Part shown: positions 1 through 64,000 of the stretch, in pieces
How the letters are laid out: every line of letters starts with the position of its first letter
Numbering within the stretch: position 1 is the stretch's first letter
Source: Candidatus Magasanikiibacteriota bacterium
GTDB taxonomy: Bacteria; Patescibacteriota; Patescibacteriia; Magasanikbacterales; UBA922
DNA: 64,000 nucleotides
Direction: 5' to 3'
Assembly (NCBI GenBank): GCA_049287025.1
Contig: JBAQFA010000005.1
Coordinates: 1,671 to 65,670 of the forward strand
Position numbers and translations under genes: made by a program
Notes under the pieces: model-generated
What the model saw: the letters and a program-made list of their open reading frames with translations, nothing else
Databases searched by the model: none
Told to the model about the DNA's origin: nothing

Positions 1-1866
1 TTGCTAGAAAAAATTATTACAGAAAAAACTCCTTTGCAACAAAAAATGCACCGGTTAGTAAGTATGGTGGCAGTGGTGGCAATAATTTCTGCAGTTGGTG
101 TTGGAGCTATCATGACACTAAAAGAAGGCTGGACACACGGTTTTTTGGCGGGAATTACCATTGCCATGTCACTTATTCCCGAAGAATTTCCCGTGGTGTT
201 TAGTGTGTTTTTGATTATGGGGGTATGGCGCATGACCAAACAAAAAGCATTGGTACGGGAAATGGCCATGGTAGAAACACTCGGGTCAGCGACAGTAATT
301 TGTACTGACAAAACTGGCACTTTGACCGAAGGAAAAATGGCTTTGAAACAAGTCTACTTTAATGATGAATTAGTTGAAATTAGTGATGGAAATCATAATC
401 AAGAAATAAAAGATTTAATTACCGGCGCGTTATTATCTCTGGAACAAGTGGCGATTGATCCAATTGAAATTGAAGTTCAACGTTATGCTGATAAGCTTGG
501 GATTGATGTTAATAAATATTTTAATGAACACACTCTAGTTCAAGATTTACCTTTTGAATCAAAAACAAAAATGGTACATCATTTGTGGAAGCATAAAAGC
601 GGTCTTTGTGAACAACACACAGCTGGCGCGCCAGAATTTGTAATTGAATCGAGTACGTTGAAAAAAAATGCCAAGGATAAAATTATGTCTGCTTATGAAA
701 CCATGGCTGATCAGGGTTATCGAGTGATTGGAATAGCCAAACGGGCCTGTCATGAGAGTGGAAAGATTGTGATAGAAGATTTGCAGTTTGTAGGGCTCTT
801 GGCCATGAGTGATCCGCCTCGAGCGGGGGTAAAAGAAGCGATTGATACGTGTCAAAAAGCCGGGATTAGAATTATTATGATTACCGGGGACAATAAATTG
901 ACTGCTCACAGTGTAGCGGAACAAATTGGTTTGAAGCACAATGAAGAAATCATGACTGGAGCAGATCTAAAAAATATGTCACCAAGTGCTTTACAAGAAA
1001 CAGTCCGCCGACATGATATTTTTACTAGAGTAGAACCAGAACAAAAATATTTATTAGTAGAGGCTTTACAAAATCAGGGAGAAATTGTTGCTATGACTGG
1101 AGATGGGGTAAATGACGCTCCAGCTCTAAAAAAAGCTAACATTGGAATTGCGATGGGGCAAAAGGGAACAGAAGTAGCCCGAGCCGCGGCCGGTATTATT
1201 CTCATGGATGATAATTTTGCCACAATTGTTAATGCGGTCAAAGAAGGTAGGCGGATTTATGATAATTTGCGTCAAGCTTTTGTATTTTTATTTTCTTTTC
1301 ATTTACCAATTATTGGTCTGGCAGTTTTGCCCTTATTTTTTGGAGAGCCTTTGATATTTTTACCAATCCATATTATTTTTTTGGAATTAATTTGTGATCC
1401 AGCCTCGGTCATTGGTTTTGAAAAAGAAAAAGCGCGCCATGGTTTGATGTTGGAAAAACCAAGGTCAATCAAAGAGCCGTTGGTAAATCCACGTTCTTGG
1501 ATAAGAATATTGTTGCAAGGTGGTATAATTTTGGCTTTGTCTTTTGGATTATATTATTATTATGCACTTTATTTAGGTCAAGATGAATTGGGTAAAAGTT
1601 TAGCTTTTGGTTCACTGGTGGCTGCACAAATATTTTTAATATTTTTTACCCGGGAGTGGGAACAGGTCAAAACTAATAAAGTTTTATTAATTATTAATGC
1701 CATTAGCTTTGTATTTTTAATTCTTTGTTTTGTTTTGACTCCTTTACAAACAGTTTTTCATCTAGCTTCATTATCAAGTGTGCAGTTTGCTTTGATGATA
1801 GGTTTACCAGCGTTTGTAATGATTTTGTTTAAAGTGTTTAGTTCTAAGATTAGTAATCACAAGTAA
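1..1866 (+). CDS. P-type cation-transporting ATPase, C-terminal portion (5' end truncated by the window edge)
   Basis: DKTGTLT phosphorylation motif, TGDN and GDGVNDAPAL hinge motifs, followed by C-terminal transmembrane helices. The ORF runs from base 1, so it is partial. Confidence 0.9.
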   Translation: MLEKIITEKTPLQQKMHRLVSMVAVVAIISAVGVGAIMTLKEGWTHGFLAGITIAMSLIPEEFPVVFSVFLIMGVWRMTKQKALVREMAMVETLGSATVICTDKTGTLTEGKMALKQVYFNDELVEISDGNHNQEIKDLITGALLSLEQVAIDPIEIEVQRYADKLGIDVNKYFNEHTLVQDLPFESKTKMVHHLWKHKSGLCEQHTAGAPEFVIESSTLKKNAKDKIMSAYETMADQGYRVIGIAKRACHESGKIVIEDLQFVGLLAMSDPPRAGVKEAIDTCQKAGIRIIMITGDNKLTAHSVAEQIGLKHNEEIMTGADLKNMSPSALQETVRRHDIFTRVEPEQKYLLVEALQNQGEIVAMTGDGVNDAPALKKANIGIAMGQKGTEVARAAAGIILMDDNFATIVNAVKEGRRIYDNLRQAFVFLFSFHLPIIGLAVLPLFFGEPLIFLPIHIIFLELICDPASVIGFEKEKARHGLMLEKPRSIKEPLVNPRSWIRILLQGGIILALSFGLYYYYALYLGQDELGKSLAFGSLVAAQIFLIFFTREWEQVKTNKVLLIINAISFVFLILCFVLTPLQTVFHLASLSSVQFALMIGLPAFVMILFKVFSSKISNHK

Positions 1867-1940
1867 GCCTGTATTAATTGACTTTTTTTCTTTTTTACCT
1901 TATACTCATATTCACAGCCTTTCAGGCATTTTAAGCCTTT

Positions 1941-4001
1941 TTGGCTTTTTATGCCTTTTTACTTATGAATGTAACAGAATTAGCTAGAAAATTAAGAGTC
2001 AATACCAAAGAAATGCTTGAGCTATTACCCAAGTATGGTTTTGATATTGGTGCCAGAGCAATCAAAATTGATAATAAAGTGGCTGATCAGATCACTCGTA
2101 AGTGGCGTTTTATTAAAAAAGATCTAGATGACCAAAAGAAAAAAGAAGAAGAAGAGAAAAAAATGAAAGAAAAAGAATTGCGTAAAGAAACTGGGGAAAC
2201 AGTGGCTTTGCCAGATTTGATAAGAGTAAGAGATTTTGCTGAGAAGCTTAATATGTCGGTCACTCGGATTATTACCGAACTCATGAAAAATGGTATTTTG
2301 GCCAATCAAAATCAAAATATTGATTATGATACGGCCGCGATTATGGCTGAGGAGCTTGGTTTTACCGCTCAAAAAGAAGAAAACAATAAAGTTGATCATG
2401 CGGTGGAAGAACAAAAAGTAAAAGCCTTGGAAGAAGCTTTGTCATCCACAGAAAATTTACAGCCAAGATCACCAGTCGTGGTAGTGATGGGCCATGTTGA
2501 TCATGGTAAAACCAAATTATTAGATGCCATTCGTAGTACAAATATTATTGATACTGAATCGGGTGGTATTACTCAGCATATTGGTGCTTATCAAACGGTT
2601 TGGCAAGATCCAAAAAATAAACAAGAACGAGCGATAACCTTTATTGATACTCCTGGTCATGAGGCTTTTACAGTTATGAGGAGCCGTGGTGCCAAAGTCG
2701 CTGATATTGCCATTATGGTCGTGGCGGCTGACGATGGTGTCAAACCCCAAACCGAAGAAGTAATAAATATTATTAATGCTGCCAAGTTGCCATTTATTGT
2801 AGCCATTAACAAAATTGATAGAGAAGGGGCTGATCCTCAGCGCGTGCGAACCGAACTTTCGCAAAGAAATGTTTTGTGTGAAGATTGGGGTGGAACAGTG
2901 CCAGTCGTAGAAATTTCGGCCAAACAAAAACTTAATATTGATAAATTATTAGATGTCTTACTTCTCATGGCTGATTTGAATGAAGATAAAATAAAAGCTG
3001 ATCCAACCCTACCGGCTGTGGGAACAATTATTGAATCTCACGTTGACAAGGGGATGGGTCCAGTCGCTACAGTCTTGGTGCAAGCTGGTACTCTTAGAAG
3101 AAATGATCCTTTGGTAGTAAATGGTGAAATTTATGGCAAGGTACGGGCGATGAAAGATTATATCGGCCGTGATTTGGAAAGTGCTGGACCATCAGTGCCA
3201 GTGCAAATAATTGGTTTTAAAGTAGCGCCAGAAGTGGGTGATATTATGAATTTATCAAAAGCGGGTGATGCGAGTAAAATTGATGTAAAACAAAAACGGA
3301 CTCAACAAACTGGAGCGGAGAGAAGTCTAAATGTAGTAAAAAATGAAACTGAAGAAGAAGAGGGAATACGACGCAAACATACTTTAAATTTAATAATAAA
3401 AACTGATGTGCTTGGTTCTTTGGAAGCAATTGTTGGTTCTTTGCAAAAATTAAAACACGAAGAAGTCGGTGTGAAAATAATTGGCAAGGGTTTGGGAAAT
3501 ATTACGGAAGATGATGTCAATAAAGCTGAAGCTGGTGAAGCTGTTATCGTAGGTTTTCATGTCAATCCGACCTCAAGTGCCGAAGAATTGATGCGCGAAA
3601 AAAATGTACAATTCAAACGTTATGAAATTATTTATGATTTGATAAATTGGGTAAAGGAAGAATTGGAAAAAATGTTGAGTGCTGAGGTGACGATTGAAGA
3701 ATTGGGCCGGGCAAAAGTGTTGGCAATTTTTAGAACAGATAAAAATGCTATGACGATTGGCGCTCGGATCACTGATGGTAAAGTCACAAAAAATTCTAAA
3801 ATAAGAATAAAACGAAAAGGTGAATTGATTGGCGAAGGTAAATTGGCTCAGTGTAAGACTGGTCAGCAAGATGTATCTGAAGTACCAAGTGGAACTGAGT
3901 GTGGTTTGCGTTTTGAAGGTAAAGATAAAATAGAAGAAGGCGATATGTTGGAAGCCTACACAGAACATAGTAAGAGTAAGAAAATTGTTTTTGAATTATA
4001 A
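1941..4001 (+). CDS. infB: Translation initiation factor IF-2
   Basis: G-domain motifs [13 protein letters not shown] and NKID, with IF-2 beta-barrel C-terminal domains. The first codons lie inside the AGGCNTTT repeat, so the true start may be the ATG near 1965. Confidence 0.9.
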
Positions 4002-5031
4002 TTTTATTTATATGGGAGATGTTTCAACCTTGGAAGAATATAGAGCATCAAGAGAAGCACAAGAAGGTGCAAAAGTAGAACATAGCGCAGTAGTGAAAAA
4101 AGATCAAAGTCATGAAAAGAAAATAAAAAGATTAAAATCTGACGATAACCGTTTGGATGGAGAACCAAGAATTGATTTAATGACTGAGGAAGGGGATAGA
4201 TGGGCACAAGCAAATTATGAAAGGATAACAGTACCAGACATGGTAAACCAATCAAATATAAGGATTCGTGAAGATGATTTGGCTGGAGCAAAAGAAATTG
4301 TACAACATGTTGGTGAGCCTAAAAAGGCTTTGGCTATGGCTGAGGAAAGACTTCAAGAATCACATCTAGATGCGTTATTGACTGTAGAATTAAAAAATTA
4401 CAGTGAACTTGGGGGAGATGTTTGGGAAGCTAAACCAGGTACTATATATGTTGATGATAATACTCATCCAGTAAAAACTTTTGTTAGTACAGAAAATGCT
4501 ATACAGAGAAATCTTATTATAGCTAAGTCTGGGGCTGAAACAGTGAAAAAAGCTATGACTGGTGATATTAATGTTTCAATTGGTGGGGGTTCATCTCGTT
4601 TTGCTGTCAAAAGGAGTCTAGGGTCAAATATTATAGAAGATAGTGGTCTTGGCTTTACTGTTTGTTGGGTGGCACATACTTCTGAAGGTGAAGTGAGAGT
4701 AGACGTAAATTTTTTATATGGCAGAGAAGAAGAGAGTGCAGAACAAACAACTGTTCAGCAATCTGCTGAAGGACAGGCTGAATTAGAAAAAACATTGTCT
4801 GAAGATGAAAAAATCTTTAAAAGATTTGAAGAAATAAAAGCATCTAGTAAAGATGACGAGACAACAAAGCAAGAAATTTTAGAATATATTTTACATAGTG
4901 GTGTTGAAGTTTCAGAAAGTTTTTATACAGAAGCAATTAAAGATAGTACCTGGATTCCTTCTAGACAAGAGATTGAAGATGCTAAGAGAGAAGCTGTGGA
5001 AGAAGCAGAGAATTTTGCTATGACAGGTTAA
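3985..5031 (+). CDS. Hypothetical acidic protein (348 aa) with no recognisable domain
   Basis: Long ORF with coding-like composition. It overlaps the infB stop, so the likely start is the ATG at ~4012 (MGDVSTLEEY). No motif I can name. Confidence 0.5.
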   Translation: MFLNYNFIYMGDVSTLEEYRASREAQEGAKVEHSAVVKKDQSHEKKIKRLKSDDNRLDGEPRIDLMTEEGDRWAQANYERITVPDMVNQSNIRIREDDLAGAKEIVQHVGEPKKALAMAEERLQESHLDALLTVELKNYSELGGDVWEAKPGTIYVDDNTHPVKTFVSTENAIQRNLIIAKSGAETVKKAMTGDINVSIGGGSSRFAVKRSLGSNIIEDSGLGFTVCWVAHTSEGEVRVDVNFLYGREEESAEQTTVQQSAEGQAELEKTLSEDEKIFKRFEEIKASSKDDETTKQEILEYILHSGVEVSESFYTEAIKDSTWIPSRQEIEDAKREAVEEAENFAMTG

Positions 5032-5130
5032 GTTATCCACCCTTGCTCACTTTTTTTAAAAATGATAAAATAGTTCTTGCTAAAAATATTATTTTTAGTT
5101 TTTTATTCCTTAATCCTTATTCCTTAATTT

Positions 5131-5454
5131 ATGTCAGAATTAAATCTTACAGATGCAAACTTTGAAATAGAAGTATTGCAATCAAACGTGCCAGTATTAG
5201 TAGATTTTTGTGCACCATGGTGTGGTCCTTGCCAAATGATGGGTCCAATTATAGAAGAATTAGCTGGTGAATTAGATATTACCAAAGTAAAAATTGCCAA
5301 GTTGAATGTGGATGAAAATCAATTGGTAGCTGGTCAATTTCAAGTGATGAGTATCCCAACTTTTTTAGTTTTTAAGGGCGGACAAGTTGTAGATAAGATG
5401 GTAGGTGGTGTACCAAAAGAAAAGTTGAAAGGAATGCTGGAAAAGCACATCTAA
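5131..5454 (+). CDS. trxA: Thioredoxin
   Basis: WCGPC active-site motif and the conserved MSIPTFLVFKGG region, 107 aa. Confidence 0.92.
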   Translation: MSELNLTDANFEIEVLQSNVPVLVDFCAPWCGPCQMMGPIIEELAGELDITKVKIAKLNVDENQLVAGQFQVMSIPTFLVFKGGQVVDKMVGGVPKEKLKGMLEKHI

Positions 5455-5479
5455 ACAAATAAAAATATTAAAACATCTA

Positions 5480-5505
5480 AACAGCTTTTAACAGGCTGTT
5501 TTTTG
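5480..5505 (+). terminator. Rho-independent terminator after trxA
   Basis: AACAGC-ttttaacag-GCTGTT hairpin followed by TTTT. Confidence 0.5.
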
Positions 5506-5586
5506 TGCTATACTTTTGGTATGGGGTGTTGGGCTAGGACGCCAGATTGTCTGGCTTCTTAACCTTTAACCTTAACCTATTAACAT

Positions 5587-6522
5587 ATGCAAAAATATTG
5601 GAAAATAATTTTGGGGGGAGCAATTCTTATAATCGTGATTGCTTTAGTTTGGATTTTGAAAATATCTTGGATTGGCACTAGTAGTATGTCATATGATGAG
5701 TCAGTAAAATATAGTTTAACCAAAGGCGAGGTGACTGGTGGAGCTGTGGCTCCAATGATGGCCGAGAGAAATATGATGGTGACAGCAGGAGAAGCAAGTT
5801 ATGATACGACAGAGGATTCTGTGCCAGTTAGTCCTACTCAAGATAGATTAATTATCAAAACTGGTTCAATTTCAATGGTAGTGGAAAATGTACGAGAAAC
5901 AATTGCAAAAATTTCGGAGTACACCAAACAAAAGGGTGGTTTTGTTGTTAGTAGTAATGTGGATAAAGTTGGGGTGGCTCCTTATGGTGAGATTGTAGTT
6001 AGAATTCCTGTAACAGTTTTTGATAGCGGAGTGACAGATGTAAAAGCGATGGGTGAAGTGGAAAGCGAAATGGTTAATGGTCAGGATGTGACTGAAGAAT
6101 TTGTTGACCTTGATTCACAACTAAAAAATTTACGCGCTACTGAAACCCAATTTTTGCAAATTATGCAACGAGCAGTAAAGATAGAAGACGTGTTAGCAGT
6201 GCAACGTGAATTGACTTGGGTAAGACGGGATATAGAAACCATGATGGGTAGAATGAAATATCTAAAAGATAGTGCTAGTTTGTCTACTTTGACAATTTAT
6301 TTATCCACTGATCCAGATGTTTTACCAACTGTGGATGATACTAATAAATGGAAACCTTGGGCCGAAGTAAAATCAGCCGTCAGAAGTTTGATTGGAGTAG
6401 GTAAGGGTTTGGTTAATTTTGCAATTTGGCTAGTGGTTTATATTCCTTTGTGGTTTGTGATTGGATTGGTTGTTTGGCTGATTGTGCGAATTATAAAAAA
6501 GAAAAAGAATTTGAACATGTAA
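5587..6522 (+). CDS. Membrane-anchored hypothetical protein (N-terminal and C-terminal TM helices, DUF4349-like architecture)
   Basis: N-terminal hydrophobic segment, extracytoplasmic middle with a coiled-coil-like region, C-terminal TM plus a basic tail (KKKKN). Confidence 0.6.
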   Translation: MQKYWKIILGGAILIIVIALVWILKISWIGTSSMSYDESVKYSLTKGEVTGGAVAPMMAERNMMVTAGEASYDTTEDSVPVSPTQDRLIIKTGSISMVVENVRETIAKISEYTKQKGGFVVSSNVDKVGVAPYGEIVVRIPVTVFDSGVTDVKAMGEVESEMVNGQDVTEEFVDLDSQLKNLRATETQFLQIMQRAVKIEDVLAVQRELTWVRRDIETMMGRMKYLKDSASLSTLTIYLSTDPDVLPTVDDTNKWKPWAEVKSAVRSLIGVGKGLVNFAIWLVVYIPLWFVIGLVVWLIVRIIKKKKNLNM

Positions 6523-6672
6523 AGTTTTAAAATAAATCCTCTGGTGAAAGCTGGGGGATTTTTTCATGATGCAGATAACAGATAGTATAAATCATTTAAT
6601 ATAAAATAATTTGACTAGATTATGCCAATGTAATTTGCTATCTGCTATCTGTATTCTGTTCCGTTGTCCTGT

Positions 6673-6701
6673 TTGACCGTTTTTGTAAGAAGTGATAAAA
6701 T
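6673..6701 (+). promoter_or_regulatory. Candidate sigma70-like promoter for gdhA (TTGACC-N17-TAAAAT)
   Basis: TTGACC at 6673-6678, a 17-nt spacer, TAAAAT at 6696-6701, about 35 nt upstream of the gdhA ATG. Confidence 0.35.
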
Positions 6702-6737
6702 ATTAATTGTCTGTCTTAATTATTAAATTAACATATT

Positions 6738-8000
6738 ATGTCCAACCCATTCGAAAACGCCATGTCACAGCTAGATAAAGCGGCCAAAATCATGAACCTA
6801 GATAAAGGTATTCATGACATTTTAAAACAACCAGATCGCGTGTTAATCGTGTCAATTCCAGTAAAAATGGATAATGGAGAGGTAAGAGTGTTTACTGGCT
6901 ATAGATCACAGTTTAACAACGCTATGGGCCCATATAAGGGTGGTATTAGATATCACCAAAATGTATCAATTGATGAAGTAAAAGCTTTGTCTTTTTGGAT
7001 GATGGTGAAATGTGCGACAGTAAATATTCCTATGGGTGGAGGTAAAGGCGGAATAATTGTTGATTCTAAGACATTGTCAGCTGGTGAACTAGAGAGATTG
7101 TCTCGTGGCTATATCCAAAAGATTTGGCGTGAGATTGGTTCTGATAAAGATGTACCAGCGCCAGATATGTATACTACACCTACTATTATGGGTTGGATGC
7201 GTGATGAATTTGAAAAATTACTAGGTCAGGCTGATCCAGGTGTGATTACTGGCAAAGCGATAAAAGACGGCGGGTCAGAAGGCCGAGAAACTGCCACGGC
7301 TCAAGGCGGTGTCTATGTAGTAAAAGAATTAGCCAAAAAATTAAATTTGAATCCAGCCGTTCGAGGCTCTGAGGAGCCCTCAGACTCTCGAAGAGGAGAA
7401 ACCAAAGTCGCAATTCAGGGTATGGGTAATGTTGGTGGTTTCATGGCTAAGATTTTGAAAAGTGAAGGCTATAAAGTGGTAGCAATTAGTGATTCCAAAG
7501 GCGGTGTGTATGCCGAGGATTTAGATTTGGATACTGTATTTAAACACAAAGAAACAACCGGTTCACTACAAGGCTTAGACGGAGTGCAAAATATTACTAA
7601 TGAAGAATTATTAGAATTACCAGTGGATATTCTTGTACCATCAGCGATGGAAAATCAAATTACCAAAGATAATGTAAATAATATTAAAGCTAAGGTAATT
7701 GTAGAAATGGCTAACGGACCAACCACACCAGAAGCAGATGAAATTTTGAAAGAACGTGGCATTATTCTTGTACCAGATGTTTTGGCCAATGCTGGTGGTG
7801 TGACAGTGTCTTGTTTTGAATGGGAACAAAATATTAAAAATGAACGTTGGAGCGAAGCAGAAGTGTTTACTAAGTTAGAACCAATGATGGTTCAGGCTTT
7901 TGATGAAGTTTGGGAAACAAAAGAAAAATATAGTATTGATATGAGGACAGCGGCGTTTGTGAAGGCAATTGAGAGAGTGGCGAGTAAGACACGGATTTAG
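6738..8000 (+). CDS. gdhA: NAD(P)-dependent glutamate dehydrogenase (Glu/Leu/Phe/Val dehydrogenase family)
   Basis: GGGKGG catalytic glycine-rich motif, GxGNVG Rossmann motif, 420 aa. Confidence 0.9.
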   Translation: MSNPFENAMSQLDKAAKIMNLDKGIHDILKQPDRVLIVSIPVKMDNGEVRVFTGYRSQFNNAMGPYKGGIRYHQNVSIDEVKALSFWMMVKCATVNIPMGGGKGGIIVDSKTLSAGELERLSRGYIQKIWREIGSDKDVPAPDMYTTPTIMGWMRDEFEKLLGQADPGVITGKAIKDGGSEGRETATAQGGVYVVKELAKKLNLNPAVRGSEEPSDSRRGETKVAIQGMGNVGGFMAKILKSEGYKVVAISDSKGGVYAEDLDLDTVFKHKETTGSLQGLDGVQNITNEELLELPVDILVPSAMENQITKDNVNNIKAKVIVEMANGPTTPEADEILKERGIILVPDVLANAGGVTVSCFEWEQNIKNERWSEAEVFTKLEPMMVQAFDEVWETKEKYSIDMRTAAFVKAIERVASKTRI

Positions 8001-8062
8001 ACGGAAAAAAAAGGGATTATACGGAAATAACACAAAAATTGAACTAAAATTTAACAAAAATA

Positions 8063-8096
8063 AAAACGAGTCTCATATTTGTGAGATTCGTTTTAA
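8063..8096 (+). terminator. Rho-independent terminator after gdhA
   Basis: AACGAGTCTCA-tattt-TGAGATTCGTT hairpin (one G-U pair) followed by TTTT. Confidence 0.55.
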
Positions 8097-8119
8097 TTCC
8101 TCTAAAATCTAATCTAATT

Positions 8120-8390
8120 ACAGAGGAATGGTGCCTGCTTTCATGCCAACAGGCGGGCTTTAGAGCGCTTGGCTCTTACATGTCAGCCTGACGGCGAGAC
8201 AGGGTTTGACTTGCGACCTCTCTTTCCAGGATACGCCTGGAAGTTTCAAGGTCGTCATCGTCACCCCATTCACCACCGAAAGGTGAAAGTGCAGCAACTA
8301 GGGATAGGGTGAGCAGAGTGAGAACACCGAGCGCGTCCAGCAAGATAAAACCCCCTTGTGGTCTCGCTGGTTGGTATCCAGTTTAATCTT
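8120..8390. other. GC-rich (~54% GC) ~270-bp island in AT-rich intergenic DNA; candidate small gene or structured RNA
   Basis: Sharp local GC excess. Local hairpins (AGAGC-GCUUG-GCUCU, CCAGG-AUACG-CCUGG, CCAGC...GCUGG followed by a U-run). No ORF of 60 aa or longer. See findings. Confidence 0.4.
8176..8343 (-). CDS. Candidate small membrane protein (55 aa, TTG start) inside the GC-rich island
   Basis: Minus-strand ORF MLDALGVLTLLTLSLVAALSPFGGEWGDDDDLETSRRILEREVASQTLSRRQADM. A strong SD, AAGGGGG, sits 7 nt upstream of the TTG. One TM helix plus an acidic tail. Below the 60-aa cutoff of the ORF track. Confidence 0.25.
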   Translation of the reverse strand: MLDALGVLTLLTLSLVAALSPFGGEWGDDDDLETSRRILEREVASQTLSRRQADM

Positions 8391-8421
8391 TTTTTAATAA
8401 TTTGTCAACCGTATCTGAACC

Positions 8422-9288
8422 TTGCTTTTTTTATTTATTTTAGCTAAAATATCTATATTATTCTTTAGGCAAGTAAAAGCCTTATTTTTGGTTCAAAATA
8501 TGAAATCTGTCGAAGGAAAAATATGGCATGATGAAAAATATGGTGACTTTTTAATCAAGCGGGAATTGTCTAAAAAGAAAATTGCTGAATTGCGTGACCG
8601 TTTTAATCATCCAGTCAACCGTAGAGATTTAATAAAATTTGATGAACGCAAAAATCCTTTTGTTTTGTCACAAGTACCATTTGCAGATTTATTTCTTAGT
8701 GATATCAAGCCACCGCGTGAAGGTCAAAGGTTCGTAGAAGAATTTGAGGCATATAAAAAAAGAATAGCAGAATTTATAAAAGGCAAAAATTTTTTTGATT
8801 TAGGTTGCGGTGAAAATGATTTACTTATTGAGGATTTGGTAGAAGTATTAGCACAATATGGAGCAAATGAGTATGTAGGAGTCGACATATCTCCAAGGAG
8901 AGAAATTTATGATAAAGTTGAGAGACCTGATGGTAAAACTATGGAAATTTATGTTTTGAAAGAAGAAATGTTGAATTTTGTTCGTTCTATTCCAGATAAT
9001 TATGGAGGAAATGTTTTACTTTGTGGAATACAAGAAGATACACATGATGGCTATAATTCTGATTTAGTAAAGAAATATGTGGAGAATATAATTAGTGAAT
9101 TATATCGCATTATGAATACTGGAGATGTTATTATGATTTCAGGACCCTCATTCGAAACTATTAAAGGTTCATTAATTTTTAGTAAAAATAATACAGTAAT
9201 TGATAAAGATGGAAGAGTTTTGTTTATAAAAGAAGAAATTACTGGCGGCAAGGGGAGTGCCGATAGCGTTTATTATAAAAAAGTATAA
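8422..9288 (+). CDS. Hypothetical protein, possible class I SAM-dependent methyltransferase fold
   Basis: FFDLGCGENDL resembles methyltransferase motif I. The likely start is the internal ATG near 8497-8500 (MKSVEGK). Overlaps the leuS start. Confidence 0.45.
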   Translation: MLFLFILAKISILFFRQVKALFLVQNMKSVEGKIWHDEKYGDFLIKRELSKKKIAELRDRFNHPVNRRDLIKFDERKNPFVLSQVPFADLFLSDIKPPREGQRFVEEFEAYKKRIAEFIKGKNFFDLGCGENDLLIEDLVEVLAQYGANEYVGVDISPRREIYDKVERPDGKTMEIYVLKEEMLNFVRSIPDNYGGNVLLCGIQEDTHDGYNSDLVKKYVENIISELYRIMNTGDVIMISGPSFETIKGSLIFSKNNTVIDKDGRVLFIKEEITGGKGSADSVYYKKV

Positions 9289-12200
9289 TTATATGAAAAC
9301 ATATCAGGAATTTTTAAACAATCAAGGCGAAAAGAAATGGCAAAAATATTGGGAAGACAATAAAATTTTTGAAACCACAGAATCTTCGGACAAGGAGAAA
9401 TTTTATGGTCTGATAGAATTTCCTTATCCATCAGGGGCTGGTCTTCATGTTGGTCATCCGCGGCCTTTTACTGCTATGGATGTGATTTGTCGTAAAAAGA
9501 GGATGCAAGGCAAGAATGTTTTGTTCCCAATTGGTTTTGATGCTTTTGGTTTGCCCACAGAAAATTTTGCTATAAAAACTGGTCGTCCGCCAGCCGAAGT
9601 GACAGCCGAGAATATTGCCAATTTTACGCGCCAGTTAAAGATGTTGGGTTATAGCTTTGCTTGGGATAGAGTAGTAGACACTACTGATCCAAAATACTAC
9701 AAATGGACACAATGGATATTTTTACAATTATTTAAACATGGTTTGGCTTATAAAAAAGCCATGCCAATCAATTGGTGTATTTCTTGTAAAATTGGTTTGG
9801 CCAATGAAGAAGTTGTTGACGGTAAATGCGAACGTTGTGGTGGACCAGTAGAAAAGCGCAACAAAGAACAGTGGATGTTAGCAATTACAAAATATGCTGA
9901 TAAATTATTGCAAGGTTTGGAAACAGTTGATTATATTCCTCAAGCCAAGATTCAACAGCAGAATTGGATTGGAAGGTCTGAAGGTATTAATTTTAAACAC
10001 AAAGTAAAAGGCATGGATTTGGAATTTGAAGTTTATGATTCAATCCCGCAAACTTTCATGGCTCAGACTTTTGTGATTATTGCTCCAGAACATCCTTATG
10101 TTTTTGAAATGGTGAAAGGTACTGAGCGTGAAAAAGAGGTAATGGCCTTTGTGGAAAAAATAAAAAATAAAAAAGTTGGCGGAAAATTTGATATAGATAG
10201 TGATATGGAAGGAATTTTTACTGGTTGCTATTCAGAAAATTATTTGGGGATTGGTCGTGATTTACCAATTTGGGTAGCAAGTTTTGCTTTAATGGATTAT
10301 GGCACAGGCATTGTCGGTTGTAGTGCTCATGATGAGCGAGATTATAAGTTTGCCAAAATGTATGATTTACCATTGCATCCAGTATTGTTCCCCAAAGACA
10401 AAGAGTTGGCAGAAAAAGTTCGTAGTACAGAAATATTTTATCGTGAATCAGATGGCTTGTTAGAAGAGCCAATTGATTTTAAAGGTAGAAAGTGGGATGA
10501 AGTAAGATCTGATATTATTCAATATATTGAAGACAAAGGTTTTGGTAAAAAAGCAGTACATTACAAACTTCGCGATTGGGTATTTTCTAGACAGCGTTAT
10601 TGGGGTGAACCAATTCCACTGGTTTATTGTGAGAATTGTGCTAATAAAAAACCAAAAATATTATATATTCATGGAATTTATGGTGGTCCAGATGAAAATT
10701 GGGTACCGTGGTTTAAAAAAGCAATGGAAAATAAGGGATATGAGGTTTTGACTCCAGAATTACCAGACTCAGACAAATTAGTTGATGAAAAAAAATGGAT
10801 TGAAATATTAAAAAATTTACCAATTGATAAGGATGATAAGTTGTTTGTGATTGGTCATAGCTATGGCGCTAGATTTGCTTGTAAGTTTATCGAAGAGAGT
10901 GGAATGAAAGTGAAAAAGTTAATCATGGTTGGACCAACTGGCCCAAGTCAAACTGAAAATAATTATGCCAAATTGCGTGAAGTTGGTTGTAGTGAAGATT
11001 CAATAAAAAGTGTACAAGAATTAAGCAAAGAAAATTTTGATTGGAAAAAATTAAATTCATTGATTAGTAATACAGTAATTTATTTTTCAGATGATGATCC
11101 ATTCATTCCGTTAACCATGGAAGAAAGTTATAAAGAATTAAAACATACTACGAAAAATTTTGTTGGTAAAGGCCACTTTAATAAAAGAGCTGGTGTTTTG
11201 GAATTGCCAGAATTGTTAGAAGAATTTTCTGATGTTAAAAGACAAAAAGTTTTAATTATTCATGGTTTTACTGGTAGAGCTGACAAAAATTGGATGCCTT
11301 GGATGAAAGAAAAATTAGAATTAGCTGGATTTGAAGTGAGAGTTCCTACTATGACCACTACTGATCATCCCGTAATGGAAAAATGGCTAGAAGAACTTTT
11401 GCCACTAGTAAAAGATTTTGATGAGAATGATGTCATTATTGGACATAGTATTGGTGGTAGTACCGCTTTGCATTTGTTAGAACAAATGGAAAATAAAATA
11501 GGTCATCTGTATTTGGTAGCACCAGCAGTAGGAGAATTGGCCGATGAAGAAATTAAAAAGAAAAAAGCTAAAAAGCCAGAGAAAGATTATGACATGGTTA
11601 GGGCTTTTTGGGAAATGCCTATCATTTGGAATAAGATTTTGAAAAAAGTTAACCAGGCTAATGTATTGTATTCTAATACTGACGAAAGTATAAAATCATA
11701 TGGACATGAATTATGGCCTAATGATTGGCAAATAAAATTTTTAGGTAATCACGGTCATTTTGTGGATAAGGAGTATGACGTGTTGTTTGAAAATTTTGTA
11801 ACGGCCAAAAATACTGGCTGGATTCCACTTCCAGAATCAGAATTACCATTGGAATTACCCAAGGTAGAAAAATATGAACCAACTGACAATGGTGAGTCAC
11901 CTTTGGCTGTGATGACTGATTGGGTTAATACCAAATGTCCAGTGTGTGGTGGAGAAGCGAGACGTGAGACTGATACTATGCCAAATTGGGCTGGGAGTTC
12001 TTGGTATTATCTTGCGTATACAATGATGAAAGAAAAAAATGGTGAATATGTTTGGGATAGAGCCAAAATGGATTATTGGAATCCAGTGGATTGGTATAAT
12101 GGGGGAATGGAACATACGGTTTTACATTTGTTGTATTCTAGATTTTGGAATGAATTTTTGTTTGATATTGGACTCGTGCCAACTAGTGAACCATATAAAA

Positions 12201-13030
12201 AACGTACTTCACACGGGATGATTTTGGCGGCTGATGGTGAGAAAATGAGCAAGAGTCGGGGTAATGTAATTAATCCAGACGAAATGGTAGAGAAATTTGG
12301 GACTGATGCTTTCCGGACTTATATAATGTTTATGGGGCCGTTTGATCAGGCGGTAGCCTGGGACACGAATGGGGTTGTGGGCGTACGAAGATTTTTGGAA
12401 AAGGTGTGGAGCATTTTTGATTTTATAAGTGTAAGAAACAAACATTTTGGGAAAGGTGAATGGTGGCCTAGTGAACAGACAGATAAAAAACTTGCAAAAT
12501 TGTTGGAGAAGACCATAAAGAAAGTTGGGGAAGATGTAGAAAAATTATCTTTCAATACGGCTATTAGTCAGTTAATGATATTTGTAAATGGATATATTGG
12601 AGATGTGACAGATAGTTTTGGTAGTCTTAATGATCAAATTCAAAAAATAAAAGAAGAATCTGTCTCTAATCCGAGTCTTGCGAATAATACCGTTATATCT
12701 AAATTTGATTTTGAAAGGTTTATTAAATTACTTTCGCTTTTTGCTCCGCACATCGCCGATGAGATCTGGGAACGACTTGGTAACAAAGGAAGTGTATCAC
12801 AGCAAACTTGGCCAGAATATGATCCAGCGTTAATTATTGATGACGTGATTACTGTAGTGGCACAAGTAAATGGCAAAGTACGGGATGAATTTCAAGTGCC
12901 AGTAGATATTAGTGAAGAGGAAATTAAAACCATGGCTCTCGCTTCAGACAAAGTTCAGAAGTGGTTAGAAGGAAAAGAACCAAAAAAAGTGATTTATGTG
13001 AAGGGGAGACTAGTCTCAATAGTTGTCTAG
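9257..13030 (+). CDS. leuS: Leucyl-tRNA synthetase with a ~430-aa internal insertion of two tandem YdeN/RBBP9-type alpha/beta serine-hydrolase domains
   Basis: HVGH (HIGH) and KMSKS motifs, a CP1 editing domain (MDYGTGIVGCSAHDERDYKFAKMYDL) and a C-terminal anticodon-binding region. At 1257 aa it is far longer than the typical ~800-880. The extra segment at ~10646-11935 carries GHSYGA and GHSIGG nucleophile elbows. Confidence 0.9.
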   Translation: MPIAFIIKKYNYMKTYQEFLNNQGEKKWQKYWEDNKIFETTESSDKEKFYGLIEFPYPSGAGLHVGHPRPFTAMDVICRKKRMQGKNVLFPIGFDAFGLPTENFAIKTGRPPAEVTAENIANFTRQLKMLGYSFAWDRVVDTTDPKYYKWTQWIFLQLFKHGLAYKKAMPINWCISCKIGLANEEVVDGKCERCGGPVEKRNKEQWMLAITKYADKLLQGLETVDYIPQAKIQQQNWIGRSEGINFKHKVKGMDLEFEVYDSIPQTFMAQTFVIIAPEHPYVFEMVKGTEREKEVMAFVEKIKNKKVGGKFDIDSDMEGIFTGCYSENYLGIGRDLPIWVASFALMDYGTGIVGCSAHDERDYKFAKMYDLPLHPVLFPKDKELAEKVRSTEIFYRESDGLLEEPIDFKGRKWDEVRSDIIQYIEDKGFGKKAVHYKLRDWVFSRQRYWGEPIPLVYCENCANKKPKILYIHGIYGGPDENWVPWFKKAMENKGYEVLTPELPDSDKLVDEKKWIEILKNLPIDKDDKLFVIGHSYGARFACKFIEESGMKVKKLIMVGPTGPSQTENNYAKLREVGCSEDSIKSVQELSKENFDWKKLNSLISNTVIYFSDDDPFIPLTMEESYKELKHTTKNFVGKGHFNKRAGVLELPELLEEFSDVKRQKVLIIHGFTGRADKNWMPWMKEKLELAGFEVRVPTMTTTDHPVMEKWLEELLPLVKDFDENDVIIGHSIGGSTALHLLEQMENKIGHLYLVAPAVGELADEEIKKKKAKKPEKDYDMVRAFWEMPIIWNKILKKVNQANVLYSNTDESIKSYGHELWPNDWQIKFLGNHGHFVDKEYDVLFENFVTAKNTGWIPLPESELPLELPKVEKYEPTDNGESPLAVMTDWVNTKCPVCGGEARRETDTMPNWAGSSWYYLAYTMMKEKNGEYVWDRAKMDYWNPVDWYNGGMEHTVLHLLYSRFWNEFLFDIGLVPTSEPYKKRTSHGMILAADGEKMSKSRGNVINPDEMVEKFGTDAFRTYIMFMGPFDQAVAWDTNGVVGVRRFLEKVWSIFDFISVRNKHFGKGEWWPSEQTDKKLAKLLEKTIKKVGEDVEKLSFNTAISQLMIFVNGYIGDVTDSFGSLNDQIQKIKEESVSNPSLANNTVISKFDFERFIKLLSLFAPHIADEIWERLGNKGSVSQQTWPEYDPALIIDDVITVVAQVNGKVRDEFQVPVDISEEEIKTMALASDKVQKWLEGKEPKKVIYVKGRLVSIVV

Positions 13031-13130
13031 AATAGAACACAAAATTTACAAATTATTTCAAATTAACTCAAATATGATTTGCGAAAATTTGTTAAATTTG
13101 GGTGATTTGAGTTCTATTAATTAGGAGGGT

Positions 13131-14603
13131 ATGTTAGAAAAAATAATCAATTCAAAAAGCAAAACGTTTCTGACGCTTTGCTTTTCTTTTTTGTTAGGGA
13201 TTATTAGCGTATCACTTTTAGAATGGAAAATAGATTTTGTATATTTATATTTGGCATTATTTATTTTGGTGACATTTTTAATAATATTTTGGAAAGAGAA
13301 GGGAAAAAGATTTTTGATTTTTTGTTTTCTTGTTTTTTTGATAGGGGTGGGGAGATATTTAATAGCTTTTCCATTTTCAGAAATAGAGATTGGTAAACAA
13401 GATATTGTCGGTTATGTATCAGCCGAGCCAGATGTAAGAATGGACGGTGTACGTTATATAATCAAGATAAAAAATACACATAACAAAATACAGGATAATT
13501 TAATTGGAAAAAATGTTTATGTAAAGACCTTGCTTTATCCTAGATTCAACTATGGAGATACTTTGGAATTGAAATGTGATTTACAAAAACCAGAAATTAT
13601 TAATGATTTTCGCTATGATATGTATTTGGCTAGATATGGTGTATTTTCTGTTTGTGAAGATGCAAAGATTAAAAAAATCGGAAGCGGTGAAGGTAATAAT
13701 ATTCTTGCAGGAATTTTTAATTTGAAAAACGTCATTGCTGATAGAATAAATAAATTATGGCATGAACCCAATGCGAGTTTTATGGCTGGTTTGCTCTATG
13801 GTTATCGCGGGGGCTTGGGAGAACTAAATGACATGTTTAGCCGAACTGGTGTCACACATATTGTGGCCATTTCCGGGTATAATATTAGTTTGATCGCATC
13901 TATTTTAATTGCGATTTGTATTAATCTTTATATTCCGCGTAAAAAAGCCTTTTGGTTAATTACTGCTGGAATTATTTTGTTTGTGATTTTTACTGGGGCG
14001 AGTGCGTCGGTGGTGCGGGCTGGGATTATGGGTATTATAGTACTCCTCGCCAAACAAGTGGGTAGGACTTCGCAAGTCGGTAATGTTTTGGTTTTGACCG
14101 CAGTGGTTATGTCATTACAAAATCCGTTTATTTTACTTTGGGACGCTGGCTTTCAACTTTCATTTATTTCTACTCTAGGTTTGGTGTATATCACACCAGT
14201 GATTAGAAATTGGTTTGACAGAGTACCAGAATTTTTGGGCATTCGCGAATCATTAATTTCTACTTTGTCAGCCATTACGGCTACTCTGCCCTTAATATTA
14301 TTTCAGTTTGGGCGGTTATCAATTGTGGCGCCAATCGTGAATATCTTGATATTATGGATTATCCCGACTATAATGATGTTAGGCTTTTTTGCGGTTGTAA
14401 TAAGTTTTGTATTTATGCCTTTAGGTGAAATAATCGCTTGGATTGGTTGGGTGGGATTGCAGTATATTATAAAAGTGGTAGAATTTTTTGCGAGTTTGAA
14501 ATGGTCTGCCGTGGATTTGACTGTGCCGTGGTGGGGGATGATTTGTTTGTATTTAGTATTACTCTATTGGATAAGTGTAAAAAGGATTGAGCAAAATAAA
14601 TAA
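13131..14603 (+). CDS. comEC: ComEC/Rec2 N-terminal (DUF4131) plus competence membrane domain, lacking the metallo-beta-lactamase domain
   Basis: N-terminal TM/OB region and the competence-domain signature GVTHIVAISGYNISLIASIL with polytopic TM helices, 490 aa. Confidence 0.8.
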   Translation: MLEKIINSKSKTFLTLCFSFLLGIISVSLLEWKIDFVYLYLALFILVTFLIIFWKEKGKRFLIFCFLVFLIGVGRYLIAFPFSEIEIGKQDIVGYVSAEPDVRMDGVRYIIKIKNTHNKIQDNLIGKNVYVKTLLYPRFNYGDTLELKCDLQKPEIINDFRYDMYLARYGVFSVCEDAKIKKIGSGEGNNILAGIFNLKNVIADRINKLWHEPNASFMAGLLYGYRGGLGELNDMFSRTGVTHIVAISGYNISLIASILIAICINLYIPRKKAFWLITAGIILFVIFTGASASVVRAGIMGIIVLLAKQVGRTSQVGNVLVLTAVVMSLQNPFILLWDAGFQLSFISTLGLVYITPVIRNWFDRVPEFLGIRESLISTLSAITATLPLILFQFGRLSIVAPIVNILILWIIPTIMMLGFFAVVISFVFMPLGEIIAWIGWVGLQYIIKVVEFFASLKWSAVDLTVPWWGMICLYLVLLYWISVKRIEQNK

Positions 14604-14608
14604 TTTTC

Positions 14609-14685
14609 AGCAAAGATTTATAAGATTTATATGATGTGATTGGTTTCACTAAAAGTTGGCATCTTATAAATCATATAAATCTTTG
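14609..14685. promoter_or_regulatory. 77-bp imperfect palindrome between the comEC N-terminal gene and a methyltransferase gene (long hairpin; terminator or regulatory element)
   Basis: GCAAAGATTTATAAGATTTATATGAT ... ATCTTATAAATCATATAAATCTTTGC arms around a GC-containing loop. Confidence 0.4.
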
Positions 14686-14709
14686 CAAAAGATGAACGTA
14701 TAACAATTT

Positions 14710-15327
14710 ATGTCAAAAGTAAAAATATTGTCTTCAAAACAAGGTTACAATTTAGTAGTAGATTATTATGCCAAAAAAGAGAAGTATTGGGATAGTTTTG
14801 AAAAAGACCAGGTTTTGCCTTTGCTTGGTGATATTAAAGATAAAAAAATATTAGATGTCGGGGCAGGGAATGGGCGTCTAGCTTCGCGTTTGGTAAAGGA
14901 AGGAACAGAGGTGACCGCACTGGATGTTTCAGAAGAAATGTTAAAAAAGATTGACCAAAAATTTAACAAAAATTTAACAAAAATTAAAACAGTGATTGGT
15001 GACGCAGAGTGTTTGCCGTTTGAAGATAGTAGTTTTGACATCGTAATTGCGACTTTTTTGATTGTGCATTTGAAAGATTTGAATTTATTTTTTGATGAGG
15101 TTTATCGCGTGTTAAAACCCGGCGGGAAATTTTTAGTGACCAATATAAATCAACGTAAGGCTCCAGAAATAAAAACTGAACAAGGCCTGGTGGAGATTGA
15201 ATCATATTATCACAGGCCAGAACAAGTAGTGGAGGATTTAGAGGTTTTGGCTTTTAAAGTAGAAGAGAATAAATTTATTAAAGAGGGGGAAGTGTGGGTG
15301 AATCAAATAATTTTTGCAATCAAATAA
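14710..15327 (+). CDS. Class I SAM-dependent methyltransferase (UbiE/type-11 like)
   Basis: ILDVGAGNGRLA motif I, acidic post-I residue (LDVSEEM), motif II/III pattern, 205 aa. Confidence 0.8.
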   Translation: MSKVKILSSKQGYNLVVDYYAKKEKYWDSFEKDQVLPLLGDIKDKKILDVGAGNGRLASRLVKEGTEVTALDVSEEMLKKIDQKFNKNLTKIKTVIGDAECLPFEDSSFDIVIATFLIVHLKDLNLFFDEVYRVLKPGGKFLVTNINQRKAPEIKTEQGLVEIESYYHRPEQVVEDLEVLAFKVEENKFIKEGEVWVNQIIFAIK

Positions 15328-15428
15328 GCTTGCAAGGCTTACTAGGCTAACAATGCTTAAAAGGCTAAAAATTATATATTTGTATAAAATGTGAGCTTTG
15401 TAGGCTTTGTAGGCTTTGTGAGCCTTTT
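15328..15428. repeat. AGGCNTTT-type short repeat array (including tandem GCTTTGTAG x3) immediately upstream of and into the 5' end of the next ORF
   Basis: aaggcttactaggctaa...aaggctaaaaa...gagctttgtaggctttgtaggctttgtgagcctttt. Confidence 0.5.
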
Positions 15429-16362
15429 GTTAATTATGAAAAAAACAATATTGTTTATCACAATTTTACTTTTAGTTGTACTTGGTTTGCTTTTTTTTAT
15501 TAAAAAAGACAAAGTTATTTCTAATGAAAATACAAACTTAACCACAGAACAACAAGATAAATTAAAAATAACTTTCCTTGATGTTGGCCAAGGTGATGCG
15601 ACATTTATAGAATTTCCAGACGGACAACAGATGCTCGTGGATTGTGCGATTGATGGGCGAATTTTGGAAGCTTTAGGTAGGGTAATGGATTACTATGATC
15701 ATGATATTGATTATTTATTAATCACTCATCCTGATTCAGATCATTACGGTGGCTGTGCCGAAGTATTAAAAAGATTTGATGTAAAAAATATTATTTATAA
15801 TGGAACAAAAAAAGAGTATGATGATTTTTGGGTAGCATTTTGGCAAGCAGTTCAGGCTGAGCAGGCAAAATATGTTGAAGTTGATCATGAAGATGTTTGG
15901 GAAATTGCCAGTACTAGTTTGCATTGGTTATATCCAGATCAACCCTTAGCCCTAGCCACTAGCACTTGGCAAAAGGAAAGTAACAATGGGTCAATTGTTT
16001 TTGAATTAAATTATAATGGTAAAGAAGCTTTGTTTATGGGCGATGCTGAAATTGATTTGGAAAAATATTTATTAAATACCTATGGTGAACAATTAGAGAC
16101 TGATATATTGAAGGTAGGGCATCATGGTAGTTCTGGAGCATCACATCAAGAATTTGTGGATGTAGTCAGCCCAGAATATGCCATATTTTCCGCTGGCAAA
16201 AATAATCAATTTGGTCATCCATCGCCGAGAGTGGAAAAAAGATTAGAGCGAGCTTCTAGCACGATTTGGCGGACCGATTTGGGTGGTGATATTGTTTGTG
16301 AAATAGGAGATTTGATTAATTGTAATTATAAAAATATTTATGTGGACCAAAAAACAAATTAA
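15391..16362 (+). CDS. Metallo-beta-lactamase fold protein, ComEC C-terminal domain-like (ComEA-independent stand-alone)
   Basis: ITFLDVGQGDATFIEFPDG, LITHPDSDHYGG (HxHxDH metal motif) and a later GHHGS. The probable true start is MKKTILF near 15439. Confidence 0.8.
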   Translation: MSFVGFVGFVSLLLIMKKTILFITILLLVVLGLLFFIKKDKVISNENTNLTTEQQDKLKITFLDVGQGDATFIEFPDGQQMLVDCAIDGRILEALGRVMDYYDHDIDYLLITHPDSDHYGGCAEVLKRFDVKNIIYNGTKKEYDDFWVAFWQAVQAEQAKYVEVDHEDVWEIASTSLHWLYPDQPLALATSTWQKESNNGSIVFELNYNGKEALFMGDAEIDLEKYLLNTYGEQLETDILKVGHHGSSGASHQEFVDVVSPEYAIFSAGKNNQFGHPSPRVEKRLERASSTIWRTDLGGDIVCEIGDLINCNYKNIYVDQKTN

Positions 16363-17077
16363 ACAACATTTTGAAGCGGGAGAGAAATTAGGCCTTATAA
16401 AAAATGAAGTGGCTGATTTTATTCGTAATAACAAAAATATAAATGAATTATTGGTACAAAAATTTGTTTTGAAAAGAATGAAAGAGTGTGGAATGAAAAT
16501 GGATAAAATGAAACCAATTGTCGCTTTTGGGAAAAATACGTCCAATGTTCATTATTTTGTTTCTAGAAAAAGTAATCGTAAATTAAAGCCAGATACTTTA
16601 ATATTATTGGATATTTGGGCAAGGTTAAATCAACCCAAAGCGCCTTATGCTGATATGACGTGGATGTTTTATTATGGAAAAAAGACACCAGCCAAACTAG
16701 AACAATTATTTAAAAAAGTTTTAATCGCGCGTGATTTGGCCTTGAGAAAAATGAAACATAATTTAAAATCTAAATTGCCTGTAGTTGGTAAAGAAATGAA
16801 TGAATTAGTGAGAAAATATTTTGGTAAATTAGAAAAGAATCTTAAACACAGTCTTGGTCATTCTTTAGGAACTCTTAGTCCACACGGTATTTATGTTGGT
16901 TTCCATCGCCGAGATAAAAAACCAATTGTTAATGAACTAGCTTATACGATTGAACCAGGTTTATATTTTGCCAATCGATATGGATTTAGAAGTGAAATTG
17001 ATGTTTTTGTAGAAAAAAATGGAGGAATAGTAATTACTACACCGGTGCAGAGGAAAATTGAGCGCATTTACAAATAG
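16340..17077 (+). CDS. M24-family metallopeptidase-like protein (Xaa-Pro aminopeptidase catalytic domain only, possibly degenerate)
   Basis: HSLGHSLG ... TIEPGLY ... GFRSEIDVFV resembles the M24 pita-bread core HGxGHxxG/ExEP. There is no N-terminal creatinase domain. Confidence 0.55.
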   Translation: MWTKKQIKQHFEAGEKLGLIKNEVADFIRNNKNINELLVQKFVLKRMKECGMKMDKMKPIVAFGKNTSNVHYFVSRKSNRKLKPDTLILLDIWARLNQPKAPYADMTWMFYYGKKTPAKLEQLFKKVLIARDLALRKMKHNLKSKLPVVGKEMNELVRKYFGKLEKNLKHSLGHSLGTLSPHGIYVGFHRRDKKPIVNELAYTIEPGLYFANRYGFRSEIDVFVEKNGGIVITTPVQRKIERIYK

Positions 17078-17135
17078 GCTATTTTTTGCTAGACTATATT
17101 TATTCCTTATTCTTTAATCCTTATTCCTTTTTAAT

Positions 17136-17474
17136 ATGAAACTATTACTTCGTTGGGTTATAAATGCTGGCGTTTTATTGCTCCTAGCTAATTATTTACC
17201 AGGCATTGCGGTCACAGGTTGGTATTCAGCTCTAATCGCGGCCTTGGTATTAGGTTTGGTCAATGCTCTCATTCGTCCCTTGTTTATTTTATTAACTTTA
17301 CCAGTAAATATTTTAACACTAGGTTTATTTACTTTAGTGATTAATGCTTTGTTATTTTGGTTTGTTGGGACTGTCGTGCAAGGATTTTTGGTTGTGGGTT
17401 TCTGGCCGGCATTTTGGGGTGCATTGGTGATGTCGATTGTGAGTTGGATTTTGAGTAGTTTATTGAAAAAATAA
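17136..17474 (+). CDS. Phage holin family protein (DUF360, YvlD-like 4-TM membrane protein)
   Basis: Near-colinear to the YvlD pattern: NAGVLLLLANYLPGIAVTGWYSALIAALVLGLVNALIRPL...TLGLFTLVINALLFW, 112 aa. Confidence 0.75.
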   Translation: MKLLLRWVINAGVLLLLANYLPGIAVTGWYSALIAALVLGLVNALIRPLFILLTLPVNILTLGLFTLVINALLFWFVGTVVQGFLVVGFWPAFWGALVMSIVSWILSSLLKK

Positions 17475-17477
17475 TTT

Positions 17478-18014
17478 ATGAAAATTAAAAATTTTAAAAG
17501 TGTATTATATTGGATTTTATTGAGCTTCTTCTTGCTTATTGCACTTGCGATAGTTTTTTCTTTTTTAGGAGAGCCAGATGAAATAAATAATAGGTGGAAT
17601 GATTTATTTGTGCTTTTGTTTTTAGGTGGAAATATTTTTATATTGTTTTACCTAGTAAGAAAAACATCTATTAGTAATATTAAAAGTTTACTACTTTTCT
17701 TTACTTCTATTTTTATTGCCATGTTGTCATATGGTTTTATATATCTATTTATTAAATTAATTTTACCAAAAGTTACAACAGTGCAGTTAACGTTTATTCC
17801 GCTTATTATAATAACAATCTATGTATACTTTGTAGCTCGTTTTTTTAATATAGAAAAATTTAATTCTCATCTTGCAAAGCATCCGGCTGTTTTAGGTTCG
17901 TTGTCTATATTTTTTAATGCGTTTGTTTTTATAGCACTTCTGTGGTTACAGTTACGCATACATTATAAATTAGTAGATCTTAAAAAAGGTAAAACTGAAA
18001 TATTGTATACTTAA
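17478..18014 (+). CDS. Hypothetical polytopic membrane protein
   Basis: Four or five predicted TM helices, no motif, 178 aa. Translationally coupled to the previous gene. Confidence 0.5.
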   Translation: MKIKNFKSVLYWILLSFFLLIALAIVFSFLGEPDEINNRWNDLFVLLFLGGNIFILFYLVRKTSISNIKSLLLFFTSIFIAMLSYGFIYLFIKLILPKVTTVQLTFIPLIIITIYVYFVARFFNIEKFNSHLAKHPAVLGSLSIFFNAFVFIALLWLQLRIHYKLVDLKKGKTEILYT

Positions 18015-18032
18015 ATATTTTATAAAAAAAGT

Positions 18033-18719
18033 ATGAATAATTATAAAATCATTTCTGTCGGTGGTTCAATTATAATTCCTAAAACTGGATTTGATATTAA
18101 ATTTTTGAAAAAGTTTAGAGAATTAATTTTGGCTCGCGTCAAAGCTGGTGAAAAATTTATTTTAGTTATTGGTGGGGGAGCGACATGTAGACTTTATCAA
18201 GAGGCTCTGGCAAAGACGGTCAAAACTAGCAATGAAGATTTGGATTGGTTAGGGATTTACACCACTTGGTTCAATGCCGAGTTTGTAAAATTAATGTTTA
18301 TCAATTATGCTTTTAACGAAGTCATTAAGGACCCAACTAAAAAAATCAAAACTAATAAGCCAATTATTATTGCTGGTGGTTGGAAGCCGGGTTGTTCTAC
18401 TGACAAAGATGCTGTTTTATTAGCTAAAAATTTTGGGGCTAAAGAATTAATCAATTTGTCCAATATTGAATATGTTTTTGATAAAGATCCAAATAAATAT
18501 AAAGATGCAAAAAAGATTGAGAAAATAAACTGGTCAGATTTTAGAAAAAATATTGTTGGGTATAAGTGGGTACCAGGTAAAAATGTGCCATTTGACCCTA
18601 TGGCGAGTGAGTTGGCGGAAAAAATGTGGTTAAAAGTTAGTATTTTGTGTGGAACTGATTTAGTTGAAGTTAAAAAGGCTTTAAGTGGAAAAAAGTTTAA
18701 AGGGACAATAATTGTGTAA
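18033..18719 (+). CDS. pyrH: Amino-acid-kinase family protein, archaeal-type UMP kinase-like
   Basis: IISVGGSII...FILVIGGG...AGGWKPGCSTD...NIEYVFDKDP pattern typical of archaeal/short UMP kinases. At 228 aa it lacks the bacterial GGGNIFRG loop. Confidence 0.65.
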   Translation: MNNYKIISVGGSIIIPKTGFDIKFLKKFRELILARVKAGEKFILVIGGGATCRLYQEALAKTVKTSNEDLDWLGIYTTWFNAEFVKLMFINYAFNEVIKDPTKKIKTNKPIIIAGGWKPGCSTDKDAVLLAKNFGAKELINLSNIEYVFDKDPNKYKDAKKIEKINWSDFRKNIVGYKWVPGKNVPFDPMASELAEKMWLKVSILCGTDLVEVKKALSGKKFKGTIIV

Positions 18720-18721
18720 TT

Positions 18722-18843
18722 CCGAGTGAGTGAAACGAAAGAGGAATCCTTTTTAGTATCTTTAAACATTGCAATTCAATAATGCGAATTTAGAAGTATA
18801 GGAAAGGGATCCCTCGTCGTTCCTCCTCGGGATTGTGAACGAC
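18722..18843. repeat. Palindromic miniature element (GAGGAATCC...GGGATCC family), intergenic copy
   Basis: GAGGAATCCTTTTT-(AT-rich core AAACATTG...)-GGAAAGGGATCCCTC, then GTCGTTCCTCCTCGGGATTGTGAACGAC hairpin. Same family as the copies at 35021, 39752, 48333, 49728 and 50626. Confidence 0.65.
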
Positions 18844-18844
18844 T

Positions 18845-18870
18845 CCGCTTGCCAAAAGCGGTTTTTTTTA
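18845..18870 (+). terminator. Rho-independent terminator
   Basis: CCGCTT-gccaa-AAGCGG hairpin followed by TTTTTTTT. Confidence 0.6.
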
Positions 18871-18971
18871 TTATAGTACACCCAGCACCATAAACGATTT
18901 CCATTATCAATTTATAACTAAATATAGTTAATTCGTTATCTTATTCTTATAAAGGCAGCCTAACTAGCCTT

Positions 18972-20087
18972 ATGGTGCTGGGTAAATATATGAACGGTAA
19001 GTCAAACTACCAAATTTATTCTACCTCAAAAGAAGCCTGGGATGCAATGTATCAGGCCATTTTTGATGCGCAAAAGTCAATTTATTGGGAAGTTTATATC
19101 TTAGTAGATGATAGTGTAGGAAATCGGTTTTTTGATTTATTATGCGAAAAAGTTAAACAGGGTGTGGATGTAAAAATTGTGGTTGATTATTGGGGCAGTT
19201 TTTGGTTATCAAACAAAGCGATTGAAAAATTAAAAAACGCTGGGGTTGATATTAGATTATTCAAATTTGATGGCAATATATTTCATGGTCTAAAAAATTG
19301 GCTAGCCAGACGTAATCATCGTAAGATCATGGTGATTGATGAAACCGTTGGTTTTATTGGCGGGGTCAATGTGCAAAAAGAGATGGAAAATTGGTTAGAT
19401 ATTCATGTGAGTGTAGAAGGTAATGCGGTGAACTCATTATCCCGAGCTTTTGCTAAATCTTATATTATTTCTGGCGGAGATAAAGAAAAAGTAAAAAAAT
19501 TATTGCAATATAAATTTAGAATTAAAAAAGATGAGGCAGAATTTATTTATGATGAACCAAATCAAAAAATTTCTAATGCTAGAAAAAAATATACTGAAGC
19601 ATTGTTAAAAGCCAGAGAAAGGGTAATTTTATTTTCCCCTTATTATTTTCCCGATCGTAAATTTTTACAAGCTCTGTGGGCAGCTCGGAAACGGGGGGTA
19701 AGAGTGGATCTACTTATTCCATTTCGTGTCGATATAAAAATTGCCAAGTATGCCGCTTTTGCTTGGTTTTCTATTATGAGAAAGCATGGCGTAAATATTC
19801 ATTTGATTGATAAAATGATGCATGGTAAGGGGGTGATAGTAGATGATGATTGGGCTATGGTGGGAAGTACAAATATTGAACAAAGTGCTTTTTATAATAA
19901 TTATGAAGCTAACGTAAAAATTCAAGACAAGTTGACTGTAAAAAAATTAAAAGATAAAGTTTTGCAATGGTTGGAACAGACAGTTTTGTTTGATGATATT
20001 AAATGGGCCAAACGCAGTCGTTGGTATAAATTTAAAGAAAAGTTTGCTTTGCGGGTATATAAATATTGGTATAGAAGAAAAAAGTAA
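18972..20087 (+). CDS. cls: Phospholipase D family protein / cardiolipin synthase-like (two HKD motifs)
   Basis: HRKIMVIDETVGFIGGVN and HGKGVIVDDDWAMVGSTN form the HxKx4D...GSxN pair, 371 aa. Confidence 0.85.
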   Translation: MVLGKYMNGKSNYQIYSTSKEAWDAMYQAIFDAQKSIYWEVYILVDDSVGNRFFDLLCEKVKQGVDVKIVVDYWGSFWLSNKAIEKLKNAGVDIRLFKFDGNIFHGLKNWLARRNHRKIMVIDETVGFIGGVNVQKEMENWLDIHVSVEGNAVNSLSRAFAKSYIISGGDKEKVKKLLQYKFRIKKDEAEFIYDEPNQKISNARKKYTEALLKARERVILFSPYYFPDRKFLQALWAARKRGVRVDLLIPFRVDIKIAKYAAFAWFSIMRKHGVNIHLIDKMMHGKGVIVDDDWAMVGSTNIEQSAFYNNYEANVKIQDKLTVKKLKDKVLQWLEQTVLFDDIKWAKRSRWYKFKEKFALRVYKYWYRRKK

Positions 20088-20088
20088 T

Positions 20089-20121
20089 ATTAGGTGTTAG
20101 GTTATAGCTATTAGGTTTTAG
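20089..20121. repeat. TTAGGTT-type short tandem repeat (intergenic copy)
   Basis: attaggtgttaggttatagctattaggttttag. The same motif family appears at 30401, 40048 and 42901. Confidence 0.5.
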
Positions 20122-20126
20122 AATTA

Positions 20127-20214
20127 TCTGCTCAAATTTGTTATAATCCGTTTAATCTGCTGTTTTGTCCAATTTAACAGCAGATTTGAACAAATTAAAG
20201 CAGATTAAAACAGA
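20127..20214. repeat. Nested palindromic intergenic repeat (AATCTGCTGTT / AACAGCAGATT family) carrying an extended -10 TGTTATAAT
   Basis: Outer arms TCTGCTCAAATTTGTT / AACAAATTAAAGCAGA and inner arms AATCTGCTGTT / AACAGCAGATT. About 90% identical to the copy at 24782-24870. TGTTATAAT at 20138-20146, upstream of rarA. Confidence 0.6.
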
Positions 20215-20228
20215 AAAATATAATTTTT

Positions 20229-21584
20229 GTGTATAATAAGATTTTACAATCACCGTTGGCAGATAGAATGAGGCCTCGCTTTTTTAGCGAGTTTTTTGGT
20301 CAGGAAGAAATTGTGGGTGAAGGAAAATTATTACGTAAATTAGTAGAGAATGATGAATTATCTTCAATTATGTTTTGGGGTCCGCCAGGAGTGGGTAAGA
20401 CTACTTTAGCGCAGATTATTGCTAATCAAACTAAGTCGCACTTTGTAGTTTTATCAGCCGTGGATTCTGGCAAGGATGACCTAAGAAAAATTGTCAAAGA
20501 AGCTAAGGATAGACTTTATGGTTTGGAAAGTCAGAAAACTATTTTATTTATAGATGAAATTCATCGTTGGAACAAAGCGCAACAAGATGCATTATTACCA
20601 CTAGTAGAGAGAGGCGATTTAGTTTTAATTGGCGCGACTACAGAAAATCCATCATTTGAAATTATTGGACCATTGTTGTCTCGGTCTCGGGTGTTTATTC
20701 TAAAAAAATTGGAAGAAAAAGATATTATAAAAATAATTGATCAAGCATTGGAAGACAAAGATAGGGGATTTGGTGAATATAAAGTGGAAATTAAAGACGA
20801 AGTTAAAGAATTACTTGCCCAACTTTCTGGTGGAGATGCTAGGACAGCGTTGAATGGGTTGGAATTATCATTTAAGTCAAAAGTCCAGACCCCCTCAGCA
20901 CTCGCTTCGCTCGTGTCTACTCCCCCTAATAGGGGGAGAAAATCAGGTGTGGTAAAGATAGATATTAATGATATCAAAGAAGCCTTACAACGTACGCATT
21001 TAGTATTTGATAAAAATGGTGAAGAGTTTTATAATTTAATTTCAGCCTTGCACAAATCAATGCGCGGAAGTGATGCCAACGCGAGTTTGTATTGGCTCGC
21101 GCGAATGATTGAAGGTGGGGCAGATCCATTGTATGTCGCGCGTCGAGTTTTGCGATTTGCTGCCGAAGATATTGGTATGGCTGATTCGCACGCTTTACTT
21201 GTGGTTAACACTGCCTATGATGCTTGTCATAAATTAGGTTTTCCTGAATGCAATGTTCATTTGGCTGAAGCGGTGGTGTATTGTGCTATGGCAAAAAAAT
21301 CCAATTTAATTTATCGCGCTTATGAAGAAGCGGCGATGGATGCACGTGAGACTTCACACCTGGGTGTACCAATTCATCTCCGTAATGCCCCGACTAAATT
21401 TATGAAGGAAATTGGTTATGGTAAAGATTATAAATACACCCCGGATTTTAAAGGTGAGGAAGCAAAACAGGATTATTTGCCAAAAGAATTAAAACATAAA
21501 GATTATTTATCTAAAGCGCCAACTAGGTATACAGAATACGTGAAGTCGCGAAAAGATAAAAAACATAAAAGTTCTGAGGTATAA
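20229..21584 (+). CDS. rarA: Replication-associated recombination protein A (AAA+ ATPase, MgsA/RarA)
   Basis: Walker A GPPGVGKTTLA, Walker B LFIDEIHR, sensor and MgsA C-terminal helical domains. Contains a ~50-bp GC-rich in-frame insertion at 20888-20940. Confidence 0.9.
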   Translation: MYNKILQSPLADRMRPRFFSEFFGQEEIVGEGKLLRKLVENDELSSIMFWGPPGVGKTTLAQIIANQTKSHFVVLSAVDSGKDDLRKIVKEAKDRLYGLESQKTILFIDEIHRWNKAQQDALLPLVERGDLVLIGATTENPSFEIIGPLLSRSRVFILKKLEEKDIIKIIDQALEDKDRGFGEYKVEIKDEVKELLAQLSGGDARTALNGLELSFKSKVQTPSALASLVSTPPNRGRKSGVVKIDINDIKEALQRTHLVFDKNGEEFYNLISALHKSMRGSDANASLYWLARMIEGGADPLYVARRVLRFAAEDIGMADSHALLVVNTAYDACHKLGFPECNVHLAEAVVYCAMAKKSNLIYRAYEEAAMDARETSHLGVPIHLRNAPTKFMKEIGYGKDYKYTPDFKGEEAKQDYLPKELKHKDYLSKAPTRYTEYVKSRKDKKHKSSEV

Positions 21585-21591
21585 AATATTT

Positions 21592-22620
21592 ATGCAAATA
21601 TCTGAAAAACAATTAGAATTATTGAACACCCTGGTTTCATCTTTTCAGACTGATTATGATCTTTCTAATTTGCATTTATTTAAAAAGAGAGCTGGTTTAG
21701 CTACATTATTTTTTGATACCAAAGATTTTTTGCAAGATAAAAATTTTGTAATTTCAGAATTAGTAAGTATGTTTAACTTACCAATCAAGATTTATGGCGG
21801 TGTTAGTAATACTCTAATTACCCTTGAAGGTTTTGATGGAATTTTTATTATTGATAGAAAAGTTGGAACTGATAATATTAAGATACATGAAAAAGAAAGT
21901 GAAATTGTCTGTGATGGCGCTGTTTTATTATCAACCTTAGTAAGAGTGGTCTGTGAAGCTGGGTTTGATTTGGGCTGTTTGGCTAGCATACCAGGAACAG
22001 TGGGTGGTGGAGTAATTGGTAATTGTGGGGCAGGGAATACGGGTAAATATATTAGTGATTTTATAACTAAAATAGAAGCTTATAATATTTTAGAAAGAAA
22101 AATAGAAATTTTTTATCCAGATGAAAAGTTTTTTTCTGGTAGAAAAAGTTTATTACAAGATTTTAATATTCCTTGTACAAAATATATTATTGATAAGGTA
22201 ACATTAAAACCGAATTTTGTTGGCAGTGAGAAAGCGGTAGAATATTTAAAAGAGAGAATAGAATATAGAAAAAAAGTAAATGAAGAAGGTCATAATTTTG
22301 GGACAGCTGGTTCTTTTTGGGCTAATAGAGTTTTACCAGATAGTTTTAAAATAAACAATCCAGATGTAAAGGTGCGTGATTTAATCGTCAGGACTGGTTT
22401 GGATAAATTGAATATTAATGGTGCACGATATACACCCAATTATTCCTTTTTATCTACTGAAGATAACACTTCTGATGAAGATGTCGCACAATTATTAAAA
22501 ATTACTGTTAATGCTTTGCAAAGAGACTACAATATAACTCCATATAAAGAAGTAGAAATATTATCCAAAAATGGTGTTATTACTCTGGATGAATATTTTG
22601 CTTTGTATCAAAATGATTAA
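21592..22620 (+). CDS. MurB-like paralog (UDP-N-acetylenolpyruvoylglucosamine reductase-related, divergent)
   Basis: IYGGVSNTLI (versus GGGSNLL) and GLASIPGTVGGGVIGNCGAGN (versus GIPGTIGGAVRGNAGA in the canonical murB at 53256), colinear with MurB. The FAD motif is degenerate. Confidence 0.5.
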   Translation: MQISEKQLELLNTLVSSFQTDYDLSNLHLFKKRAGLATLFFDTKDFLQDKNFVISELVSMFNLPIKIYGGVSNTLITLEGFDGIFIIDRKVGTDNIKIHEKESEIVCDGAVLLSTLVRVVCEAGFDLGCLASIPGTVGGGVIGNCGAGNTGKYISDFITKIEAYNILERKIEIFYPDEKFFSGRKSLLQDFNIPCTKYIIDKVTLKPNFVGSEKAVEYLKERIEYRKKVNEEGHNFGTAGSFWANRVLPDSFKINNPDVKVRDLIVRTGLDKLNINGARYTPNYSFLSTEDNTSDEDVAQLLKITVNALQRDYNITPYKEVEILSKNGVITLDEYFALYQND

Positions 22621-22622
22621 TT

Positions 22623-23117
22623 ATGAATCTAACAATTGAAAAATACACAATAAAAAACAGGATTAGTTTGATGAAGTTGATTGATGAATTTCAAGATTAT
22701 TTAATTAGCATTGATGATTTTAAAAGATTAGTTAAGAAATCAGGTTTTTGTACTAAATATTTTGCAAACATAATAAAAATATCAAAATTAAACAACGGTG
22801 TAATTTATTTGGCAAAAGATAATAATGGTTTAGCTATTGGTTATGTCGTTGGCATTATTAAGAAAGAAAACGTTGTAGAATCGTTATTGCATAAGAATCA
22901 AGAAAAAATAGGTAGAGTTATAGATTTATTTGTTAGTGAGAATTATAGAGGTCAAAAGGTGGGTTATAAACTTTTAAATTACATAGAAAAATATTTTAAG
23001 ACAAAAAAATGTGATTTAATTAGGATTGAAGTTTACGCACCGAATAAAAAAGCCCATGAATTCTATAAAAAATGTGGTTATTTGAATGAATCAATTGATG
23101 TTGTTAAATTTATTTGA
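22623..23117 (+). CDS. GNAT family N-acetyltransferase
   Basis: Motif A region RGQKVGYKLLNYIE with an acetyl-CoA binding beta-alpha-beta pattern, 164 aa. Confidence 0.75.
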   Translation: MNLTIEKYTIKNRISLMKLIDEFQDYLISIDDFKRLVKKSGFCTKYFANIIKISKLNNGVIYLAKDNNGLAIGYVVGIIKKENVVESLLHKNQEKIGRVIDLFVSENYRGQKVGYKLLNYIEKYFKTKKCDLIRIEVYAPNKKAHEFYKKCGYLNESIDVVKFI

Positions 23118-23796
23118 TATGCAGAAAATTTTTGTCATTCTAGGCTATGGTGTACCAAAAAACATTATGACTGATGATAATTATGGTTGTTATTTAGGCT
23201 TTACTTTTAATAAGATTTATGATGAAGTAAATGGGGAACAGGCAAAAATTTTATTTTGTGGTGGCAAGACTGATTGTCATTCGCCATACAAAAGAACTGA
23301 GGCCGAAGAAATGTTTAAATTGTTTGTGAGTTTTGCCAAAAGAAAATTTATTAAAGCAAAAACTAAGGATTGGCAATATATAAAAGAGAAAAAATCAGTC
23401 TGTCGTTTGGAAAATTTTTTGTACACTTATGACTATCTTGTAAAACATAAAATAAAATCAGCTGAAGTAGTAGTTTTTTGTGAATATACTAGACGAAAGA
23501 GGGCAGGGGAATTGATAAAAAGGATTTTTAAAGGCTATAAAGTAAAATTAGAACCAGTGGATTTTGATTTAAGTCCTAATCGTTATTTAGATAAAGATTT
23601 TATATCAAAAAAAGAGAATAGACAGCAGGCTTGGGCATTGCGTGCCTTGGCAGACAAAAATGAATTAAAAAAGTTTATTCAAAATCATAAAGATAAGTTA
23701 AAATTTCTTCGAGAAAATAATTATATTAATAATCCAGAAGTGGTAGAGGAGTGGTGGAAGATAAATAACAAATTACAAAAACCAAATAACAAATAA
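23086..23796 (+). CDS. Hypothetical protein (possible DUF218/YdcF-like fold)
   Basis: ILGYGVP...GG.TD...RTEAEEM pattern is loosely YdcF-like. The likely start is MQKIFVILGYG near 23110. Low-confidence functional call. Confidence 0.4.
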   Translation: MNQLMLLNLFDMQKIFVILGYGVPKNIMTDDNYGCYLGFTFNKIYDEVNGEQAKILFCGGKTDCHSPYKRTEAEEMFKLFVSFAKRKFIKAKTKDWQYIKEKKSVCRLENFLYTYDYLVKHKIKSAEVVVFCEYTRRKRAGELIKRIFKGYKVKLEPVDFDLSPNRYLDKDFISKKENRQQAWALRALADKNELKKFIQNHKDKLKFLRENNYINNPEVVEEWWKINNKLQKPNNK

Positions 23797-23821
23797 ATTA
23801 CAAATTTTGAAATTATAAAAT

Positions 23822-24769
23822 ATGCTTAGATATATTGCCGACTATATTACAAAACTTATACAGATAACCCCAGACACTCGTCTTTATGAAGTCGTGAGTT
23901 ATTTTATTTATGATGTGATCAAAATTTTATTATTGCTCGCGATAATGATTTTTGTGGTTTCGATTTTGCGGACATTTTTACCCAAAGAAAAAATCAAAGC
24001 GATTTTGGCTAAGCGTCATCCATTTTGGGGCCATTTGTTGGCTGGGTTATTTGGTATTATTACGCCGTTTTGTTCTTGTAGTGCTGTGCCATTATTTCTA
24101 GGCTTTGTAGAAGCGGGTATACCACTAGGAGCGACTTTTACATTCCTCATTGCTTCACCTATGATAAATGAAGTGGCGATCGCTTTGCTTTGGAGTATGT
24201 TTGGTATAAAGATTGCTTTATTATATATAATTAGTGGATTAATAATTGCTATGTTAGCTGGGTATATAATTGGTAAGTTTAAGGCTGAAACTTTACTAGA
24301 AAGTTTAGAAAATAATAAACAGTGCGGTTGTGCAAATAAGAAAATACCAACTTGGTCTGAGCGTATAAATTATGCTTTAAAATATACCAAGAGAATTATC
24401 AAAAAAGTCTGGCTGTATATTATAATCGGTGTGGGTTTGGGTGCTTGGATTCATGGCTATGTACCAACCGATTGGTTAGCGCAGTATGCTGGTGGTGATG
24501 TCTGGTATGCTGTGCCACTGGCTACTTTGATTGGTATTCCACTTTACTCCAATGCCGCTGGTGTGGTACCATTAATCTCCGCTCTAGTAGAAAAAGGTGT
24601 GGGTTTGGGTACAGCTTTGGCTCTGATGATGTCTGTCACGGCCTTGTCTTTGCCTGAGTTTATGATATTGAAAAAAGTCATGAAACCAAAACTTTTGGCA
24701 ATTTTTGCTGGAGTAATGTTTGTGGGTATTACAGTGGTAGGTTATTTATTTAATTTTTTACTTAAATAA
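23822..24769 (+). CDS. DUF318/ArsP-type permease (predicted two-domain permease with Cys motif)
   Basis: TPFCSCSAVPLFLG motif plus eight or more TM helices in a duplicated arrangement, 315 aa. Confidence 0.8.
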   Translation: MLRYIADYITKLIQITPDTRLYEVVSYFIYDVIKILLLLAIMIFVVSILRTFLPKEKIKAILAKRHPFWGHLLAGLFGIITPFCSCSAVPLFLGFVEAGIPLGATFTFLIASPMINEVAIALLWSMFGIKIALLYIISGLIIAMLAGYIIGKFKAETLLESLENNKQCGCANKKIPTWSERINYALKYTKRIIKKVWLYIIIGVGLGAWIHGYVPTDWLAQYAGGDVWYAVPLATLIGIPLYSNAAGVVPLISALVEKGVGLGTALALMMSVTALSLPEFMILKKVMKPKLLAIFAGVMFVGITVVGYLFNFLLK

Positions 24770-24781
24770 ATTGTAAGATTT

Positions 24782-24870
24782 CTGTTTAAATCCGTTATAA
24801 TTAGTTTAATCTGCTGTCTTATATAATTTAACAGCAGATTTGAACAGATTAAAGCAAATTAAAACAGAAA
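24782..24870. repeat. Second copy of the AATCTGCTGTT / AACAGCAGATT nested palindromic intergenic repeat
   Basis: tttaatctgctgtcttatataatttaacagcagatttgaacagattaaagcaaattaaaacagaa; about 90% identical to 20127-20214. Confidence 0.6.
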
Positions 24871-24962
24871 ATAATATATTATCTATCTTTTTGTTAGATA
24901 TTAAAATGTAAATACCGTTGTAAGTTTTAACAAATAAATATTTACAACTAATTTATCAAGCT

Positions 24963-26159
24963 ATGAATAAAGAAAATAAAATAATATATTTGCTTTCCAC
25001 CTTAGGATTTTTTGGAATTTTTTCTACTACTATGGCCAAAAATCCTGTCTTGCCTTTGTATGTCAATGCTCTGGGTCAGGGAGAATCAGTTGTGGGTTTG
25101 ATCTCAGCCATTTCTCCTTTGGCTGGAATTATTTTTAGTTTTCCCGTGGGTTTATTAATAGATAATTGGGGAAAGAAAAAATTATTAATTATTTCCGCCT
25201 TAGTGTTTGTGTTGGCGCCATTGTTGTATATGTTAGTTTCCAATGCCTGGTGGTTAGTGCCAATTAGATTTTTTCATGGTTTAGCGACTGCTATTCTTGG
25301 TCCATTGTCAGCTACGATTATTTTTCATGCTTATGAAAAAAATAAAGGCGAAAAATTAGGTACTTATTCTTCGGCCACTTTAATCGGTCGCACTCTAGCG
25401 CCTCTTTTTGGCGGAATGATTATTTCTTATTTTACTTTTTTTAGTGGTTTGTGGAATTATCGTTTAGTTTATTTAGCTGTGTTTATTTTGGCTTTACCAG
25501 TTTTACCTTTGGCTTTGATGTATAGAGATGAGGGGGAGAATAAATCTAGTGGTAAAAATTTGAATTTTAGTATTTTCTGGCAGGCAGTAAAGAATATTTT
25601 TAGTCAGGCCAAACTAGTATCTACGGCTTTGGTAGAAATGTCTATTTATTTTATTTTTGGGGTTTTGGAAACTTTTTTACCGCTTTATTTATATAACTTA
25701 GGTTTTAGTGGCACTAAGATTGGTTTAATTTTTTCTATACAAATTTTGGCTATTGCCCTTACGAAACCTTTGTTTGGACGCTTGGCTGATCGCATTAATA
25801 AACGTTCCCAAATAGTTTTTGGAATGTTAATTTTGAGTTTATCTTTTGTGTTAATTCCGTTTTTACATAATTATTGGTTAATATTAATTTTAAGTATAGT
25901 TTTTGGTTTAGGAATGTCTATTTCTACAGTAGCCACCAATTCTTATGTGCCAGAAATAATCAGAAAAGAAGATTTGGGCGGTTCTATGGGGGCTCTGAGT
26001 TCACTTATGGATGTGGGGCATTCTAGTGGACCATTTGTAGTTGGTTTGATTATTACTTATTTTAGTTTTGGTCTTGGTTTTATTTTTGGCTTATTTATTG
26101 CTTTACTTGCTACTATTTATTTTATGATTTGTAATTTTCGAAAAATTGTCAGTTATTGA
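24963..26159 (+). CDS. MFS transporter
   Basis: Twelve TM helices with the G-x-L-x-D-x-x-G-[KR]-[KR] motif (GLLIDNWGKKK) in loop 2-3, 398 aa. Confidence 0.85.
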   Translation: MNKENKIIYLLSTLGFFGIFSTTMAKNPVLPLYVNALGQGESVVGLISAISPLAGIIFSFPVGLLIDNWGKKKLLIISALVFVLAPLLYMLVSNAWWLVPIRFFHGLATAILGPLSATIIFHAYEKNKGEKLGTYSSATLIGRTLAPLFGGMIISYFTFFSGLWNYRLVYLAVFILALPVLPLALMYRDEGENKSSGKNLNFSIFWQAVKNIFSQAKLVSTALVEMSIYFIFGVLETFLPLYLYNLGFSGTKIGLIFSIQILAIALTKPLFGRLADRINKRSQIVFGMLILSLSFVLIPFLHNYWLILILSIVFGLGMSISTVATNSYVPEIIRKEDLGGSMGALSSLMDVGHSSGPFVVGLIITYFSFGLGFIFGLFIALLATIYFMICNFRKIVSY

Positions 26160-26184
26160 CAAAAGGACAAAAATGTGGTACTAT
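26156..26184 (+). promoter_or_regulatory. Candidate sigma70-like promoter (TTGACA-N17-TACTAT)
   Basis: TTGACA at 26156-26161, a 17-nt spacer, TACTAT at 26179-26184, about 30 nt upstream of the 26215 ORF. Confidence 0.3.
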
Positions 26185-26214
26185 ATATTTGTATTAAATT
26201 ATTAATTATATAAT

Positions 26215-26478
26215 ATGAGTGAATTTCCTTTGATTATAAAAGGTGGTAGATTAGTAAAATTGGCTGGTTATCATTCTCCTGTGGAAGGCGCAGCACAGGA
26301 ACAATTAGTAATGCCTTTGGATGAAGGTGAAAAAACAACAATATTAGCTAAATTAGCTGAACAAAACGAAGGTCAAACTTTTACTTTTAGTCAAAAAAAT
26401 GAATTGTGTGATGGTGATGGTAATCCTTTGGATGAACAGGCTGTTAATCGGTTGTTGACTACAATTCACTTGGAATAG
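26215..26478 (+). CDS. Hypothetical small protein (87 aa)
   Basis: Compact ORF with a promoter-like site upstream. No recognisable motif. Confidence 0.5.
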   Translation: MSEFPLIIKGGRLVKLAGYHSPVEGAAQEQLVMPLDEGEKTTILAKLAEQNEGQTFTFSQKNELCDGDGNPLDEQAVNRLLTTIHLE

Positions 26479-26512
26479 TAAAAAATCCCAATCCAATTGG
26501 GATTTTAAATTT

Positions 26513-27052
26513 ATGCAAAAATTTCTTCTCCACACCTGTTGTGCGCCGTGTAGTATCGCGGTGATTGATGAATTAAAGAGTCAGTATGATCTCACTGTGT
26601 TTTTTTATAATCCCAATATTTATCCAGAAGAAGAATATTTAAAAAGAAAAAAGGAAGTGGTGAAAGTTTGTGAAGAGTGGGGAGTGAAAATTATAGATTT
26701 TGATTATGATCAATCTAGCTGGGACGAAGCAATTAAAGGTTTAGAAAATGAACCAGAAGGTGGAGCGAGATGTCCAAAATGTTTTGCCATGCGACTAGAA
26801 AAAACTGCCCAGTGTGCCAAAGAAAATAATTATGATATTTTTTGTACGACTCTAACTAGTGGACGCAATAAATTAGCGGAAATAATAAATCCGATTGGCA
26901 GAATGCTCGGTGAAAAATATGGAGTAGAATTTTTGGAAGCTGATTGGAAAAAAGAGGGGAGACAAGAAAAGGGGAAGTGTATGGTTCAAGAACGTAATAT
27001 TTATCGACAAGACTACTGTGGTTGTAAATATTCTTTGCAAACAAAGTCCTAA
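26513..27052 (+). CDS. queH: Epoxyqueuosine reductase QueH (DUF208)
   Basis: LLHTCCAPCS N-terminal Cys motif and the later CxxC...C, characteristic of QueH, 179 aa. Confidence 0.85.
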   Translation: MQKFLLHTCCAPCSIAVIDELKSQYDLTVFFYNPNIYPEEEYLKRKKEVVKVCEEWGVKIIDFDYDQSSWDEAIKGLENEPEGGARCPKCFAMRLEKTAQCAKENNYDIFCTTLTSGRNKLAEIINPIGRMLGEKYGVEFLEADWKKEGRQEKGKCMVQERNIYRQDYCGCKYSLQTKS

Positions 27053-27100
27053 AATTTCTAATTCACCTAATTTCTGACAAAATAATAAAATGATACAAAT

Positions 27101-27421
27101 ATGAAAACAAAATTGAAAAGAGACAAATTTAGAACTGTACGCGGTGGTTGTTCACGTTTGTTAGAATTAAATTGTCGTCTTTGTAATTCACTGGTAATAA
27201 AATACCAAAAAGATGGTCCGGGGTCTATTTATCGTTTGTATTTTGATAGAATTGTTTATCCAGAAAAATTGGTCGGTTTGGAAAAATTTAATTTAAAAGA
27301 TGTTCAGAGTTTAAAATGTCCAAAATGTAAAGAAATTTTGGGCACGCCATATATTTATAAAGCGGAAAAGAGAAAATGTTTTCGATTATATAATGGCGCT
27401 CTTGTAAAAAATAAAATATGA
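27101..27421 (+). CDS. Hypothetical zinc-ribbon protein
   Basis: CRLCN ... CPKCKE pair of CxxC knuckles, 106 aa. Confidence 0.5.
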   Translation: MKTKLKRDKFRTVRGGCSRLLELNCRLCNSLVIKYQKDGPGSIYRLYFDRIVYPEKLVGLEKFNLKDVQSLKCPKCKEILGTPYIYKAEKRKCFRLYNGALVKNKI

Positions 27422-27996
27422 GACAGATTATTTTAGCCTCTACCTCGCCACGAAGAAAAGAATTGTTAAGTAAGACGGGTTTGAAGTTTAAAGCAGTAGA
27501 AAGTGGTTATGAAGAAGACATGACATTGAAATTAACACCAAGAAAATTGGTGGAATTTTTGTCTGAAAAAAAAGCCCTGGCTGTAATGAAAAAATATCCA
27601 AGAGCCATTATTATTAGTGGAGATACTATTATTGCTTTTAAAAATAAAGTCTTAGGTAAACCAAAAAGTAAAATTGAAGCGAAAAAATTTTTACAAATGC
27701 TCTCGGGAAAAACTCACGAAGTGATTACGGCGTTTACTATTCTTGATTGTCAGACTAAAAAAATAATTACCAAATCAATCCCAACAAAGATTACCATGAA
27801 GAAATTAACTGACAAAGAAATTACTTGGTATATAAAGACTGGCGAACCATTGGATAAGGCGGGAGCTTATGCGATTCAGGGTTTGGGATCAATGTTTATT
27901 ACAAAAATCTCTGGTGATTATTTTGCCACGGTTGGTTTGCCGGTTTATCATTTAGTGCAAGAGTTGAAGAAGTTTGGAATAGAAGTCATCACATAA
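27418..27996 (+). CDS. maf: Maf-like nucleoside triphosphate pyrophosphatase
   Basis: ILASTSPRRKELL N-terminal motif and the conserved Maf fold length, 192 aa. Confidence 0.9.
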   Translation: MRQIILASTSPRRKELLSKTGLKFKAVESGYEEDMTLKLTPRKLVEFLSEKKALAVMKKYPRAIIISGDTIIAFKNKVLGKPKSKIEAKKFLQMLSGKTHEVITAFTILDCQTKKIITKSIPTKITMKKLTDKEITWYIKTGEPLDKAGAYAIQGLGSMFITKISGDYFATVGLPVYHLVQELKKFGIEVIT

Positions 27997-28033
27997 CATA
28001 TATCATGTAACACATAACAAATAACAAAAAACA

Positions 28034-28060
28034 AAACCGGCCCAAGTTGGTCGGTTTTTT
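28034..28060. terminator. Bidirectional rho-independent terminator
   Basis: A-run, then AACCGGCC-caag-TTGGTCGGTT hairpin, then a T-run. Confidence 0.55.
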
Positions 28061-28070
28061 GCAAAAATAC

Positions 28071-28325
28071 TTTTAGGGAAGCGGGGGGAGCCTCCCGGGT
28101 CATTTCTGACCCTCTGGTGGTTCTTTGTCGCGGTCGATAAGATCGATCCCGCCGTGAAAGCTGTCTGTGACTGCGCCAAAGACGCGGTCTAGGCATGTTT
28201 GGAGCAACTCCATTCTTTTATTTCGGGCACGAGCTCGATCTTCAAGGCTGAGCGTAGCCCAAGCCTCCAAGCACTCGCTCATCTTTCTTCCTCGCAAAGA
28301 GACCTCCTTCCCCCCTAAAAATATT
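28071..28325. mobile_element. GC-rich ~255-bp island bounded by imperfect inverted repeats, almost filled by a 60-65-aa ORF
   Basis: Left TTTTAGGGAAGCGGGGGGAGCCTCC and right GGAGACCTCCTTCCCCCCTAAAAA (RC: TTTTTAGGGGGGAAGGAGGTCTCC). GC is ~55% against a ~34% background. Confidence 0.35.
28100..28282 (-). CDS. Hypothetical small protein (60 aa from the ATG; 65 aa if the upstream TTG is used) encoded within the GC-rich island
   Basis: MSECLEAWATLSLEDRARARNKRMELLQTCLDRVFGAVTDSFHGGIDLIDRDKEPPEGQK. SD GAGGAAG is 4 nt upstream of the ATG. The ORF spans the island between its inverted repeats. Confidence 0.3.
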   Translation of the reverse strand: MSECLEAWATLSLEDRARARNKRMELLQTCLDRVFGAVTDSFHGGIDLIDRDKEPPEGQK

Positions 28326-28331
28326 TTTAGG

Positions 28332-28775
28332 TTATTTTATCAATATTTTTCTTCCTTTGTCAAGATGTTCAATTTTAATCCTAATCACTTTTTTGCTACT
28401 CAATAACTTGGAAATTTTCTCCGGCCACTCAATCAAACAAATTGTATCTGGGTTCCCTAGATAATCTTCAATCCCGATTTCAATTAAATCTTTTTCATCC
28501 TCAAGTCGATAGGTATCAACGTGCACTAATCTTTGAATCTTTGAATCTTTGAATCTTTGAATTTCGTGAACGTTCATCAGTGAAAAAGTCGGACTAGTAA
28601 TATTTTTTTTAATGCCAAAATATTCAGCAATACCTTTGGTTAGAGTCGTTTTGCCAGCACCCAGATTACCTTCAAGTAAAATAATATCACCAGGTTTAAA
28701 TTTTGAAGCGATGCTTTTACCGAGATTTATAGTTTCTTGTTGTGATTTTGTTTTGTATAGCATAGTACACGTCAT
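28332..28775 (-). CDS. tsaE: tRNA threonylcarbamoyladenosine biosynthesis protein TsaE (YjeE ATPase)
   Basis: P-loop GNLGAGKTTLTKGI and the conserved TSPTF motif, 147 aa. Contains an 8-bp tandem repeat (aatctttg x4 at 28528-28563), read in frame as FKDSKIQR. Confidence 0.85.
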   Translation of the reverse strand: MTCTMLYKTKSQQETINLGKSIASKFKPGDIILLEGNLGAGKTTLTKGIAEYFGIKKNITSPTFSLMNVHEIQRFKDSKIQRLVHVDTYRLEDEKDLIEIGIEDYLGNPDTICLIEWPEKISKLLSSKKVIRIKIEHLDKGRKILIK

Positions 28776-29127
28776 CCCCGCGAAGGCGGGGATCTTTTAT
28801 CGTAAATTCCACAAATCTTTCCATTCAGGATTATTTTTTTCAATTAATTTTATTTTCCATTCCCTATTCCATTTTTTCAAACATTTTTCTCTATGAATAG
28901 CATCGTTAATGCTTCGATATTCTTCAAAATAGACCAACTTATGAACCCAATATTTTTTTGTAAAGCCATCAATTATTCCTGTTTTATGTTCATTTGTTCT
29001 TCGATCTATGTTGTTTGTTACACCAATGTATAATACGCCATATTTTTTACTTGCTAAAATATAAACATAAAATGTTTTTTCCATACAGGCGAGTTTGTAT
29101 AAGATTCCCGCCTTCGCGGGAATGACG
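28761..29127. mobile_element. Compact mobile-looking cassette: a GIY-YIG nuclease gene flanked by 27-bp terminal inverted repeats
   Basis: Left end CGTCATCCCCGCGAAGGCGGGGATCTT (28761-28787). RC of the right end: CGTCATTCCCGCGAAGGCGGGAATCTT (29101-29127). Each terminus is itself palindromic. Inserted between glyA and the tsaE start. Confidence 0.5.
28797..29084 (-). CDS. GIY-YIG nuclease family protein (stand-alone URI domain, ~95 aa)
   Basis: FYVYILASKKYGVLYIGVTNNIDRRTNEH ... KKW: GIY...YIG core with conserved Arg and Glu. Confidence 0.85.
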   Translation of the reverse strand: MEKTFYVYILASKKYGVLYIGVTNNIDRRTNEHKTGIIDGFTKKYWVHKLVYFEEYRSINDAIHREKCLKKWNREWKIKLIEKNNPEWKDLWNLR

Positions 29128-29144
29128 TAATTGATGGTGTTCCA

Positions 29145-30395
29145 TCAAACAAGTTCAGGATATAAAGGAAATTTTTTGGTTAATTCAATTACATCAGCCT
29201 TAATACTTTTAAGTTTGGTTTCGTCTTGCCAATTCATAATTCCCTCGTTCATCCAATTGGCAATAATTTCCATTTCCGCTTCTTTCATACCACGGGTAGT
29301 AAGAGCCGGAGTACCAAAACGAATACCGGAAGGATCCATGGGACTGCGTGGATCATCAGGAATCATATTTTTATTTAGGGTAATACCAGCAATATCCAAA
29401 GCGATTTGGGCTTGTTTACCAGTAATACCTTTGGAAGAAAATAAATCTACTAATAAAAGATGATTGTCTGTACCACCAAAACATAATTTATAACCCCACT
29501 CAGAAAACTTTTTTTCCAATACTTTAGCATTAACTTTAATTTGTCTGGAATATTCTTGAAATTCTGGTTCCAGTGCTTCTTTAAATGATACGGCTTTGGC
29601 AGCAATATTATTTTCATGTGGTCCACCTTGAAGCCCTGGAAAAACTGCTTTATCAATCTGTTTGGCAAATTTTTCTTTGCACATAATCATACCTCCACGT
29701 GGTCCACGCAGAGTTTTGTGTGTAGTCGTAGTCACCACATCAAAAATTGGGACGGGGTTATTCATTTGTTTGCCAGCAATCAGTCCACCAATATGGGCGA
29801 CATCGGCCATAGTGATCGCCCCAACCTCATCAGCAATCGCTTTTATTTTTTCATATTCAATTTCGCGTGAATAAGCGCTGTAGCCCACGAGAATCATTTT
29901 TGGTTTATGTTCCAGAGCCATCTGACGCAAATTATCCAAATCAATCTTTCCCTCAGCATTAGTTTTGTAACGAATGAAATTAAACACTTTTGCCATGTAA
30001 GTCACAGGATGACCATGGGTTAGATGTCCACCGTGAGACAAATCCAAACCAAGAATTGTATCACCTGGCTCCATTAGACCAAAATATACCGCAATATTCA
30101 TAGGAGCACCAGACAGGGGTTGAACATTGACATGTTCGGCACTGAATATCTGCTTGGCACGATCAATCGCTATGCCTTCAATCGTATCAATAAATTCACA
30201 ACCACCATAATATCTTTTGCCAATATAACCTTCGGAATATTTGTTGGTTAAGACTGAACCTAAAGCTTCTAAAACAGCGAGAGAAACAAAGTTTTCTGAT
30301 GGGATCATTTCTAGACCTTGCTCTTGGCGGGCAAGTTCATTGGTTATGGCTTGTTGAATTGTTGGATCGTAGTTTTTTAATAAAATTTTGTTCAT
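29145..30395 (-). CDS. glyA: Serine hydroxymethyltransferase
   Basis: PLP-lysine region TTTHKTLRGPRGG and SHMT signature GLDLSHGGHLTHG, 416 aa. Confidence 0.95.
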   Translation of the reverse strand: MNKILLKNYDPTIQQAITNELARQEQGLEMIPSENFVSLAVLEALGSVLTNKYSEGYIGKRYYGGCEFIDTIEGIAIDRAKQIFSAEHVNVQPLSGAPMNIAVYFGLMEPGDTILGLDLSHGGHLTHGHPVTYMAKVFNFIRYKTNAEGKIDLDNLRQMALEHKPKMILVGYSAYSREIEYEKIKAIADEVGAITMADVAHIGGLIAGKQMNNPVPIFDVVTTTTHKTLRGPRGGMIMCKEKFAKQIDKAVFPGLQGGPHENNIAAKAVSFKEALEPEFQEYSRQIKVNAKVLEKKFSEWGYKLCFGGTDNHLLLVDLFSSKGITGKQAQIALDIAGITLNKNMIPDDPRSPMDPSGIRFGTPALTTRGMKEAEMEIIANWMNEGIMNWQDETKLKSIKADVIELTKKFPLYPELV

Positions 30396-30400
30396 AAAAA

Positions 30401-30440
30401 ATAGGTTATAGGTTTTAGTAAATAGGTTATAGGTTTTTTA
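30401..30440. repeat. Tandem 20-bp repeat (ataggttataggttttagta x2) between glyA and the NUDIX gene
   Basis: Two direct copies. The same TTAGGTT/ATAGGTT word family occurs at 20089, 40048 and 42901. Confidence 0.5.
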
Positions 30441-30441
30441 A

Positions 30442-30930
30442 TTACAACATATTTTTATAATCAGAAATTATTTCATAAATATTTTTATTACAATCGGTTG
30501 GTAAATCATTTATATCTATCCAGGCCCATTCTACAATATCTGCACCTGGTTTTATTTCTCCAATTCTTTTTGCTAGATAATGATATAAAATATATTTTTT
30601 ATCTAATCCGCGCCAACTGGGTGCTTCTGTAGTAATTAATTGTTTAATAATTTCTAAATCAATGCCAACTTCTTCTTTGGCCTCTCTTTTACAAATCTCT
30701 ATTGGGTCAGTCTCATTTGGTTCAGCCTTACCACCAGGAAAAAGCCAGGGAGTAACTCCGTAGCTTTTCTGTTCTTTAACTAATAAGACTTTATTATTCT
30801 CAATAATTACTGGACCTGAACAAATGATTGTTTCCATAAATTGCTTGATAAAATATGGATTTATGGTATCATAATCTTGTATTTTAGACAAATTTTTATG
30901 GTTTGGGTATTTTTGGCAATTGGGGCTCAT
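30442..30930 (-). CDS. NUDIX hydrolase
   Basis: Nudix box GGKAEPNETDPIEICKREAKEEVGI (GX5EX7REUXEEXGU), 162 aa. The N-terminal extent is uncertain and overlaps the divergent neighbour. Confidence 0.8.
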   Translation of the reverse strand: MSPNCQKYPNHKNLSKIQDYDTINPYFIKQFMETIICSGPVIIENNKVLLVKEQKSYGVTPWLFPGGKAEPNETDPIEICKREAKEEVGIDLEIIKQLITTEAPSWRGLDKKYILYHYLAKRIGEIKPGADIVEWAWIDINDLPTDCNKNIYEIISDYKNML

Positions 30931-31797
30931 TTTTCTTGGGCAATAGAAAATATTTTAACAAAATATGCTGTAGAGAAAAGGTTTGCCAATCCTTATGTTT
31001 TTTTAACCCTATTTTCTATAGTTGATATCTTATTAATATTTGCTTTGCCATTTGTTGGGTATCAGATACCACCATTAAATATTTTGATATTATTATTTTT
31101 GTCTGGTTTCATTTATTTTTATGGTGGATTACCTTATATCAAAGCCATGCAATTGGAAGAGGTGAGTAGAATTAATATTTTGTGGAGTTTAATTCCAATT
31201 TTTTCTTTAGGTTTAGGTTATTTTATTGGTGATCGTTTAGCTTGGTTTGAATTTATTGGAATGTTTATTTTGATTTTTGGTTCGGTTTTAACCTCATTAC
31301 ATTTTAATCAAACAGCAAACACCTGGAAATTTTCAAAAGCTTTTTGGTTAATGTTAATTGTGTGTATTTGTTATGCTTTTTATGGTGTTTTAATGCGCCA
31401 GGCTTTGCAACAAATTCCTTTGATAGTTGCTTTTGTTTGGTTTTATATTTTTGAAGCCATGGCTGCTAGTACTATTTTGTTGTCCAAGAAAATTAGAATT
31501 GAAGTTGTAAAAACTATTAAGGTAATTAGTCGTCGAGATATATTTTTGGTTTGTCTCGTAGTTTTGACTGCTTGGGGAGGAGTAATATTAAATCAATGGG
31601 CTTTATCTTTGAAACAGACATCATTAGTATTTGCCATGGAAGGTTTTCAAGCCATTTTTGTATTTTTAATAGTCGGTTTAATTTCCTGGCTGGCACCAAA
31701 GTATATAAAAGAAGAATGGGATAAGAAAAATTTGTTATTGAAATTGATCGCTTTAATTTTTATGGTGGCGGGGATTGTGGTGTTGAACCTTGCGTAG
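30841..31797 (+). CDS. EamA/DMT-family transporter
   Basis: Ten TM helices in two five-TM repeats. The likely true start is the ATG near 30898 (MVWVFLAIG). Confidence 0.7.
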   Translation: MLDKIWIYGIIILYFRQIFMVWVFLAIGAHFSWAIENILTKYAVEKRFANPYVFLTLFSIVDILLIFALPFVGYQIPPLNILILLFLSGFIYFYGGLPYIKAMQLEEVSRINILWSLIPIFSLGLGYFIGDRLAWFEFIGMFILIFGSVLTSLHFNQTANTWKFSKAFWLMLIVCICYAFYGVLMRQALQQIPLIVAFVWFYIFEAMAASTILLSKKIRIEVVKTIKVISRRDIFLVCLVVLTAWGGVILNQWALSLKQTSLVFAMEGFQAIFVFLIVGLISWLAPKYIKEEWDKKNLLLKLIALIFMVAGIVVLNLA

Positions 31798-31849
31798 TTT
31801 TTGTATTTTTAATATAATGGTATTGTGTTAATAGTATAAAGAAATAAAT

Positions 31850-33991
31850 ATGTCAGAAGGTGAAATAAATAAATCAATAGCAGAAGAGATTAGAAAAGAA
31901 AATACTCGCAAAACCATTGAAGCCGTGGATTTTTTTGTGAAACGCGATCTTTTGGGTGTTTCCGGACCGCTTACACCAGGCATTGAAGATTTTGTCCAAG
32001 CTGACAAAGACGGTACATTTTTAGTTGATATTACTAATTATAGAGGCTATTTAGAAAAAATTGGTTTTTTACCAGATCCTAATATTAGTGAAGAAAAACT
32101 AGAAGCTCCACTAATGGCAACCGGAACTGACGGCTTACACCCAGATATTAGGTTAGATGACCCCTTGTTAGAAACCAAAGGAACAGATTTAAGATTTGAA
32201 GAAGGCGCAGGAGAACATTCGGATTTTGGTAAAGAAAATATTAGAAGGACGCGTGTTTTTGTTGATGAATATAACGCTACGGCTAAAGATTTAGGGCCTT
32301 TAATTTTCAGATTTGAAGGTACACCACGTCCTGACCAAGTGCGCAGTTTGGATTATAAATGTTTTTTATTACCTCAAACTAAACAAATAGTATTAATGTG
32401 TGATCTACGTGGTGAGGCAACATTTATTTTGCATCTTACCGATGAATTAGTAGCTTCTGTTGATGAAGCGGATATAACCGAATCTTTGTCTCTGATAATT
32501 AAAAAGCTTGCTGGATTAGACGGCGACGAGAGTCAGAAACAAAGAGAAAATACAAAGCGAATTTTGCAATTTGATCGTCGTGGTTATAGTATTAAACGTT
32601 TAATGTTGTCGCCAGACGTTAGATTAGCTATCACGGATAAAGTGGCTCAGCATGCTAAAGATGCAATCCAAATTTTAAGAGATAGAACTGCGTCTAAACA
32701 TGGAGAAGCGAGGGCTTTGGATGATGATGCAGGCATAAAACAACTAGAGGGAACTGTCCCGGACGGAGTTTTAACTCGAGCTGAGATTAGGGATTTGCTT
32801 AGAGATGGTGGTTACAAAGCTAGATCTGAACAAAATATACAAACAGATCTATCACGTGTCGTAGAAGAATTAGAAGATAGTGACGGAGTTCCACATACTT
32901 TTAGAGATGGTAAATATTTTGATCTTGAAGTGGTATCTCGTCTAAAGGAAATTTATAAGTTGAGAGAAGAGCCGCCAGAAGGATGGGTAGGTTTACCAGA
33001 ATTAGCTAGAGATGCCTCTAAAATTATTGACAAAGAGGTTAATGATCACACGTTGTCTACTTATTTAGAAGGGGTAGCGGGGTTAAGTTATAACAAATTA
33101 AATGAGCAAGCACAACGTGAAGAACAAGTACTCGCTGCAGACGAATTAAAAAATTTAAGAGAGGATAGAGGTTATGGTTTTTTTGATATACCTAAAGGGC
33201 AACACAAGGGGCTTTATCTCCAACCAGATTTAGCTAATAAGATGAAAGAATTAGTAATAAAAAATGGGGGGGAGTCATTTGAGTTTGGTTATTGGGAAGT
33301 TGATTTGGCAAAAAAATTGCGAGAAGAGTATGGTTATGACTTTGCTGATGTGGTTAAAAAAGAAATGGATTGGGCCAAAAGTTTGGCACCTGGTCAGCGA
33401 GAGTATTATTTAGTTTTGGCTGGAAGAGGTAAAAAAGAAAAACTTACTCCTTTTTTTGTAGAGAAAATTTACAGAGCAATTCAAGAGAGTGTAAAAGAAG
33501 ATCAAGAATTTTTACAAACTGAGTTTGAAGGGACTAAACCAAGGAGTAACATGTCAATCCTAGATGAATTTGGTATTAGTAGAAGTAATTTAGAGACTCT
33601 TACTGAAAAAGTAATAAAACGTTATAGTACCAAACCAGAAGGGAAAAAATATTTTTCACGTTTAGTATTTGTTACCCATGGTAAAGGCAAAAGACCAACA
33701 ATAGAAAAATATTTTAGTGCCGAGTTAACGGTGGCTTTAATAGCAGAGATTGGTGAGTTTCTAAAATTGCACAAAGAAATGATAAATTTCTTTCAACTTT
33801 CTAAGATGCTTGGATTAGATCGTAATATTGTGAAAGAAACTATTTTGGCTTATGTTTCATTACATAAGGAAGATGCGGAAGTTGTTGGTGGATTTAGAAG
33901 TCAAGAAAGTAGTGAAAAAGGAGGTAGACCGAGGTATTTTTGTAATAATGAGTTAGCTATCAAAATTTTAAAAGAAGCAGGTAAAATTTAA
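31850..33991 (+). CDS. Large hypothetical protein (713 aa), no recognisable domain
   Basis: Uninterrupted 2.1-kb ORF. It is hydrophilic and charged, and I could not find any family motif in it. Confidence 0.6.
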   Translation: MSEGEINKSIAEEIRKENTRKTIEAVDFFVKRDLLGVSGPLTPGIEDFVQADKDGTFLVDITNYRGYLEKIGFLPDPNISEEKLEAPLMATGTDGLHPDIRLDDPLLETKGTDLRFEEGAGEHSDFGKENIRRTRVFVDEYNATAKDLGPLIFRFEGTPRPDQVRSLDYKCFLLPQTKQIVLMCDLRGEATFILHLTDELVASVDEADITESLSLIIKKLAGLDGDESQKQRENTKRILQFDRRGYSIKRLMLSPDVRLAITDKVAQHAKDAIQILRDRTASKHGEARALDDDAGIKQLEGTVPDGVLTRAEIRDLLRDGGYKARSEQNIQTDLSRVVEELEDSDGVPHTFRDGKYFDLEVVSRLKEIYKLREEPPEGWVGLPELARDASKIIDKEVNDHTLSTYLEGVAGLSYNKLNEQAQREEQVLAADELKNLREDRGYGFFDIPKGQHKGLYLQPDLANKMKELVIKNGGESFEFGYWEVDLAKKLREEYGYDFADVVKKEMDWAKSLAPGQREYYLVLAGRGKKEKLTPFFVEKIYRAIQESVKEDQEFLQTEFEGTKPRSNMSILDEFGISRSNLETLTEKVIKRYSTKPEGKKYFSRLVFVTHGKGKRPTIEKYFSAELTVALIAEIGEFLKLHKEMINFFQLSKMLGLDRNIVKETILAYVSLHKEDAEVVGGFRSQESSEKGGRPRYFCNNELAIKILKEAGKI

Positions 33992-34002
33992 AAAAACTGG
34001 CG

Positions 34003-35637
34003 TTAAGCCAGTTTTTTAATCATGTAAGTTTGTTGTAATTTGTATCCTAATTTTCGATAATAACCTCGCACTCCCACTCCGGAAATCACAGCAATTTTTT
34101 TATATTTATTTTTTTTACTAATTTTTTCAGCTTCTTCAACTAATTTTTTACCTAAACCTTTGTGTTGACTGGCAGATTTATTTTTTGTACCCAGTTCAAG
34201 TAGTTGTCCATAAGTGTGGAGTTCTCGTATATATGCTAACGAATTATCATCAAGAAGACGTAAACGTAAAAAACCATAAACAACCTGTCTTTTTTTATCT
34301 TCGTAACTCAAAAAATATTCTGTCCCACCTGTTGTTTCATATTTATCAATAAAAAGTCTTAAGTCTTCAGTTTTAAGTCTTAAGTCTGGCTGGTGTCCAA
34401 CCTCACGACAGCGTAAGCATTGGCATTCCAAACCCCTTTTGGCCATTTCTTTTTTAAGGTTTTGTCGGAGATTGGTAATCATGTTTCCACCCATAATTTC
34501 ATTGTCAGGAATATCACGAATTAAACGAGATATTCGGCAATAGCGTGGCGTACTGGTTTTCATTTCAATTAACGCTTCAAATAATTTTTTTTCTGAATAT
34601 GGTTTGTATTTTTTTTCTTTGTACCATTGATATAGGGCAGCAGTTTTTATCACTGTGCAGGGATAAATTTTTACCATATCAGGTTTAAAGCCTGGATCAG
34701 TAAATAATGACTTATACATTTCCACATCATGCTTGGCCGTAGTACCAGGGAGATCGGGCATAAAATGTAAATCAACTTTAAAACCAGCTTGACGTAACAA
34801 AGTCATAGCATCTTTAAATTGCTGTACAGTGTGTCCACGTCTGACTAATTTTAAAATTTTATCATCTGGTGCTTGCAGACCTAGTTCAATTCTAGTACAA
34901 CCCATTTGGCGCATGTGATTGATTGTCTCTGGGGTTATACAGTCGGGGCGGGTTTCTAAAGTTAGACCGATTATCTTGTGGCGGGCGTGACGGTCATTAT
35001 AACTTTGTTCTTTTTTTAAATTCCGAAGGAGCGAAGCGACTGAGGAATCGCTTTTTAATGCATTTGAAGAGACTTTGAAAAGGGATCTCTCACTTCGTTC
35101 GAGATTATTTGCCGCCCGGAAAGATTCTAAAATAAACCAATATTGATATTTTAGAGGATAAACATTCCACGATCCGCCTTTAATAATATATTCAATTTTG
35201 TCAGTCGGGTGGCCAGAAAGTTTTAGCATTTCTATACGTCTCACCATTTGCTCATAAGGATCAAAACATAGAGCCAAGGCTCTGGCAGCCGCTGGTTCGC
35301 TGGCCAAATAGCTTTTTGGCATTCTAGCCTCAGTCGGGCAATAAACGCATTTTCCAGGGCAATTATAGGGCTTACAGAGGGAGGTGACAACGGCTACACC
35401 AGAGAGAGTGCGTATATCAGCTTTACGCATGAATCGTTCTAAGGTTTTGTCCTGCTTGACTCTTTTCATTTTTAATAAATTTTGGTAAGCTTGTAGCAGG
35501 CTACGATTAGAAATTTGGTTGATGGAGAGTTTATTACAGACTTTTCTTCTGATATCATCAAACTCAGCCCTGGTAGTGGGTTGAAAGGAAATAATTTTTA
35601 ATATTATATTTTCTAGATTTTCCATAGATAGATACAC
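34003..35637 (-). CDS. elp3: Elp3-family radical SAM / GNAT protein (tRNA uridine-34 modification-type elongator protein 3 homolog)
   Basis: Radical SAM cluster CPGKCVYCP, a central SPL-like region and a C-terminal GNAT (KGLGKKLVEEAEK...GYYRKLGY). The likely start is the ATG at 35625. Carries an in-frame palindromic element at 35021-35105. Confidence 0.85.
   Translation of the reverse strand: MYLSMENLENIILKIISFQPTTRAEFDDIRRKVCNKLSINQISNRSLLQAYQNLLKMKRVKQDKTLERFMRKADIRTLSGVAVVTSLCKPYNCPGKCVYCPTEARMPKSYLASEPAAARALALCFDPYEQMVRRIEMLKLSGHPTDKIEYIIKGGSWNVYPLKYQYWFILESFRAANNLERSERSLFKVSSNALKSDSSVASLLRNLKKEQSYNDRHARHKIIGLTLETRPDCITPETINHMRQMGCTRIELGLQAPDDKILKLVRRGHTVQQFKDAMTLLRQAGFKVDLHFMPDLPGTTAKHDVEMYKSLFTDPGFKPDMVKIYPCTVIKTAALYQWYKEKKYKPYSEKKLFEALIEMKTSTPRYCRISRLIRDIPDNEIMGGNMITNLRQNLKKEMAKRGLECQCLRCREVGHQPDLRLKTEDLRLFIDKYETTGGTEYFLSYEDKKRQVVYGFLRLRLLDDNSLAYIRELHTYGQLLELGTKNKSASQHKGLGKKLVEEAEKISKKNKYKKIAVISGVGVRGYYRKLGYKLQQTYMIKKLA
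35021..35105. repeat. Palindromic miniature element copy (GAGGAATCG...GGGATCT variant) inserted in-frame in elp3
   Basis: TTCCGAAGGAGCGAAGCGACTGAGGAATCGCTTTTT ... AAAAGGGATCTCTCACTTCGTTCGAG. Encodes ERSERSLFKVSSNALKSDSSVASLLRN in the protein. Confidence 0.55.
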
Positions 35638-35732
35638 GGATTAAACAGATCAAACGGACCTGTCTGCCGGCAGGCAGGTAAAAACGAATCCGTTCAAATT
35701 TGTTAAATCAGTTTAATCCGTGTTTCTATCTA
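35625..35732. repeat. ~108-bp composite palindrome filling the divergent intergenic region between elp3 and a methyltransferase gene
   Basis: TAGATAGATACACGGATTAAAC ... CCTGTCTGCCGGCAGGCAGG ... GTTTAATCCGTGTTTCTATCTA. The inner GC palindrome shares CCTGCCTGC/GCAGGCAGG with a palindrome at 50388-50440. Confidence 0.5.
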
Positions 35733-36482
35733 ATTAATGTTATTATGAAAGATAATGACCTAATAAAACTTAACAAAGAAACTTATAATAAAATCGCTCA
35801 TCTGTTTGCAGAGACCCGTAAATATCTTTGGGATGATTTAAAACCTTTACAAAAATATACTAAGGATGGTTTTAGAGTCCTTGACCTTGGTTGTGGTTCA
35901 GGCAGATTATACCATCTTTTTCAAGATTTTCAACCCCTCGACAAAGCTCGGGGCAAGGGCGTAGAATATATTGGTTTGGATCAAAGTGAAGAACAAATAA
36001 AAATTGCTAAACAAAAATTTCCTAATATAGATTTTAGAGTGGGGGAAATGACAACTCTGCCTTTTGTCGATAATGAGTTTGATGTTTTGTATTGTATTGC
36101 CACTTTCCATCATTTGCCAGATGAAGAGTCACGCATAAAATCTTTACAAGAAATGAAGCGAGTATTAAAGTCAGGTTCATATATTTTAATGACCAATTGG
36201 AACATGTATTCCAAAACAGCACAAAAATTAGTAGAAAATGGAAAGTTTAATGAATTTAAACCAGGAGACTTTCTAATTCCATGGATGAATTCAGAAAGAG
36301 AAGTCTTGGGAGAAAGATATTATCATGGATTTATTTTGGAAGAATTGGAAAATTTATTTAAAAAAACTGGCCTTCATGTTGAAGACCAATATTATACTAC
36401 TAAAGGTGTTGCTGGAAGTAAGACTAATCCAGGGAATATTGTGAGTATTATAAAAAAGGCTGGAGAGGCCGGAAAGGCTTGA
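35700..36482 (+). CDS. Class I SAM-dependent methyltransferase
   Basis: VLDLGCGSGRL motif I, acidic post-I residue (LDQSEEQ) and the IATFHHL motif. The likely start is MKDNDLI near 35745. Confidence 0.8.
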   Translation: MLNQFNPCFYLINVIMKDNDLIKLNKETYNKIAHLFAETRKYLWDDLKPLQKYTKDGFRVLDLGCGSGRLYHLFQDFQPLDKARGKGVEYIGLDQSEEQIKIAKQKFPNIDFRVGEMTTLPFVDNEFDVLYCIATFHHLPDEESRIKSLQEMKRVLKSGSYILMTNWNMYSKTAQKLVENGKFNEFKPGDFLIPWMNSEREVLGERYYHGFILEELENLFKKTGLHVEDQYYTTKGVAGSKTNPGNIVSIIKKAGEAGKA

Positions 36483-36552
36483 AATGCCAGAAAAGGTAAT
36501 TAAATTTTAAAAGTACCGTATCTTCTTATTTTGATGTTAAGTTAAAAAATTA

Positions 36553-37461
36553 TTACATTCCTGTAATCAAACAAACAACATTACCAGTAAATTTATAGCC
36601 GTTTTCAACGGCTTTTTTTAATCCGGCAATTGATAAAGCTGAATTGGGTGAAATTGCTAGATGACAACCATCTTTACTCAATTCTATAGCTTCTTTTATA
36701 TCTTCGTTATCAACTATCCAACCAGAGCCCTGACTAGTTTCAACGGCTTTTATAACTTTTTCTTTACGAAAAGCAATGTTATCCACAATCGCGCCAGCTA
36801 GAGATTTTTCTGCTTTGGCATAAGGATGATTTTTTAGATAATCTGGTTGAAAATATTCGGCCATAGGGTGACAGGAATTGGTTTGGACAATATGAATTTG
36901 TGGTTTTTGGGTTAAAAATTCAGTTTGGAAGGCTTCGCCAAGAGCCTGAGCAGTGGTACCAGAAGAAGTGGGGACAAATATAGCTTGTAGATTGGGGATC
37001 TTATCTAGTTCTTGAGCTAGTTCAAAATAGCCGGTCAAAGCATTGTCATCAGTTGACTGTCTAAGCAACTTAGCTTTGTTGTCTTTGTTAACTTGAAAAG
37101 CAGTTTGTTTTGGTCGTTCTACTTGTTCTAGTTTTATATTAGCATCATCAATCACTGCCAAAAGAACTTTTAGTTTTTTGGGATCAATTTTTTTGCCAAT
37201 AAAAACTGTAAGTTTTAATTTACTAGGATTATTGCGGTTGTGAACTTGGATGGCGTTGATAGCAGCGAGAGCAGCATTTCCAGAAGAAGAAATGACAAAA
37301 TTTGTTATACCCTCTTCTTTGAAATATTTTTTTATCATTATTGGAATGGATCGGCCTTTGTGTGAACCATACTTGTGTTGATCTTCGCGTTTGAGAAAGA
37401 CATCACAGCTTAGCCCGAGTTTTTGGGCAATAGCTGAACAGGGGACTTGAATACTTTTCAT
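36553..37461 (-). CDS. PLP-dependent fold-type II enzyme (threonine synthase / cysteine synthase-like family)
   Basis: KREDQHKYGSHKGRS matches the PLP-lysine region K.E..NPTGSFKDR. Glycine-rich SSGNAA loop, 302 aa. Confidence 0.6.
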   Translation of the reverse strand: MKSIQVPCSAIAQKLGLSCDVFLKREDQHKYGSHKGRSIPIMIKKYFKEEGITNFVISSSGNAALAAINAIQVHNRNNPSKLKLTVFIGKKIDPKKLKVLLAVIDDANIKLEQVERPKQTAFQVNKDNKAKLLRQSTDDNALTGYFELAQELDKIPNLQAIFVPTSSGTTAQALGEAFQTEFLTQKPQIHIVQTNSCHPMAEYFQPDYLKNHPYAKAEKSLAGAIVDNIAFRKEKVIKAVETSQGSGWIVDNEDIKEAIELSKDGCHLAISPNSALSIAGLKKAVENGYKFTGNVVCLITGM

Positions 37462-37607
37462 AGTTTAAGAAAAATATACAAGATACACGTAATAAAATAC
37501 AAAATTGTATATTGTTGTGTGTATTTTGTATCTTGTTAATTATACTTGATTTAATTATCTAATTATGTTAGAATAATGAGCGCTTAATTAATAATAATAT
37601 TAACACT

Positions 37608-37772
37608 ATGAAACTAATTTGTCCAGAATGTAAAAATGAAGTTGATTTGTCCTCTTACCCAAATTTAGACGTCGAACAAGTAATAGAATGCAATGTGTGT
37701 GGAATTTCTCTACTTGTCAATAAAATCGATGGTGAAAATGTAGAAGCGGAAATTGTGGATGAAGGTAAGTAG
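37608..37772 (+). CDS. Small zinc-ribbon protein, LysW-like (54 aa), not in the ORF track
   Basis: MKLICPECKNEV...ECNVCGISLLV...EAEIVDEGK: CPxC...CxxC and an acidic tail, similar to the LysW/ArgW carrier layout. The final residue is K rather than E. Confidence 0.45.
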   Translation: MKLICPECKNEVDLSSYPNLDVEQVIECNVCGISLLVNKIDGENVEAEIVDEGK

Positions 37773-37835
37773 AAAGACACGGATGACGCGGATTTTATGC
37801 AGATGTCGCGGATAATGCAGATTGTGTTTGAAAAT

Positions 37836-37866
37836 AAATCCCCTTAGTAGGGGATTTTATTTTTTA
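37836..37866. terminator. Bidirectional rho-independent terminator
   Basis: AAATCCCCT-tagt-AGGGGATTT followed by a T-run, with an A-run upstream. Confidence 0.55.
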
Positions 37867-38417
37867 AATAATTTATTTTTAAATTTATCAAGTTTTTTGT
37901 CGATTACCATTTGGGCTACCTCTAGAGCAAAGCCTTTGTTGGTGAGAGATTTTTTGTCTAGAATAATTTTTATAAATTTTTCAAAACTAACAGCAATAGT
38001 TTTTATTTTTTCTCCGCGATCAAGATTTGGCTTTTGTGTTTTCTGACAATTTCTAGCTACATAGAGATATACAGTAAAATCCATTTTTTCTGGATACAGT
38101 TCTGAGGTATTTATTAATTCCCAATCTTTTGATTCAAGTCCTGATTCTTCTAATAATTCTCTTTTGGCGCACTGTAAAGGCGTTTCTCCTGGTTTATCCA
38201 TTCTACCACCAAAAGTTCCCAACGTCCTTTTGATGCCTGGTTGCTTTTCATTATTAAGAATAATTTTATTACCTTGCACAGCAATAATTCTGACTGCTCC
38301 TGGTCTTTTGATCATTTCAAAAGTAGTCAGTGATCCATCATACATTTTTTGTTGCCAATGATAGACGTCAAAGATTACTCCGGAAAAAACTTTTTTTGCT
38401 TGTTTGGGGATTTTCAT
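37857..38417 (-). CDS. NUDIX hydrolase (ADP-ribose pyrophosphatase-like)
   Basis: Nudix box GGRMDKPGETPLQCAKRELLEESGL, 186 aa. Confidence 0.8.
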   Translation of the reverse strand: MKIPKQAKKVFSGVIFDVYHWQQKMYDGSLTTFEMIKRPGAVRIIAVQGNKIILNNEKQPGIKRTLGTFGGRMDKPGETPLQCAKRELLEESGLESKDWELINTSELYPEKMDFTVYLYVARNCQKTQKPNLDRGEKIKTIAVSFEKFIKIILDKKSLTNKGFALEVAQMVIDKKLDKFKNKLFKK

Positions 38418-38421
38418 AGAT

Positions 38422-39348
38422 TTAATTTGGACAAGTAATTTTTGTTAATGACCAAGGATCTCTGACCAAACCTTTTAAATCAAATCCATTTACGTAATAA
38501 TTATCCGGAACAAAATAATAACAATTTTCTCGAGTCCATTCCCGACCATCGGTAGTATAATAGCGTAATAAATTTCCTTCGCCACTCCCAGCCCCGCGAT
38601 CGTCAGCCAAGTCAACAAAAAGTTTTTTGTCTTTTACAAACATGCCGACTGGGTTAAATTTTATCGTTGTGGTGTCAACCACTGTAGAAGCTTCCAAGAT
38701 TTGTTGCCAACGACCACGGCCAATTCTCGCCCAGATTCCACTTTGGGTGGAATTAGGAATGTTGTAATTCATATTACCTCTAAAGACTGGTAAAAAAGCC
38801 AAATTACTTAAATTTTCTTTTTCATCAAAAATATAAATACTCGGTTGATTATTTTGATTTTTGAAAATTATTTGATTATTATGAGTTCCAGGGGGCATTT
38901 TGTTTATTTGAGCATTAGCTAATATAGTTAACTCATAATTATTTTCTAACTCGCTCTTAATATAATTTTCTATTTGAGTTTGATAAGTATCTCTGTCTGG
39001 GGCAGATGGAAAATCATTTATTTCTCCATAAACTAAGCGACTATACAAACGCCATCTGACTACAGTTTTTACATCACAAATTGTGGCGACTTCGGCATAG
39101 GGAATACCAAAAATAGTGTAAGCGCGAGAAATTATTGTATCAGGGTAATAATCCGATCGGCCAATAGCTACAGTTTTTAAAATTAACATTCTTTCGATTG
39201 GATTATTTAGTGTGAAGTTGTTTTCTAGATTAGCACAGTTTATTTCTTTTTCAGTAAAAGCTTTACTATTTCTAACAAATAAAAATGGCACAATAATTCC
39301 AATGACTAAAATAATTAAAATGGCTAATAAAATTTTTTTGATTATCAT
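38422..39348 (-). CDS. Hypothetical secreted/membrane-anchored protein
   Basis: N-terminal signal-anchor ILLAILIILVIGIIVPFLF. No motif. 308 aa. Confidence 0.55.
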   Translation of the reverse strand: MIIKKILLAILIILVIGIIVPFLFVRNSKAFTEKEINCANLENNFTLNNPIERMLILKTVAIGRSDYYPDTIISRAYTIFGIPYAEVATICDVKTVVRWRLYSRLVYGEINDFPSAPDRDTYQTQIENYIKSELENNYELTILANAQINKMPPGTHNNQIIFKNQNNQPSIYIFDEKENLSNLAFLPVFRGNMNYNIPNSTQSGIWARIGRGRWQQILEASTVVDTTTIKFNPVGMFVKDKKLFVDLADDRGAGSGEGNLLRYYTTDGREWTRENCYYFVPDNYYVNGFDLKGLVRDPWSLTKITCPN

Positions 39349-39358
39349 ATATTTTAAA

Positions 39359-39445
39359 AATGCTTAAAATGTTTGGAAATGCCAAAAATGCCGATGAGGC
39401 TTTTCAGGCCTTTCTAGCCTTTTCGGCTTTTCAGGCCTTTTATTA
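39359..39445. repeat. AGGCNTTT-type repeat array at the gene boundary
   Basis: aaatgccaaaaatgccgatgaggcttttcaggcctttctagccttttcggcttttcaggcctttt. Confidence 0.5.
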
Positions 39446-40943
39446 AAGAATCAATCATTCCTCTAAAACCATGACTCCCACAGAAAACAATTACATCGCC
39501 AGATTTAGTGTTATTGATTAAATAATTTATTAATTCAGTATCATCATCAATATATTTGGCATTATTGTGGGTCTTACTAATTACCTCGGCTAGTTTTTGT
39601 CCGTCCATGACTTCTGGTTTATTGGGATCTTGTTTAATCGCTGTTAGACGAGGAATAATGACTTCGTCAGCACTGACAAAAGCATTGTCATAGCCAGGAA
39701 TAGATTCTATTTGGCGATTACCGCCGTTTGGTTCGAAGACTGCTATGAGTTTTGAGGAAGGGGATCCTTCGACTTCATTCGTTTGACTGGCGTCAAACTC
39801 ACTTCGCTCAGGATGACGTGTATAGATATTTTTTAAGCTAGCTAAAACCGCTTCAGCTTTTTTTGGTGAGTGAGCGATATCATCAAATACAATAACATCA
39901 TTATCACATCGTTTTTCCAATCTTCTTTTTATATTTTTAAAACTGATAATGGCTTTTATAATATTGGCTGGTTCAATACCAAGCTCATGAGCAAAAGCAA
40001 AACATCCAGTCATATTGTCGGCCATGTAGTCGCCTAGATTTGAAGTAATTAGGTTATAGGTTTTAGGTTTTAGGTTATCATTTTTTGGTTTGACAACTAT
40101 ATCAAATGATAGTCCGTTTTTTGAAGTTTTTACATTGGTGTACTGATAATCATTGTCTGGTGATTTTCCGTATTTAATGATATGTGATATGTGGTATGTG
40201 ATGTGTGATACTTTTTCACTAGTCACAATCATTCCATTAGCAGGAATGTTGTTTACAAGTGTTTGAAACGCATCAACATAAGATTGTTCAGTCGGATACA
40301 CATCAGCATGATCCCAAACCACAGATGTCAAAAGTAAATGAGTGGGGGAATAGTGGGCAAATTTTGGGCCATTGTCCCAGCGCGCGCTTTTGTATTCGTC
40401 GCCTTCAATTACGGAGTAATTGCCACGTGAACCCGAAGGGTTTTTACGTGGCGGATTGTCTCCCAAACTCGCAGACGGTATCCCATTTAGACTAATACCA
40501 CCAAACATATAAGTCGGATCAAAATTATTTTGTTTCAAAATCCAAGTAAGTAGTGATGAACTGGTAGTCTTACCATAAGTCCCAGCGCAAACAATTGAAT
40601 TCTCTTTGACAAAAAATTCTTTGATCACTTCAGGATAAGATTTATAATTTAATTTATTTTCTTGTACATAGAGCCATTCAGGATTATTGGAACTGGCGAC
40701 ATTGCCAACTACGACTAGGTTTCCATCTTTTCCTCCTTCGCTAAAGCTACGGAGGACACGGTCGGGATGCCAACCAGTATAATAATCAACGCCACTTTCT
40801 TTGAGATAAGTAGAAATGGGTGGATATATTCCCACATCACTACCAGTCACTTCATAACCCGCTTTTTTCAATGCTAAAGCCAGAGCCGACATGGCGACTC
40901 CACAGATACCGATGAAGTGGATTTTTATTTTGTCATGTAACAT
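39414..40943 (-). CDS. Mur ligase family protein, Mpl/MurC-like
   Basis: IHFIGICGVAMSALA and GSDVGIYPPISTYL (Mpl-like), with P-loop GTYGKTTSSSLL. Carries in-frame repeat insertions at 39752-39818, 40048-40079 and 40190-40230. Confidence 0.8.
   Translation of the reverse strand: MLHDKIKIHFIGICGVAMSALALALKKAGYEVTGSDVGIYPPISTYLKESGVDYYTGWHPDRVLRSFSEGGKDGNLVVVGNVASSNNPEWLYVQENKLNYKSYPEVIKEFFVKENSIVCAGTYGKTTSSSLLTWILKQNNFDPTYMFGGISLNGIPSASLGDNPPRKNPSGSRGNYSVIEGDEYKSARWDNGPKFAHYSPTHLLLTSVVWDHADVYPTEQSYVDAFQTLVNNIPANGMIVTSEKVSHITYHISHIIKYGKSPDNDYQYTNVKTSKNGLSFDIVVKPKNDNLKPKTYNLITSNLGDYMADNMTGCFAFAHELGIEPANIIKAIISFKNIKRRLEKRCDNDVIVFDDIAHSPKKAEAVLASLKNIYTRHPERSEFDASQTNEVEGSPSSKLIAVFEPNGGNRQIESIPGYDNAFVSADEVIIPRLTAIKQDPNKPEVMDGQKLAEVISKTHNNAKYIDDDTELINYLINNTKSGDVIVFCGSHGFRGMIDSLIKGLKSRKG
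39752..39818. repeat. Half-copy of the palindromic miniature element inserted in-frame in the Mur ligase gene
   Basis: GAGGAAGGGGATCCTTCGACTTCATTCGTTTGACTGGCGTCAAACTCACTTCGCTCAGGATGACG. Encodes ERSEFDASQTNEVEGSPSS. Confidence 0.5.
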
Positions 40944-40966
40944 ATATCATGAAGCATGTAGCAATT

Positions 40967-41575
40967 TTATTTTTTTACAGCTAATTCTGTTTTAACATAA
41001 AAATATATTTCACCATTATTTATAGTTTCATCAGTTAAAATTTTTTTCATTTCTTCAAGATCATGTGTGCTTTTTATTTTATCATTTTTTTCTAATGTTA
41101 ATGATAGATATTTCCATCCAAAGATTTTATCTCCATTATTAATTGCCCATCTGGCCATTTTTATATTTTCAGTCCATATACTATAAGTGCATGGTAAATC
41201 AGATTTAGTCTGATGATGTGTCATTATTTCTTTGGCTGCCTTATAAAGTATTGTTGTTTCATCGGGCATCTTTTGAGGTGAACCCAAGTTTGAAATTACG
41301 TGTGTTTTAAATTCTCCTGGACGTTCTGGCAAGGTTGCAAGCGTTAAGAATAATATTTTATTACCATAGGTAATTTTCCACGCAAGATTATTTTCATCGG
41401 TTATGTCCGGAGTATTTTCCCAACCCCCAAAGACATCCTCTCCTTTTATCTGTTTATAAGCGTCGTGGAGTGCTTTATTCATTTGTCTGTGAGATACGGT
41501 TTCTGCTCGCGAAACAATCTCCCTAATGATTTCATCTTCAGTCATTTGTTCTGATTTTGGTCCTGTATCACTCAT
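40967..41575 (-). CDS. Hypothetical protein, paralog A of a two-member family (202 aa)
   Basis: Shares MxDTGPKxEQ..E[ED]EII, KILFL[TS], IYKAAKE[IL]M, PC.Y and A.W....G..IF blocks with 42106-42717. Confidence 0.6.
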   Translation of the reverse strand: MSDTGPKSEQMTEDEIIREIVSRAETVSHRQMNKALHDAYKQIKGEDVFGGWENTPDITDENNLAWKITYGNKILFLTLATLPERPGEFKTHVISNLGSPQKMPDETTILYKAAKEIMTHHQTKSDLPCTYSIWTENIKMARWAINNGDKIFGWKYLSLTLEKNDKIKSTHDLEEMKKILTDETINNGEIYFYVKTELAVKK

Positions 41576-41587
41576 ATTTTTTTAAAA

Positions 41588-42094
41588 TTATAACTCTTTA
41601 AAAATTCTTTTACCATTTTTTCCTTTACCATAGCAGAGTAATATTTTTTCTTTTTCATTATAATGGGCGGATAAAACTTTGCCAATAAAAATAGTATGAT
41701 CACCAGCTTTTATTTTTTTGATTACTTCACATTCATAATTCAGAGTCGCTTCAGCTAGCAGAGGAGTCTTTAGAAATTTAGCTTTGGTAGTTTTTATTTT
41801 TGATAATTTAAATTTATCAATTTTATCACCATGATTTTCGCCAAAGATTGAGATTGCTTTTAACTGTTTTTTGTTTGGTACAGCCAAGACAAATTCTTTA
41901 CTTTGTTCAATTAGTTTTTTGGTGTTTTGGGTATTGTAAATAGATACAGCCATTAGTGGCGGTTCGTGCGAAACTTTCGTGTGCCAAGCGACAATCATAC
42001 CGCTTGGTTTGTTATTTTTGTCACACGATAAAACAAAAGCAAAATTGTATGGGATGTATTTTGTAAAAGCAGTGGAAATGTCTATTTGTTTCAT
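41588..42094 (-). CDS. Flavin reductase-like domain protein (FMN-binding split barrel)
   Basis: PSGMIVAWHTKVSHEPPLMAVSI ... GDHTIFIGKV pattern typical of the PF01613 flavin reductase domain, 168 aa. Confidence 0.7.
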   Translation of the reverse strand: MKQIDISTAFTKYIPYNFAFVLSCDKNNKPSGMIVAWHTKVSHEPPLMAVSIYNTQNTKKLIEQSKEFVLAVPNKKQLKAISIFGENHGDKIDKFKLSKIKTTKAKFLKTPLLAEATLNYECEVIKKIKAGDHTIFIGKVLSAHYNEKEKILLCYGKGKNGKRIFKEL

Positions 42095-42105
42095 ATTTAA
42101 AAATT

Positions 42106-42717
42106 TTAAATATCTGTACTTAGGGCTACAGCCAGATTGGAGTTTTCAATTTCTTCAGGATTGTTTATCAGTAAATCCAGCAGTTCAGCTTCAGAGATAT
42201 CAGATTCAGGTTTATTAGTGCGACCAATTTTTGTAACAATTTTGCAATTAGGAAAGATTTCTTTGCCTTTTGTTAATAACCAAATTGCCATTCTTGGGTC
42301 AGCCGTGATTTCTGCATATTTACAGGGTTTTTTGAAGGTTTCTTCTTTATATCTAATCATTAATTCTTTTGCCGCCTTATATATTGGTGTTGTTTCTGGT
42401 ATTCTTTCCTCAGCAGAATTAAAATCCGAATTATTTACAATGTGAGTAAAAAAACTTCCAGTTCCTTTTTCGATTTCATGAAATGATAAAAAAAGTATCT
42501 TACCCCGGTAAGACAGTCTCCAATTAGGCGCTACTTCTTTATCGTCTGAGTCAACAAATGTTGTTGCTTCTTCATATTCTTCGCCATAAATTTCCATATA
42601 TAATTTATTCAGTTCTTCAATTTTTTGTTTTTTAGAAATTCTAACAGCCCCAGCAATAATCTCTGCAATAATTTCCTCTTCTGATCTTTGTTCTGGTTTT
42701 GGTCCTGTGTCGTTCAT
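42106..42717 (-). CDS. Hypothetical protein, paralog B of a two-member family (203 aa)
   Basis: Colinear conserved blocks with 40967-41575 (see paralog A). Confidence 0.6.
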   Translation of the reverse strand: MNDTGPKPEQRSEEEIIAEIIAGAVRISKKQKIEELNKLYMEIYGEEYEEATTFVDSDDKEVAPNWRLSYRGKILFLSFHEIEKGTGSFFTHIVNNSDFNSAEERIPETTPIYKAAKELMIRYKEETFKKPCKYAEITADPRMAIWLLTKGKEIFPNCKIVTKIGRTNKPESDISEAELLDLLINNPEEIENSNLAVALSTDI

Positions 42718-42718
42718 A

Positions 42719-43393
42719 TTATTTTAAAATATTTTTTAATTCATCCAAATCGTCATTCCATTTTTCACCATCAAACCACTCTAGTCCGGCAAATTGTAAT
42801 TTGTATTTTGCTTTAGTATCTTTGGCAGAGCCGAGATAGACGAAACGTTTGTGGTTTGCTTGAGCGTGTAATATTGTTTTCAACATCATTCCCATTCCCA
42901 AATTAGGTGTTAGGTTTTGGGTGTTAGGTGTTAGGTCGTAGAAAGGGTAGGAGTAGTGTAATATATTTTTGTCTTCATAACAAATTGCATAACCGATTTT
43001 TAAATTTTCGATTTTCAATTTACAATTTTCAAACGTGTAAATGAATAATTTATTAAAATTGTGACTGGTAGTTAAAATTTCTTTTACTTTGTTAGCACTA
43101 AAAGTACCTTCACCAAACTTTGTTTGATAAAAATCTTTGGCAAGTTTTCCAATTGTCCAATCGTAATCTGCCATTGGTAAGGAGTAAGGAGTAAGGAGTA
43201 AGGAGTCTGTTTTTTTTAAAATACGTTTATTTTCGCTTGTCAGTTTAAATCTGTCTAAATCAATGCGAATACTACGCGTCTGATATATGTCACCTTTGCC
43301 GGTGCGAGTAAACAAAAAGCCCTCGTTGTAAAGAGAGTTGATATTTTCGTCAGAGAAATCAGAAATTGTTTTTTCAGACCATTTTAGGTACAT
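42719..43393 (-). CDS. Arginyl/leucyl-tRNA-protein transferase family protein (ATE/Bpt C-terminal domain-like)
   Basis: KIGYAICYEDKNILHYSYPFYDL and KRFVYLGSAKDTKAKYKLQFAGLEWFDGEKW match the Bpt/ATE_C pattern (LxGY...YxFYDP; YLGYwI..C.KM.YK..F.P.E.L...W). The N-terminal Cys motif is absent. Contains in-frame tandem repeats (LTPN, LLLTPYSLP). Confidence 0.5.
   Translation of the reverse strand: MYLKWSEKTISDFSDENINSLYNEGFLFTRTGKGDIYQTRSIRIDLDRFKLTSENKRILKKTDSLLLTPYSLPMADYDWTIGKLAKDFYQTKFGEGTFSANKVKEILTTSHNFNKLFIYTFENCKLKIENLKIGYAICYEDKNILHYSYPFYDLTPNTQNLTPNLGMGMMLKTILHAQANHKRFVYLGSAKDTKAKYKLQFAGLEWFDGEKWNDDLDELKNILK
42901..42938. repeat. In-frame GGTGTTAG-type tandem repeat inside the ATE-like gene
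   Basis: aattaggtgttaggttttgggtgttaggtgttaggtcg encodes DLTPNTQNLTPNLG. Confidence 0.5.
43177..43206. repeat. In-frame 7-bp tandem repeat (taaggag x4) inside the ATE-like gene
   Basis: ggtaaggagtaaggagtaaggagtaaggag, read as LLLTPYSLP on the minus strand. Confidence 0.5.
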
Positions 43394-43399
43394 ATATAG

Positions 43400-43669
43400 T
43401 TATATCTGTTCATTGTATTCTTCTGAATGATAAAGTTTACGACTCCAAAGTGATGCAATTATAAAATGTACAATACAAAATAATAAAACAATTGGTAATT
43501 TTCCAAACATGGCTCCAGCACCGCTAATGAAGAAAAGTCCGGTTATAAAAGTAATTACAAAAGAAACCAACGGAATATATTTGCAGTATTTTTTATCTTT
43601 TTTTCTTAGTAGTATTCCAGTTGATATATAAATTATGAGTGGAAGTACTATAGTGATTATTTCTCCCAT
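43400..43669 (-). CDS. Hypothetical small membrane protein (89 aa, 3 TM)
   Basis: Three hydrophobic helices, compact ORF. Confidence 0.45.
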   Translation of the reverse strand: MGEIITIVLPLIIYISTGILLRKKDKKYCKYIPLVSFVITFITGLFFISGAGAMFGKLPIVLLFCIVHFIIASLWSRKLYHSEEYNEQI

Positions 43670-43739
43670 ATCATTTTGTTAATAAATTAATATTTTTTAT
43701 TTTACACTATCATTTTGCATTTTGATTTTTTAATTTATT

Positions 43740-44861
43740 TTAGTAAAGCGCTATCCACAACCCCAAAAGCACTACAGCTGAATGTATAATCCAAAAACGC
43801 ATCACAGTTTTTTCTTCGCTCCAGCCGATTAATTCAAAATGGTGATGGAGTGGTGCCATTTTAAAAATTCTTCTACCTAAGACATGTCGACCAATGACTT
43901 GAATAATAACGGTAGCTAATTCCAAATAAAATATAAAAGCGATAAAGGGGAGTAAGATCATTTTATTTATTACAATGGCATTGATAGCTAATAAAGCCCC
44001 TAGACCCAAAGAACCAACATCACCCATTTGAAAACGAGCGGGCTTAACATTAAAGTATGTATAAGTAATCAAAGCTCCGACAGTCGTAGCATTTAACAAA
44101 GTAATTTCTGGATAATTATTGACCCAGCTCAAAATCGTTAAAGTAGAAAAAGTAATAATCAGTGATCCGCCAGCTAAACCATCCATACCATCGGCAATAT
44201 TAACAGCATTGGCGGTAAACATAACAAATAAAATAATTAAAGGAATGATCCACCAGCCAATATTAACTAGACCATCAAACGGAATATTAATTTGTTGCCA
44301 TTGTTCGCCCAATTTAAAATAAATCCAATAAGCAGTAATGGCACCGGCTGCGAATTGCAATAATAATTTTTCGTGGACATGTACGCCTTTGCCTGGGTGA
44401 GAACCAAGCCAGAGTGAAGCGCGTTTGAAAATTGACCAAGGTAGGGTAATAATTAGCCACATGCGTTGTTTCCAATCAGCATGAACTTTGATTAAAGTGA
44501 AAATTTGTTTTAGTTTGCGGTGACGTCTTTCGTGGCCATAAATATGCATAACATCGTCAATACCACCAAGGAGAGCAGACAACAACATCACACCAATTGG
44601 TACCCAAGTAAATTTTCTCTCCCAATTAAAAAGCATCGTAATAACAGCCACGGTAATGATTACCAAAAGACCACCCATAATTGGGGTGCCAGCTTTTTTA
44701 TCAATATTTAGAGTAGAATCATATTCTGCTCTACGGGTAAGCTTGAAATGGTAAAGAATTTTGGTCAAAATTGGCGACCAGAGAAATGCTACAACACAAG
44801 AACCCAAACCATAAAAAATGGCTGTTTTTAGCAGATTTAATGATTCAATTGGTATATTCAT
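43740..44861 (-). CDS. mraY: Phospho-N-acetylmuramoyl-pentapeptide transferase
   Basis: NAVNIADGMDGLAGG and MAPLHHHFELIGWSEEKTVMRFWII signature motifs, 373 aa, ten TM helices. Confidence 0.9.
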   Translation of the reverse strand: MNIPIESLNLLKTAIFYGLGSCVVAFLWSPILTKILYHFKLTRRAEYDSTLNIDKKAGTPIMGGLLVIITVAVITMLFNWERKFTWVPIGVMLLSALLGGIDDVMHIYGHERRHRKLKQIFTLIKVHADWKQRMWLIITLPWSIFKRASLWLGSHPGKGVHVHEKLLLQFAAGAITAYWIYFKLGEQWQQINIPFDGLVNIGWWIIPLIILFVMFTANAVNIADGMDGLAGGSLIITFSTLTILSWVNNYPEITLLNATTVGALITYTYFNVKPARFQMGDVGSLGLGALLAINAIVINKMILLPFIAFIFYLELATVIIQVIGRHVLGRRIFKMAPLHHHFELIGWSEEKTVMRFWIIHSAVVLLGLWIALY

Positions 44862-44954
44862 AATCTTTAGAAATTGTATCAGAAATTTGTATAAAATTCA
44901 AGTATACTATTATTTTTTCAGTTATGTTATAATACGACAATATAAAATATTTAT

Positions 44955-45950
44955 ATGAACAAGAGTAAAAACAAAATTTATATTTTTGATTATTCACCAG
45001 AAGCTTTGGTAGAAAAAGAAGTCAAGACCATAGAAGAGTGTATTACTTACAAAGAATCACCTTCGGTCACTTGGGTAAATATTGATAAAGTGCCACCAGT
45101 TGATGATTTGGAACGTTTGAAAAAAGTTTTTAGTATTCACCCAGTAGTAGTAGATGATATTTTAAATATTAATCAAAGACCAAAGATTGAAATTTTGGAT
45201 GATTATATCTATGTAGTTTTAAAAATGCTGACTCTGAATAATAGTAGTAAAAAAGTAGAAAGTGAACAGGTGAGTATAGTAATTGCCAAAGATTTTGTTT
45301 TGACTTTTCAACAGGATATTGAAGGTGATACGTTTGCGAGTGTGAGAGACAGAATAAGAAATAAAACAAATAAAATAAGAGGCATGGGTACAGATTATTT
45401 GGCTTATAAGTTAATTGATTCAGTCGTGGACAATTATTTTAATGTATTGGAAGATTTTTCTGATCGTTTAGAAAAAATTGAACACCAGTTGATTAATAAT
45501 CCTAATAATAGCACTTTACAGGAAATGTATAATTTGAAAAGAGAAGTAATAAATTTACGTCGTTCAGTCTGGCCTTTGCGTGAAGTGATTTCGGCTTTGG
45601 AGCGTGATGATACTGCTTTGGTAAAAGATAATACTAGGATTTATTTGCGCGATGTGTATGACCATGTAATACAAATTATTGATACCATAGAAACTTATCG
45701 GGAAATGTTGTCAGGTATGGTGGATATTTATTTGTCTAGTGTGAGTAATAAAATGAACGCGGTCATGAAAGTTCTCACAATTATTGCTACGATTTTTATG
45801 CCTCTTACTTTTTTGGCGGGTGTATATGGGATGAATTTTAAACATATGCCAGAATTGAATTGGGTGTGGGGTTATCCTATGACTTGGTTGGTCATGATCA
45901 TAATAACAATTATAATGTTAGTTTTTTTTAAGAGAAAGAAATGGCTGTAA
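44955..45950 (+). CDS. corA: Magnesium/cobalt transporter CorA
   Basis: GVYGMNF signature before the two C-terminal TM helices, 331 aa. Confidence 0.9.
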   Translation: MNKSKNKIYIFDYSPEALVEKEVKTIEECITYKESPSVTWVNIDKVPPVDDLERLKKVFSIHPVVVDDILNINQRPKIEILDDYIYVVLKMLTLNNSSKKVESEQVSIVIAKDFVLTFQQDIEGDTFASVRDRIRNKTNKIRGMGTDYLAYKLIDSVVDNYFNVLEDFSDRLEKIEHQLINNPNNSTLQEMYNLKREVINLRRSVWPLREVISALERDDTALVKDNTRIYLRDVYDHVIQIIDTIETYREMLSGMVDIYLSSVSNKMNAVMKVLTIIATIFMPLTFLAGVYGMNFKHMPELNWVWGYPMTWLVMIIITIIMLVFFKRKKWL

Positions 45951-46015
45951 ATTAAGCTCAAAATAAAAAATCCAAATGACAATTCAAATACAAAATTAAT
46001 TGAAAATTGTAAACT

Positions 46016-46885
46016 ATGGTTAAGGTTGCTTGGTTTGGTATACACACTGGTGAAGAACCGCCTTTAATCCCTGCTGGGGGGATTTTTTTTACTGGGTGTA
46101 ATTTGCGGTGTGTGTTTTGTCAGAATTATCAAATTTCTCAAGAAAATTTGGGAAAATTTTACAGTATAGAAGAATTAGCCAACATAATGCTTGATTTGCA
46201 AACCCAGGGTGCGGTGAATATTGATTTAGTGACGCCGACGATTTGGTGGAAGCAAATTAAACCGGCCATAATTTTGGCGCGTGAAAGGGGACTAACTCTA
46301 TCAATCGTTTGGAATTCAAATGGCTTTGATAGCTTAGAAATTTTACAGGAGATGAAAGGTTTGGTAGATATTTATTTACCAGATTTTAAATACAGTGATG
46401 ATGAAATTGCTTTTAAATATTCTGGTATAAAAAATTATGTTGAGACTACTAAATTAGCAATCAAAGAAATGTTGGATCAAGTTAATTATTTACAAATTGA
46501 AAATGGTATTGCGACTAGGCCCGCCCGCCACGCAAGCCAGCCCCGCCTATCACAGCCTGGCACTGGCGAGCAGGTTGCTGGCGTTGCGGGCAGGGGATTA
46601 ATTGTTCGTCATATGGTTTTGCCCAATAATTTGGCTAATAGTTTTGGTGTATTGCAAATGTTATCGGAGATCGATAATAAAATTCATGTTAGTCTCATGA
46701 ACCAATATTTTCCTATGCATCATGCGAATGAATATCCAGAAATAAATAGAATTGTGAGCGATGTTGAATTTAATCAAGTTTATGATTATTTGCAAGAACT
46801 TGGATTTACAAATGGCTGGGTACAGGGTGAAAAGAGTCAACAATTTTTAATTCCAGATTTTAGAAAAGAAGAGCCATTTAATTGA
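46016..46885 (+). CDS. Radical SAM protein (PflA-like / AmmeMemoRadiSam-type activating enzyme)
   Basis: GCNLRCVFCQNYQIS CxxxCxxC cluster in the PflA-like context. Carries a GC-rich in-frame insertion at 46516-46600. Confidence 0.7.
   Translation: MVKVAWFGIHTGEEPPLIPAGGIFFTGCNLRCVFCQNYQISQENLGKFYSIEELANIMLDLQTQGAVNIDLVTPTIWWKQIKPAIILARERGLTLSIVWNSNGFDSLEILQEMKGLVDIYLPDFKYSDDEIAFKYSGIKNYVETTKLAIKEMLDQVNYLQIENGIATRPARHASQPRLSQPGTGEQVAGVAGRGLIVRHMVLPNNLANSFGVLQMLSEIDNKIHVSLMNQYFPMHHANEYPEINRIVSDVEFNQVYDYLQELGFTNGWVQGEKSQQFLIPDFRKEEPFN
46516..46600. repeat. GC-rich inverted-repeat insertion, in-frame in the radical SAM gene
   Basis: GGCCCGCCCGCCACGCAAGCC ... GGCGTTGCGGGCAGGGG arms (GCCCGCCACGC / GCGTTGCGGGC). 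Encodes RPARHASQPRLSQPGTGEQVAGVAGRG. ~70% GC. Confidence 0.5.
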
Positions 46886-46892
46886 ATTTTTT

Positions 46893-48155
46893 ATGGAACA
46901 ATACGATGTCATAATTATTGGCGCGGGATTTTCTGGTCTTACTTTAGCTCATCATCTACCGCATGATTTGCGGGTTTTGGTTTTGGATAGAAAACAAGCC
47001 TTGAATAGTGTGATGGAAACTACTGGCTTAATCACCCAAGCGACAAAGGATCTAATTAGCGAATTTGTAGATATAGAAAATTATTTGCCCAATCATATTG
47101 ATACGATTGGTGTGGTGTCGCCAGATTATGATAAATATTTTTTTTCTCACACCACAGATCCTTGGATTTATTCGACTGACACACCAGAATTGGTAAAACA
47201 TTTAGCCGATGCAGTACCAAATAATGTAGACATAAAAATTGGTCAGACTCTAGTTGATTATAAGATTGATAATAGTTCTGAATATCCAGTTCTGGTAGAG
47301 TATGCAAATAATGGAACAAAAAGTTTATCCCAGACAAAATTTTTAGTGGGGGCAGATGGGGGTAATTCCACAGTGGCAAAATTAAATGATAAATTATCAA
47401 AAAATACTAAATTTTTAATTGGTTTTGAAAAAGTGTTTTTTGGCGATATAACTTTTGGTCCGAAGCCTAATAGTACAGTTTATCATTTTTGGTTTGGGGA
47501 ATTTTCACTTGGTTATGGCGGGTGGTTGTCGCCAACTGTGATTGATAATAAATCAGCTTTTCGGCTTGGTCTAGCTAAATTGGAAAAAGACAAGGCTAAT
47601 TTAAAAAAGCTGGATGATTTTATAAATATTTTACAGGAAAAAAAGATTATAAAAATTGATTCAGAAAATATTCAGCCAGTAATTTCTTTTGGTAATAAAA
47701 TTCCGATTGGCGGAGTTTTGCCAAATTTAACAGCTGACAGAGTAATGTTAATAGGGGATGCGGGTGGTTTTTGTGGAGCGTTTGCGGCCGATGGTATCAA
47801 GGGGGCAGTCTTGTCAGGAAAAACTAGCGCCAAATTAATCACAAAATATTTGCAAGGGGATAAAGATTGTTTAAAATCTTATATTTCAGAAATGCAAAAA
47901 AATAATAAAATTATTTATTATTACAGAAAACAATTACTTTATAGATGGTTATGGAATCTAATGAAAACTAATAATAGTTTTATGAATTTGTATCGATTGA
48001 TTGAAAGACAAAAAGATGATTTTCTTAATCAATTTTGTGATAGCAAGGACAAAAGAAAAAGTTTGTTTCGCGTGCTTTTAAAATTTAAAAACATACCTTT
48101 GTTATTTAGGTATGCTTTTTCATTGTTGTTTGATTTGTTTAGACCAAGGCCTTAA
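46893..48155 (+). CDS. FAD-dependent oxidoreductase (geranylgeranyl reductase-like family)
   Basis: YDVIIIGAGFSGLTLA dinucleotide-binding motif, GADG and GDAGG motifs, 420 aa. Confidence 0.8.
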   Translation: MEQYDVIIIGAGFSGLTLAHHLPHDLRVLVLDRKQALNSVMETTGLITQATKDLISEFVDIENYLPNHIDTIGVVSPDYDKYFFSHTTDPWIYSTDTPELVKHLADAVPNNVDIKIGQTLVDYKIDNSSEYPVLVEYANNGTKSLSQTKFLVGADGGNSTVAKLNDKLSKNTKFLIGFEKVFFGDITFGPKPNSTVYHFWFGEFSLGYGGWLSPTVIDNKSAFRLGLAKLEKDKANLKKLDDFINILQEKKIIKIDSENIQPVISFGNKIPIGGVLPNLTADRVMLIGDAGGFCGAFAADGIKGAVLSGKTSAKLITKYLQGDKDCLKSYISEMQKNNKIIYYYRKQLLYRWLWNLMKTNNSFMNLYRLIERQKDDFLNQFCDSKDKRKSLFRVLLKFKNIPLLFRYAFSLLFDLFRPRP

Positions 48156-49005
48156 GTCTTCTTATAAAAATTTCTTTAGCTTTCTTCGCATATTCCTGCA
48201 TTTGTGGTTCTGACCAGTTTTGTTCTAATAGATTTTTATTTGGATCAGTAATAGTGATTGTTTCTTGTCTCACGCCGTGGTTATAAAGACCATCAGTAGG
48301 ATATTGAAATGAATGGGTGTATTCAATCACAATTCCGAACCCCGAGGGTGAGGAATCCCTTTTTTGTGTATTAAAAGTTGTATTACTATTTACATTGTTT
48401 GAAGAGTTGGAAAGGGATCCACCCTTACGGGTATCTTCGACCTCGTTGCGACTCGGGATTACCGAAGAAACCAATAATACATGATTATAATCTTGTTTTG
48501 GACCAGCACCCATCATAACAATTAGATCTCCAGGCTGGATATCTTTTAGATTTATTTCTTTAGAATTTATATTATTATTAAAAGTGGAGACACCAGTATT
48601 TTCGGCTGATCTAAATTGAGAAATTAATTTGCGAATGGGATTTTTTATCCATGGCCGGTGAATATATTTTTTTAGTCCGCCTAAATTTCTGGCTTTCAAT
48701 TCTGTATCTAATACATGATAAATTAGACCAGAACAATCAATCCCTAGATTGTGTTCAATTAAAAATTTTTTTATTTGTTCGGCATTTAATTCGGCTAGTT
48801 TTATTTTTTCGCGTAAAGAAAAGATCGTGGCTTCTTCCGCAATATCTTCTGGGCTACCTTTGCCAATCAAGACGCGCAAAGCTCCACGAATATTTTTTCT
48901 CCGATTATTAAAATAGGGAGTAGTTATGTTTTTTTCTCCTATTTTGAGATTAAGGTATTGATCAATAACTTTTTGTGCTTGTGAGGATAATTGTTCCATT
49001 GTCAT
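48139..49005 (-). CDS. NlpC/P60-like (papain-fold C40 peptidase/amidase-like) cytoplasmic protein
   Basis: LGIDCSGLIYHVL resembles the catalytic Cys motif DCSGLV of C40 peptidases, with downstream His. No signal peptide. Carries the palindromic element at 48333-48468 in-frame. Confidence 0.5.
   Translation of the reverse strand: MTMEQLSSQAQKVIDQYLNLKIGEKNITTPYFNNRRKNIRGALRVLIGKGSPEDIAEEATIFSLREKIKLAELNAEQIKKFLIEHNLGIDCSGLIYHVLDTELKARNLGGLKKYIHRPWIKNPIRKLISQFRSAENTGVSTFNNNINSKEINLKDIQPGDLIVMMGAGPKQDYNHVLLVSSVIPSRNEVEDTRKGGSLSNSSNNVNSNTTFNTQKRDSSPSGFGIVIEYTHSFQYPTDGLYNHGVRQETITITDPNKNLLEQNWSEPQMQEYAKKAKEIFIRRLKALV
48333..48468. repeat. Palindromic miniature element copy inserted in-frame in the NlpC/P60-like gene
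   Basis: TTCCGAACCCCGAGGGTGAGGAATCCCTTTTTT-(AT-rich core)-GGAAAGGGATCCACCCTTACGGGTATCTTCGACCTCGTTGCGACTCGGGATTACCGAAG. Encodes GGSLSNSSNNVNSNTTFNTQKRDSSPSGFG. Confidence 0.65.
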
Positions 49006-49009
49006 ATTG

Positions 49010-50962
49010 TTATTTGTTTGATGTTTTATTCAAAATTTTTTCTGTCAGACCTTTTGGTAATAATGTTATGTTTGGCAATTCTTTTAGATCTACCCAGACT
49101 AGCTTGTAAGAATTATTAGTAGTGCTTCTCTCTCTTTCTTCGTCACCTAGCTTTGGTTCACCAGAAATATTCTCCGCAAAATAATAATATTCGTCACGGC
49201 CATTAATATTAAAACAAAGTGGTATTTGTTCAGGAATAGTAAAATCAAGATCAGTTTCTTCTTTGCCTTCACGTTTGGCTGTGGCTAATATATTTTCATC
49301 AAAATCTTCTTTGGTTCCACCAGGTGGAGTGAAAAAATGCTGGGAAAATTTTTGTCTTTCTATTAATAAAATTTTGCCGTCTTTAATAGGTAAAATAGCA
49401 CCTCGGGGCAAGTCCCAACCCACACCTTTTTGGGTGACAGTAATAAAGTCAATTATTTTTAAACCATTGAGACTTAATTTATTATGCGCTTCCATAATAG
49501 GATAAAGAGTTTGCGTGCGCATCAGGTCAGCATTTGGTTTGGTATTATTGTATTTTATAATATTGAAATCAGGTCGTTTGTTGTATTTTGGTTCGTGAAG
49601 TGAAGGAATTTCTTTGGTAACTCGTTGAATAATTTGCGCGCCATCTTGGATTTTGATTAATGTTTGATTTTCCAAATTTATATCTAATAACGCCATGAGG
49701 TGGGATTCGAATGTGGTTATTTGGTTTGTCATCCCGAATCCCCCGACGAAGGGGGTGAGGGATCCCTTGTCTTTGGATTTAAACATTGTATTATTACTAA
49801 TTCCATTGTTTAATGTTTGGGAAAGGGATCCCCTCCTCGGAGGATCTTCGACCTCGCCCTGTGTCGGGCTCGGGATGACAAGTGATTGAAGTTGTGATTC
49901 GTAAGTCGTTGATGCTGGTTGTCTGGCATTAATTTCAATTAAATATAGTTTGCCATTTTTTCCCGCCTTCGCTGAAGCTTCGGCGGACAAGTCATCAACC
50001 ACAACATCAACTCCAAACAAACCTTTCCAACCTTGTGATCTTAATTTTTCGCCAATATCATTTACAATTTTGTTGTATTGTTTTATTTGATCTTCATTTA
50101 AATATTTATTAGCAAATGACCAATCATTGCCAATGGTAGTAAATTTATTATCAGTAAAAGGTTTGAGTCCAGTAATTTGATAGCTAATATTACCAACTAA
50201 AATTTTATTTTTTGTGACGACATTGTTGCTAGTAAACATTGGTCCAGAAATATATTCCGTGATTCTAACTGGGCGATCGGGAAATTTTTCTTTAATCTCA
50301 TCCAGCTGACTCTCTGATTCAATCAAAATAGTGCCAAGGCCAGTATGAGCGCGGTTGAATTGGATAATAAAAGGCTTACAAAGCTCACGAGGCTTGCTAC
50401 CTGCCTGCGCAGGCAGGGGCTCACAAGGCCAAACGATATTTTTACATAAATCAACTCTGTGTTTAGGTAAATATTTTTGTAATTCCCCAAGCCATTCTAG
50501 TCCAGAGATTTTTTCTTCTATTTTGTTTGACAGTTCGGCTGGTGGGTTGAGTAGTTTCCAATTATTTTCCTGACAGATTTTTTCTATTTGAGTGGTGGGT
50601 TTGAAGACTACCACGGTAAGTTCATTCCGATCCGCCGATGAGGTGGAGAGGAATCTTTCGGAGTTATTTGTTGTTGTGGTATGATTGTCTTTTGTAATTT
50701 GTTTGTAAAAGGCTTCGAAAGATCCCTCGTCAGTCAGTCGTCTGACTTCCTCGGGATGAACCAACAATTCTAACAATTCCCAAGTATCCAGCTGTTCATT
50801 ACTTTCAATCAAAAGGACATTATCATATCCTTCAGCTACAGACTTGGCAAAAGGCGTAGAATTTGAGATAATATGATAACCTGGGGTATTTAAATTCAGC
50901 CCTAAAGCCCGCTCAATATCGCGGGTGACGTAAATGATTGGGTTTTGGGTTAGATCTATCAT
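49010..50962 (-). CDS. ATP-grasp (RimK-like) ligase fused to a C-terminal NUDIX hydrolase domain
   Basis: ATP-grasp blocks PFIIQFNRAHTGLGTILI and GLFGVDVVVDD...GKLYLIEINARQPAS. C-terminal Nudix box GGTKEDFDENILATAKREGKEETDL. The likely start is MIDLTQNP at 50962, since the track ORF to 51049 overlaps the divergent gene. Carries three in-frame palindromic insertions. Confidence 0.7.
   Translation of the reverse strand: MIDLTQNPIIYVTRDIERALGLNLNTPGYHIISNSTPFAKSVAEGYDNVLLIESNEQLDTWELLELLVHPEEVRRLTDEGSFEAFYKQITKDNHTTTTNNSERFLSTSSADRNELTVVVFKPTTQIEKICQENNWKLLNPPAELSNKIEEKISGLEWLGELQKYLPKHRVDLCKNIVWPCEPLPAQAGSKPRELCKPFIIQFNRAHTGLGTILIESESQLDEIKEKFPDRPVRITEYISGPMFTSNNVVTKNKILVGNISYQITGLKPFTDNKFTTIGNDWSFANKYLNEDQIKQYNKIVNDIGEKLRSQGWKGLFGVDVVVDDLSAEASAKAGKNGKLYLIEINARQPASTTYESQLQSLVIPSPTQGEVEDPPRRGSLSQTLNNGISNNTMFKSKDKGSLTPFVGGFGMTNQITTFESHLMALLDINLENQTLIKIQDGAQIIQRVTKEIPSLHEPKYNKRPDFNIIKYNNTKPNADLMRTQTLYPIMEAHNKLSLNGLKIIDFITVTQKGVGWDLPRGAILPIKDGKILLIERQKFSQHFFTPPGGTKEDFDENILATAKREGKEETDLDFTIPEQIPLCFNINGRDEYYYFAENISGEPKLGDEERERSTTNNSYKLVWVDLKELPNITLLPKGLTEKILNKTSNK
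49728..49879. repeat. Palindromic miniature element, best-preserved copy with perfect 10-bp outer inverted repeats, in-frame in the ATP-grasp-NUDIX gene
   Basis: GTCATCCCGAATCCCCCGACGAAGGGGGTGAGGGATCCC-(AT-rich core)-GGGAAAGGGATCCCCTCCTCGGAGGATCTTCGACCTCGCCCTGTGTCGGGCTCGGGATGAC. Encodes EVEDPPRRGSLSQTLNNGISNNTMFKSKDKGSLTPFVGGFG. Confidence 0.7.
50388..50440. repeat. Short GC palindrome (CCTGCCTGC|GCAGGCAGG) inserted in-frame in the ATP-grasp-NUDIX gene
   Basis: GCTCACGAGGCTTGCTACCTGCCTGCGCAGGCAGGGGCTCACAAGGCC. Encodes LPAQAGSKPREL. The core is shared with the 35658-35680 palindrome. Confidence 0.5.
50626..50758. repeat. Palindromic miniature element copy inserted in-frame near the 5' end of the ATP-grasp-NUDIX gene
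   Basis: TCCGATCCGCCGATGAGGTGGAGAGGAATCTTTCGG-(AT-rich core)-CGAAAGATCCCTCGTCAGTCAGTCGTCTGACTTCCTCGGGATGAA. Confidence 0.6.
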
Positions 50963-50994
50963 AGTGAGGGTAATTATACTTAAAAAAATAGTTT

Positions 50995-53250
50995 TTGACA
51001 AGCAATATGGACAGTATGGATTTGAAAAAACACGATAGAGTTGATTCATATCAAATTGAGTTAGAATTAGCTTTTTCTGTTTGGTATCAGGGAGTAAAAA
51101 CTGGACGTAAAGATTTTGGAGTAGGCTGGCTAAAGAAAAATGGATTTAATAATCTTGCTGTCTGGTGTGAAGAAAATAGTGAACAGTTTGTTGAATGGAA
51201 AGTCTTAAGAGAGCTAAAAGAGGCTTTTTTGGTTTGGCATTCTTTGCCAGAAGCAGGCCGTGGTAATTTTAATGCGACTTGGTTGCAACAAAATGGATTT
51301 TCTCGTGTAGATAAAGGGCTGCGCAAGTTAGATGGTGTTGAAGTTGTCCAAAAAAGTGATTCAGCGGAATTAAGAAAAGCTTACACTGTCGACAAGGTTG
51401 ACTGGACAGAGGAATCAGCCGTAAAAAAAATGGATGAAATGTATGAAGTTTTTTTGAAGGAAAAAGATAATAAATTTGATAAAAAAGGAAAACCAATACG
51501 CTTCAATAGATATTGGCTTAAATCAAAAGGTTTACCATCATTGGTAAGGTGGGCAAATACGCAGCCGGGTGGTTTGGAAGTATTGAACACCAAGTGTAGA
51601 AACAAAGAAGTTGCTAATTTATTTGAAAGAAGTAGGACGGAGTGGAATGAGACTTTGGCAGTTGCTGATTTAGAAGTTGCTTATAAAGAATGGCTGGACG
51701 AGCCGGCGGATACGCGAGGCAATTTTAATCAAAAAAGGATACAAAGAAAACATTCAGGACTGACAAGTTGGGTCTGGGATAATGGCGGAATTGATAAGTA
51801 TGTTGCTTTATCAAAAAATGATTCTTTAAGGGCTGCATTTTCAAAAGATAGAATATTTTGGGATGATAAAAGAGTTTTAGCTGAATTAGATAAAGCCTTT
51901 GAAAAATGGAAGTCGGTTGTAGAGGTGGATGGTAGAACTGGTAAACAAAGGAAATTTAGTGCTTTTTGGATTCGAGATAATTATAATCAAGGTTTAAGCA
52001 GATGGATTAGTATGCACAGTGGATTGAATCATTGTGTTGCTTTAAGTACTAATCAAGAATTAAGAAAATATTTAAATTTAGATAACCAAGTTGTCACAAC
52101 TGTGACTGTTGAAGGCTTGGTAGATAAACCAGAAGAGGTTGAAGAAAAAACCAATGAACCAGGAGAAATTCATGTTGGAGTTTTTCCTAGTGAAATGATT
52201 GATCTTTCGGGTATTGGTTCCAATTTACTTCCTCAAATAAGGGTTGCGAGTCTTCAGGAAAGGGAAGATAGAGGATCAACAGATGTTGATTTGTCACAAA
52301 TGACAGCTGATCCAAATCCGTTACAGAAATTACGTTTTGATATGGCTACAGCCAGACAAAGTGGTGTCTGGGATGATGAATTAATAAAAAGATATATAGA
52401 ATTGCATTCTTATTTGCCAGATTTTATTTTTCACGGTCTTAGCGTAGAACATATTGTGGAATTAGCCACAGCTGGCAAGATAAAAACCCCAAAGGCTGTT
52501 TTGTCCGTCGGTGGAGGGGCTTATGGGGAATTAATAGCTTGGCAAAGAAAATTAAAAGCAGAGGCGCCAATGGTTTTTAATTTGGACAGTTCTGCATTAA
52601 TGTTGGAAATGGCTAAGCCTGTTTTATCCGAGAAATATAGTATTCAGCAAAACGATTTTAATGGCGTGGTAGGTGATATGAGAAATTTTAAGGGTGATTA
52701 TTTGAGTAATTTTAAACAGGGTGATTTTGATTTAATAGAATGTTCAGCGTTAGACAATTTAACTGAAGCACAATTGCCAAAATTTGTTGAAGAAATAGTT
52801 GATGTTTTACAAAATGGACAAATGGTACAGTTGATTGCCAGAAAGCCAATACCAAATGCTGTTTGGCACATTTTGGAAACTATGGGTTGTGTGATACTAA
52901 CTCCACCAAATGCCAAATTAGATGCAGATCTTAGCGGTGTAGTAGGTGGGGATGTAAAAAAGAGAATTAAACAAAAGTTGCGAGATGGGGGCGGGTTTTA
53001 TTTATTGGCGCAAAAATTTGAAAAAACAATTAATCCAGATGATAATAAGAAAAGGTTTTTAGATCAATTATCGCAAGCACAAGATATGGAGACCGGAGAT
53101 CTTGGTTTGTTATTATTAGATTTAGCAAAATTGTATCCAAATTATGGCGATATTCCAGAGGAAGAATTGGCAAGAGTTGGATTTCGGCGAGAAATTATTA
53201 AAGTGAATAAAAAAGGTGCAAGTAACATAGTACGAATTGTCAAAGTTTAA
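50995..53250 (+). CDS. Large hypothetical protein with five or more ~50-aa N-terminal tandem repeats and a C-terminal class I methyltransferase-like region
   Basis: Repeats of the form hxxAhxxW...G[RK]xxF...xWL..NGF...L..W. The C-terminal region has VLSVGGGAYG (motif I-like), NLDSS and DLIECSALDNL. 751 aa. Confidence 0.55.
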   Translation: MTSNMDSMDLKKHDRVDSYQIELELAFSVWYQGVKTGRKDFGVGWLKKNGFNNLAVWCEENSEQFVEWKVLRELKEAFLVWHSLPEAGRGNFNATWLQQNGFSRVDKGLRKLDGVEVVQKSDSAELRKAYTVDKVDWTEESAVKKMDEMYEVFLKEKDNKFDKKGKPIRFNRYWLKSKGLPSLVRWANTQPGGLEVLNTKCRNKEVANLFERSRTEWNETLAVADLEVAYKEWLDEPADTRGNFNQKRIQRKHSGLTSWVWDNGGIDKYVALSKNDSLRAAFSKDRIFWDDKRVLAELDKAFEKWKSVVEVDGRTGKQRKFSAFWIRDNYNQGLSRWISMHSGLNHCVALSTNQELRKYLNLDNQVVTTVTVEGLVDKPEEVEEKTNEPGEIHVGVFPSEMIDLSGIGSNLLPQIRVASLQEREDRGSTDVDLSQMTADPNPLQKLRFDMATARQSGVWDDELIKRYIELHSYLPDFIFHGLSVEHIVELATAGKIKTPKAVLSVGGGAYGELIAWQRKLKAEAPMVFNLDSSALMLEMAKPVLSEKYSIQQNDFNGVVGDMRNFKGDYLSNFKQGDFDLIECSALDNLTEAQLPKFVEEIVDVLQNGQMVQLIARKPIPNAVWHILETMGCVILTPPNAKLDADLSGVVGGDVKKRIKQKLRDGGGFYLLAQKFEKTINPDDNKKRFLDQLSQAQDMETGDLGLLLLDLAKLYPNYGDIPEEELARVGFRREIIKVNKKGASNIVRIVKV

Positions 53251-53255
53251 TATTT

Positions 53256-54200
53256 ATGAGTGAATTATATCAACAACTAAAAGAATTTGGCCATGTCAAA
53301 CTAAATGAACCAATGTCCAAGCACACAACCTTCAAAATTGGTGGTAAGGCTAATTTTTTTATTACAATTGAAAATACAGATAATTTGGGTAAACTTTTAA
53401 CCTTTGTGAATGAGCAGGGTTTATCTTATTTTATTTTAGGTGGAGGATCAAATCTGCTGTGGAATGATGACCAATTTGAAGGAGTGGTAATAAAAGTGGG
53501 TAATAAAAAATTAACTGTGACTGGAAATATGATTGAAGCCGACGCTGGTGTTCTCTTGTCCCAAGTAGTCAATTTGGCAGCGCAAAATAGTTTAACTGGT
53601 TTTGAATGGGCCGTGGGGATCCCTGGAACAATTGGTGGAGCAGTGCGAGGCAATGCTGGAGCGATGGGCGTGGATATTTCGGCTGATAAATGTCTAGCAA
53701 AAGTTCAAGTGTGGCAAAATGGTGAAGTAGTGGAATATAATAGAAGTGAATGCAATTTTGTTTATCGAGGGAGCATGTTTAAAGATGATCCTAATATATT
53801 GGTTTTGCGGGCATATTTTAGGCTTGATGTGGGAGATCAAGCAGAGATAATGAAATCAATGCAAGGTTATTTGGCTCAACGCACTGGACGGTATCCAAAA
53901 TTTCCTTCAGCTGGTAGTTTTTTTCAAAATGTTCCAATTGATAAATGGAAAAAAGATTTAAAAGATTTACCAGCCATTTTTGTGGAGCGCAAAAAAATTC
54001 CCGTTGGTTGGCTCGTGGAACAATTAGAATTAAAAGGTTTGACTGTAGGTGGCGCCAAAGTGTCTGATGAACATGGTAATTTTATTATTAATTTTGATAA
54101 TGCATTACAGTCTGATGTCTTGACTTTAGTTGAATTAGTAAAAGAAAAAGTGTATAATAAATTTGGAATAGAATTGGAGAGTGAAGTGGAAATAGTGTAA
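53256..54200 (+). CDS. murB: UDP-N-acetylenolpyruvoylglucosamine reductase
   Basis: FKIGG.A, ILGGGSNLLW FAD-binding motif, GIPGTIGGAVRGNAGAMG and a C-terminal MurB domain, 314 aa. Confidence 0.9.
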   Translation: MSELYQQLKEFGHVKLNEPMSKHTTFKIGGKANFFITIENTDNLGKLLTFVNEQGLSYFILGGGSNLLWNDDQFEGVVIKVGNKKLTVTGNMIEADAGVLLSQVVNLAAQNSLTGFEWAVGIPGTIGGAVRGNAGAMGVDISADKCLAKVQVWQNGEVVEYNRSECNFVYRGSMFKDDPNILVLRAYFRLDVGDQAEIMKSMQGYLAQRTGRYPKFPSAGSFFQNVPIDKWKKDLKDLPAIFVERKKIPVGWLVEQLELKGLTVGGAKVSDEHGNFIINFDNALQSDVLTLVELVKEKVYNKFGIELESEVEIV

Positions 54201-54298
54201 AGGCTTGAAAAGCTAGAAAAGCTTCAAAGGCTTGAAAGGCATTGATTTGCATTTTAAGCCTTTTAGGCATTTTAAGCCTTTTAGGCATTTTAAAAATT
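54201..54298. repeat. AGGCNTTT-type repeat array upstream of hpf
   Basis: aaggcttgaaaagctagaaaagcttcaaaggcttgaaaggcattgatttgcattttaagccttttaggcattttaagccttttaggcatttt. Confidence 0.55.
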
Positions 54299-54643
54299 AT
54301 GACAATCAATACCAAAGCTAAAGGCATGGACATGACTCCAGCCATCAAGCAATATGTTGAAGAAAAAGTTAATTGTTTAACAAAATATTTTGAGAATATT
54401 GATGATGTGGATGTAATTGTGGGAATGGAAACACATCATCACAACAAAGGTAAAATTTATTATGCTGAGTTCAATTTGCAGGTGCCAGGAAAAAATTTGT
54501 CAGTCAGAAAAGACGCCGTTGATTTGTACAAAGCGATTGATAAAGTCAAAGATCATTTGAAAGTAGAACTGGAAAAAATTAAAGAAAAAATGCGCGCCAA
54601 AGATAAAAAGGTTTTACGTGAACAAAAAGGTTACCAGGAATAG
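54299..54643 (+). CDS. hpf: Ribosome hibernation promoting factor / ribosome-associated inhibitor (HPF/RaiA family)
   Basis: MTINTKAKGMDMTPAIKQYVEEKV ... typical S30AE/HPF N-terminal domain. The track ORF starts at 54242 inside the repeat, so the likely start is the ATG at 54299. Confidence 0.8.
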   Translation: MTINTKAKGMDMTPAIKQYVEEKVNCLTKYFENIDDVDVIVGMETHHHNKGKIYYAEFNLQVPGKNLSVRKDAVDLYKAIDKVKDHLKVELEKIKEKMRAKDKKVLREQKGYQE

Positions 54644-54683
54644 AAATATATTAATCTATAAAAAATTTTAATTTATAAAAATT

Positions 54684-56984
54684 ATGCTTGCAAAAAAAAT
54701 CTCGTTTTCTAAATTAACGGATATTTTGTCTTATGTTTTGATGGGAGCCAATTTATTGGCTGTACCCTTGGTACTAGGAAATAATCTGTCCAATATTTTT
54801 ATACTTTCAAAAATGTATATTTTTATTGGTCTAATATTGTTAAATTTGCTCTTGGTAGCCATAAAAGTGGCCATTACTAAGAAATTTATTTTTCGTCAAT
54901 CCTTTTTGGATTTACCAATTTTAATATTTTTGGGAACAGGTTTGTTGTCAGCCATTTTTTCTGTCAATCGTTTTGACAGCTTCTTGGGACGCAATGAATA
55001 TTTTGTATTAAGTTTTGCATTTTTGTTTTTTCTAGCCTTATTTTATTTTATTTTGGTTAATTTTTTGAACATTGTAAAAAATTGGAAATTGCTTTTGGAT
55101 GGTTTGGTAATTTTGGGTGGTGTTAGTACTTTGCCATTTATTGTCAAAGCTTTATTTCATTTTGATATTTTTAATTTACTTTTGAAGCAACCACTTTGGA
55201 ACACGATTGACAATGTTAATAGTTTATTTGGTTTGTGGTTAATAGTAGTATTTATTTTATCAGCTGGACAATTGATGAAGAAAAATTTATCCAGAGCACG
55301 TTTAATTATTTGTAGTGTAGTTTCTTTGTTGTCATTATTGGTCCTTTTACTTTTAGGTTTTACTAATTTGTGGTGGCTGTTGCTTTGTGCTTTAATTTTG
55401 TTATTAATTTTGGGGGTAAGTTTTGCTGGGCAGGCTAGACTGAGCGCTTTATCAGCTATGTTTGCGGTTTTTATTATAACGATTATTTTTATTGTTTTTG
55501 GTTCACCAACCAGTTGGCAAGTGTCTGTGCCAGCCGAATTTTCTCTAGGTTTAAAACCCTCAATGCAAATTACTTATCAAACACTAAAATCAGGAATTAC
55601 AGATTTTATTTTTGGTAAAGGATTGGGTAGCTTTGGAGTAAGTTTTTCTCAATTTAGAACCGCGGAATTTAATATGGATGATTTGGTTTGGTCTCTGCGT
55701 TTTCGTCAGCCATACAATTCTCTTTTTGGAATTTTAAGTGAAGGGGGAATATTAATGTTTTTATCTTTTATATTCTTGATATTATTTTATTTGGGTCATG
55801 CTGTTCATTTGTGGTTCAAGAATCGGATTAAAGTTAAAGCTACAACAAAGAATGTTGAAAAAGTTTTGGCTGATGATGATCCAGAAAATATTAAACTAGA
55901 AGTATTTTTGGTAGCCGCCGCTTGGGTAGTATTAACTTTGGGATTAGGAATGGTATTTTTTGGTGTGACAATTTGGTGGTTGTGGTGGTTGCTTTTAGGT
56001 TTAGGCGCTTCTGGTTTGGGCTTTATTAATAAACAAGCTATTAAAACAAAAGAGTGGTTGATTGCTAGTTTGCCCCAATATAATTTGGCTTTTTCTTTTG
56101 TAATGATTATTATTATTACGGTGGTAATAATGTTTGGCATTTGGGGTATTCGTCTATATTGCGCTGAGACTGCTTATACTAGGGCTTTGCGTAGTCCAAA
56201 TTTTCAAGAAGCCGAAGTTAATTTGAATAAAGCTTTGGAATTTAGAGGAAATTATGATTTGTATCATGCGGCTTTGGCCCAAGTATATTTGAGTAAGGCG
56301 GTGGATCTGAGTAAGAAAAATGATGCGAATAATGTCTCAACCTTGAGTGGTTTGTTGGCTCAAGCAGTAAATGAAGCGCAAAAAGCCACAGAAATTTCTC
56401 CAGCTTCAGTCGCTATTTGGGAAAATTTGGCTACCATGTATGAAAATACAGTTTTATTAGTACCAGAAGCAAGAGATTGGGCCATAAAATCATTGGTCAA
56501 GGCTTCTGAATTAGAACCAACTAATCCAGTTTTACTATGGCGTTTGGGTAATAATTATGTTTTGGCCAATAAAAATCCAGAAGCCATAAAGCAATATGAA
56601 AAAGCTTTGGAAATGAAAGCCAATTATGCTGATGCTTATACTGGTTTATCTAATCTTTATGAAGGAGAAAAAAATATTGACAAGGCGATTGGAGTGTATG
56701 AAAAGGCAGTCAGTCTTGGACTGAATAATCCTGAAATCTTTTTCAACTATGGTCGTTTGTTGTACAATCGTAGCCAAGACAATGATCGAAAACTAGCCGA
56801 ACAATTGTGGTTGGCCTCAGTACAAATACAACCTAATTATTCTAATGCTTTGTATAGCCTTGGTTTGTTGTATGAAGGTACTGGAGAATATAGCAAGGCT
56901 TTGGAATATTACAAAAAAGTTGACAGCTTAAATCCTGGTAATGAAGATGTCCAAAATAAAATTTCAAGTTTGAATGGATATTAG
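54684..56984 (+). CDS. O-antigen ligase (Wzy_C)-like polytopic membrane protein with a C-terminal TPR repeat domain
   Basis: Twelve or more TM helices with a large periplasmic loop, then TPR units (ALEFRGNYDLYHAALAQVYL, AIKQYEKALEMKANYADAYTGLSNLY, YSNALYSLGLLYEGTGEYSKALEYYKKV). 766 aa. Confidence 0.7.
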   Translation: MLAKKISFSKLTDILSYVLMGANLLAVPLVLGNNLSNIFILSKMYIFIGLILLNLLLVAIKVAITKKFIFRQSFLDLPILIFLGTGLLSAIFSVNRFDSFLGRNEYFVLSFAFLFFLALFYFILVNFLNIVKNWKLLLDGLVILGGVSTLPFIVKALFHFDIFNLLLKQPLWNTIDNVNSLFGLWLIVVFILSAGQLMKKNLSRARLIICSVVSLLSLLVLLLLGFTNLWWLLLCALILLLILGVSFAGQARLSALSAMFAVFIITIIFIVFGSPTSWQVSVPAEFSLGLKPSMQITYQTLKSGITDFIFGKGLGSFGVSFSQFRTAEFNMDDLVWSLRFRQPYNSLFGILSEGGILMFLSFIFLILFYLGHAVHLWFKNRIKVKATTKNVEKVLADDDPENIKLEVFLVAAAWVVLTLGLGMVFFGVTIWWLWWLLLGLGASGLGFINKQAIKTKEWLIASLPQYNLAFSFVMIIIITVVIMFGIWGIRLYCAETAYTRALRSPNFQEAEVNLNKALEFRGNYDLYHAALAQVYLSKAVDLSKKNDANNVSTLSGLLAQAVNEAQKATEISPASVAIWENLATMYENTVLLVPEARDWAIKSLVKASELEPTNPVLLWRLGNNYVLANKNPEAIKQYEKALEMKANYADAYTGLSNLYEGEKNIDKAIGVYEKAVSLGLNNPEIFFNYGRLLYNRSQDNDRKLAEQLWLASVQIQPNYSNALYSLGLLYEGTGEYSKALEYYKKVDSLNPGNEDVQNKISSLNGY

Positions 56985-57098
56985 ACTGGTATTGAATCCA
57001 CCCAAGGCGGATGATACTATTGTTCCTTGTGGCTTGTTGTGAAAAATTTTCTTTGGATGTGCACGCAGTCAGTTTGTTGAAAGGTTATTCATTTTTTT

Positions 57099-57740
57099 AT
57101 GCGTACAAAGCTAATATTATTTTTGGTAGTTATTATAATTTTTTATCCACTACCTTCTTCTTCAATAATGTCTTCAACCCATTATACTATTTTGAATGAT
57201 CAGGTTGGTATGGGGGCAGGTATTAGCGAGGGTGGTAATTATAGTTTACGTGATAGTAGTGGCGCTTTGATAAGCGCGGGTGTAGTAGATGGTAATACCT
57301 ATGAAATTAGGTCTGGTTTTTATTTTGGTGATAATGGAACACTGAGTGTGACAGTTAATCCTAGTGCAATTGATTTGGGTACTTTGAGTACTAGCACGGT
57401 TGAAACAACTGAAACGACAATAACAGTTAGTACTGATTCTGAGACCGGCTATACTTTGGCAATTGGTAGTGTGAGTGCTGGTGGTTTGGCAGATGTAAGT
57501 GATGGACAAGTGACGGCTGGCTCAGAAGAATTTGGTTTTGTTGGCACTGGTAGCGATTGTCTACTTTCTTCAAGTACGCCCACAGCCATAGTAGCTAGTC
57601 TGCCAATTGCTAGCCATGGTTCAGCCACTAATTCTAGTGAAATAAATTTGGTTTTTCAGGCCGCTATTAGTAGTAGTACACTACCAACTGCATCGGGTGA
57701 GAAAAATATCAGCTTTACTGCCTCAGCAAATTTTTATTAA
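57099..57740 (+). CDS. Hypothetical secreted Ser/Thr-rich protein
   Basis: N-terminal signal peptide LILFLVVIIIFYPLPSSS and S/T/G-rich beta-like repeats, 213 aa. Confidence 0.5.
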   Translation: MRTKLILFLVVIIIFYPLPSSSIMSSTHYTILNDQVGMGAGISEGGNYSLRDSSGALISAGVVDGNTYEIRSGFYFGDNGTLSVTVNPSAIDLGTLSTSTVETTETTITVSTDSETGYTLAIGSVSAGGLADVSDGQVTAGSEEFGFVGTGSDCLLSSSTPTAIVASLPIASHGSATNSSEINLVFQAAISSSTLPTASGEKNISFTASANFY

Positions 57741-57817
57741 GTTTGTTTTTTAGTTGATAGAAATTGTAAAATAATGTTTAGAATTTTTGTATATAATATT
57801 TTAGTTTTACTGTCTTT

Positions 57818-58690
57818 ATGAGATTCAGATTTTTTTTAATATTTGCATTGTTAGTAATATTTTTGTTTCCTGAAAATGTTTTTGCTCTAAGTCTAAGTCC
57901 TACTAGACAAGAATTTACTCTTGATCCGGGCGCTAATCAAATAGTGAATTTGCGAATCAAAAATAATGAGCAAAAAGATTTGAATATTAATTTTAAAATA
58001 TTGGGTGTAAGCCAAGACGAAAGTGGTCGCCCCATTTTTGATACAAAAATTAACTCAGAAGATAATTGGTTTCAAGTGCCACAAAATATTTTTTTGCAAG
58101 CCGGTGAAGAAAAAATTGTTGAATTTAAATTATCTTTACCCGTAGATATTTACCCTACACTTTATAATTTTGCTTTAGTCGCGAGTGTGGGTGCAGAAGG
58201 GCAGGGAATTGGGTTAAGTACAGATTTGGTTTCTTTGTTGTCAGTCCAGGTAGCTGGTGTAGCCCAAGAAAAATTAACAATCAATAATTGGTCGTCTGAA
58301 TCAAGAATTTCTTATAATAAAAATTGGCAATTTAATTTGAATTTAAAAAATTTGAGTAATGTGCGTTTGCCTTTGGCTGGTGATCTGATTTTATCCAATC
58401 TAAAAGGTCAGCCTGTGTGGCAAGAAAATTTATTATTAGGCAATAGTTTGTTGCCGGGGACGGATAGAATTTTACAGACAAAAGCTGATTTGGAAATATT
58501 GCCATTGCCAATGGGTATATATAGTGCTGAAGTAAAAATTGTTTATGGACAGACGCGACAGTTAATTGTCTCAAAAATTTATCTGATTTATTTATCTCAA
58601 TGGGTAGTTTATATAGTTGTAGGATTATTAATTTTATTTTCGGTTTTTATTGGATTTGTTATTTATAGAAGAAAAAATAAAAAAAGATAG
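57818..58690 (+). CDS. Hypothetical cell-surface protein with signal peptide and C-terminal TM anchor (DUF916/DUF3324-like layout)
   Basis: Signal peptide, beta-rich ectodomain and a C-terminal helix WVVYIVVGLLILFSVFIGFVIY followed by RRKNKKR. 290 aa. Confidence 0.5.
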   Translation: MRFRFFLIFALLVIFLFPENVFALSLSPTRQEFTLDPGANQIVNLRIKNNEQKDLNINFKILGVSQDESGRPIFDTKINSEDNWFQVPQNIFLQAGEEKIVEFKLSLPVDIYPTLYNFALVASVGAEGQGIGLSTDLVSLLSVQVAGVAQEKLTINNWSSESRISYNKNWQFNLNLKNLSNVRLPLAGDLILSNLKGQPVWQENLLLGNSLLPGTDRILQTKADLEILPLPMGIYSAEVKIVYGQTRQLIVSKIYLIYLSQWVVYIVVGLLILFSVFIGFVIYRRKNKKR

Positions 58691-58725
58691 TTGAAAATTA
58701 TATAATTGATTTCATTTTTTCTCAC

Positions 58726-61700
58726 ATGTTTTCTGATTATAAAAAGATATTATTTTTCTCTCTAGTGCTTTTTTTAAGTTCATTTTTTTGTTTGTCAGTT
58801 TTGGCAGAGGAACAAAGTGGTAATTTGGATGTGAATTATTCTATTCCTGGACAATGTGGTAATGGAATTCAAGAATGGAATGAGTCGTGTGACAATGGAA
58901 TTGATAATGGTGTTTGTCCAAAATCATGTAGTAATTCCTGTACAGATAATGGTAATTGTGGTGGCGATGGTTGTACGGGTGATTGTGAGTCACCTGTAGT
59001 AAAAGATGTTACCTCAATTCCTAGCCAGACAAGTGTGACTGTTAGTTGGCTCACAACTGATGATGTTGGTGTCTCTAGTGTTGGATTTAAATATGGTACT
59101 ATTTATGGTACTTATGATTTGTCACCAGCATCAGAAAATAATTCTTCCGCATCTTTGTCGGGACTAACACCTGATACGATTTATTATTTTCAGATTACTG
59201 CTAGTGATGCTAGTGGTAAAAAAGGTTATGGTTATGGCAGTTTTCGTACCCTAGTCCAACCAGTAGATACTACAGCACCTAATGTTTATAATATCACTGT
59301 TTCTGCTGGTATTACCACATCGTCTATATCTTTTTCAACTGATGAATCAGCCACAAGTGAAATATTGTATGGCACGACAATTGCTCGTGATTTGTCTGCC
59401 GTAGTGAGTAATGGTTTTGTTGCAAATCATAGTATTGATTTACAAAATTTATTACCCAATACTACTTATCATTATATAATTAGAGCGGCTGATAGTCTTG
59501 GTAATACCACGACTACTTTGGATGCGACATTTACTACTCGACCAGATAGAATCGCTCCAAGCAATGTGAGTAATTTTAGATTGAGTACCTCTACCCAAGC
59601 AATAAATTTGAGTTGGACCAATCCAAATTTACAGACAATGCCAGATTTTGTGGGGGTGAAAATTTTACGCAAAATTGGTTCTTATCCTACAAGTTTTGAT
59701 GATAGTAGTGCTGTGCTTGTTTATAACAATTCTGGGTCTTCACATCTTGACAATTCAGTCAGTTATAACACGCATTATTATTATACAGCTTATACTTATG
59801 ACAGTTCGGGAAATTATAGCAGTGGCGCGCAGGCAAATATTATTTCTGCTTCACAAATTTTTACTCCGCAAGAAGTGACTAATTATTATATTACCACTTC
59901 TACTGGAGCCATTATTTTGAATTGGGATAATCCCACTGCCCAAGTCATGCCTTATTTTCAAAGTGTAAAAATTTTACGTAAAGCTGGTAGTGCACCAACT
60001 AATTACAATGATTCTAGCGCAGTGGAAGTTCACAATAGTCCCACTAGCTATTTGGAAGATAGAAATAACTTAGTATTAAGTCAGCGTTATTATTATAAAA
60101 TTTTTACTTTTGATGGTACAAATTATAGTTCAGGTGTGGTTCTTAATATTATTTATAACCAACCAAGAAATGTAGAAATTTGTGCAAATAATATTGATGA
60201 TGATAATAATGGTTTGGTAGATTGTGCTGATTCTGCTTGTGCGAATTTATCAATTTGTTCGGAAAATAATTGTTCTAATGGGGTTGATGACGATACTGAT
60301 GGTTTGGTAGATTGTTCAGATACTCTAGATTGTTCCAATGATTCAGCTTGTAGAACTACACCACCAGAAAATTGTAGTAATCAGGTAGATGATGATGGTG
60401 ATGGAGCAATTGATTGTACTGATAGTGATTGTACAAAATTTTGTGAACAATGTATTGGTGATAATTGTGGTGGTGATGAGACAGCTCAGTGTAGTGATGG
60501 TAATGATAATGATGTTGACGGACTCATAGATTTTCCCCTTGACTCAGGTTGTCTTAGTTTGGACGATGATGATGAATATAATCCGCCCTTGGTAACTACC
60601 TCGACAATTAATCTGGTTGACGTTATTTTTTCAACTGGTAATGATAAAATAATTTTGGCACCACAAAATAATATTGTGGTTGGTTTATCAGACTTTCCTC
60701 TTACAATTAGTTTTCCAACTACTAAAATAATTTTGCCAATAAAAAGTTTTGTCTTAAAAATTGATGGTGGCGATCAACATAATTTAATAAAAAATTCTGC
60801 GGGAAATTTATTTTATACTGATATTTCATTTCCAGCTGTTGGTCAAAAAGAGGCTTTTTTGGAAATTAGTTATGAAAATGGTTCTTTTGATTATGTTAGA
60901 TTTGTTATAGAAAGTGTAAATTGGGGGAGGGTAGTGGATGATAAAAATAGTAATATCACAGATGTTTCTCTTACTTTGCAAAATAATGCTGGTGATGTTA
61001 TTAACTTGCAAACTTATGGACAATCTAACCCTATAAATTCTAATGATAGTGGTCTCTATGGTTGGATGGTGCCAAATGGACAGTATAAAATTTTGGCTAG
61101 CAGTGAAGGTTATTACGAAAGAGAAACTGGTGTTTTTGCTGTTAGCAATAACATTATTAATAAAAAAATTGATTTAGTATCAGTACCGCCCACTTTGGAG
61201 GAAGTGATTGATCCAAATGCTTCTCTCAGTGAAAATATTTTGAATGTAGCAGAAAATTTGGCGCAAAAGACCAAAACTTTGGCACAAATGACTGCTTTGG
61301 GAGTAAGAGATTTTTCTGATAATCCAAATGTAGAGCAATCAGCGCAAAATATAGTAGCGCCAACGGCAATCGGTGTAGTAGTGGCATCAGCTTTACCATT
61401 TTTGAATTTTGGTAATTTATTAGCTTTATTACGTTTGTTATTTTTACAACCTTTATTGCTTTTGGGAAAACGTAAACGAGTAAAGTGGGGTCAAATCTAT
61501 AATTCACTTAATAATTTACCAGTGGATTTGGCCATTGTGCGTCTAATGAACGCTGATACAAATAAAATAGTAAAAACCCAAGTGACTGACACCAAAGGGC
61601 GTTATGCTTTTATCATATCAGAAGCGGGAAAATATAAGATTGATGTGCAAAAAAATGATTTTGTGTTTCCTTCAGTTTTGCTAAAAGAATACCAGACTGA

Positions 61701-62403
61701 TGGACAAAAGATGGATCTTTATCATGGAGAAATCATTGAAGTTACTGAAGCTGGGGCAGTAGTAGCAGCCAATATCCCTATGGATATGGTTGGAGAAGTT
61801 GCCGTGATACCGTGGCGTTTGAAATGGGAAAAAACTGGCAGATTGATCCAAAAAATATTATCACCACTAGGTTTTTTGTTTGCCTTAGTTTCTTATTATA
61901 TCACCCCAAAGTGGTATATTGGCGTTTTATTAATTCTTCACGTAGTACTTTGGTTCTTATTTAAACGTTTGGCTAAGCCAATTAGGCTAAAAGGTTGGGG
62001 AATTGTTTATGATGCTCTTGATAAAAAACCAGTCACTAGAGCGATTGCGCGCTTGTTCAATTTACAATTAAACAAATTAGTTTCAACGCAAATTACAGAT
62101 AAACAGGGGAGATACTATTTTTTGGCTGGTAGTGGCAAATATTTTATTACGGTTGAACACGAAGGTTATGAAACTGCCCATACTGAGACTATAAATTTGC
62201 AAGGCGATGGGGCAGATGTAATTGAAGAAAAAGTTAGTTTGAATCACAAGATTGATGATCAACTACCATCTGCCGTTGCGCCAGTTATTTTAGATGATGG
62301 TGTTGAGTCAAAAAGTGATGTTTTGGAACAGTCAAAACCAGTAGATAAAACAGACCAAGAAATTAAACCGCCACCACCAGAAAATGACAATATTTTTGGT
62401 TAA
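58726..62403 (+). CDS. Giant surface protein: signal peptide, fibronectin-III-like repeats, four MopE-like Cys/Asp putative metal-binding repeats, carboxypeptidase-regulatory-like (prealbumin fold) domains and TM segments
   Basis: CxNxIDDDxNGLVDCxDSxC repeats at ~60180-60560 (NIDDDNNGLVDCADSAC, GVDDDTDGLVDCSDTLDC, QVDDDGDGAIDCTDSDC, GNDNDVDGLIDF). CarbopepD_reg-like VRLMNADTNKIVKTQVTDTKGRYAF and ARLFNLQLNKLVSTQITDKQGRYYF. 1225 aa. Confidence 0.8.
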   Translation: MFSDYKKILFFSLVLFLSSFFCLSVLAEEQSGNLDVNYSIPGQCGNGIQEWNESCDNGIDNGVCPKSCSNSCTDNGNCGGDGCTGDCESPVVKDVTSIPSQTSVTVSWLTTDDVGVSSVGFKYGTIYGTYDLSPASENNSSASLSGLTPDTIYYFQITASDASGKKGYGYGSFRTLVQPVDTTAPNVYNITVSAGITTSSISFSTDESATSEILYGTTIARDLSAVVSNGFVANHSIDLQNLLPNTTYHYIIRAADSLGNTTTTLDATFTTRPDRIAPSNVSNFRLSTSTQAINLSWTNPNLQTMPDFVGVKILRKIGSYPTSFDDSSAVLVYNNSGSSHLDNSVSYNTHYYYTAYTYDSSGNYSSGAQANIISASQIFTPQEVTNYYITTSTGAIILNWDNPTAQVMPYFQSVKILRKAGSAPTNYNDSSAVEVHNSPTSYLEDRNNLVLSQRYYYKIFTFDGTNYSSGVVLNIIYNQPRNVEICANNIDDDNNGLVDCADSACANLSICSENNCSNGVDDDTDGLVDCSDTLDCSNDSACRTTPPENCSNQVDDDGDGAIDCTDSDCTKFCEQCIGDNCGGDETAQCSDGNDNDVDGLIDFPLDSGCLSLDDDDEYNPPLVTTSTINLVDVIFSTGNDKIILAPQNNIVVGLSDFPLTISFPTTKIILPIKSFVLKIDGGDQHNLIKNSAGNLFYTDISFPAVGQKEAFLEISYENGSFDYVRFVIESVNWGRVVDDKNSNITDVSLTLQNNAGDVINLQTYGQSNPINSNDSGLYGWMVPNGQYKILASSEGYYERETGVFAVSNNIINKKIDLVSVPPTLEEVIDPNASLSENILNVAENLAQKTKTLAQMTALGVRDFSDNPNVEQSAQNIVAPTAIGVVVASALPFLNFGNLLALLRLLFLQPLLLLGKRKRVKWGQIYNSLNNLPVDLAIVRLMNADTNKIVKTQVTDTKGRYAFIISEAGKYKIDVQKNDFVFPSVLLKEYQTDGQKMDLYHGEIIEVTEAGAVVAANIPMDMVGEVAVIPWRLKWEKTGRLIQKILSPLGFLFALVSYYITPKWYIGVLLILHVVLWFLFKRLAKPIRLKGWGIVYDALDKKPVTRAIARLFNLQLNKLVSTQITDKQGRYYFLAGSGKYFITVEHEGYETAHTETINLQGDGADVIEEKVSLNHKIDDQLPSAVAPVILDDGVESKSDVLEQSKPVDKTDQEIKPPPPENDNIFG

Positions 62404-62415
62404 AAATTAATCTAA

Positions 62416-62446
62416 AAATACCCTGTTTTAAATAGGGTATTTTTTT
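62416..62446 (+). terminator. Rho-independent terminator after the giant surface protein gene
   Basis: AAATACCCT-gttttaaat-AGGGTATTT followed by a T-run. Confidence 0.6.
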
Positions 62447-62515
62447 ATTGAGTTATCCCCAGTTTTTGATGAAATTTTAGCTAAAAGATGATATAATTAT
62501 TAAGAATAATTTTCT

Positions 62516-64000
62516 ATGCTTGTTGTGGAAAATAAATTGGTGTCAAGAAAGCTAAAATCTAGACAAATTTTTGTTATAGGTTTATCTTTGTTTTTTGCAA
62601 TTTTTATTTTGTCAAAAACCATGGCAGCGACAGCGCCAACGATTTTGAATTATCAGGGTAAAATAACTGAGAATGGCGTGACTGTGACTACTAGCTTGCC
62701 AATGGCATTTATTTTGTATAGTAGTAGTACTGATGGTAATATCTTGTATACATCTGCTGGGACAATTTCAAATACTAGTACAATAAATGTTACTTCTACT
62801 TATGGGGTGTTTAGTGTGAATATTGGTGGAGCGGGAACTAATAGTTTGGATCCGAGTATTTTTCAAAATTATAGCAATGTTTATTTGGAAGTGTGGGTAA
62901 ATGGCGAACGGATGGTGCCAAGGAGACAATTGATGGCTACTCCATATTCATTCAATTCCAAATATTTAGATGGAGTTGCTCCAAGTACCAATACCAACAC
63001 TACTTATATCCCAGTATCTGATGCTAATGGTAATTTTAATTTTAATCATGTCACTTCTACCAAGCTTAATGTAGCTGGCACTTCTACTCTTGCTACCACT
63101 ACAATTACCAATTTATTATCTGCTACTGGCCTCGTCTCCATGTGGACTAATGATGCTGGATATATTAACACTTCCACTGGTTTAACAGTAAACAATTTTG
63201 CTTCACCAAATATTTCCCAATGGACTAATAATTCTGGATATATCACCGCTTCTGGTGCTCGTTCAGTTTTGTCTTCTAGTGCAACAGGATTGACTTATGG
63301 TAGTATCACTGGAGATTTTTCTCTTACTCCTGGGTACACTATTCCTACCACTGTCTCTGCTTCAAACTGGAACACGGCCTTTGGTTGGGGTGATCATGCT
63401 ACCGAGGGTTATCTCACCGCTGACAGTGCTGATACCCTAACCAACAAAGGTGGTAATATCTCCATGTGGACTAATGATAGAGGATATATTACATCAGCCG
63501 AAGTCTTAGGTGATTATCTAAGTCTAAACAATTGGTACTCTACCACCACCTTACCAGCCAATATTATCAACTCTAGTCTAACTTCACTTGGTACAGTTAA
63601 CACTGGTGTCTGGCATGGTACAACTATTGGTACAGCCTATGGTGGCACTGGTATTACCGGTACACCAGACAATGGTCAATTGTTAATTGGTGATGGTAGT
63701 GGTTATGTTTTGGCCAATCTAGCTGGGGTTGGTGGTATTGATATTAATAATGGCTTAGGTTCAATTGATTTAGGTTTTAATTTTGATCGTCTAACAGAAA
63801 TTCCTAGTGCAGCAGGTGATGATTACTTTTTAATCTATGATGAAACTGATGGTACTAACAGAAAAATTTCTAAAGATAGTTTGTTTAATGGTGTTTTAGG
63901 TTCACTAAGTTATCAAGGAGCTTGGGATGCTGACGCTAATGATCCAGCTATTGTTAGTAGTGTTGGTACAGTTGGATATTATTACGTGGTTAGTGTTTCT
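62516..64000 (+). CDS. Secreted repeat protein, phage tail-fibre-like (3' end truncated by the window edge)
   Basis: ATG at 62516, with a signal/TM segment IFVIGLSLFFAIFILS. Open in frame to the window end (checked codon by codon). Repeats SMWTNDAGYI / SQWTNNSGYI / SMWTNDRGYI, a Gly-rich segment, and GDDYFLIYDETDGTNRKISKDSL. Not listed in the ORF track because there is no stop in the window. Confidence 0.6.
   Translation, partial: MLVVENKLVSRKLKSRQIFVIGLSLFFAIFILSKTMAATAPTILNYQGKITENGVTVTTSLPMAFILYSSSTDGNILYTSAGTISNTSTINVTSTYGVFSVNIGGAGTNSLDPSIFQNYSNVYLEVWVNGERMVPRRQLMATPYSFNSKYLDGVAPSTNTNTTYIPVSDANGNFNFNHVTSTKLNVAGTSTLATTTITNLLSATGLVSMWTNDAGYINTSTGLTVNNFASPNISQWTNNSGYITASGARSVLSSSATGLTYGSITGDFSLTPGYTIPTTVSASNWNTAFGWGDHATEGYLTADSADTLTNKGGNISMWTNDRGYITSAEVLGDYLSLNNWYSTTTLPANIINSSLTSLGTVNTGVWHGTTIGTAYGGTGITGTPDNGQLLIGDGSGYVLANLAGVGGIDINNGLGSIDLGFNFDRLTEIPSAAGDDYFLIYDETDGTNRKISKDSLFNGVLGSLSYQGAWDADANDPAIVSSVGTVGYYYVVSVS

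Follow-up and report, generated by a model that had tools for sequence, protein, structure and literature searches.

The locus described here raises the question of what an enzyme of the arginyltransferase (ATE/Bpt) type is doing in a Candidatus Magasanikbacteria (CPR) genome, and whether the genes packed against it belong to the same system. An initial annotation of the window (the whole 64,000-nucleotide stretch of DNA that was analysed) had drawn attention to four closely spaced genes on one strand, encoding an ATE/Bpt-like aminoacyl-tRNA transferase that lacks an N-terminal Cys cluster (here 'ATEL'), two paralogous proteins of no recognizable family (paralogs A and B), and a flavin reductase-like FMN-binding protein between them. 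These were suggested to form one functional module with a redox partner. Here we propose, as our preferred but tentative reading of the genomic context, that the transferase is an ATE-clade enzyme for the Fem-like, tRNA-dependent aminoacylation of a peptidoglycan precursor, with the GNAT-like paralogs encoded in the variable slot beside it as optional tailoring partners. Its task may thus be cell-wall tailoring and not the tagging of proteins for degradation.

To our knowledge, tRNA-dependent tailoring of the cell wall is known only from Gram-positive FemXAB/MurM-type enzymes, and we know of ATE/Bpt-type enzymes only as modifiers of protein N-termini. If the proposal is true, it would mean that this superfamily had been recruited to the cell wall a second time, independently, through an ATE-clade enzyme, and would provide a first concrete handle on the wall chemistry of uncultured, ultra-small CPR bacteria. 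If the enzyme were an ordinary Bpt, the finding would shrink to a divergent N-degron enzyme at an unusual address. Because the transferase is small, confidently modelled and simply assayed, the hypothesis is directly testable.

Layout of the locus

The dense packing described by the initial annotation was borne out, with all four genes on the minus strand and gaps of 1, 11 and 12 bp separating the transferase, paralog B, the flavin reductase and paralog A (Table 1). The four genes sit within a longer tight run on this strand, the first gene of which is mraY, matched by PF00953 (95.6 bits) and by the TIGR00445 mraY model (187 bits, cut-off 192). The next gene, ahead of the transferase, is an orphan whose product has two transmembrane segments predicted from hydropathy and no family match in Pfam or NCBIfam; in other genomes the corresponding gap holds unrelated small ORFs with 1-3 transmembrane segments. 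Downstream of paralog A is a Mur ligase that matches all three Mur ligase Pfam domains. The two neighbours mraY and the murC/mpl-like ligase, which place the transferase among cell-wall genes, had been missed in the initial annotation. Further downstream, after gaps of 65 and 4 bp, the run ends with a membrane-anchored protein and a NUDIX hydrolase (PF00293), 3' of which lies a single strong terminator-like hairpin (37836-37857), the one informative signal in a promoter and terminator scan of this AT-rich DNA. Upstream, the NlpC/P60-like gene is separated from mraY by inserted genes for CorA, a radical-SAM enzyme and an FAD reductase. A tblastn search with the MurC-like protein, which is a weak test, found no second Mur ligase within 10 kb. 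A defence-system or phage origin of the four genes and two orphan neighbours was rejected after PADLOC and PHROGs searches, which returned one insignificant PHROG and nothing else.

Table 1. Features of the locus, with positions numbered along the window.
Feature	Position	Strand	Length	Remarks
mraY (phospho-MurNAc-pentapeptide transferase)	43740-44861	-		first gene of the tight minus-strand run
Orphan protein	43400-43669	-	89 aa	occupies the small, variable mraY-transferase gap
Transferase 'ATEL'	42719-43393	-	224 aa	
Paralog B	42106-42717	-	203 aa	
Flavin reductase-like FMN-binding protein	41588-42094	-	168 aa	
Paralog A	40967-41575	-	202 aa	
MurC/Mpl-family Mur ligase	39414-40943	-	509 aa	
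Protein with N-terminal membrane anchor (308 aa) and NUDIX hydrolase	37857-39348	-		tail of the run
NlpC/P60-like gene	48139-49005	-		Pfam
ATP-grasp and NUDIX fusion	49010-51049	-		Pfam
murB	53256-54200	+		Pfam
GTAAGGA array, 4.3 copies, perfect	43177-43206		7-bp period	TRF; encodes transferase residues 63-73 (DSLLLTPYSLP)
Array, 5 copies, 82% matches	42998-43032		7-bp period	TRF; encodes transferase residues 121-132 (FENCKLKIENLK)
Array, 4.9 copies, 85% matches	42903-42936		7-bp period	TRF; encodes transferase residues 153-164 (DLTPNTQNLTPN)

Family, fold and catalytic residues of the transferase

The ATE_C domain (PF04377) expected from the initial annotation is the sole Pfam match of the transferase, and its score of 17.3 bits (E 0.0078) falls below the cut-off of 25; the same model is matched by 19 of 26 relatives at E<0.01, the best at 3e-8. 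NCBIfam arginyltransferase (Bpt) models align with residues 40-214, reaching 39.1 bits (E 4.9e-10) at best and staying far below all Bpt equivalog cut-offs (170-358 bits). Neither the transferase nor any of the 26 relatives matches ATE_N (PF04376), and there is no Cys in residues 1-123 of the transferase and none invariant across the relatives. In klAte1 the ATE_N Cys cluster, a Zn/Fe-S site made up of C23, C26, C95 and C96, shapes the acceptor cleft (PMC9351520). Searches of PDB chains by sequence, with the transferase and with its family profile, returned no ATE, Fem or LFT match, and the link to solved proteins of these families is made by fold comparison only.

The AF2 model of the transferase (pLDDT 94.6) consists of one GNAT lobe, for which the best Foldseek match is human ATE1 (8tzv, E 1e-8, TMq 0.68), followed closely by yeast and K. 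lactis ATE1 (TMq 0.63-0.67). Ranking after ATE1 are MprF/aaPGS, FemX (a superfamily-level match, E about 1e-6, TMq about 0.5), Sba18/Sbb17 and L/F-transferase (2cxa, E 2.9e-5, TMq 0.45), such that the top solved-structure matches are all aminoacyl-tRNA transferases. Sequence models and fold thus support the assignment made in the initial annotation, namely to the aminoacyl-tRNA transferase superfamily with ATE1/Bpt as the closest group, and the protein consists of a reduced N-terminal part that lacks the Cys cluster and, after it, an ATE_C-type GNAT fold.

The residues Y197-K198, invariant in the 26 relatives, sit in a 'YLG...YK..F' motif and correspond to F304-K305 of FemX and, by motif alignment rather than superposition, to Y303-K304 of klAte1, both of which are essential in that enzyme (PMC9351520). 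The family also has eight invariant Arg/Lys residues, a pattern that would fit tRNA binding. Judged by motif spacing, the positions of the Arg-binding pocket appear to carry non-acidic residues, which would make an R-transferase unlikely; the enzyme probably takes a small or hydrophobic amino acid as its donor.

Comparison with characterized systems places the transferase nearest to Bpt and ATE1, with which it shares the ATE_C-type GNAT fold, its best sequence and structure matches, and the 'YSYPFYD', 'YLGS' and 'YK..F' motifs, including the invariant Tyr-Lys pair; its size is also close to the roughly 240 residues of Bpt. It differs from them in the missing Cys/Zn cluster, in scores far under every curated cut-off, and in a gene that lies between mraY and murC with no N-degron genes around it. 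FemX, FemA, FemB and MurM, the proposed functional analogues, share the superfamily, the equivalent catalytic Lys and an observed genomic association with peptidoglycan genes. However, Fem enzymes combine two GNAT domains with a coiled coil, whereas the transferase has a single lobe and a small N-terminal part, is about 100-200 residues shorter, and has Tyr instead of Phe just before the catalytic Lys. E. coli L/F-transferase (Aat) belongs to the same superfamily and is of similar size (about 230 aa), but its structural match is much weaker than that of ATE1, it has no sequence match, and its clpS/infA-type gene context is absent here.

Some of these observations count against a Fem-like role. 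The transferase is nearer in sequence to the protein-modifying ATE/Bpt enzymes than to Fem, with no match to FemAB (PF02388) in it or its 26 relatives, and it is as small as L/F-transferase, an enzyme that acts on proteins. The same sequence models (Bpt equivalogs and ATE_C) and nearest structures (ATE1) would suit a minimal Bpt-type N-degron enzyme, which would place Leu or another destabilising residue on Asp/Glu N-termini for Clp degradation and whose adjacency to mraY would represent frozen gene order. An invariant Arg30 in 'FTRTG', which by eye appears to align with the 'GFRRSG' region that holds the acidic-acceptor Arg (R80 in klAte1), points the same way. We consider this explanation rather unlikely, as the equivalog scores fall far short (39 bits against 170-358), the ATE_N Cys/Zn cluster is lacking, and the gene context described below fits it poorly.

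Conserved cell-wall gene context

The context of the transferase was surveyed in 84 related loci. Directly upstream is mraY in 82 of the 84, and a murC/mpl-like ligase follows downstream, with or without intervening slot genes, in 78; the remaining loci stop at a contig end. The trio mraY - transferase - murC lies on one strand and keeps an invariant order across the lineage. In 35 of 80 loci no more than 30 bp separate mraY from the transferase, and gaps above 250 bp are frequent on the two sides of the transferase (17/80 and 32/76 loci), with insertions that never split or invert the trio. Where enough upstream sequence was available (56 loci), murB, an ATP-grasp ligase and an NlpC/P60-like gene lie ahead of the trio in 50, and the complete order murB(-), ATP-grasp, NlpC/P60-like, mraY, transferase, murC is found in 41, with several more carrying inserts. 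Conserved adjacency is nevertheless weaker evidence than it looks, because a whole block exceeding 20 kb has kept its synteny across the lineage and takes in genes without an obvious role in the wall, such as those for a LysW-like zinc ribbon, a threonine-synthase-like PLP enzyme, a methyltransferase and an ELP3-like radical-SAM enzyme. Our literature searches turned up no report of ATE-like genes in the cell-wall clusters of CPR bacteria.

The synteny of this wider block, with its unrelated genes, is what an N-degron enzyme in a frozen gene order would predict. Against that explanation stand the close spacing of the gene with mraY and murC on one strand, which has outlasted many insertions, and the lack of ClpS, ClpA and aat in the window and within 10 kb of the transferase in the 84 related loci, in agreement with the remark in the initial annotation that the context is unlike that of ClpS-aat.

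Under the Fem-like proposal, the transferase would bind aminoacyl-tRNA through a basic surface that includes a helix with the invariant R57 and K61, and would rely on the invariant Tyr197-Lys198 pair to stabilise the tetrahedral intermediate. It would then attach the amino acid to a free amine of UDP-MurNAc-peptide, lipid I or lipid II, an acceptor that we infer solely from the gene neighbourhood, to give a branched or extended stem peptide. In the minority of genomes that encode one, a fast-evolving, probably GNAT-like slot protein could further tailor or redirect the reaction. A recurrent or dedicated tRNA gene, such as one for a Fem-style isoacceptor, was seen neither in the window nor in 52 loci, which is a further observation against a Fem-like role.

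In a more radical variant, part of the stem peptide itself would be made by a tRNA-dependent step in Magasanikbacteria. The ATE-type enzyme would retain an ancestral preference for acidic N-terminal acceptors and would use aminoacyl-tRNA to place L-Ala or a similar residue on the alpha-amine of a peptide that contains Glu and is produced by the neighbouring ATP-grasp ligase, after which the Mpl-like ligase would attach the peptide to UDP-MurNAc. In the canonical dcw cluster murD follows mraY, the position held here by the transferase, and Mpl is a ligase that loads a preformed peptide. The neighbouring Mur ligase scores marginally higher as Mpl (TIGR01081, 231.7 bits, cut-off 388.7) than as MurC (TIGR01082, 223.6 bits, cut-off 335.1), both below their cut-offs and not distinguishing the two. 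We regard this variant as a long shot.

Contents of the gap between transferase and murC

The space between the transferase and murC behaves as a variable slot whose contents differ between genomes. Among its occupants are a RimK/LysX-type ATP-grasp (4 loci), a Ddl-like ATP-grasp, canonical GNATs (L003, L004 and L027, of which L004 repeats the L003 locus and L027 is closely similar) and, in L075, a second aminoacyl-tRNA transferase domain (LPG_synthase_C) together with an M20 peptidase. Overall, the contents lean towards amino-acid and peptide chemistry.

The LPG_synthase_C domain in L075, the presence of MprF/aaPGS and Sba18/Sbb17 among the best structural matches, and the small membrane proteins often encoded between mraY and the transferase all bear on a further possibility, that the acceptor is another envelope component (a lipid or polyprenyl-linked glycan, as for aaPGS/MprF) or that the product is a tRNA-dependent peptide metabolite (as for Sbb17/Sba18). 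This seems to us distinctly unlikely given that the transferase has no membrane domain or flippase partner, that no biosynthetic gene cluster surrounds it, and that its conserved neighbours are core peptidoglycan enzymes.

Paralogs A and B are, as the initial annotation had recognized from shared motifs, related to each other (34% identity over 196 residues, E 1e-30), and its inability to place them in any annotated family held up. Paralog B has no Pfam, NCBIfam, PADLOC or significant PHROG match, and no Pfam model consistently matches the 373 relatives that an exhaustive profile search of representative sequences recovered with paralog A, a search in which paralog B reappeared as P0125. Less sensitive approaches gave far fewer: one foreign match in a word-indexed homolog search, four with a six-sequence profile, and three near-identical loci in a metagenome scan with a narrow alignment.

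An AF2 model of paralog A (pLDDT 81, pTM 0.79) has the topology a1-a2-b2-b3-b4-a3-b5-a4-b6-b7, with residues 97-104 forming a loop of low confidence. Nearly all top Foldseek matches in the PDB are GNATs (SACOL1063, SpeG, Naa50), at E 1.7e-3 or worse and with TM about 0.5 normalised to the target. The predicted topology and the canonical GNATs in the same slot bring the paralogs close to GNAT N-acyltransferases; in contrast to these, none of 67 family members matches a GNAT Pfam model, hhalign finds no relation to a canonical GNAT from the slot (probability 0.1), and the acyl-CoA loop Q/R-x-x-G-x-G/A between b4 and a3 is absent. The family consensus at that position, P-x-E-T-T-x-L-Y-K-A-A-K, contains no Gly-rich loop, and the closer members are extended at both the N- and the C-terminus. 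A degenerate GNAT-like fold is a probable but weak assignment, with a lean in the structure comparison that sequence profiles do not share. Profile-profile comparison of the two families gave no relation, and we therefore dropped the view of the paralogs as a detached second lobe recognizably homologous to the transferase.

A member of the paralog family was found in 3 of 80 species-representative loci, typically as a single copy, with two diverged copies only in the window. Every informative locus (the window, L005, L021, L084/L093, L086, L087, L088/L089, L091, L092 and L094) shows the order transferase - paralog - murC, and it is this constant placement that makes a real link between transferase and paralogs plausible. 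The family is 35% identical between genomes whose flanking genes are 84-93% identical; a slot family this variable points to diversifying selection on the wall chemistry.

The flavin reductase was identified correctly in the initial annotation (PF01613, 118.1 bits with a cut-off of 27 and 143 of 153 profile positions aligned), and it reaches no NCBIfam equivalog cut-off. It occurs in one of the 84 related loci, that of the closest relative (L005, 93% identity), and is a lineage-specific local passenger.

These distributions bear directly on the four-gene module, in which the transferase, paralogs and flavin reductase would act as one system with the paralogs as aminoacylated substrates or adaptors and the reductase as redox partner. 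The tight packing of the genes and the constant position of the paralog family beside the transferase are consistent with such a system. So is the N-terminus of many family members, which is conserved, acidic and predicted to be disordered, has the form M-x-[DE]-x-G-P-x-x-E-Q (position 3 acidic in 56 of 150 members) and once trimmed would resemble an ATE/Bpt acceptor. However, an extra processing step would be required to expose this N-terminal Asp/Glu, a single paralog copy is usual, and the four-gene set is not conserved across the 84 loci. Since the transferase is universal and the paralogs are confined to 3 of the 80 loci, the transferase must have another substrate, and we consider the four-gene module very unlikely. 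Under the Fem-like proposal, the paralogs would be optional tailoring partners.

Finally, the transferase gene itself contains short tandem repeats, described in the initial annotation as two in-frame microsatellites. There are three such arrays (Table 1), and their period of 7 bp is not a multiple of three, such that the reading frame is kept solely through total array length. Within the family alignment, the array at 43177-43206 falls in a weakly conserved part, that at 42998-43032 coincides with an insertion hot-spot, and that at 42903-42936 lies in a length-variable loop. The 64-kb window has six period-7 arrays, three of which lie inside the 675-bp transferase gene.

A transferase of known kind in a cell-wall gene run

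The 224-residue transferase, an enzyme of known kind, stands in an unexpected, lineage-wide cell-wall setting, and our literature searches found no published description of an ATE-like transferase within an mraY-murC arrangement. In the window its gene belongs to a tight minus-strand run headed by mraY, and the sole strong terminator-like hairpin lies 3' of the NUDIX hydrolase gene that ends it. The four genes singled out by the initial annotation are spaced by 1, 11 and 12 bp, the proteins encoded on either side of the flavin reductase gene (paralogs A and B) are 34% identical across 196 residues (E 1e-30), and the flavin reductase clearly belongs to PF01613; the description of this set as closely packed genes encoding true paralogs and a flavin reductase is therefore correct. 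The functional interpretation given with it receives partial support.

Features of the window (window coordinates)
Feature	Position	Strand	Remark
Leucyl-tRNA synthetase	9257-13030	+	1257 aa
Other period-7 arrays	17100-17129, 34354-34387, 40178-40210
Threonine-synthase-like PLP enzyme	36553-37461	-
LysW-like zinc-ribbon protein	37608-37772	+	54 aa
308-aa protein, then NUDIX hydrolase		-	function of 308-aa protein unassigned; end of run, beyond MurC/Mpl-family ligase
MurC/Mpl-family ligase	39414-40943	-
Paralog A	40967-41575	-
Flavin reductase	41588-42094	-
Paralog B	42106-42717	-
Transferase	42719-43393	-	675-bp gene
Period-7 arrays in transferase gene	42903-42936, 42998-43032, 43177-43206
Orphan protein	43400-43669	-	89 aa, two predicted membrane segments
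mraY	43740-44861	-	head of run
CorA, radical-SAM activase-like protein, geranylgeranyl-reductase-like FAD enzyme	44955-48155	+	inserted genes
Weak NlpC/P60-like protein	48139-49005	-	after ATP-grasp-NUDIX gene
ATP-grasp ligase fused to NUDIX domain	49010-51049	-	conserved beside murB and mraY

The transferase had been called ATE_C-like and devoid of the N-terminal Cys cluster, and both points held: ATE_C was the sole Pfam family matched, at a score under threshold, and was matched by 19 of 26 relatives (best E 3e-8), while the Cys/Zn cluster of ATE_N is missing, residues 1-123 being Cys-free and the family alignment containing no invariant Cys. Residues 40-214 also align to bacterial Bpt-type arginyltransferase models (E 5e-10, far under the cut-offs). 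An AlphaFold model built from the 26-sequence alignment (mean pLDDT 94.6) found its best solved-structure matches exclusively among aminoacyl-tRNA-dependent transferases, led by human, yeast and K. lactis ATE1 (E 1e-8, TMq up to 0.68) and followed by MprF/aaPGS, Weissella FemX and the streptothricin enzymes Sba18/Sbb17, and then by L/F-transferase. An enzyme of this kind could aminoacylate another envelope molecule or a small metabolite, a reading that we regard as improbable.

Tyr197-Lys198, within a 'YLG...YK..F' motif, is invariant in the family and by motif alignment would correspond to Y303-K304 of K. lactis Ate1 and F304-K305 of FemX; the former pair is essential in Ate1, and the latter is its FemX counterpart (PMC9351520). 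Positions equivalent to the Arg-binding pocket of Ate1 are predicted to be non-acidic in the transferase (around F151/Y152, M169, T173 and V185) and, as judged from motif spacing rather than superposition, appear to resemble Bpt more than Ate1.

Repeats reported earlier within the transferase gene are present, as three tandem arrays of 7-bp period (one of them perfect) and not as two. Half of the six such arrays in the whole 64-kb window thus fall inside this one gene, where each coincides with one of the three segments that vary most across the family alignment. Gain or loss of a single unit would shift the reading frame, which makes phase variation conceivable; the arrays may instead be a trace of variable-loop growth in this lineage. 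Short arrays of this period recur within coding regions of this genome.

Synteny with peptidoglycan genes

Patescibacteria hold more than 1,100 homologs of the transferase, and the annotated proteins of a Candidatus Magasanikiibacteriota MAG include an identical one. Across the loci compared (80 species-representative and several metagenome loci), mraY lies directly 5' of the transferase gene in 82 of 84, with a spacing of at most 30 bp in 35 of 80, a MurC-like ligase gene follows in 78 of 84 (the other loci stop at a contig end), and the genes share one strand. Upstream, a block of divergent murB, an ATP-grasp ligase gene (often NUDIX-fused) and an NlpC/P60-like gene is found in 50 of the 56 loci with enough sequence. 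The initial annotation had recognized a gene cluster and overlooked this mraY/murC/murB setting. The ATP-grasp-NUDIX fusion may perform a further peptide-forming step in the wall pathway. In the window, the CorA, radical-SAM and FAD-enzyme genes, on the opposite strand, separate the NlpC/P60-like gene from mraY and split a block that most relatives keep unbroken.

This setting is consistent with an ATE-clade aminoacyl-tRNA transferase recruited to modify a peptidoglycan precursor in the manner of Fem enzymes. We infer the acceptor from genomic context alone, and for this reason hold the reading tentatively, at somewhat less than an even chance. The synteny spans more than 20 kb across the lineage and includes genes whose wall function is not obvious (the LysW-like zinc ribbon, the PLP enzyme, a methyltransferase and an ELP3-like radical-SAM enzyme), so adjacency by itself is no proof of function. 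The main rival, a minimal Bpt N-degron enzyme merely located in a frozen syntenic block, is unlikely, though likelier than the other alternatives. The boldest reading, in which the transferase, placed after mraY where murD normally sits, would form one bond of the stem peptide itself in a tRNA-dependent step and the Mpl-like ligase would then load that peptide, is very improbable.

A variable slot and a fast-evolving family

The interval between the transferase and murC-like genes forms a variable slot: roughly half of the loci have nothing in it, and in 32 of 76 it exceeds 250 bp. Its cargo includes canonical GNATs, RimK/LysX-type and Ddl-like ATP-grasp ligases, an LPG_synthase_C domain with an M20 peptidase, methyltransferases, an MBL hydrolase, 23S-IVP/bAvd genes, a pentapeptide-repeat protein and many unknowns; unrelated small membrane proteins fill a second, smaller slot on the mraY side of the transferase gene. 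Genes for 23S rRNA intervening-sequence (bAvd-like) proteins occupy the transferase-murC slot in three genomes (L013 10800-11177, L042 821-1189 and L045 10840-11064), and it therefore also takes selfish or unrelated cargo. In about 70 of 84 loci the LysW-like protein and PLP enzyme are conserved immediately downstream of the cluster, and in four (L052, L061, L071 and L081) a RimK/LysX-family ligase occupies the slot, a pattern that may point to an amino-group carrier protein system.

The proposed four-gene module is not conserved: among 84 related loci the flavin reductase recurs only in the closest relative, L005 (93% identity). Comparison of window 40967-43393 with L005 10306-12055 gave identities of 88% for MraY, 74% for the transferase, 84% for MurC, 90% for the 308-aa protein and 98% for LysW, and the positional ortholog of the paralog is 35% identical, against 84-93% for flanking genes. 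The paralog family is evolving fast, and divergence along the operon peaks locally in the paralog and, less strongly, in the transferase.

That the paralogs fit no known family was borne out by searches of Pfam, NCBIfam and PADLOC, which gave no match, and of PHROG, which gave a single insignificant one. Word-indexed searches recovered almost no relatives; an exhaustive profile search yielded 373 representatives (141 at E<1e-10), mostly of 140-175 aa, with no consistent Pfam model match. Many share an acidic, predicted-disordered N-terminus, M-x-[DE]-x-G-P-x-x-E-Q. Modelled with AlphaFold, paralog A (pLDDT 81, pTM 0.79) has a topology like that of GNATs, and nearly all of its best PDB matches are GNATs, with weak scores; the acyl-CoA loop motif is missing in the family, and profile comparison connected it neither to GNATs nor to the transferase. 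In every locus with readable context (the window, L005, L021, L084/L093, L086, L087, L088/L089, L091, L092 and L094) a member lies directly between transferase and murC, and none was found elsewhere within 10 kb. A module with dedicated substrates, as first proposed, is viable for the transferase-paralog pair only, and its prospects are slim. Most economical, and as tentative as the Fem-like role that it includes, is a joint reading in which the slot would gather optional peptide-tailoring genes, including the GNAT-like family duplicated in the window, and the flavin reductase would be a passenger.

Many MAGs with the typical Magasanikbacteria cluster (L011, L014, L015 and others) are titled 'uncultured Gammaproteobacteria bacterium', which looks like mislabelling. 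Elsewhere in the window, the leucyl-tRNA synthetase has an unusual architecture, with an insertion of ~370 residues between the editing domain and the remaining catalytic core that carries two alpha/beta-hydrolase-type matches (Abhydrolase_1, residues 468-561; Ser_hydrolase, residues 665-835).

Follow-up and report, generated by a model that had tools for sequence, protein, structure and literature searches.

A coupled ATP-grasp ligase and NlpC/P60-type enzyme encoded among peptidoglycan-precursor genes of Magasanikbacteria: a candidate precursor-modifying pair

Genes A and B and the enzymes they encode

The stretch of DNA analysed here (64 kb, hereafter the window), from a tiny uncultured bacterium of the Candidatus Magasanikbacteria, contains two colinear minus-strand genes, A and B, in which the TAA stop codon of A and the ATG of the downstream gene B are separated by only 4 nt (caat). 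This is in agreement with the first-pass annotation, which had placed two ORFs here, 4 bp apart, and all the motifs that it quoted are present in the translations. The genes, the domains encoded by gene A and the region upstream of it are as follows.

49010-50962, minus strand: gene A, 650 aa, ATP-grasp ligase with a C-terminal Nudix hydrolase domain (ORF, Pfam, AF2, Foldseek, homologues)
50543-50962, minus strand: gene A, aa 1-140, pre-ATP-grasp (Rossmann-like) N-domain (secondary structure, Foldseek, alignment)
49433-50542, minus strand: gene A, aa 141-510, ATP-grasp central and C-terminal domains and C-terminal subdomain (invariant alignment columns, Pfam)
49010-49432, minus strand: gene A, aa 511-650 plus stop codon, Nudix domain (Pfam NUDIX, PDB profile search)
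50973-51001, minus strand: best promoter-like site, TTGTCA-17-TATAAT, directly 5' of the gene A ATG
48139-49005, minus strand: gene B, 288 aa, NlpC/P60-superfamily Cys-His-His enzyme (ORF, Pfam, AF2)

The raw ORF of gene A extends to position 51049. The coordinates 49010-50962 hold with a start at MIDLTQ, which is backed by homologues that begin at the equivalent residue in the alignment, and NCBI protein P0001 is identical to the 650-aa product. The promoter-like site upstream of the ATG (11/12 matches) ends 11 nt before the start at 50962, a position that would imply a very short or absent leader. Since the total number of such sites in the region is not above that of shuffled sequence, this site constitutes weak evidence.

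All canonical ATP-grasp motifs are present in gene A as invariant columns of two family alignments. They are VFK (K121), EEK (149-151), the glycine-rich loop HTGxGT (206-211), E-Y-I-x-G, D319 and E343-x-N345-x-R347. When the AF2 model of gene A (pLDDT 85.5) was compared with solved structures by Foldseek, it matched PurK, biotin carboxylase, PurT and L-amino-acid ligases with E values of 4e-12 to 1e-9; the match to PurK (E = 4e-12, probability 1.0) gave alignments of ~530 columns and target-normalised TM-scores of 0.62-0.70. Pfam ATP-grasp_3 scored 21 bits on the window copy, slightly below the gathering score of 23.2, and was matched in 20/24 insert-free relatives. A profile search against PDB sequences gave no significant match to solved ATP-grasp sequences, and gene A has no Pfam match to RimK or Dala_Dala_lig. 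These results bear out the ATP-grasp core recognized in the first-pass annotation but not its classification as RimK/LysX-type: the HMM match of gene A is to ATP-grasp_3 (PylC-type), and its fold resembles those of PurK and biotin carboxylase. Likewise, what had been taken for an unassigned N-terminal domain of ~170 aa corresponds to a normal pre-ATP-grasp N-domain, with alternating beta-alpha-beta secondary structure in the AF2 model, plus a lineage-specific insert of ~48 aa. By motifs and fold, gene A encodes a complete three-domain ATP-grasp carboxylate-amine ligase with its ATP- and Mg-binding motifs all intact.

The C-terminal domain of gene A scored 34.9 bits with Pfam NUDIX, above the gathering score of 21.1, and matched MutT-like Nudix proteins in the PDB profile search, as had been proposed. 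Its Nudix box reads GGTKEDFDE-NILATAK-REGKEETDL, with R564, E565, E568 and E569 as invariant residues, and the RE..EE catalytic residues are kept in 27/27 fused forms. A 1-aa insertion in the loop of the box typifies the clade of the window copy. The fusion of a Nudix domain to the ligase is optional: it is found in 30/85 related loci, and the domain, which is fused in only about one third of relatives, is not supported as a defining element.

Gene B consists of a family-specific N-terminal domain (aa 1-85) and a catalytic domain (aa 86-288). Cys91 and His175 are conserved in 152/152 family sequences and His231 in 148/152. Pfam NLPC_P60 scored 21 bits on the window copy, under the gathering score of 23, and was matched in 30/36 family members; LytE and Spr match gene B at the motif level. 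In the AF2 model (pLDDT 87.5), Cys91 is the first residue of helix 91-105, while the two His residues lie on consecutive strands. Foldseek gave no significant match to solved NlpC/P60 structures (best E ~0.9), the best of these non-significant matches being to the CHAP amidase domain of the E. coli glutathionylspermidine synthetase/amidase. Gene B encodes a divergent papain-like (NlpC/P60) Cys-His-His enzyme. This enzyme is cytoplasmic: its N-terminus lacks a hydrophobic segment, and some relatives carry it joined to the ligase, itself a cytoplasmic protein. Class and location both agree with the initial reading.

In-frame insertions had also been reported in both genes, and alignments indeed delineate five segments, listed below, that are missing from all homologues. 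The DNA patches encoding them have 50-58% GC, compared with a background of ~35%, and the residues have low pLDDT, below 50, in the AF2 models. A palindrome, CGCTGAAGCTTCGGCG, is present at 49970-49985 within gene A, which also contains an inverted repeat (50648-50663 / 50713-50728).

50624-50767, minus strand: gene A, aa 66-113, the ~48-aa lineage-specific insert inside the N-domain
50375-50422, minus strand: gene A, aa 181-196
49961-49999, minus strand: gene A, aa 322-334
49721-49879, minus strand: gene A, aa 362-414, its largest GC-rich insert (alignment, GC, pLDDT)
48337-48456, minus strand: gene B, aa 184-223

Coupling of A and B and their genomic neighbourhood

Genes A and B are translationally coupled or fused. 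B follows A in 87/88 testable related loci, the two genes overlap or are at most 20 nt apart in 53/75 unfused loci, and they form one polypeptide in 7/82 loci and in 25 of the 150 family representatives (50% identity). The first-pass annotation had proposed an operon and had named lack of conservation of the pair in relatives as the outcome that would speak against its proposal; the pair proved to be strongly conserved. All source names given for A and B homologues are Magasanikbacteria, Parcubacteria or Patescibacteria.

The pair is part of a conserved cluster in which murB is located upstream on the opposite strand and A and B are followed by mraY, a gene for an ATE/Fem-like transferase and one for a murC/mpl-like ligase. 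The corresponding genes in the window, together with those that flank them, are:

53256-54200, plus strand: murB, UDP-N-acetylmuramate dehydrogenase (NCBIfam PRK13905, 271 bits, above the cut-off of 259)
43740-44861, minus strand: mraY, phospho-MurNAc-pentapeptide translocase (TIGR00445, 187 bits, cut-off 192, versus 38 bits for WecA)
42719-43393, minus strand: putative ATE/Bpt-like (Fem-related GNAT-fold) aminoacyl-tRNA transferase, 224 aa (Pfam ATE_C, weak; NCBIfam arginyltransferase, E = 5e-10)
39414-40943, minus strand: MurC/Mpl-like Mur ligase, 509 aa (all three Mur_ligase Pfam domains; TIGR01081 mpl 231.7 bits and TIGR01082 murC 223.6 bits, both under their cut-offs)
37857-38417, minus strand: stand-alone NudE/MutT-like Nudix hydrolase, 186 aa, a variable member of the cluster (Pfam NUDIX, 45 bits)
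37608-37772, plus strand: LysW-like zinc-ribbon protein, 54 aa (Zn_ribbon_LysW, E = 3.3e-5, under the gathering score; TIGR01206, E = 1.7e-4)
36553-37461, minus strand: PLP-dependent (PALP, threonine-synthase-like) enzyme (Pfam PALP, 104 bits; NCBIfam threonine synthase models, all below cut-off)

murB is located within 3.5 kb upstream of A in 70/74 loci, and mraY within 7 kb downstream of B in 47/53, being absent from that interval in the other 6/53. Among 85 loci, the ATE-like gene is found in 58, the Mur ligase in 54, the PALP enzyme in 46 and the stand-alone Nudix gene in 15. In the window, a gene for a 751-aa protein stands between murB and A, and three plus-strand genes (CorA, radical SAM and FAD oxidoreductase; 44955-48155) part B from mraY. 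The A-B-mraY order is kept in the most distant relatives examined (L086 and L088); a further distant locus (L090) has A-B, one inserted gene and then mraY-ftsW, and L087, likewise distant, has the same gene set in another order (ATE, Mur ligase, zinc ribbon, PALP, A, B, mraY). In L055, A-B is located upstream of, and on the opposite strand to, mraZ-rsmH, called by reading the sequences and not by HMM. In L018 and L036, cell-wall genes are missing over a distance of 10 kb. The gene of an unrelated ribosome hibernation factor adjoins murB inside the conserved block, so that part of the synteny may simply reflect a gene order inherited in a small genome.

A candidate role in peptidoglycan-precursor chemistry and its alternatives

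The context of murB, mraY, murC/mpl-like and ATE/Fem-like genes, with ftsW or mraZ-rsmH once each, points to peptidoglycan-precursor chemistry rather than to tagging. Because A and B travel with cell-wall-precursor genes, they probably add and remove a piece of a cell-wall precursor, and not protein tags; the peptide or protein tagging through an ADP-ribosylated or nucleotidylated intermediate that had been suggested for the pair found no specific support. The peptidoglycan precursor is a probable target by association with neighbouring genes, no substrate-specific family having been matched. In its full form, our proposal is that A and B constitute a Magasanikbacteria-specific ligase/amidase module, often one bifunctional protein, of the cytoplasmic peptidoglycan-precursor (UDP-MurNAc-peptide) pathway, and we give it about an even chance of being correct.

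A precedent for gene A is the ATP-grasp D-aspartate ligase that decorates UDP-MurNAc-pentapeptide. More generally, ATP-grasp ligases produce D-Ala-D-Ala and those peptidoglycan branches that consist of D-amino acids; branches of L-amino acids are the work of Fem/ATE-type GNAT-fold ligases (PMC2922099). In our proposal, A would activate a carboxylate with ATP as an acyl-phosphate, be it the carboxylate of the stem peptide of UDP-MurNAc-peptide (the MraY substrate) or that of an incoming amino acid, and would then join it to an amine; the resulting stem peptide or branch would be modified or extended. B would cut the same or a neighbouring amide bond via a Cys91 thioester and could thereby serve control, editing or salvage, much like the amidase of the glutathionylspermidine synthetase/amidase pair. 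Where present, the Nudix domain may bind the UDP-diphosphate linkage of this precursor or cleave it, which would clear wrong or surplus precursor or recover UMP.

Several observations point against a precursor role: A folds nearest to PurK, biotin carboxylase and PurT, not Ddl, and matches no solved ATP-grasp by sequence; B has no significant Foldseek match to a solved NlpC/P60 structure; the conserved block includes an unrelated gene; 6/53 loci lack a nearby mraY, and L018 and L036 any nearby cell-wall gene; insert genes part A-B from both murB and mraY in the window; and two thirds of relatives do without the Nudix domain.

The same gene order can also be read as a non-orthologous replacement of Ddl and/or MurF, which we consider unlikely. 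Here A would make the terminal dipeptide, or add the terminal residue(s) to UDP-MurNAc-tripeptide, and B would be a specificity-enforcing peptidase, after the model of VanA paired with VanX. In the canonical dcw order murF precedes mraY and ddl often lies beside murB/murC; A-B, immediately 5' of mraY and near murB and murC, thus occupies the place of murF and a frequent site of ddl. Neither the 64-kb window nor the 10-kb flanks of A in 85 loci yielded a canonical Ddl, and an E. coli DdlB query gave only weak matches, which fell inside A (E = 0.05-0.24) or within a YheCD-like accessory ATP-grasp protein. However, the sequence searched for ddl and murF covers neighbourhoods only (the window plus ~1.4 Mb of related loci), A is nearer to PurK and L-amino-acid ligases than to Ddl, and a dipeptide synthetase would work to no purpose with a fused peptidase cleaving its product, except where the two differ in specificity.

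Alternatively, A could load an amino acid onto the acidic tail or C-terminus of the zinc ribbon, as LysX does on LysW, after which the PLP enzyme would modify the tethered amino acid and B would release the product, which may feed the Mur ligase. We regard this reading as quite improbable. LysX is an ATP-grasp enzyme and the LysW system requires a release amidase, and the ribbon, brought forward in the first-pass annotation as a candidate carrier, is indeed present and conserved in the wider neighbourhood. It matches both LysW models, is syntenic in 47 loci and has an invariant C-terminal AE(I/V)xDEGK (...AEIVDEGK in the window copy; a distant copy ends EIVETEK); the source names given for the 120 listed of 179 homologues are all Magasanikbacteria or Patescibacteria, much as those of A and B. 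The ribbon does not, however, track A-B. It is encoded on the opposite strand, always between the murC-like or Nudix gene and its conserved partner, the PLP enzyme, and where the cluster is split in relatives its place is beside the genes of the murC-like ligase and the PLP enzyme, away from A-B (L018, L036, L065, L075, L084, L088 and L090). Its C-terminal residue is Lys, not the Glu acceptor of the EDWGE of LysW, A is not RimK/LysX-type, and no homologues of LysZ, LysY, LysJ or LysK were found in the neighbourhood.

Least probable, in our view, is a control pair for a small molecule outside the cell wall (a thiol, polyamine or amino-acid conjugate, or protein tagging with a nucleotidylated intermediate) with inherited mur synteny: glutathionylspermidine synthetase/amidase (GspSA) has the same domain pair, A-B persists without peptidoglycan neighbours in L018 and L036 and the conserved block also holds unrelated genes, but the A-B-mraY adjacency survives rearrangements and is kept in the most divergent members, no thiol or polyamine metabolism genes were seen nearby, and PADLOC defence models gave no match.

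Comparison with known systems

The closest solved folds for A are PurK, biotin carboxylase, PurT and the L-amino-acid ligases (examples are 3vot, LdmS 7r8q, BesA 8yi6 and PylC 4ffr), with which A shares the E-x-N-x-R motif of this branch. Sequence identity is only 8-16%, however, and A has family-specific motifs, namely an N-terminal TRDxERA as well as GNDW and RQPAS. For B, the comparison is with cytoplasmic murein-peptide amidases of the NlpC/P60 type such as B. subtilis YkfC, Cys-His-His enzymes that act on stem-peptide amide bonds. B shares the (G)DCSG, PGD...H and H-S motifs, but differs in having its unique 85-aa N-terminal domain where SH3b domains would be and in the long insertion that separates its Cys helix from the His strand, besides its score below the Pfam threshold and its non-significant structural matches.

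Aslfm (D-aspartate ligase) and Ddl are ATP-grasp amide ligases acting on or for UDP-MurNAc-peptide precursors and encoded near mur genes (PMC2922099; textbook), and A is similarly placed beside murB, mraY and murC. Unlike A, neither is known to have a papain-like amidase or a Nudix domain as a partner or fused part, and A has no significant similarity to Ddl (E. coli DdlB sequence, E = 0.05 or worse) and no Dala_Dala_lig match. In the LysW/LysX system, as here, a single neighbourhood encodes a small zinc ribbon whose C-terminal tail is acidic, along with an amide hydrolase and a ligase of the ATP-grasp class; it differs in its EDWGE tail (DEGK here), in the type of its ligase and in its LysZ/LysY/LysJ/LysK enzymes, and the ribbon here is linked to the murC-like and PLP genes instead of A-B.

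GspSA (E. coli Gss) differs from A-B in that its amidase comes first, whereas the ligase is first in A-B, and in its metabolic context, which is thiol/polyamine metabolism and not peptidoglycan-precursor synthesis. In addition, A and B belong to neither the GSP_synth nor the CHAP family (Pfam), A folding like PurK/biotin carboxylase, and a Nudix domain is added in about one third of the related A-B loci examined. The architecture of A-B nevertheless resembles that of GspSA: in both, an ATP-dependent amide synthetase of ATP-grasp-like type is combined with a cytoplasmic Cys amidase of papain-like type (in GspSA a CHAP domain, of the NlpC/P60 clan), structures of the Gsp amidase are the top, though weak and non-significant, Foldseek matches of B, and GspSA is a single polypeptide, as are the fused representatives of the A-B family.

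Coupling of genes A and B

The GC content of the window is about 35%, and its nearest proteins are identical or near-identical ones from MAGs of Candidatus Magasanikbacteria (CPR/Patescibacteria). The first-pass annotation had described two colinear minus-strand genes. Reading of the ORFs confirmed both, at the following positions, and all the motifs quoted for them were found in the translations.

49010-50962 (raw ORF up to 51049), minus strand: gene A, predicted ATP-grasp ligase with a C-terminal Nudix domain, 650 aa
48139-49005, minus strand: gene B, putative NlpC/P60-type Cys-His-His enzyme, 288 aa

As annotated, 4 nt separate the TAA of gene A from the ATG of gene B. The start of gene A at position 50962 agrees with the equivalent first residue in homologues and with an identical 650-aa NCBI protein (P0001). 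The best promoter-like site of the region ends 11 nt upstream of this start, which is weak support because such sites are no commoner here than in shuffled sequence.

Screening one genome per GTDB species gave 417 stretches related to gene A; the best 80 were taken with 10-kb flanks, and ten further loci were added via protein look-ups. Gene B follows gene A in 87 of the 88 testable loci, showing that the pair is conserved in relatives. The two genes overlap or are at most 20 nt apart in 53 of 75 unfused loci, and they form a single, frame-checked ORF in 7/82 loci. When 1.84 billion cluster representatives were searched exhaustively with a profile, 382 A-family members (clusters at 50% identity) scored below E = 1e-30; the best 150 divide into 120 proteins consisting of A alone, 25 in which A is fused to B and 5 in which it is fused to a Nudix domain. 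Both catalytic motif sets are kept in the three A-B fusion sequences inspected at full length, and the catalytic residues of B in 27/27 fusion proteins of the alignment. The A-B fusions are strong, gene-fusion-type evidence for a shared pathway or substrate of ligase and Cys enzyme.

Two related loci with murB beside a fused A-Nudix gene and B (L031 and L037) lie on different contigs of one bin, assembly CAYZGX01; this could reflect a real duplication or strain heterogeneity within the bin. Public annotation of the family is limited to "NUDIX domain-containing", "ATP-grasp domain-containing", "hypothetical" or "C40 family peptidase", and our literature search found no paper on the A-B module, nor anything specific on the ddl/mur content of CPR.

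Domains, catalytic motifs and in-frame insertions

An AlphaFold (AF2) model of protein A based on 34 sequences (pLDDT 85.5) displays the three domains of an ATP-grasp fold, i.e. a pre-ATP-grasp N-domain, a central domain and a C-domain. In Foldseek searches the model matched PurK, biotin carboxylase, PurT, L-amino-acid ligases, LdmS, BesA and PylC with E = 4e-12 to 1e-9. The alignments to PurK, biotin carboxylase and PurT span ~530 columns at probability 1.0, indicating that A is a complete three-domain ATP-grasp protein. The ATP/Mg motifs VFK (K121), EEK (E150-K151) and HTGxGT (206-211) are invariant or nearly so in two alignments of A relatives (A1 and A3), as are EYIxG (E-Y-I-S-G in the window), D319 and E343-x-N345-x-R347. 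The Pfam model ATP-grasp_3 scores just below threshold on the window protein and matches 20 of 24 relatives that do not contain the insertions of the window described below. Among named models NCBIfam PRK06524 is nearest (partial match, E = 5.9e-13), and single-sequence and profile searches of PDB sequences gave nothing significant for the ATP-grasp part. The predicted fold and the ATP/Mg-binding motifs thus place A in the ATP-grasp superfamily.

Two earlier statements on this protein did not hold. It had been assigned to the RimK/LysX type, but RimK HMMs matched neither the window protein (E up to 1) nor the 24 relatives (E up to 0.01), and the top 50 Foldseek matches contain no RimK or LysX; we therefore reject this assignment in favor of an ATP-grasp_3, PurK-like one. 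In addition, the "unassigned ~170-aa N-terminal domain" corresponds, according to the alignment, the AF2 model and Foldseek, to a normal pre-ATP-grasp domain carrying a 48-aa insert.

The C-terminal Nudix domain was borne out by a PF00293 match of 34.9 bits, above the gathering score (aa 551-660 in the numbering of the 679-aa ORF). It is a small MutT-like unit whose PDB sequence matches are limited to generic MutT-like Nudix proteins and reveal no specificity motif. Residues R564, E565, E568 and E569 of the Nudix box are invariant in 27/27 fused forms. Compared with the consensus box GX5EX7REUXEEXGU, the clade of the window has a 1-aa insertion (G-x6-E), a Gly at a U position and an Asp at the final G. 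By fold and box the domain is a member of the Nudix hydrolase family, with hydrolysis as its predicted activity. The fusion is optional, being present in 30 of the first 85 related loci.

Protein B had been annotated as an NlpC/P60-type enzyme that lacks a signal peptide. The latter is correct; of the former, the catalytic layout stood, whereas similarity to solved structures did not. In the model (pLDDT 87.5) the layout is papain-like: Cys91 (GIDCSG) opens a helix (91-105), and His175 and His231 lie on strands 173-185 and 224-233. Cys91 and His175 are each conserved in 152/152 sequences, fusions and distant relatives among them, and His231 in 148/152, the exceptions having N or Q (three) or a gap (one). 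The motifs DCSG and PGDL...H line up with those of LytE and Spr, in agreement with this catalytic register, and hhalign of the B profile to an approximate E. coli Spr sequence gave a weak, supportive local match of 29 columns around PGDL. NLPC_P60 scored a borderline 21.0 bits on window B, against a gathering score of 23, and matched 30/36 B-family members at E <=0.01 (best 9.8e-6). For a few members the clan relatives CHAP and Amidase_6 match as well (CHAP at E <=0.01 in 4/36), and some homologues have a precomputed PF00877 match. Foldseek returned no significant match of B to solved structures, its top matches at E about 1 being the CHAP amidase domain of E. coli glutathionylspermidine synthetase/amidase, and PDB sequence searches with the single sequence and the profile gave nothing significant. 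The N-terminal 85 aa form a family-specific, strongly conserved domain (PYFNNRR...GKG...EE). We regard B as a divergent NlpC/P60-clan protein.

The in-frame insertions noted previously in both genes were verified by homologue alignments, GC content and models. No homologue contains the following five segments:

50624-50767: insert in gene A, aa 66-113
50375-50422: insert in gene A, aa 181-196
49961-49999: insert in gene A, aa 322-334
49721-49879: insert in gene A, aa 362-414
48337-48456: insert in gene B, aa 184-223

Their GC content is 0.50-0.58, against a background of ~0.35, and their pLDDT is low. They fall within surface loops and do not disrupt any catalytic motif. Two of the five contain short palindromes or inverted repeats, e.g. 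CGCTGAAGCTTCGGCG at 49970-49985, and these GC-rich inserts recall the in-frame Rickettsia palindromic elements. A similar-looking segment, RPARHASQPRLSQPGTGEQVAGVAGRG, occurs in a radical-SAM ORF (within 46016-46885).

The A-B pair in the mur/dcw cluster

The gene neighbourhood of A-B is the principal new result. In relatives, a gene for a hibernation factor and murB are followed, in the opposite direction, by A, B, mraY, a gene for an ATE/Bpt-like GNAT-fold transferase (ATE-like, a putative aminoacyl-tRNA transferase) and a murC/mpl-like Mur ligase gene. Next come a stand-alone Nudix gene (in some), a LysW-like zinc-ribbon gene in reverse orientation and a PLP-enzyme gene. The window contains the same set, broken up by inserted genes:

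53256-54200: murB
43740-44861: mraY
42719-43393: ATE-like transferase
39414-40943: Mur ligase (murC/mpl-like)
37857-38417: stand-alone Nudix
37608-37772, plus strand: LysW-like zinc ribbon
36553-37461: PLP enzyme (PALP)

The inserted genes are a 751-aa gene between A and murB, genes for CorA, a radical-SAM protein and an FAD oxidoreductase between B and mraY, and, further along the cluster, a pair of paralogues and a flavin reductase gene.

In 70/74 related loci murB lies no more than 3.5 kb upstream of A, and in 47/53 mraY lies no more than 7 kb downstream of B. Locus L087 keeps the whole set in a rearranged order (ATE, Mur ligase, zinc ribbon, PALP, A, B, mraY). In the most divergent relatives studied, mraY comes after an A-B fusion in L086 and after A-B in L088, and one inserted gene separates A-B from mraY-ftsW in L090; in L055 A-B is located upstream of opposite-strand mraZ-rsmH (named by sequence reading). 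Exceptions are L018 and L036, without a nearby cell-wall gene, and L065, L075 and L084, which have kept murB and not mraY. The linkage survives both divergence and rearrangement; A-B thus belongs to a conserved mur/dcw peptidoglycan-precursor cluster. None of the proteins A, B, zinc ribbon and ATE-like transferase matched an anti-phage defence model of PADLOC, and no structured RNAs or tRNAs were found within the window.

Several other features of these regions were observed. In loci without adjacent mraY, A-B is adjoined by a ~170-aa gene (L018 3751-4263; L036 8809-9327, minus strand; L065 12090-12593; L075 11981-12487) whose product, by sequence inspection alone, resembles a membrane-anchored SAM methyltransferase, with GxGxG after a putative transmembrane helix. 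The 751-aa ORF (50995-53250, plus strand) carries ~45-aa repeats in its N-terminal part (...W(L/I)..NG(F/L)...) and a class-I methyltransferase domain in its C-terminal part, and has no counterpart in any of 85 related loci. The paralogues (42106-42717 and 40967-41575, minus strand; ~200 aa each, both opening with M(N/S)DTGPK.EQ) flank the flavin reductase gene (41588-42094, minus strand) in a trio that interrupts the cluster between its ATE-like and murC-like genes; the members of the trio are rare, unk202 occurring in 3/85 related loci and unk203 and the flavin reductase in 1/85 each. The interval between the ATE-like gene and the murC-like one in L076 (13886-14800, plus strand), and also in L010 (around 7849-7914), contains an accessory 304-aa YheC/D-like ATP-grasp gene; its normally C-terminal Mg-binding motif GIDFMVDKNGKVYFIEANSVPG is at the N-terminus, so that the domain appears circularly permuted. 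In the window, a second, weak MurB-like ORF (21592-22620, plus strand; FAD_binding_4 E = 7.6e-9, MurB_C E = 5.9e-4) is present in addition to the bona fide murB, and the 1257-aa leucyl-tRNA synthetase (9257-13030, plus strand) has Abhydrolase_1 and Ser_hydrolase matches (alpha/beta-hydrolase type) at ~aa 468-835, between the editing and anticodon-binding domains.

Proposed role and comparison with known systems

CPR/Patescibacteria have very limited biosynthesis, and to our knowledge nobody has determined their wall chemistry. D-Ala-D-Ala and D-amino-acid branches on UDP-MurNAc-pentapeptide are made by ATP-grasp ligases, and L-amino-acid branches by Fem/ATE-type GNAT-fold enzymes (PMC2922099). 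The A-B cluster holds one ATP-grasp ligase and one ATE-type GNAT-fold enzyme. Folds, motifs, coupling, fusions and synteny are the direct results for A-B, and from these we infer a substrate and step directions: as the reading with the best support, we give about even chances to A-B being a lineage-specific ligase/amidase module that acts at the Park-nucleotide stage, on UDP-MurNAc-peptide. Protein A would make an amide bond via an acyl-phosphate; hydrolysis of that or a related bond by B would serve control, editing or salvage. Where present, the fused Nudix domain may target the UDP-diphosphate linkage within the same UDP-MurNAc-peptide.

A replacement of Ddl and/or MurF by A-B seems unlikely to us. 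It is favored by the location of A-B in the murF position upstream of mraY, and by the finding that in the window and 85 loci, these neighbourhoods only, no canonical Ddl was detected (approximate E. coli DdlB sequence as query; Pfam scans, for most of the larger window ORFs elsewhere). Protein A itself gave no Pfam or NCBIfam Ddl match, nor did Ddl models match among the 24 relatives, and the approximate DdlB query gave only E = 0.05-0.24, over the ATP-grasp core. Such a replacement would mean that a pathway otherwise universal, and a target of antibiotics, has undergone non-orthologous displacement.

The zinc-ribbon protein had been proposed as a LysW-like carrier candidate. It proved to be a genuine conserved neighbour: the 54-aa protein has an invariant C-terminus, ...AE(I/V)(I/V)DEGK, in 47 related loci, which speaks for a LysW-type carrier system. 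PF21344 scores 23.9 bits on it (gathering score 27) and TIGR01206 21.4 bits (cut-off 53.2); its homologues have the CPxC...CxxC motif and, for the most part, a precomputed PF21344 match. However, the tail ends in Lys and not in the Glu of EDWGE (a distant copy, L087 2274-2462, minus strand, ends in EIVETEK), no LysZ, LysY, LysJ or LysK homologues were found in the window, and A is not LysX-like. The terminal Lys suggests a different carrier or adaptor chemistry. Moreover, the gene lies on the strand opposite to A-B, always upstream of an opposite-strand, threonine-synthase-like PLP enzyme gene and convergent with a murC-like or Nudix gene, and it parts from A-B when the cluster splits. A carrier system including A-B is improbable. 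Distinctly improbable, too, is a small-molecule or protein-tagging ligase/amidase that has nothing to do with the cell wall and has inherited its synteny.

A further reading is a long shot: in Magasanikbacteria the bifunctional ATP-grasp/papain-like enzyme may build or decorate the distal stem peptide, replacing or adding to MurF/Ddl or the known branch ligases, with the LysW-like zinc ribbon and the PLP enzyme supplying an unusual carrier-bound amino acid. If true, cell-wall synthesis would for the first time be found linked to a pathway of the amino-group-carrier type, and a major CPR group would have a non-canonical wall chemistry.

As for the proposed Park-nucleotide-stage module, A-B is lineage-specific, strictly conserved, often encodes ligase and amidase in one polypeptide and is located beside mraY. 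These properties make it a clonable candidate for a new step of peptidoglycan-precursor synthesis, editing or salvage, and the natural forms (A alone, A-Nudix, A-B) provide a guide set for biochemistry.

The fold of A is similar to those of PurK and L-amino-acid ligases, and the genomic context of A-B to that of Ddl and D-aspartate ligase. Like glutathionylspermidine synthetase/amidase, A-B couples a predicted ATP-dependent amide synthetase to a papain-like amidase, often in one fused protein. A has no GSP_synth match and window B matches CHAP only at E = 0.065; A-B does not belong to that family and the resemblance is architectural only. In A-B, the pairing of synthetase and amidase familiar from glutathionylspermidine metabolism would recur in the setting of the cell wall.

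What the first reader, a model, noticed from the sequence alone, without database searches (positions are those of the whole stretch)
48333..50758. Family of GC-rich palindromic miniature elements inserted IN-FRAME into protein-coding genes (RPE-like)
At least six copies of a 65-150-bp element share conserved arms GAGG(A/G)ATCC(C)TTT ... AAAGGGATCC(C)CTC around an AT-rich core (AAACATTGTATTA...). They also share outer inverted repeats ATCCCGAG / CTCGGGAT(G). The copies are at 48333-48468 (NlpC/P60-like gene); 49728-49879 and 50626-50758 (ATP-grasp-NUDIX gene); 35021-35105 (elp3); 39752-39818 (Mur ligase, half copy); and 18722-18843 (intergenic). The best copy, at 49728, has perfect 10-bp termini GTCATCCCGA / TCGGGATGAC. 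Every genic copy keeps the reading frame. Each adds a low-complexity S/N/T/G-rich peptide to the host protein, for example GSLSNSSNNVNSNTTFNTQKRDSSPSGFG and RRGSLSQTLNNGISNNTMFKSKDKGSLTPFVGGFG. The elements are ~55-60% GC in a ~34% GC genome. This mirrors Rickettsia palindromic elements (RPEs), which also insert in-frame into ORFs. I do not know such elements to be described in this kind of genome.
Basis: seen in the sequence. Interest (0 to 1): 0.8.

Follow-up and report, generated by a model that had tools for sequence, protein, structure and literature searches.

The report
Hairpin-repeat mini-elements inside CPR bacterial genes
The repeats are real: they are small paired-hairpin DNA elements, related to the repeats that go with the recently described Ssn single-strand nucleases (which include some Rickettsia palindromic elements), and in this candidate-phyla-radiation (Patescibacteria) bacterium they survive inside genes as in-frame inserts in floppy protein loops.

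Summary
The window (a Candidatus Magasanikiibacteriota MAG, about 34% GC) carries four full elements, one short element and one single arm. Five of the six lie in frame inside genes. Each of those five is an insertion relative to homologues.

Each arm reads: tag (T/C)GTC, ATYCC, GA, a variable inner mini-hairpin, GA, GGRAT, then C. That is the layout of GTC-tagged REP / Ssn-related motifs (SRM), the ssDNA hairpins recognised by the GIY-YIG nuclease Ssn (Chenal 2025; Di Nocera 2013). Di Nocera assigns Rickettsia RPE-4 and RPE-6 to this superfamily.

The window also encodes an Ssn homologue (28797-29084) flanked by canonical SRMs. In metagenome contigs, two ssn genes are flanked by exactly the window's arm class. 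One has an ssn-less doublet beside it with a near-identical arm.

So the elements are best read as ssn-less miniature doublets. They persist in genes only as stop-free, in-frame inserts in disordered loops. The same two loops of the ATP-grasp-NUDIX protein have been hit repeatedly by different hairpin classes in different lineages.

The kind is known. The phylum, the interrupted-stem arm variant and the autonomous/miniature pairing appear undescribed in the literature searched. How the elements move remains inferred.

The parts
48328..48463 (.). Copy A. Full doublet in frame in the 288-aa NlpC/P60-like ORF (48139-49005, minus strand). Left arm 48332-48356, AT-rich core, right arm 48417-48459. 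Tags are decayed (CACA / GGTA). Encodes SSVIPSRNEVEDTRKGGSLSNSSNNVNSNTTFNTQKRDSSPSGFGIV.
   Evidence: [quoted passage not shown] The window copy has an extra 21-nt nested module, and the other arm's inner hairpin has been swapped.
49728..49879 (.). Copy B. Best-preserved doublet, in frame in the ATP-grasp-NUDIX ORF (49010-51049, minus strand). Arms 49731-49763 and 49828-49876. Both arms carry an intact TGTC tag. Encodes VIPSPTQGEVEDPPRRGSLSQTLNNGISNNTMFKSKDKGSLTPFVGGFGMT.
   Evidence: (z -5.1 / -6.2). It is absent from all members of its own clade in the homologue tree. In the AlphaFold model residues 374-410 have pLDDT below 50.
50620..50761 (.). Copy C. Doublet in frame in the same ATP-grasp-NUDIX ORF, in the linker loop. 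Arms 50624-50654 and 50722-50757. Tags are GTTC. It is read in a different frame at one end (...RFLSTSSADRNE).
   Evidence: (z -5.0). The same loop is occupied by different elements in P0002, P0008, P0010, P0011, P0028, P0033 and others. pLDDT is 55-59.
18715..18837 (.). Copy D. Doublet immediately after, and overlapping, the TAA stop of the amino-acid-kinase gene (18033-18719). Arms 18719-18747 and 18809-18833. No open frame.
   Evidence: (z -4.9).
35016..35109 (.). Copy E. Short doublet in frame in elp3 (34003-35637, minus strand). Arms 35020-35048 and 35085-35105. Encodes LFKVSSNALKSDSSVASLLRN.
   Evidence: It is a 21-aa insertion relative to PDB 6iaz Elp3. Its left arm is identical to an arm in the L081 ATP-grasp gene of another genome.
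39758..39818 (-). Copy F. Single arm with a CGTC tag (CGTC|ATCCT GA ... GA AGGAT|C), in frame in the Mur ligase gene (39414-40943, minus strand). Encodes about RHPERSEFDASQTNEVEGSPSS.
   Evidence: About 21 extra residues relative to MurC 9ir5.
28797..29084 (-). Ssn-family GIY-YIG nuclease gene (95 aa, single domain), lying between tsaE and glyA.
   Evidence: Pfam GIY-YIG E=6e-14. It is 53-72% identical to homologues in many phyla, most of them flanked by tag-outward GTC hairpins. The family is described in PMC11893778.
28770..28794 (+). Canonical SRM / CGTC-1 REP flanking ssn: CGTC|ATCCCCGC GAAG GCGGGGAT|C.
   Evidence: It matches the published SRM search sequence. DNA fold z -4.2.
29103..29127 (-). 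Canonical SRM flanking ssn on the other side, tag outward: CGTC|ATTCCCGC GAAG GCGGGAAT|C.
   Evidence: (I7). DNA fold z -4.5. By my own comparison it agrees with the Neisseria NTS consensus CGTCATTCCCGCGMAVGCGGGAATCYRG at 26 of 28 positions.

Best explanation
The elements are ssn-less doublets of GTC-tagged hairpin repeats. Two Ssn-recognition-type arms face each other, tags outward. They are joined through conserved CCCTTT ... AAAGGG boundaries and a 30-60-nt AT-rich core. They are the miniature (REPIN/MITE-like) counterparts of arm-ssn-arm units, in which the same arms enclose a 95-aa GIY-YIG single-strand nuclease gene.

Each arm reads: (T/C)GTC tag, 5-bp outer stem ATYCC/GGRAT, a GA...GA pair (probably tandem sheared G.A pairs), a variable inner mini-hairpin, and an invariant C after the palindrome.

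Shown by others: Ssn binds such hairpins only as ssDNA, needs that 3' C, and cuts a few nucleotides 5' of the GTC tag.

Shown here:
- The window arms carry these determinants.
- The arm class flanks ssn genes elsewhere.
- The copies are insertions.
- Copies exchange modules within a genome.
- Genic copies lie in disordered loops.

Inferred: the doublets are copied at the DNA level in trans by a cognate Ssn acting on hairpins extruded in single-stranded DNA, with host replication or repair doing the joining. Ssn is a hydrolytic nuclease. From general knowledge of GIY-YIG enzymes, not tested here, no covalent intermediate is expected. In a 91%-coding genome most landings are in genes. Only in-frame, stop-free copies in permissive surface loops survive selection, and these then decay. 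Most genic arms have lost the GTC tag needed for cleavage.
For: Arm anatomy, and 11 of 11 arms with C after the palindrome.

Across all DNA held, 187 arms of the class ATYCC-GA-N5-42-GA-GGRAT were found. The GTC tag was not part of any search pattern, yet 168 arms have it.

The window's Ssn gene has canonical SRMs on both sides. Of 76 homologous loci from many phyla with both flanks available, 42 have a tag-outward GTC hairpin upstream, 50 downstream and 34 on both sides. The background expectation is 0.009 per flank. This agrees with PMC11893778.

ssn genes in L119 and L096 are flanked by this exact arm class, with the same CCCTT(T/A) ... (T/A)AAGGG inner boundaries. In L096 an ssn-less doublet sits just upstream of the ssn unit, with an almost identical right arm.

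Empty sites and recurrent, phylogenetically scattered occupancy are shown. The identical 29-nt arm occurs in different genes of different genomes. The 21-nt module shared by A and B is absent from the orthologous L081-A copy.

In the AlphaFold model (pLDDT 88.4, pTM 0.87), B is the only stretch with pLDDT below 50. The other dips fall at C and at two other GC-rich hairpin inserts.

Against: - The arms do not match the published SRM search sequence.
- The arms lack the uninterrupted 8-9-bp stem and 4-5-nt loop of CGTC REPs.
- As isolated DNA hairpins they are not significantly more stable than shuffles (z -0.03 to -2.25), against -4.2 and -4.5 for the canonical SRMs.
- The only ssn gene in the window is flanked by canonical SRMs, not by this arm class, so the cognate nuclease is not shown for this genome.
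- Only 3 of 11 window arms keep GTC.
- No transposition activity has been shown for any Ssn. The published role is restriction of transforming ssDNA.
- Neighbouring canonical SRMs in other genomes pair in all orientations: 17 tag-outward, 18 tag-inward, 13 direct.
Confidence: 0.65

Rival explanations
1. The doublets belong to the hairpin-repeat family, but Ssn does not move them. They spread and homogenise by host recombination, replication slippage or gene conversion between hairpins. Ssn merely uses them as recognition sites, for example to restrict incoming single-stranded DNA as shown in Neisseria.
For: The only demonstrated Ssn function is ssDNA cleavage that lowers transformation. GIY-YIG hydrolases are not expected to perform strand transfer (general knowledge). 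Clear signs of exchange between copies are seen: the inner-hairpin swap and the shared 21-nt module. Canonical SRMs pair in all orientations.
Against: The arm-ssn-arm units share inner boundaries with the ssn-less doublets, and a near-identical arm lies next door in L096. That is the classic autonomous/non-autonomous signature. New sites, such as B in this lineage only, need some insertion process. Gene conversion alone cannot create a copy at a site that has no homology.
Confidence: 0.2
2. They are ordinary terminal-inverted-repeat MITEs moved by a DDE-type IS transposase encoded elsewhere in the genome. The resemblance to Ssn motifs is coincidental.
For: Size (90-150 bp), terminal inverted repeats and an AT-rich core resemble MITEs.
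Against: There is no consistent target-site duplication at A-D (flanks). The termini are tagged hairpins with the determinants of Ssn sites. ssn, not a transposase, is found between such arms.
Confidence: 0.07
3. They act at the RNA level, as mRNA hairpins for stability, attenuation or processing, or as excised intervening sequences. Their coding capacity is incidental.
For: Whole elements fold strongly as RNA too (z about -5). Di Nocera argues that many REPs are transcribed and act as RNA.
Against: There is no Rfam match even at E<=1. Genic copies keep the host frame open, whereas the intergenic copy D has 0 of 6 open frames. That is what is expected if they are translated, not removed. The conserved parts are the DNA-recognition features (tag, 3' C). 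Ssn does not touch RNA.
Confidence: 0.05
4. The segments are ancient, selected protein linkers. The nucleotide similarity reflects codon and amino-acid bias.
For: A and B encode similar S/N/G-rich peptides.
Against: Nucleotide-level palindromy and identical arms occur in unrelated genes and genomes. Distribution on the protein tree is patchy. C uses another frame. An intergenic copy exists. pLDDT is low.
Confidence: 0.02

Closest known systems
Ssn nucleases and Ssn-related motifs (SRM / NTS, which overlap the dRS3 repeat). Chenal et al. 2025, PMC11893778.
   Same: Same GTC tag, AT-initiated palindrome and obligatory 3' C. Same motif-gene-motif arrangement with tags outward. The window encodes a family member whose flanking motifs are almost the Neisseria NTS.
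   Different: The window's composite arms have a 5-bp outer stem, GA...GA and a variable nested hairpin, and they fail the published SRM search sequence. They occur as fixed doublets with a conserved CCCTTT ... AAAGGG frame and an AT-rich core. Five of six are inside genes, against 2% of NTS in N. meningitidis. The host is Patescibacteria, which that paper does not mention.
CGTC-tagged REPs (Di Nocera et al. 2013, PMC3733652). These include Rickettsia RPE-4 and RPE-6 and Neisseria dRS3.
   Same: Unpaired (C/T)GTC tag, stems starting with AT, a short C-rich tail, frequent dimers, and documented in-frame intragenic copies encoding 20-30 aa or more.
   Different: Defined with 8-9-bp uninterrupted stems and 4-5-nt loops. 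Said to lack a dedicated enzyme. Found mostly in alpha-proteobacteria. No CPR genomes were examined.
Rickettsia palindromic elements (RPE-1; Ogata et al. 2000, as cited in PMC3733652).
   Same: Palindromic elements of about 100-150 bp inserted in frame into essential genes and translated into surface peptides. A Rickettsia endosymbiont locus here has a 116-nt ssn-less SRM doublet beside its ssn gene.
   Different: Sequence similarity to the RPE-1 consensus was not tested here. Different phylum and different arm sequence.
REPIN-RAYT systems (Bertels and Rainey 2011).
   Same: Doublets of inverted hairpin repeats serve as the replicating unit. A usually single-copy gene is flanked by the same repeats.
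   Different: REPINs carry GTAG tags and a HUH/Y1 tyrosine transposase that makes covalent intermediates. Here the tags are GTC and the associated enzyme is a GIY-YIG hydrolase. REPINs are extragenic.
Neisseria intergenic mosaic elements (NIMEs: RS units flanked by dRS3). Recalled from memory, not checked here.
   Same: Units of 50-150 bp bounded by inverted dRS3/NTS hairpins.
   Different: Intergenic arrays, not single in-frame inserts.

Membership tests
SRM / CGTC-tagged REP superfamily | Unpaired 5' tag (C/T)GTC directly before the palindrome | tested here: met
   Class level: 168 of 187 arms have GTC, and the tag was not part of any search pattern. In the window only 3 of 11 arms keep GTC (both arms of B, and F); 2 have TTC and 6 are decayed.
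SRM / CGTC-tagged REP superfamily | Palindrome begins with AT, and a C follows it immediately (critical for Ssn binding) | tested here: met
   11 of 11 window arms start with ATYC and end with GRAT followed by C. 184 of 187 arms in all DNA held have the C.
SRM / CGTC-tagged REP superfamily | Uninterrupted 8-9-bp stem with a 4-5-nt loop, and a match to the published SRM search sequence HGTCWYN(0-2)YYVSBRHN(0-5)WNVSBRGN(0-2)RNCYNB | tested here: not met
   The regex hits only the canonical SRM at 28770-28797. The arms have a 5-bp stem, then GA, a variable insert and GA.
SRM / CGTC-tagged REP superfamily | The arm folds as a stable hairpin in single-stranded DNA | tested here: inconclusive
   The predicted MFE shows the outer stem plus inner hairpin in several arms, but z is only -0.03 to -2.25. 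The energy model gives no credit to sheared G.A pairs or GNA mini-hairpins. 27% of distinct inner segments beat 95% of shuffles.
SRM / CGTC-tagged REP superfamily | Inverted pairs of the motif flank an ssn (cd10448-type GIY-YIG) gene | tested here: met
   For the arm class: L119 and L096. In the window itself the ssn gene is flanked by canonical SRMs, not by this class.
SRM / CGTC-tagged REP superfamily | Specific binding and cleavage by the cognate Ssn as ssDNA | not testable with these tools
   Needs biochemistry.
Ssn nuclease family (window ORF 28797-29084) | Single-domain GIY-YIG protein of about 94 aa, flanked on both sides by SRMs | tested here: met
   95 aa. Pfam GIY-YIG covers residues 5-78. 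SRMs lie on both sides.
Rickettsia palindromic elements (RPE) | Palindromic element of about 100-150 bp inserted in frame in ORFs and absent from orthologues | tested here: met
Rickettsia palindromic elements (RPE) | Sequence similarity to an RPE consensus; Rickettsiales host | not tested
   No RPE consensus was available. The host is Patescibacteria. The link to RPE-4 and RPE-6 comes only through Di Nocera's CGTC assignment.
REPIN-RAYT | GTAG-tagged REP doublets and a flanked RAYT (HUH/Y1) gene | tested here: not met
   Tags are GTC. The flanked gene is GIY-YIG.
Classical TIR MITE | Target-site duplication flanking the terminal inverted repeats | tested here: not met
   No direct repeat flanks A, B, C or D (flanks shown).

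The most novel reading that the evidence does not exclude
Arm-ssn-arm units are true mobile elements of a new mechanistic class: a GIY-YIG, ssDNA-hairpin-directed 'cut and let the host paste' transposon. The in-gene doublets are their MITEs. Recurrent hits in the same protein loops would then reflect target preference as well as selection. In natural-competence-dependent CPR cells, the copies kept inside core genes might double as Ssn marks that police recombination with incoming DNA.
Probability: 0.3. Interest if true: 0.8.

Novelty: new variant of a known kind. Interest (0 to 1): 0.5.

Why it matters
First, it extends the Ssn/SRM (CGTC-REP) system to Patescibacteria. It also shows an interrupted-stem motif class that the published search sequence misses, so SRM censuses are probably undercounts.

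Second, it supplies side-by-side autonomous (arm-ssn-arm) and miniature (arm-core-arm) forms, plus lineage-specific gains. This bears directly on the open question raised by Chenal et al. of whether NTS-ssnA-NTS units are, or were, mobile.

Third, it gives a DNA-level explanation for the odd recurrent peptides (VIPS..., ...GMT, ...DSSVASLLRN, VIARSEATKQS and similar) that interrupt proteins of CPR genomes. This matters for annotation, alignment and structure prediction.

Fourth, it links the 25-year-old puzzle of in-frame Rickettsia palindromic elements to a candidate enzyme.

Tried and rejected
- Published SRM regex on the window: only the canonical ssn flank matches; the composite arms do not.
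- Rfam at gathering threshold on the whole window, and at E<=1 on 48200-50900: nothing.
- Viral-contig scan for a full-length unit, GTCATYCCGAG-N320-350-CTCGGRATGAC: 0 hits. The doublet pattern in viral contigs gave 1 hit, not followed up.
- Exhaustive phmmer of the 51-aa peptide of B against 1.84 billion representatives: 0 hits at E<=0.001. The query is too short and low-complexity, so there is no protein-level census.
- DNA folding of single arms: not significant.
- Test whether tag-outward is the only pairing of canonical SRMs near ssn genes: it is not (17 tag-outward, 18 tag-inward, 13 direct).
- Search for target-site duplications: none.
- Search for a second ssn gene in the window by tblastn: none.
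- The metagenome doublets are mostly not inside long ORFs in low-GC contigs: roughly 3 of 36, counted by eye from the table. High genic occupancy is therefore not a property of the whole family. High-GC hits in that scan cannot be judged by open frames, and some may be chance matches.
- Literature searches found no link between RPE or REP elements and CPR, and no report of ssn-less miniature elements.


Full report
**1. What is in the sequence**

The window is about 34% GC. It comes from a Candidatus Magasanikiibacteriota (Patescibacteria/CPR) MAG: the ATP-grasp-NUDIX protein is 100% identical to an NCBI MAG protein.

All six reported copies exist. With exact arm coordinates they are:

| Copy | Coordinates | Location | Form |
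|---|---|---|---|
| A | 48328-48463 | 288-aa NlpC/P60-like ORF | full doublet |
| B | 49728-49879 | 679-aa ATP-grasp-NUDIX ORF | full doublet |
| C | 50620-50761 | same ATP-grasp-NUDIX ORF | full doublet |
| D | 18715-18837 | starts at the stop codon of an amino-acid-kinase gene | full doublet |
| E | 35016-35109 | elp3 | short doublet |
| F | 39758-39818 | Mur ligase | single arm |

The pattern GAGGRATCYYTT-N30-60-AAAGGGATC occurs three times, against none in 100 shuffles. B, C and D fold as long imperfect hairpins with z about -5. Whole elements are 40-51% GC, not the 55-60% stated; by eye the G+C is concentrated in the arms.

**2. Anatomy**

Read tag-first, every arm has the same plan:
- a tag, then ATYCC, GA, a variable G+C-rich insert of 7-37 nt that is often itself a hairpin, GA, GGRAT, then C;
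- usually followed by CCTTT.

The two arms of a doublet face each other with tags outward. The interior is CCCTTT, an AT-rich core, then AAAGGG.

All 11 arms have the C after the palindrome. The tag is TGTC in both arms of B, CGTC in F and GTTC in both arms of C. It is decayed in A, D and E.

The cores of A, B and D are alignable, at 78% over 65 nt for A against B.

**3. They are insertions, and they are in frame**

Sixteen, and then 92, homologues of the ATP-grasp-NUDIX protein were aligned.
- Site B is normally an 8-12-residue loop. Site C is normally a 14-16-residue loop.
- The nearest relatives (P0002 at 82% and P0003 at 76% aligned identity) lack B.
- On a neighbour-joining tree, B is filled only in the window protein within its clade. 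Elsewhere it is filled sporadically, next to empty sister sequences.
- The fillings belong to different hairpin classes: VIPS...GMT, the canonical VIPAKAGI...SGMT class in P0030, and the VIARSE...RFARNDK class in P0049 and P0088. Site C behaves the same way.

These are therefore repeated independent hits in two permissive loops.

Copy A is shared with the closest relative (L081, same site). A more distant orthologue (L083) has a plain loop there. L082 has a different GC-rich palindrome at that site.

E is a 21-residue insertion relative to solved Elp3. F is about 21 extra residues relative to MurC 9ir5.

An AlphaFold model of the 650-aa protein is confident (pLDDT 88.4, pTM 0.87). Insert B (residues 374-410) is the only stretch below 50. 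The other dips fall at insert C (55-59) and at two further small GC-rich hairpin inserts.

Frame counts fit selection after insertion. A and B have 2 of 6 frames open and C has 1 of 6. The intergenic copy D has none.

**4. What family**

The window holds a 95-aa single-domain GIY-YIG ORF (28797-29084). It is flanked by CGTC|ATCCCCGC GAAG GCGGGGAT|C and its inverse, tags outward.

These are CGTC-1 REPs as defined by Di Nocera et al. 2013: a tag, an 8-bp stem starting with AT, a 4-nt loop and a short tail. That paper assigns Rickettsia RPE-4 and RPE-6 and Neisseria dRS3 to this group. It says the group lacks a dedicated enzyme.

Chenal et al. 2025 have since shown the following for the flanked gene family, Ssn:
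- It binds exactly this hairpin (NTS/SRM).
- It needs the C after the palindrome.
- It cuts a few nucleotides upstream of the GTC tag.

I recovered 80 loci encoding homologues 53-72% identical, from Patescibacteria, Ignavibacteria, Bacteroidota, Acidobacteriota, Omnitrophota and alpha- and gamma-proteobacteria including Rickettsiales. Of the 76 with both flanks available, 42 have a tag-outward GTC hairpin upstream, 50 downstream and 34 on both sides. The background expectation is 0.009 per flank.

So the nuclease gene and its canonical motifs in the window are a known system.

**5. The link between the in-gene elements and that system**

The composite arms share the tag, the AT-initiated outer stem and the 3' C. 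Their stem, however, is interrupted. They fail the published SRM search sequence, and as isolated hairpins they are not significantly stable.

Three results tie them to Ssn all the same.
- In all DNA held, 187 arms of the class ATYCC-GA-N-GA-GGRAT were found. The tag was never part of a search pattern, yet 168 carry GTC (156 of them TGTC). 184 have the 3' C.
- Some ssn genes in other phyla are flanked by motifs built the same way, for example GTCATCCTGAGCGCGCGTTTTGTGCGCGCGAAGGATCCA in L072 and L074.
Five of the 81 loci held from the two doublet scans (L084-L164) contain an ssn gene.

Two of those ssn loci show the arrangement directly.
- In L119 and L096 the gene sits exactly between arms of this class, with the same inner boundaries: CGTC|ATTCCGAGCGATCCGCCGTAGGCGGAGAGTCGAGGAAT|CCCTTT ... 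ssn ... AAAGGG|ATTCC...TCGGAAT|GACA.
- In L096 an ssn-less doublet lies just upstream of the ssn unit, and its right arm is almost identical to the unit's right arm.

This is the usual signature of an autonomous element and its miniature derivative. A Rickettsia endosymbiont locus likewise has a 116-nt ssn-less SRM doublet beside its ssn gene.

**6. Dynamics**
- The 29-nt arm ATTCCGAAGGAGCGAAGCGACTGAGGAAT of copy E (elp3) is identical to an arm in the ATP-grasp gene of L081. It is nearly identical to arms in L082 and L083.
- Orthologous copies A in the window and in L081 differ by a swapped inner hairpin in one arm. They also differ by a 21-nt nested module (GTCGAAGAT plus a mini-hairpin) that the window's A shares with its B. 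This points to exchange between copies within a genome.
- B is the only lineage-specific copy and the only one with intact tags on both arms. It is probably the youngest. The tag-less copies are probably inert.

**7. Mechanism**

*Shown by others:* Ssn binds such hairpins only as ssDNA and cuts 5' of the tag.

*Shown here:* the shared determinants, the arm-ssn-arm units, the insertion status, the hot spots, the exchange between copies and the disordered-loop location.

*Inferred:* trans-mobilisation of the doublets by a cognate Ssn acting on hairpins extruded in single-stranded DNA, with host functions doing the joining. Selection then filters for in-frame, stop-free copies in tolerant loops.

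With 91% of the window coding, five of six copies in genes is about what unbiased landing would give. What is unusual is the tolerance. NTS repeats are 2% intragenic in N. meningitidis. Only about 3 of 36 low-GC metagenome doublets lie inside long ORFs (my count from the table).

The main rival is that Ssn only reads these repeats, as in restriction of transforming DNA, and that recombination spreads them. The cognate nuclease for this arm class is not in the window.

**8. Novelty**

Already published:
- GTC/CGTC-tagged REPs
- their intragenic in-frame dimers
- RPEs
- the Ssn-SRM association

Not found in the literature searched:
- any report of these elements in CPR/Patescibacteria
- the interrupted-stem (GA, nested hairpin) arm class
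- the fixed doublet frame with an AT-rich core
- the recurrent loop hot spots
- the pairing of ssn-containing and ssn-less forms

I rate it a new variant of a known kind, of moderate interest.

Noticed in passing
window 50379-50438, 49966-49994, 46499-46602, 20876-20938, 40430-40460, 40732-40780, 7340-7398, 35645-35686: Other short GC-rich palindromic islands of different sequence classes. Examples are CCTGCCTGCGCAGGCAGG, encoding PLPAQAG, and cttcgctgaagcttcggcgg, encoding SAEASAKAG. Several lie in frame inside genes. Two of them coincide with low-pLDDT loops of the ATP-grasp-NUDIX model. Similar classes fill the same loops in homologues.
   Followed up: partly
window 8096-8420: G+C-rich intergenic stretch of about 325 nt with a predicted structured fold (MFE -108 kcal/mol, z -3.3). 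No Rfam family matches and ARAGORN finds no tmRNA or tRNA. Possibly an unrecognised structured RNA of a CPR genome.
   Followed up: partly
window 28067-28316: GC-rich region of 250 nt between two genes, with no ORF of 90 aa or more and no convincing Rfam match.
   Followed up: partly
window 1916-1969, 15394-15429, 39389-39442, 54239-54292; also 36455-36496 and 54190-54240: Short arrays with 9-nt periodicity (AGCCTTTTA / GGCATTTTA and their complement). From the ORF table several appear to lie at or near ORF ends (families D1, D3 and I1).
   Followed up: no
window 20127-20222 and 24781-24876: A 96-nt direct repeat, 85% identical. Each copy contains an inverted repeat (AATCTGCTGT...ACAGCAGATT) and lies just upstream of a gene (D7).
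   Followed up: no
window 20089-20121, 30400-30438, 40041-40094, 42902-42934: Intergenic runs of TAGGTT(A/T)TAGGTTTTAG-type short repeats (D2 and D5).
   Followed up: no
window 18717-18719: The TAA stop of the amino-acid-kinase gene lies in the position of the element's tag (GTAATTCCGA against the consensus GTCATTCCGA). Copy D may therefore have supplied or replaced the gene's end, as Di Nocera describes for REP termini.
   Followed up: no
window 48432-48452 and 49843-49863: A 21-nt nested module (GTCGAAGAT plus a mini-hairpin, encoding EVED...) sits inside one arm of both A and B. It is absent from the orthologous A copy in L081. It may be a smaller hairpin inserted into an arm.
   Followed up: partly
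L084 2072-2139 (IMG/VR contig IMGVR_UViG_3300045988_174965, 176 kb): One doublet of the same frame on a contig classed as viral, 51% GC, inside a 200-codon open frame.
   Followed up: no
L001-L080: The Ssn homologues are unusually conserved across very distant phyla: 53-72% identity from Patescibacteria to Rickettsiales, Acidobacteriota and Flavobacteriia. This suggests horizontal spread or strong constraint.
   Followed up: no
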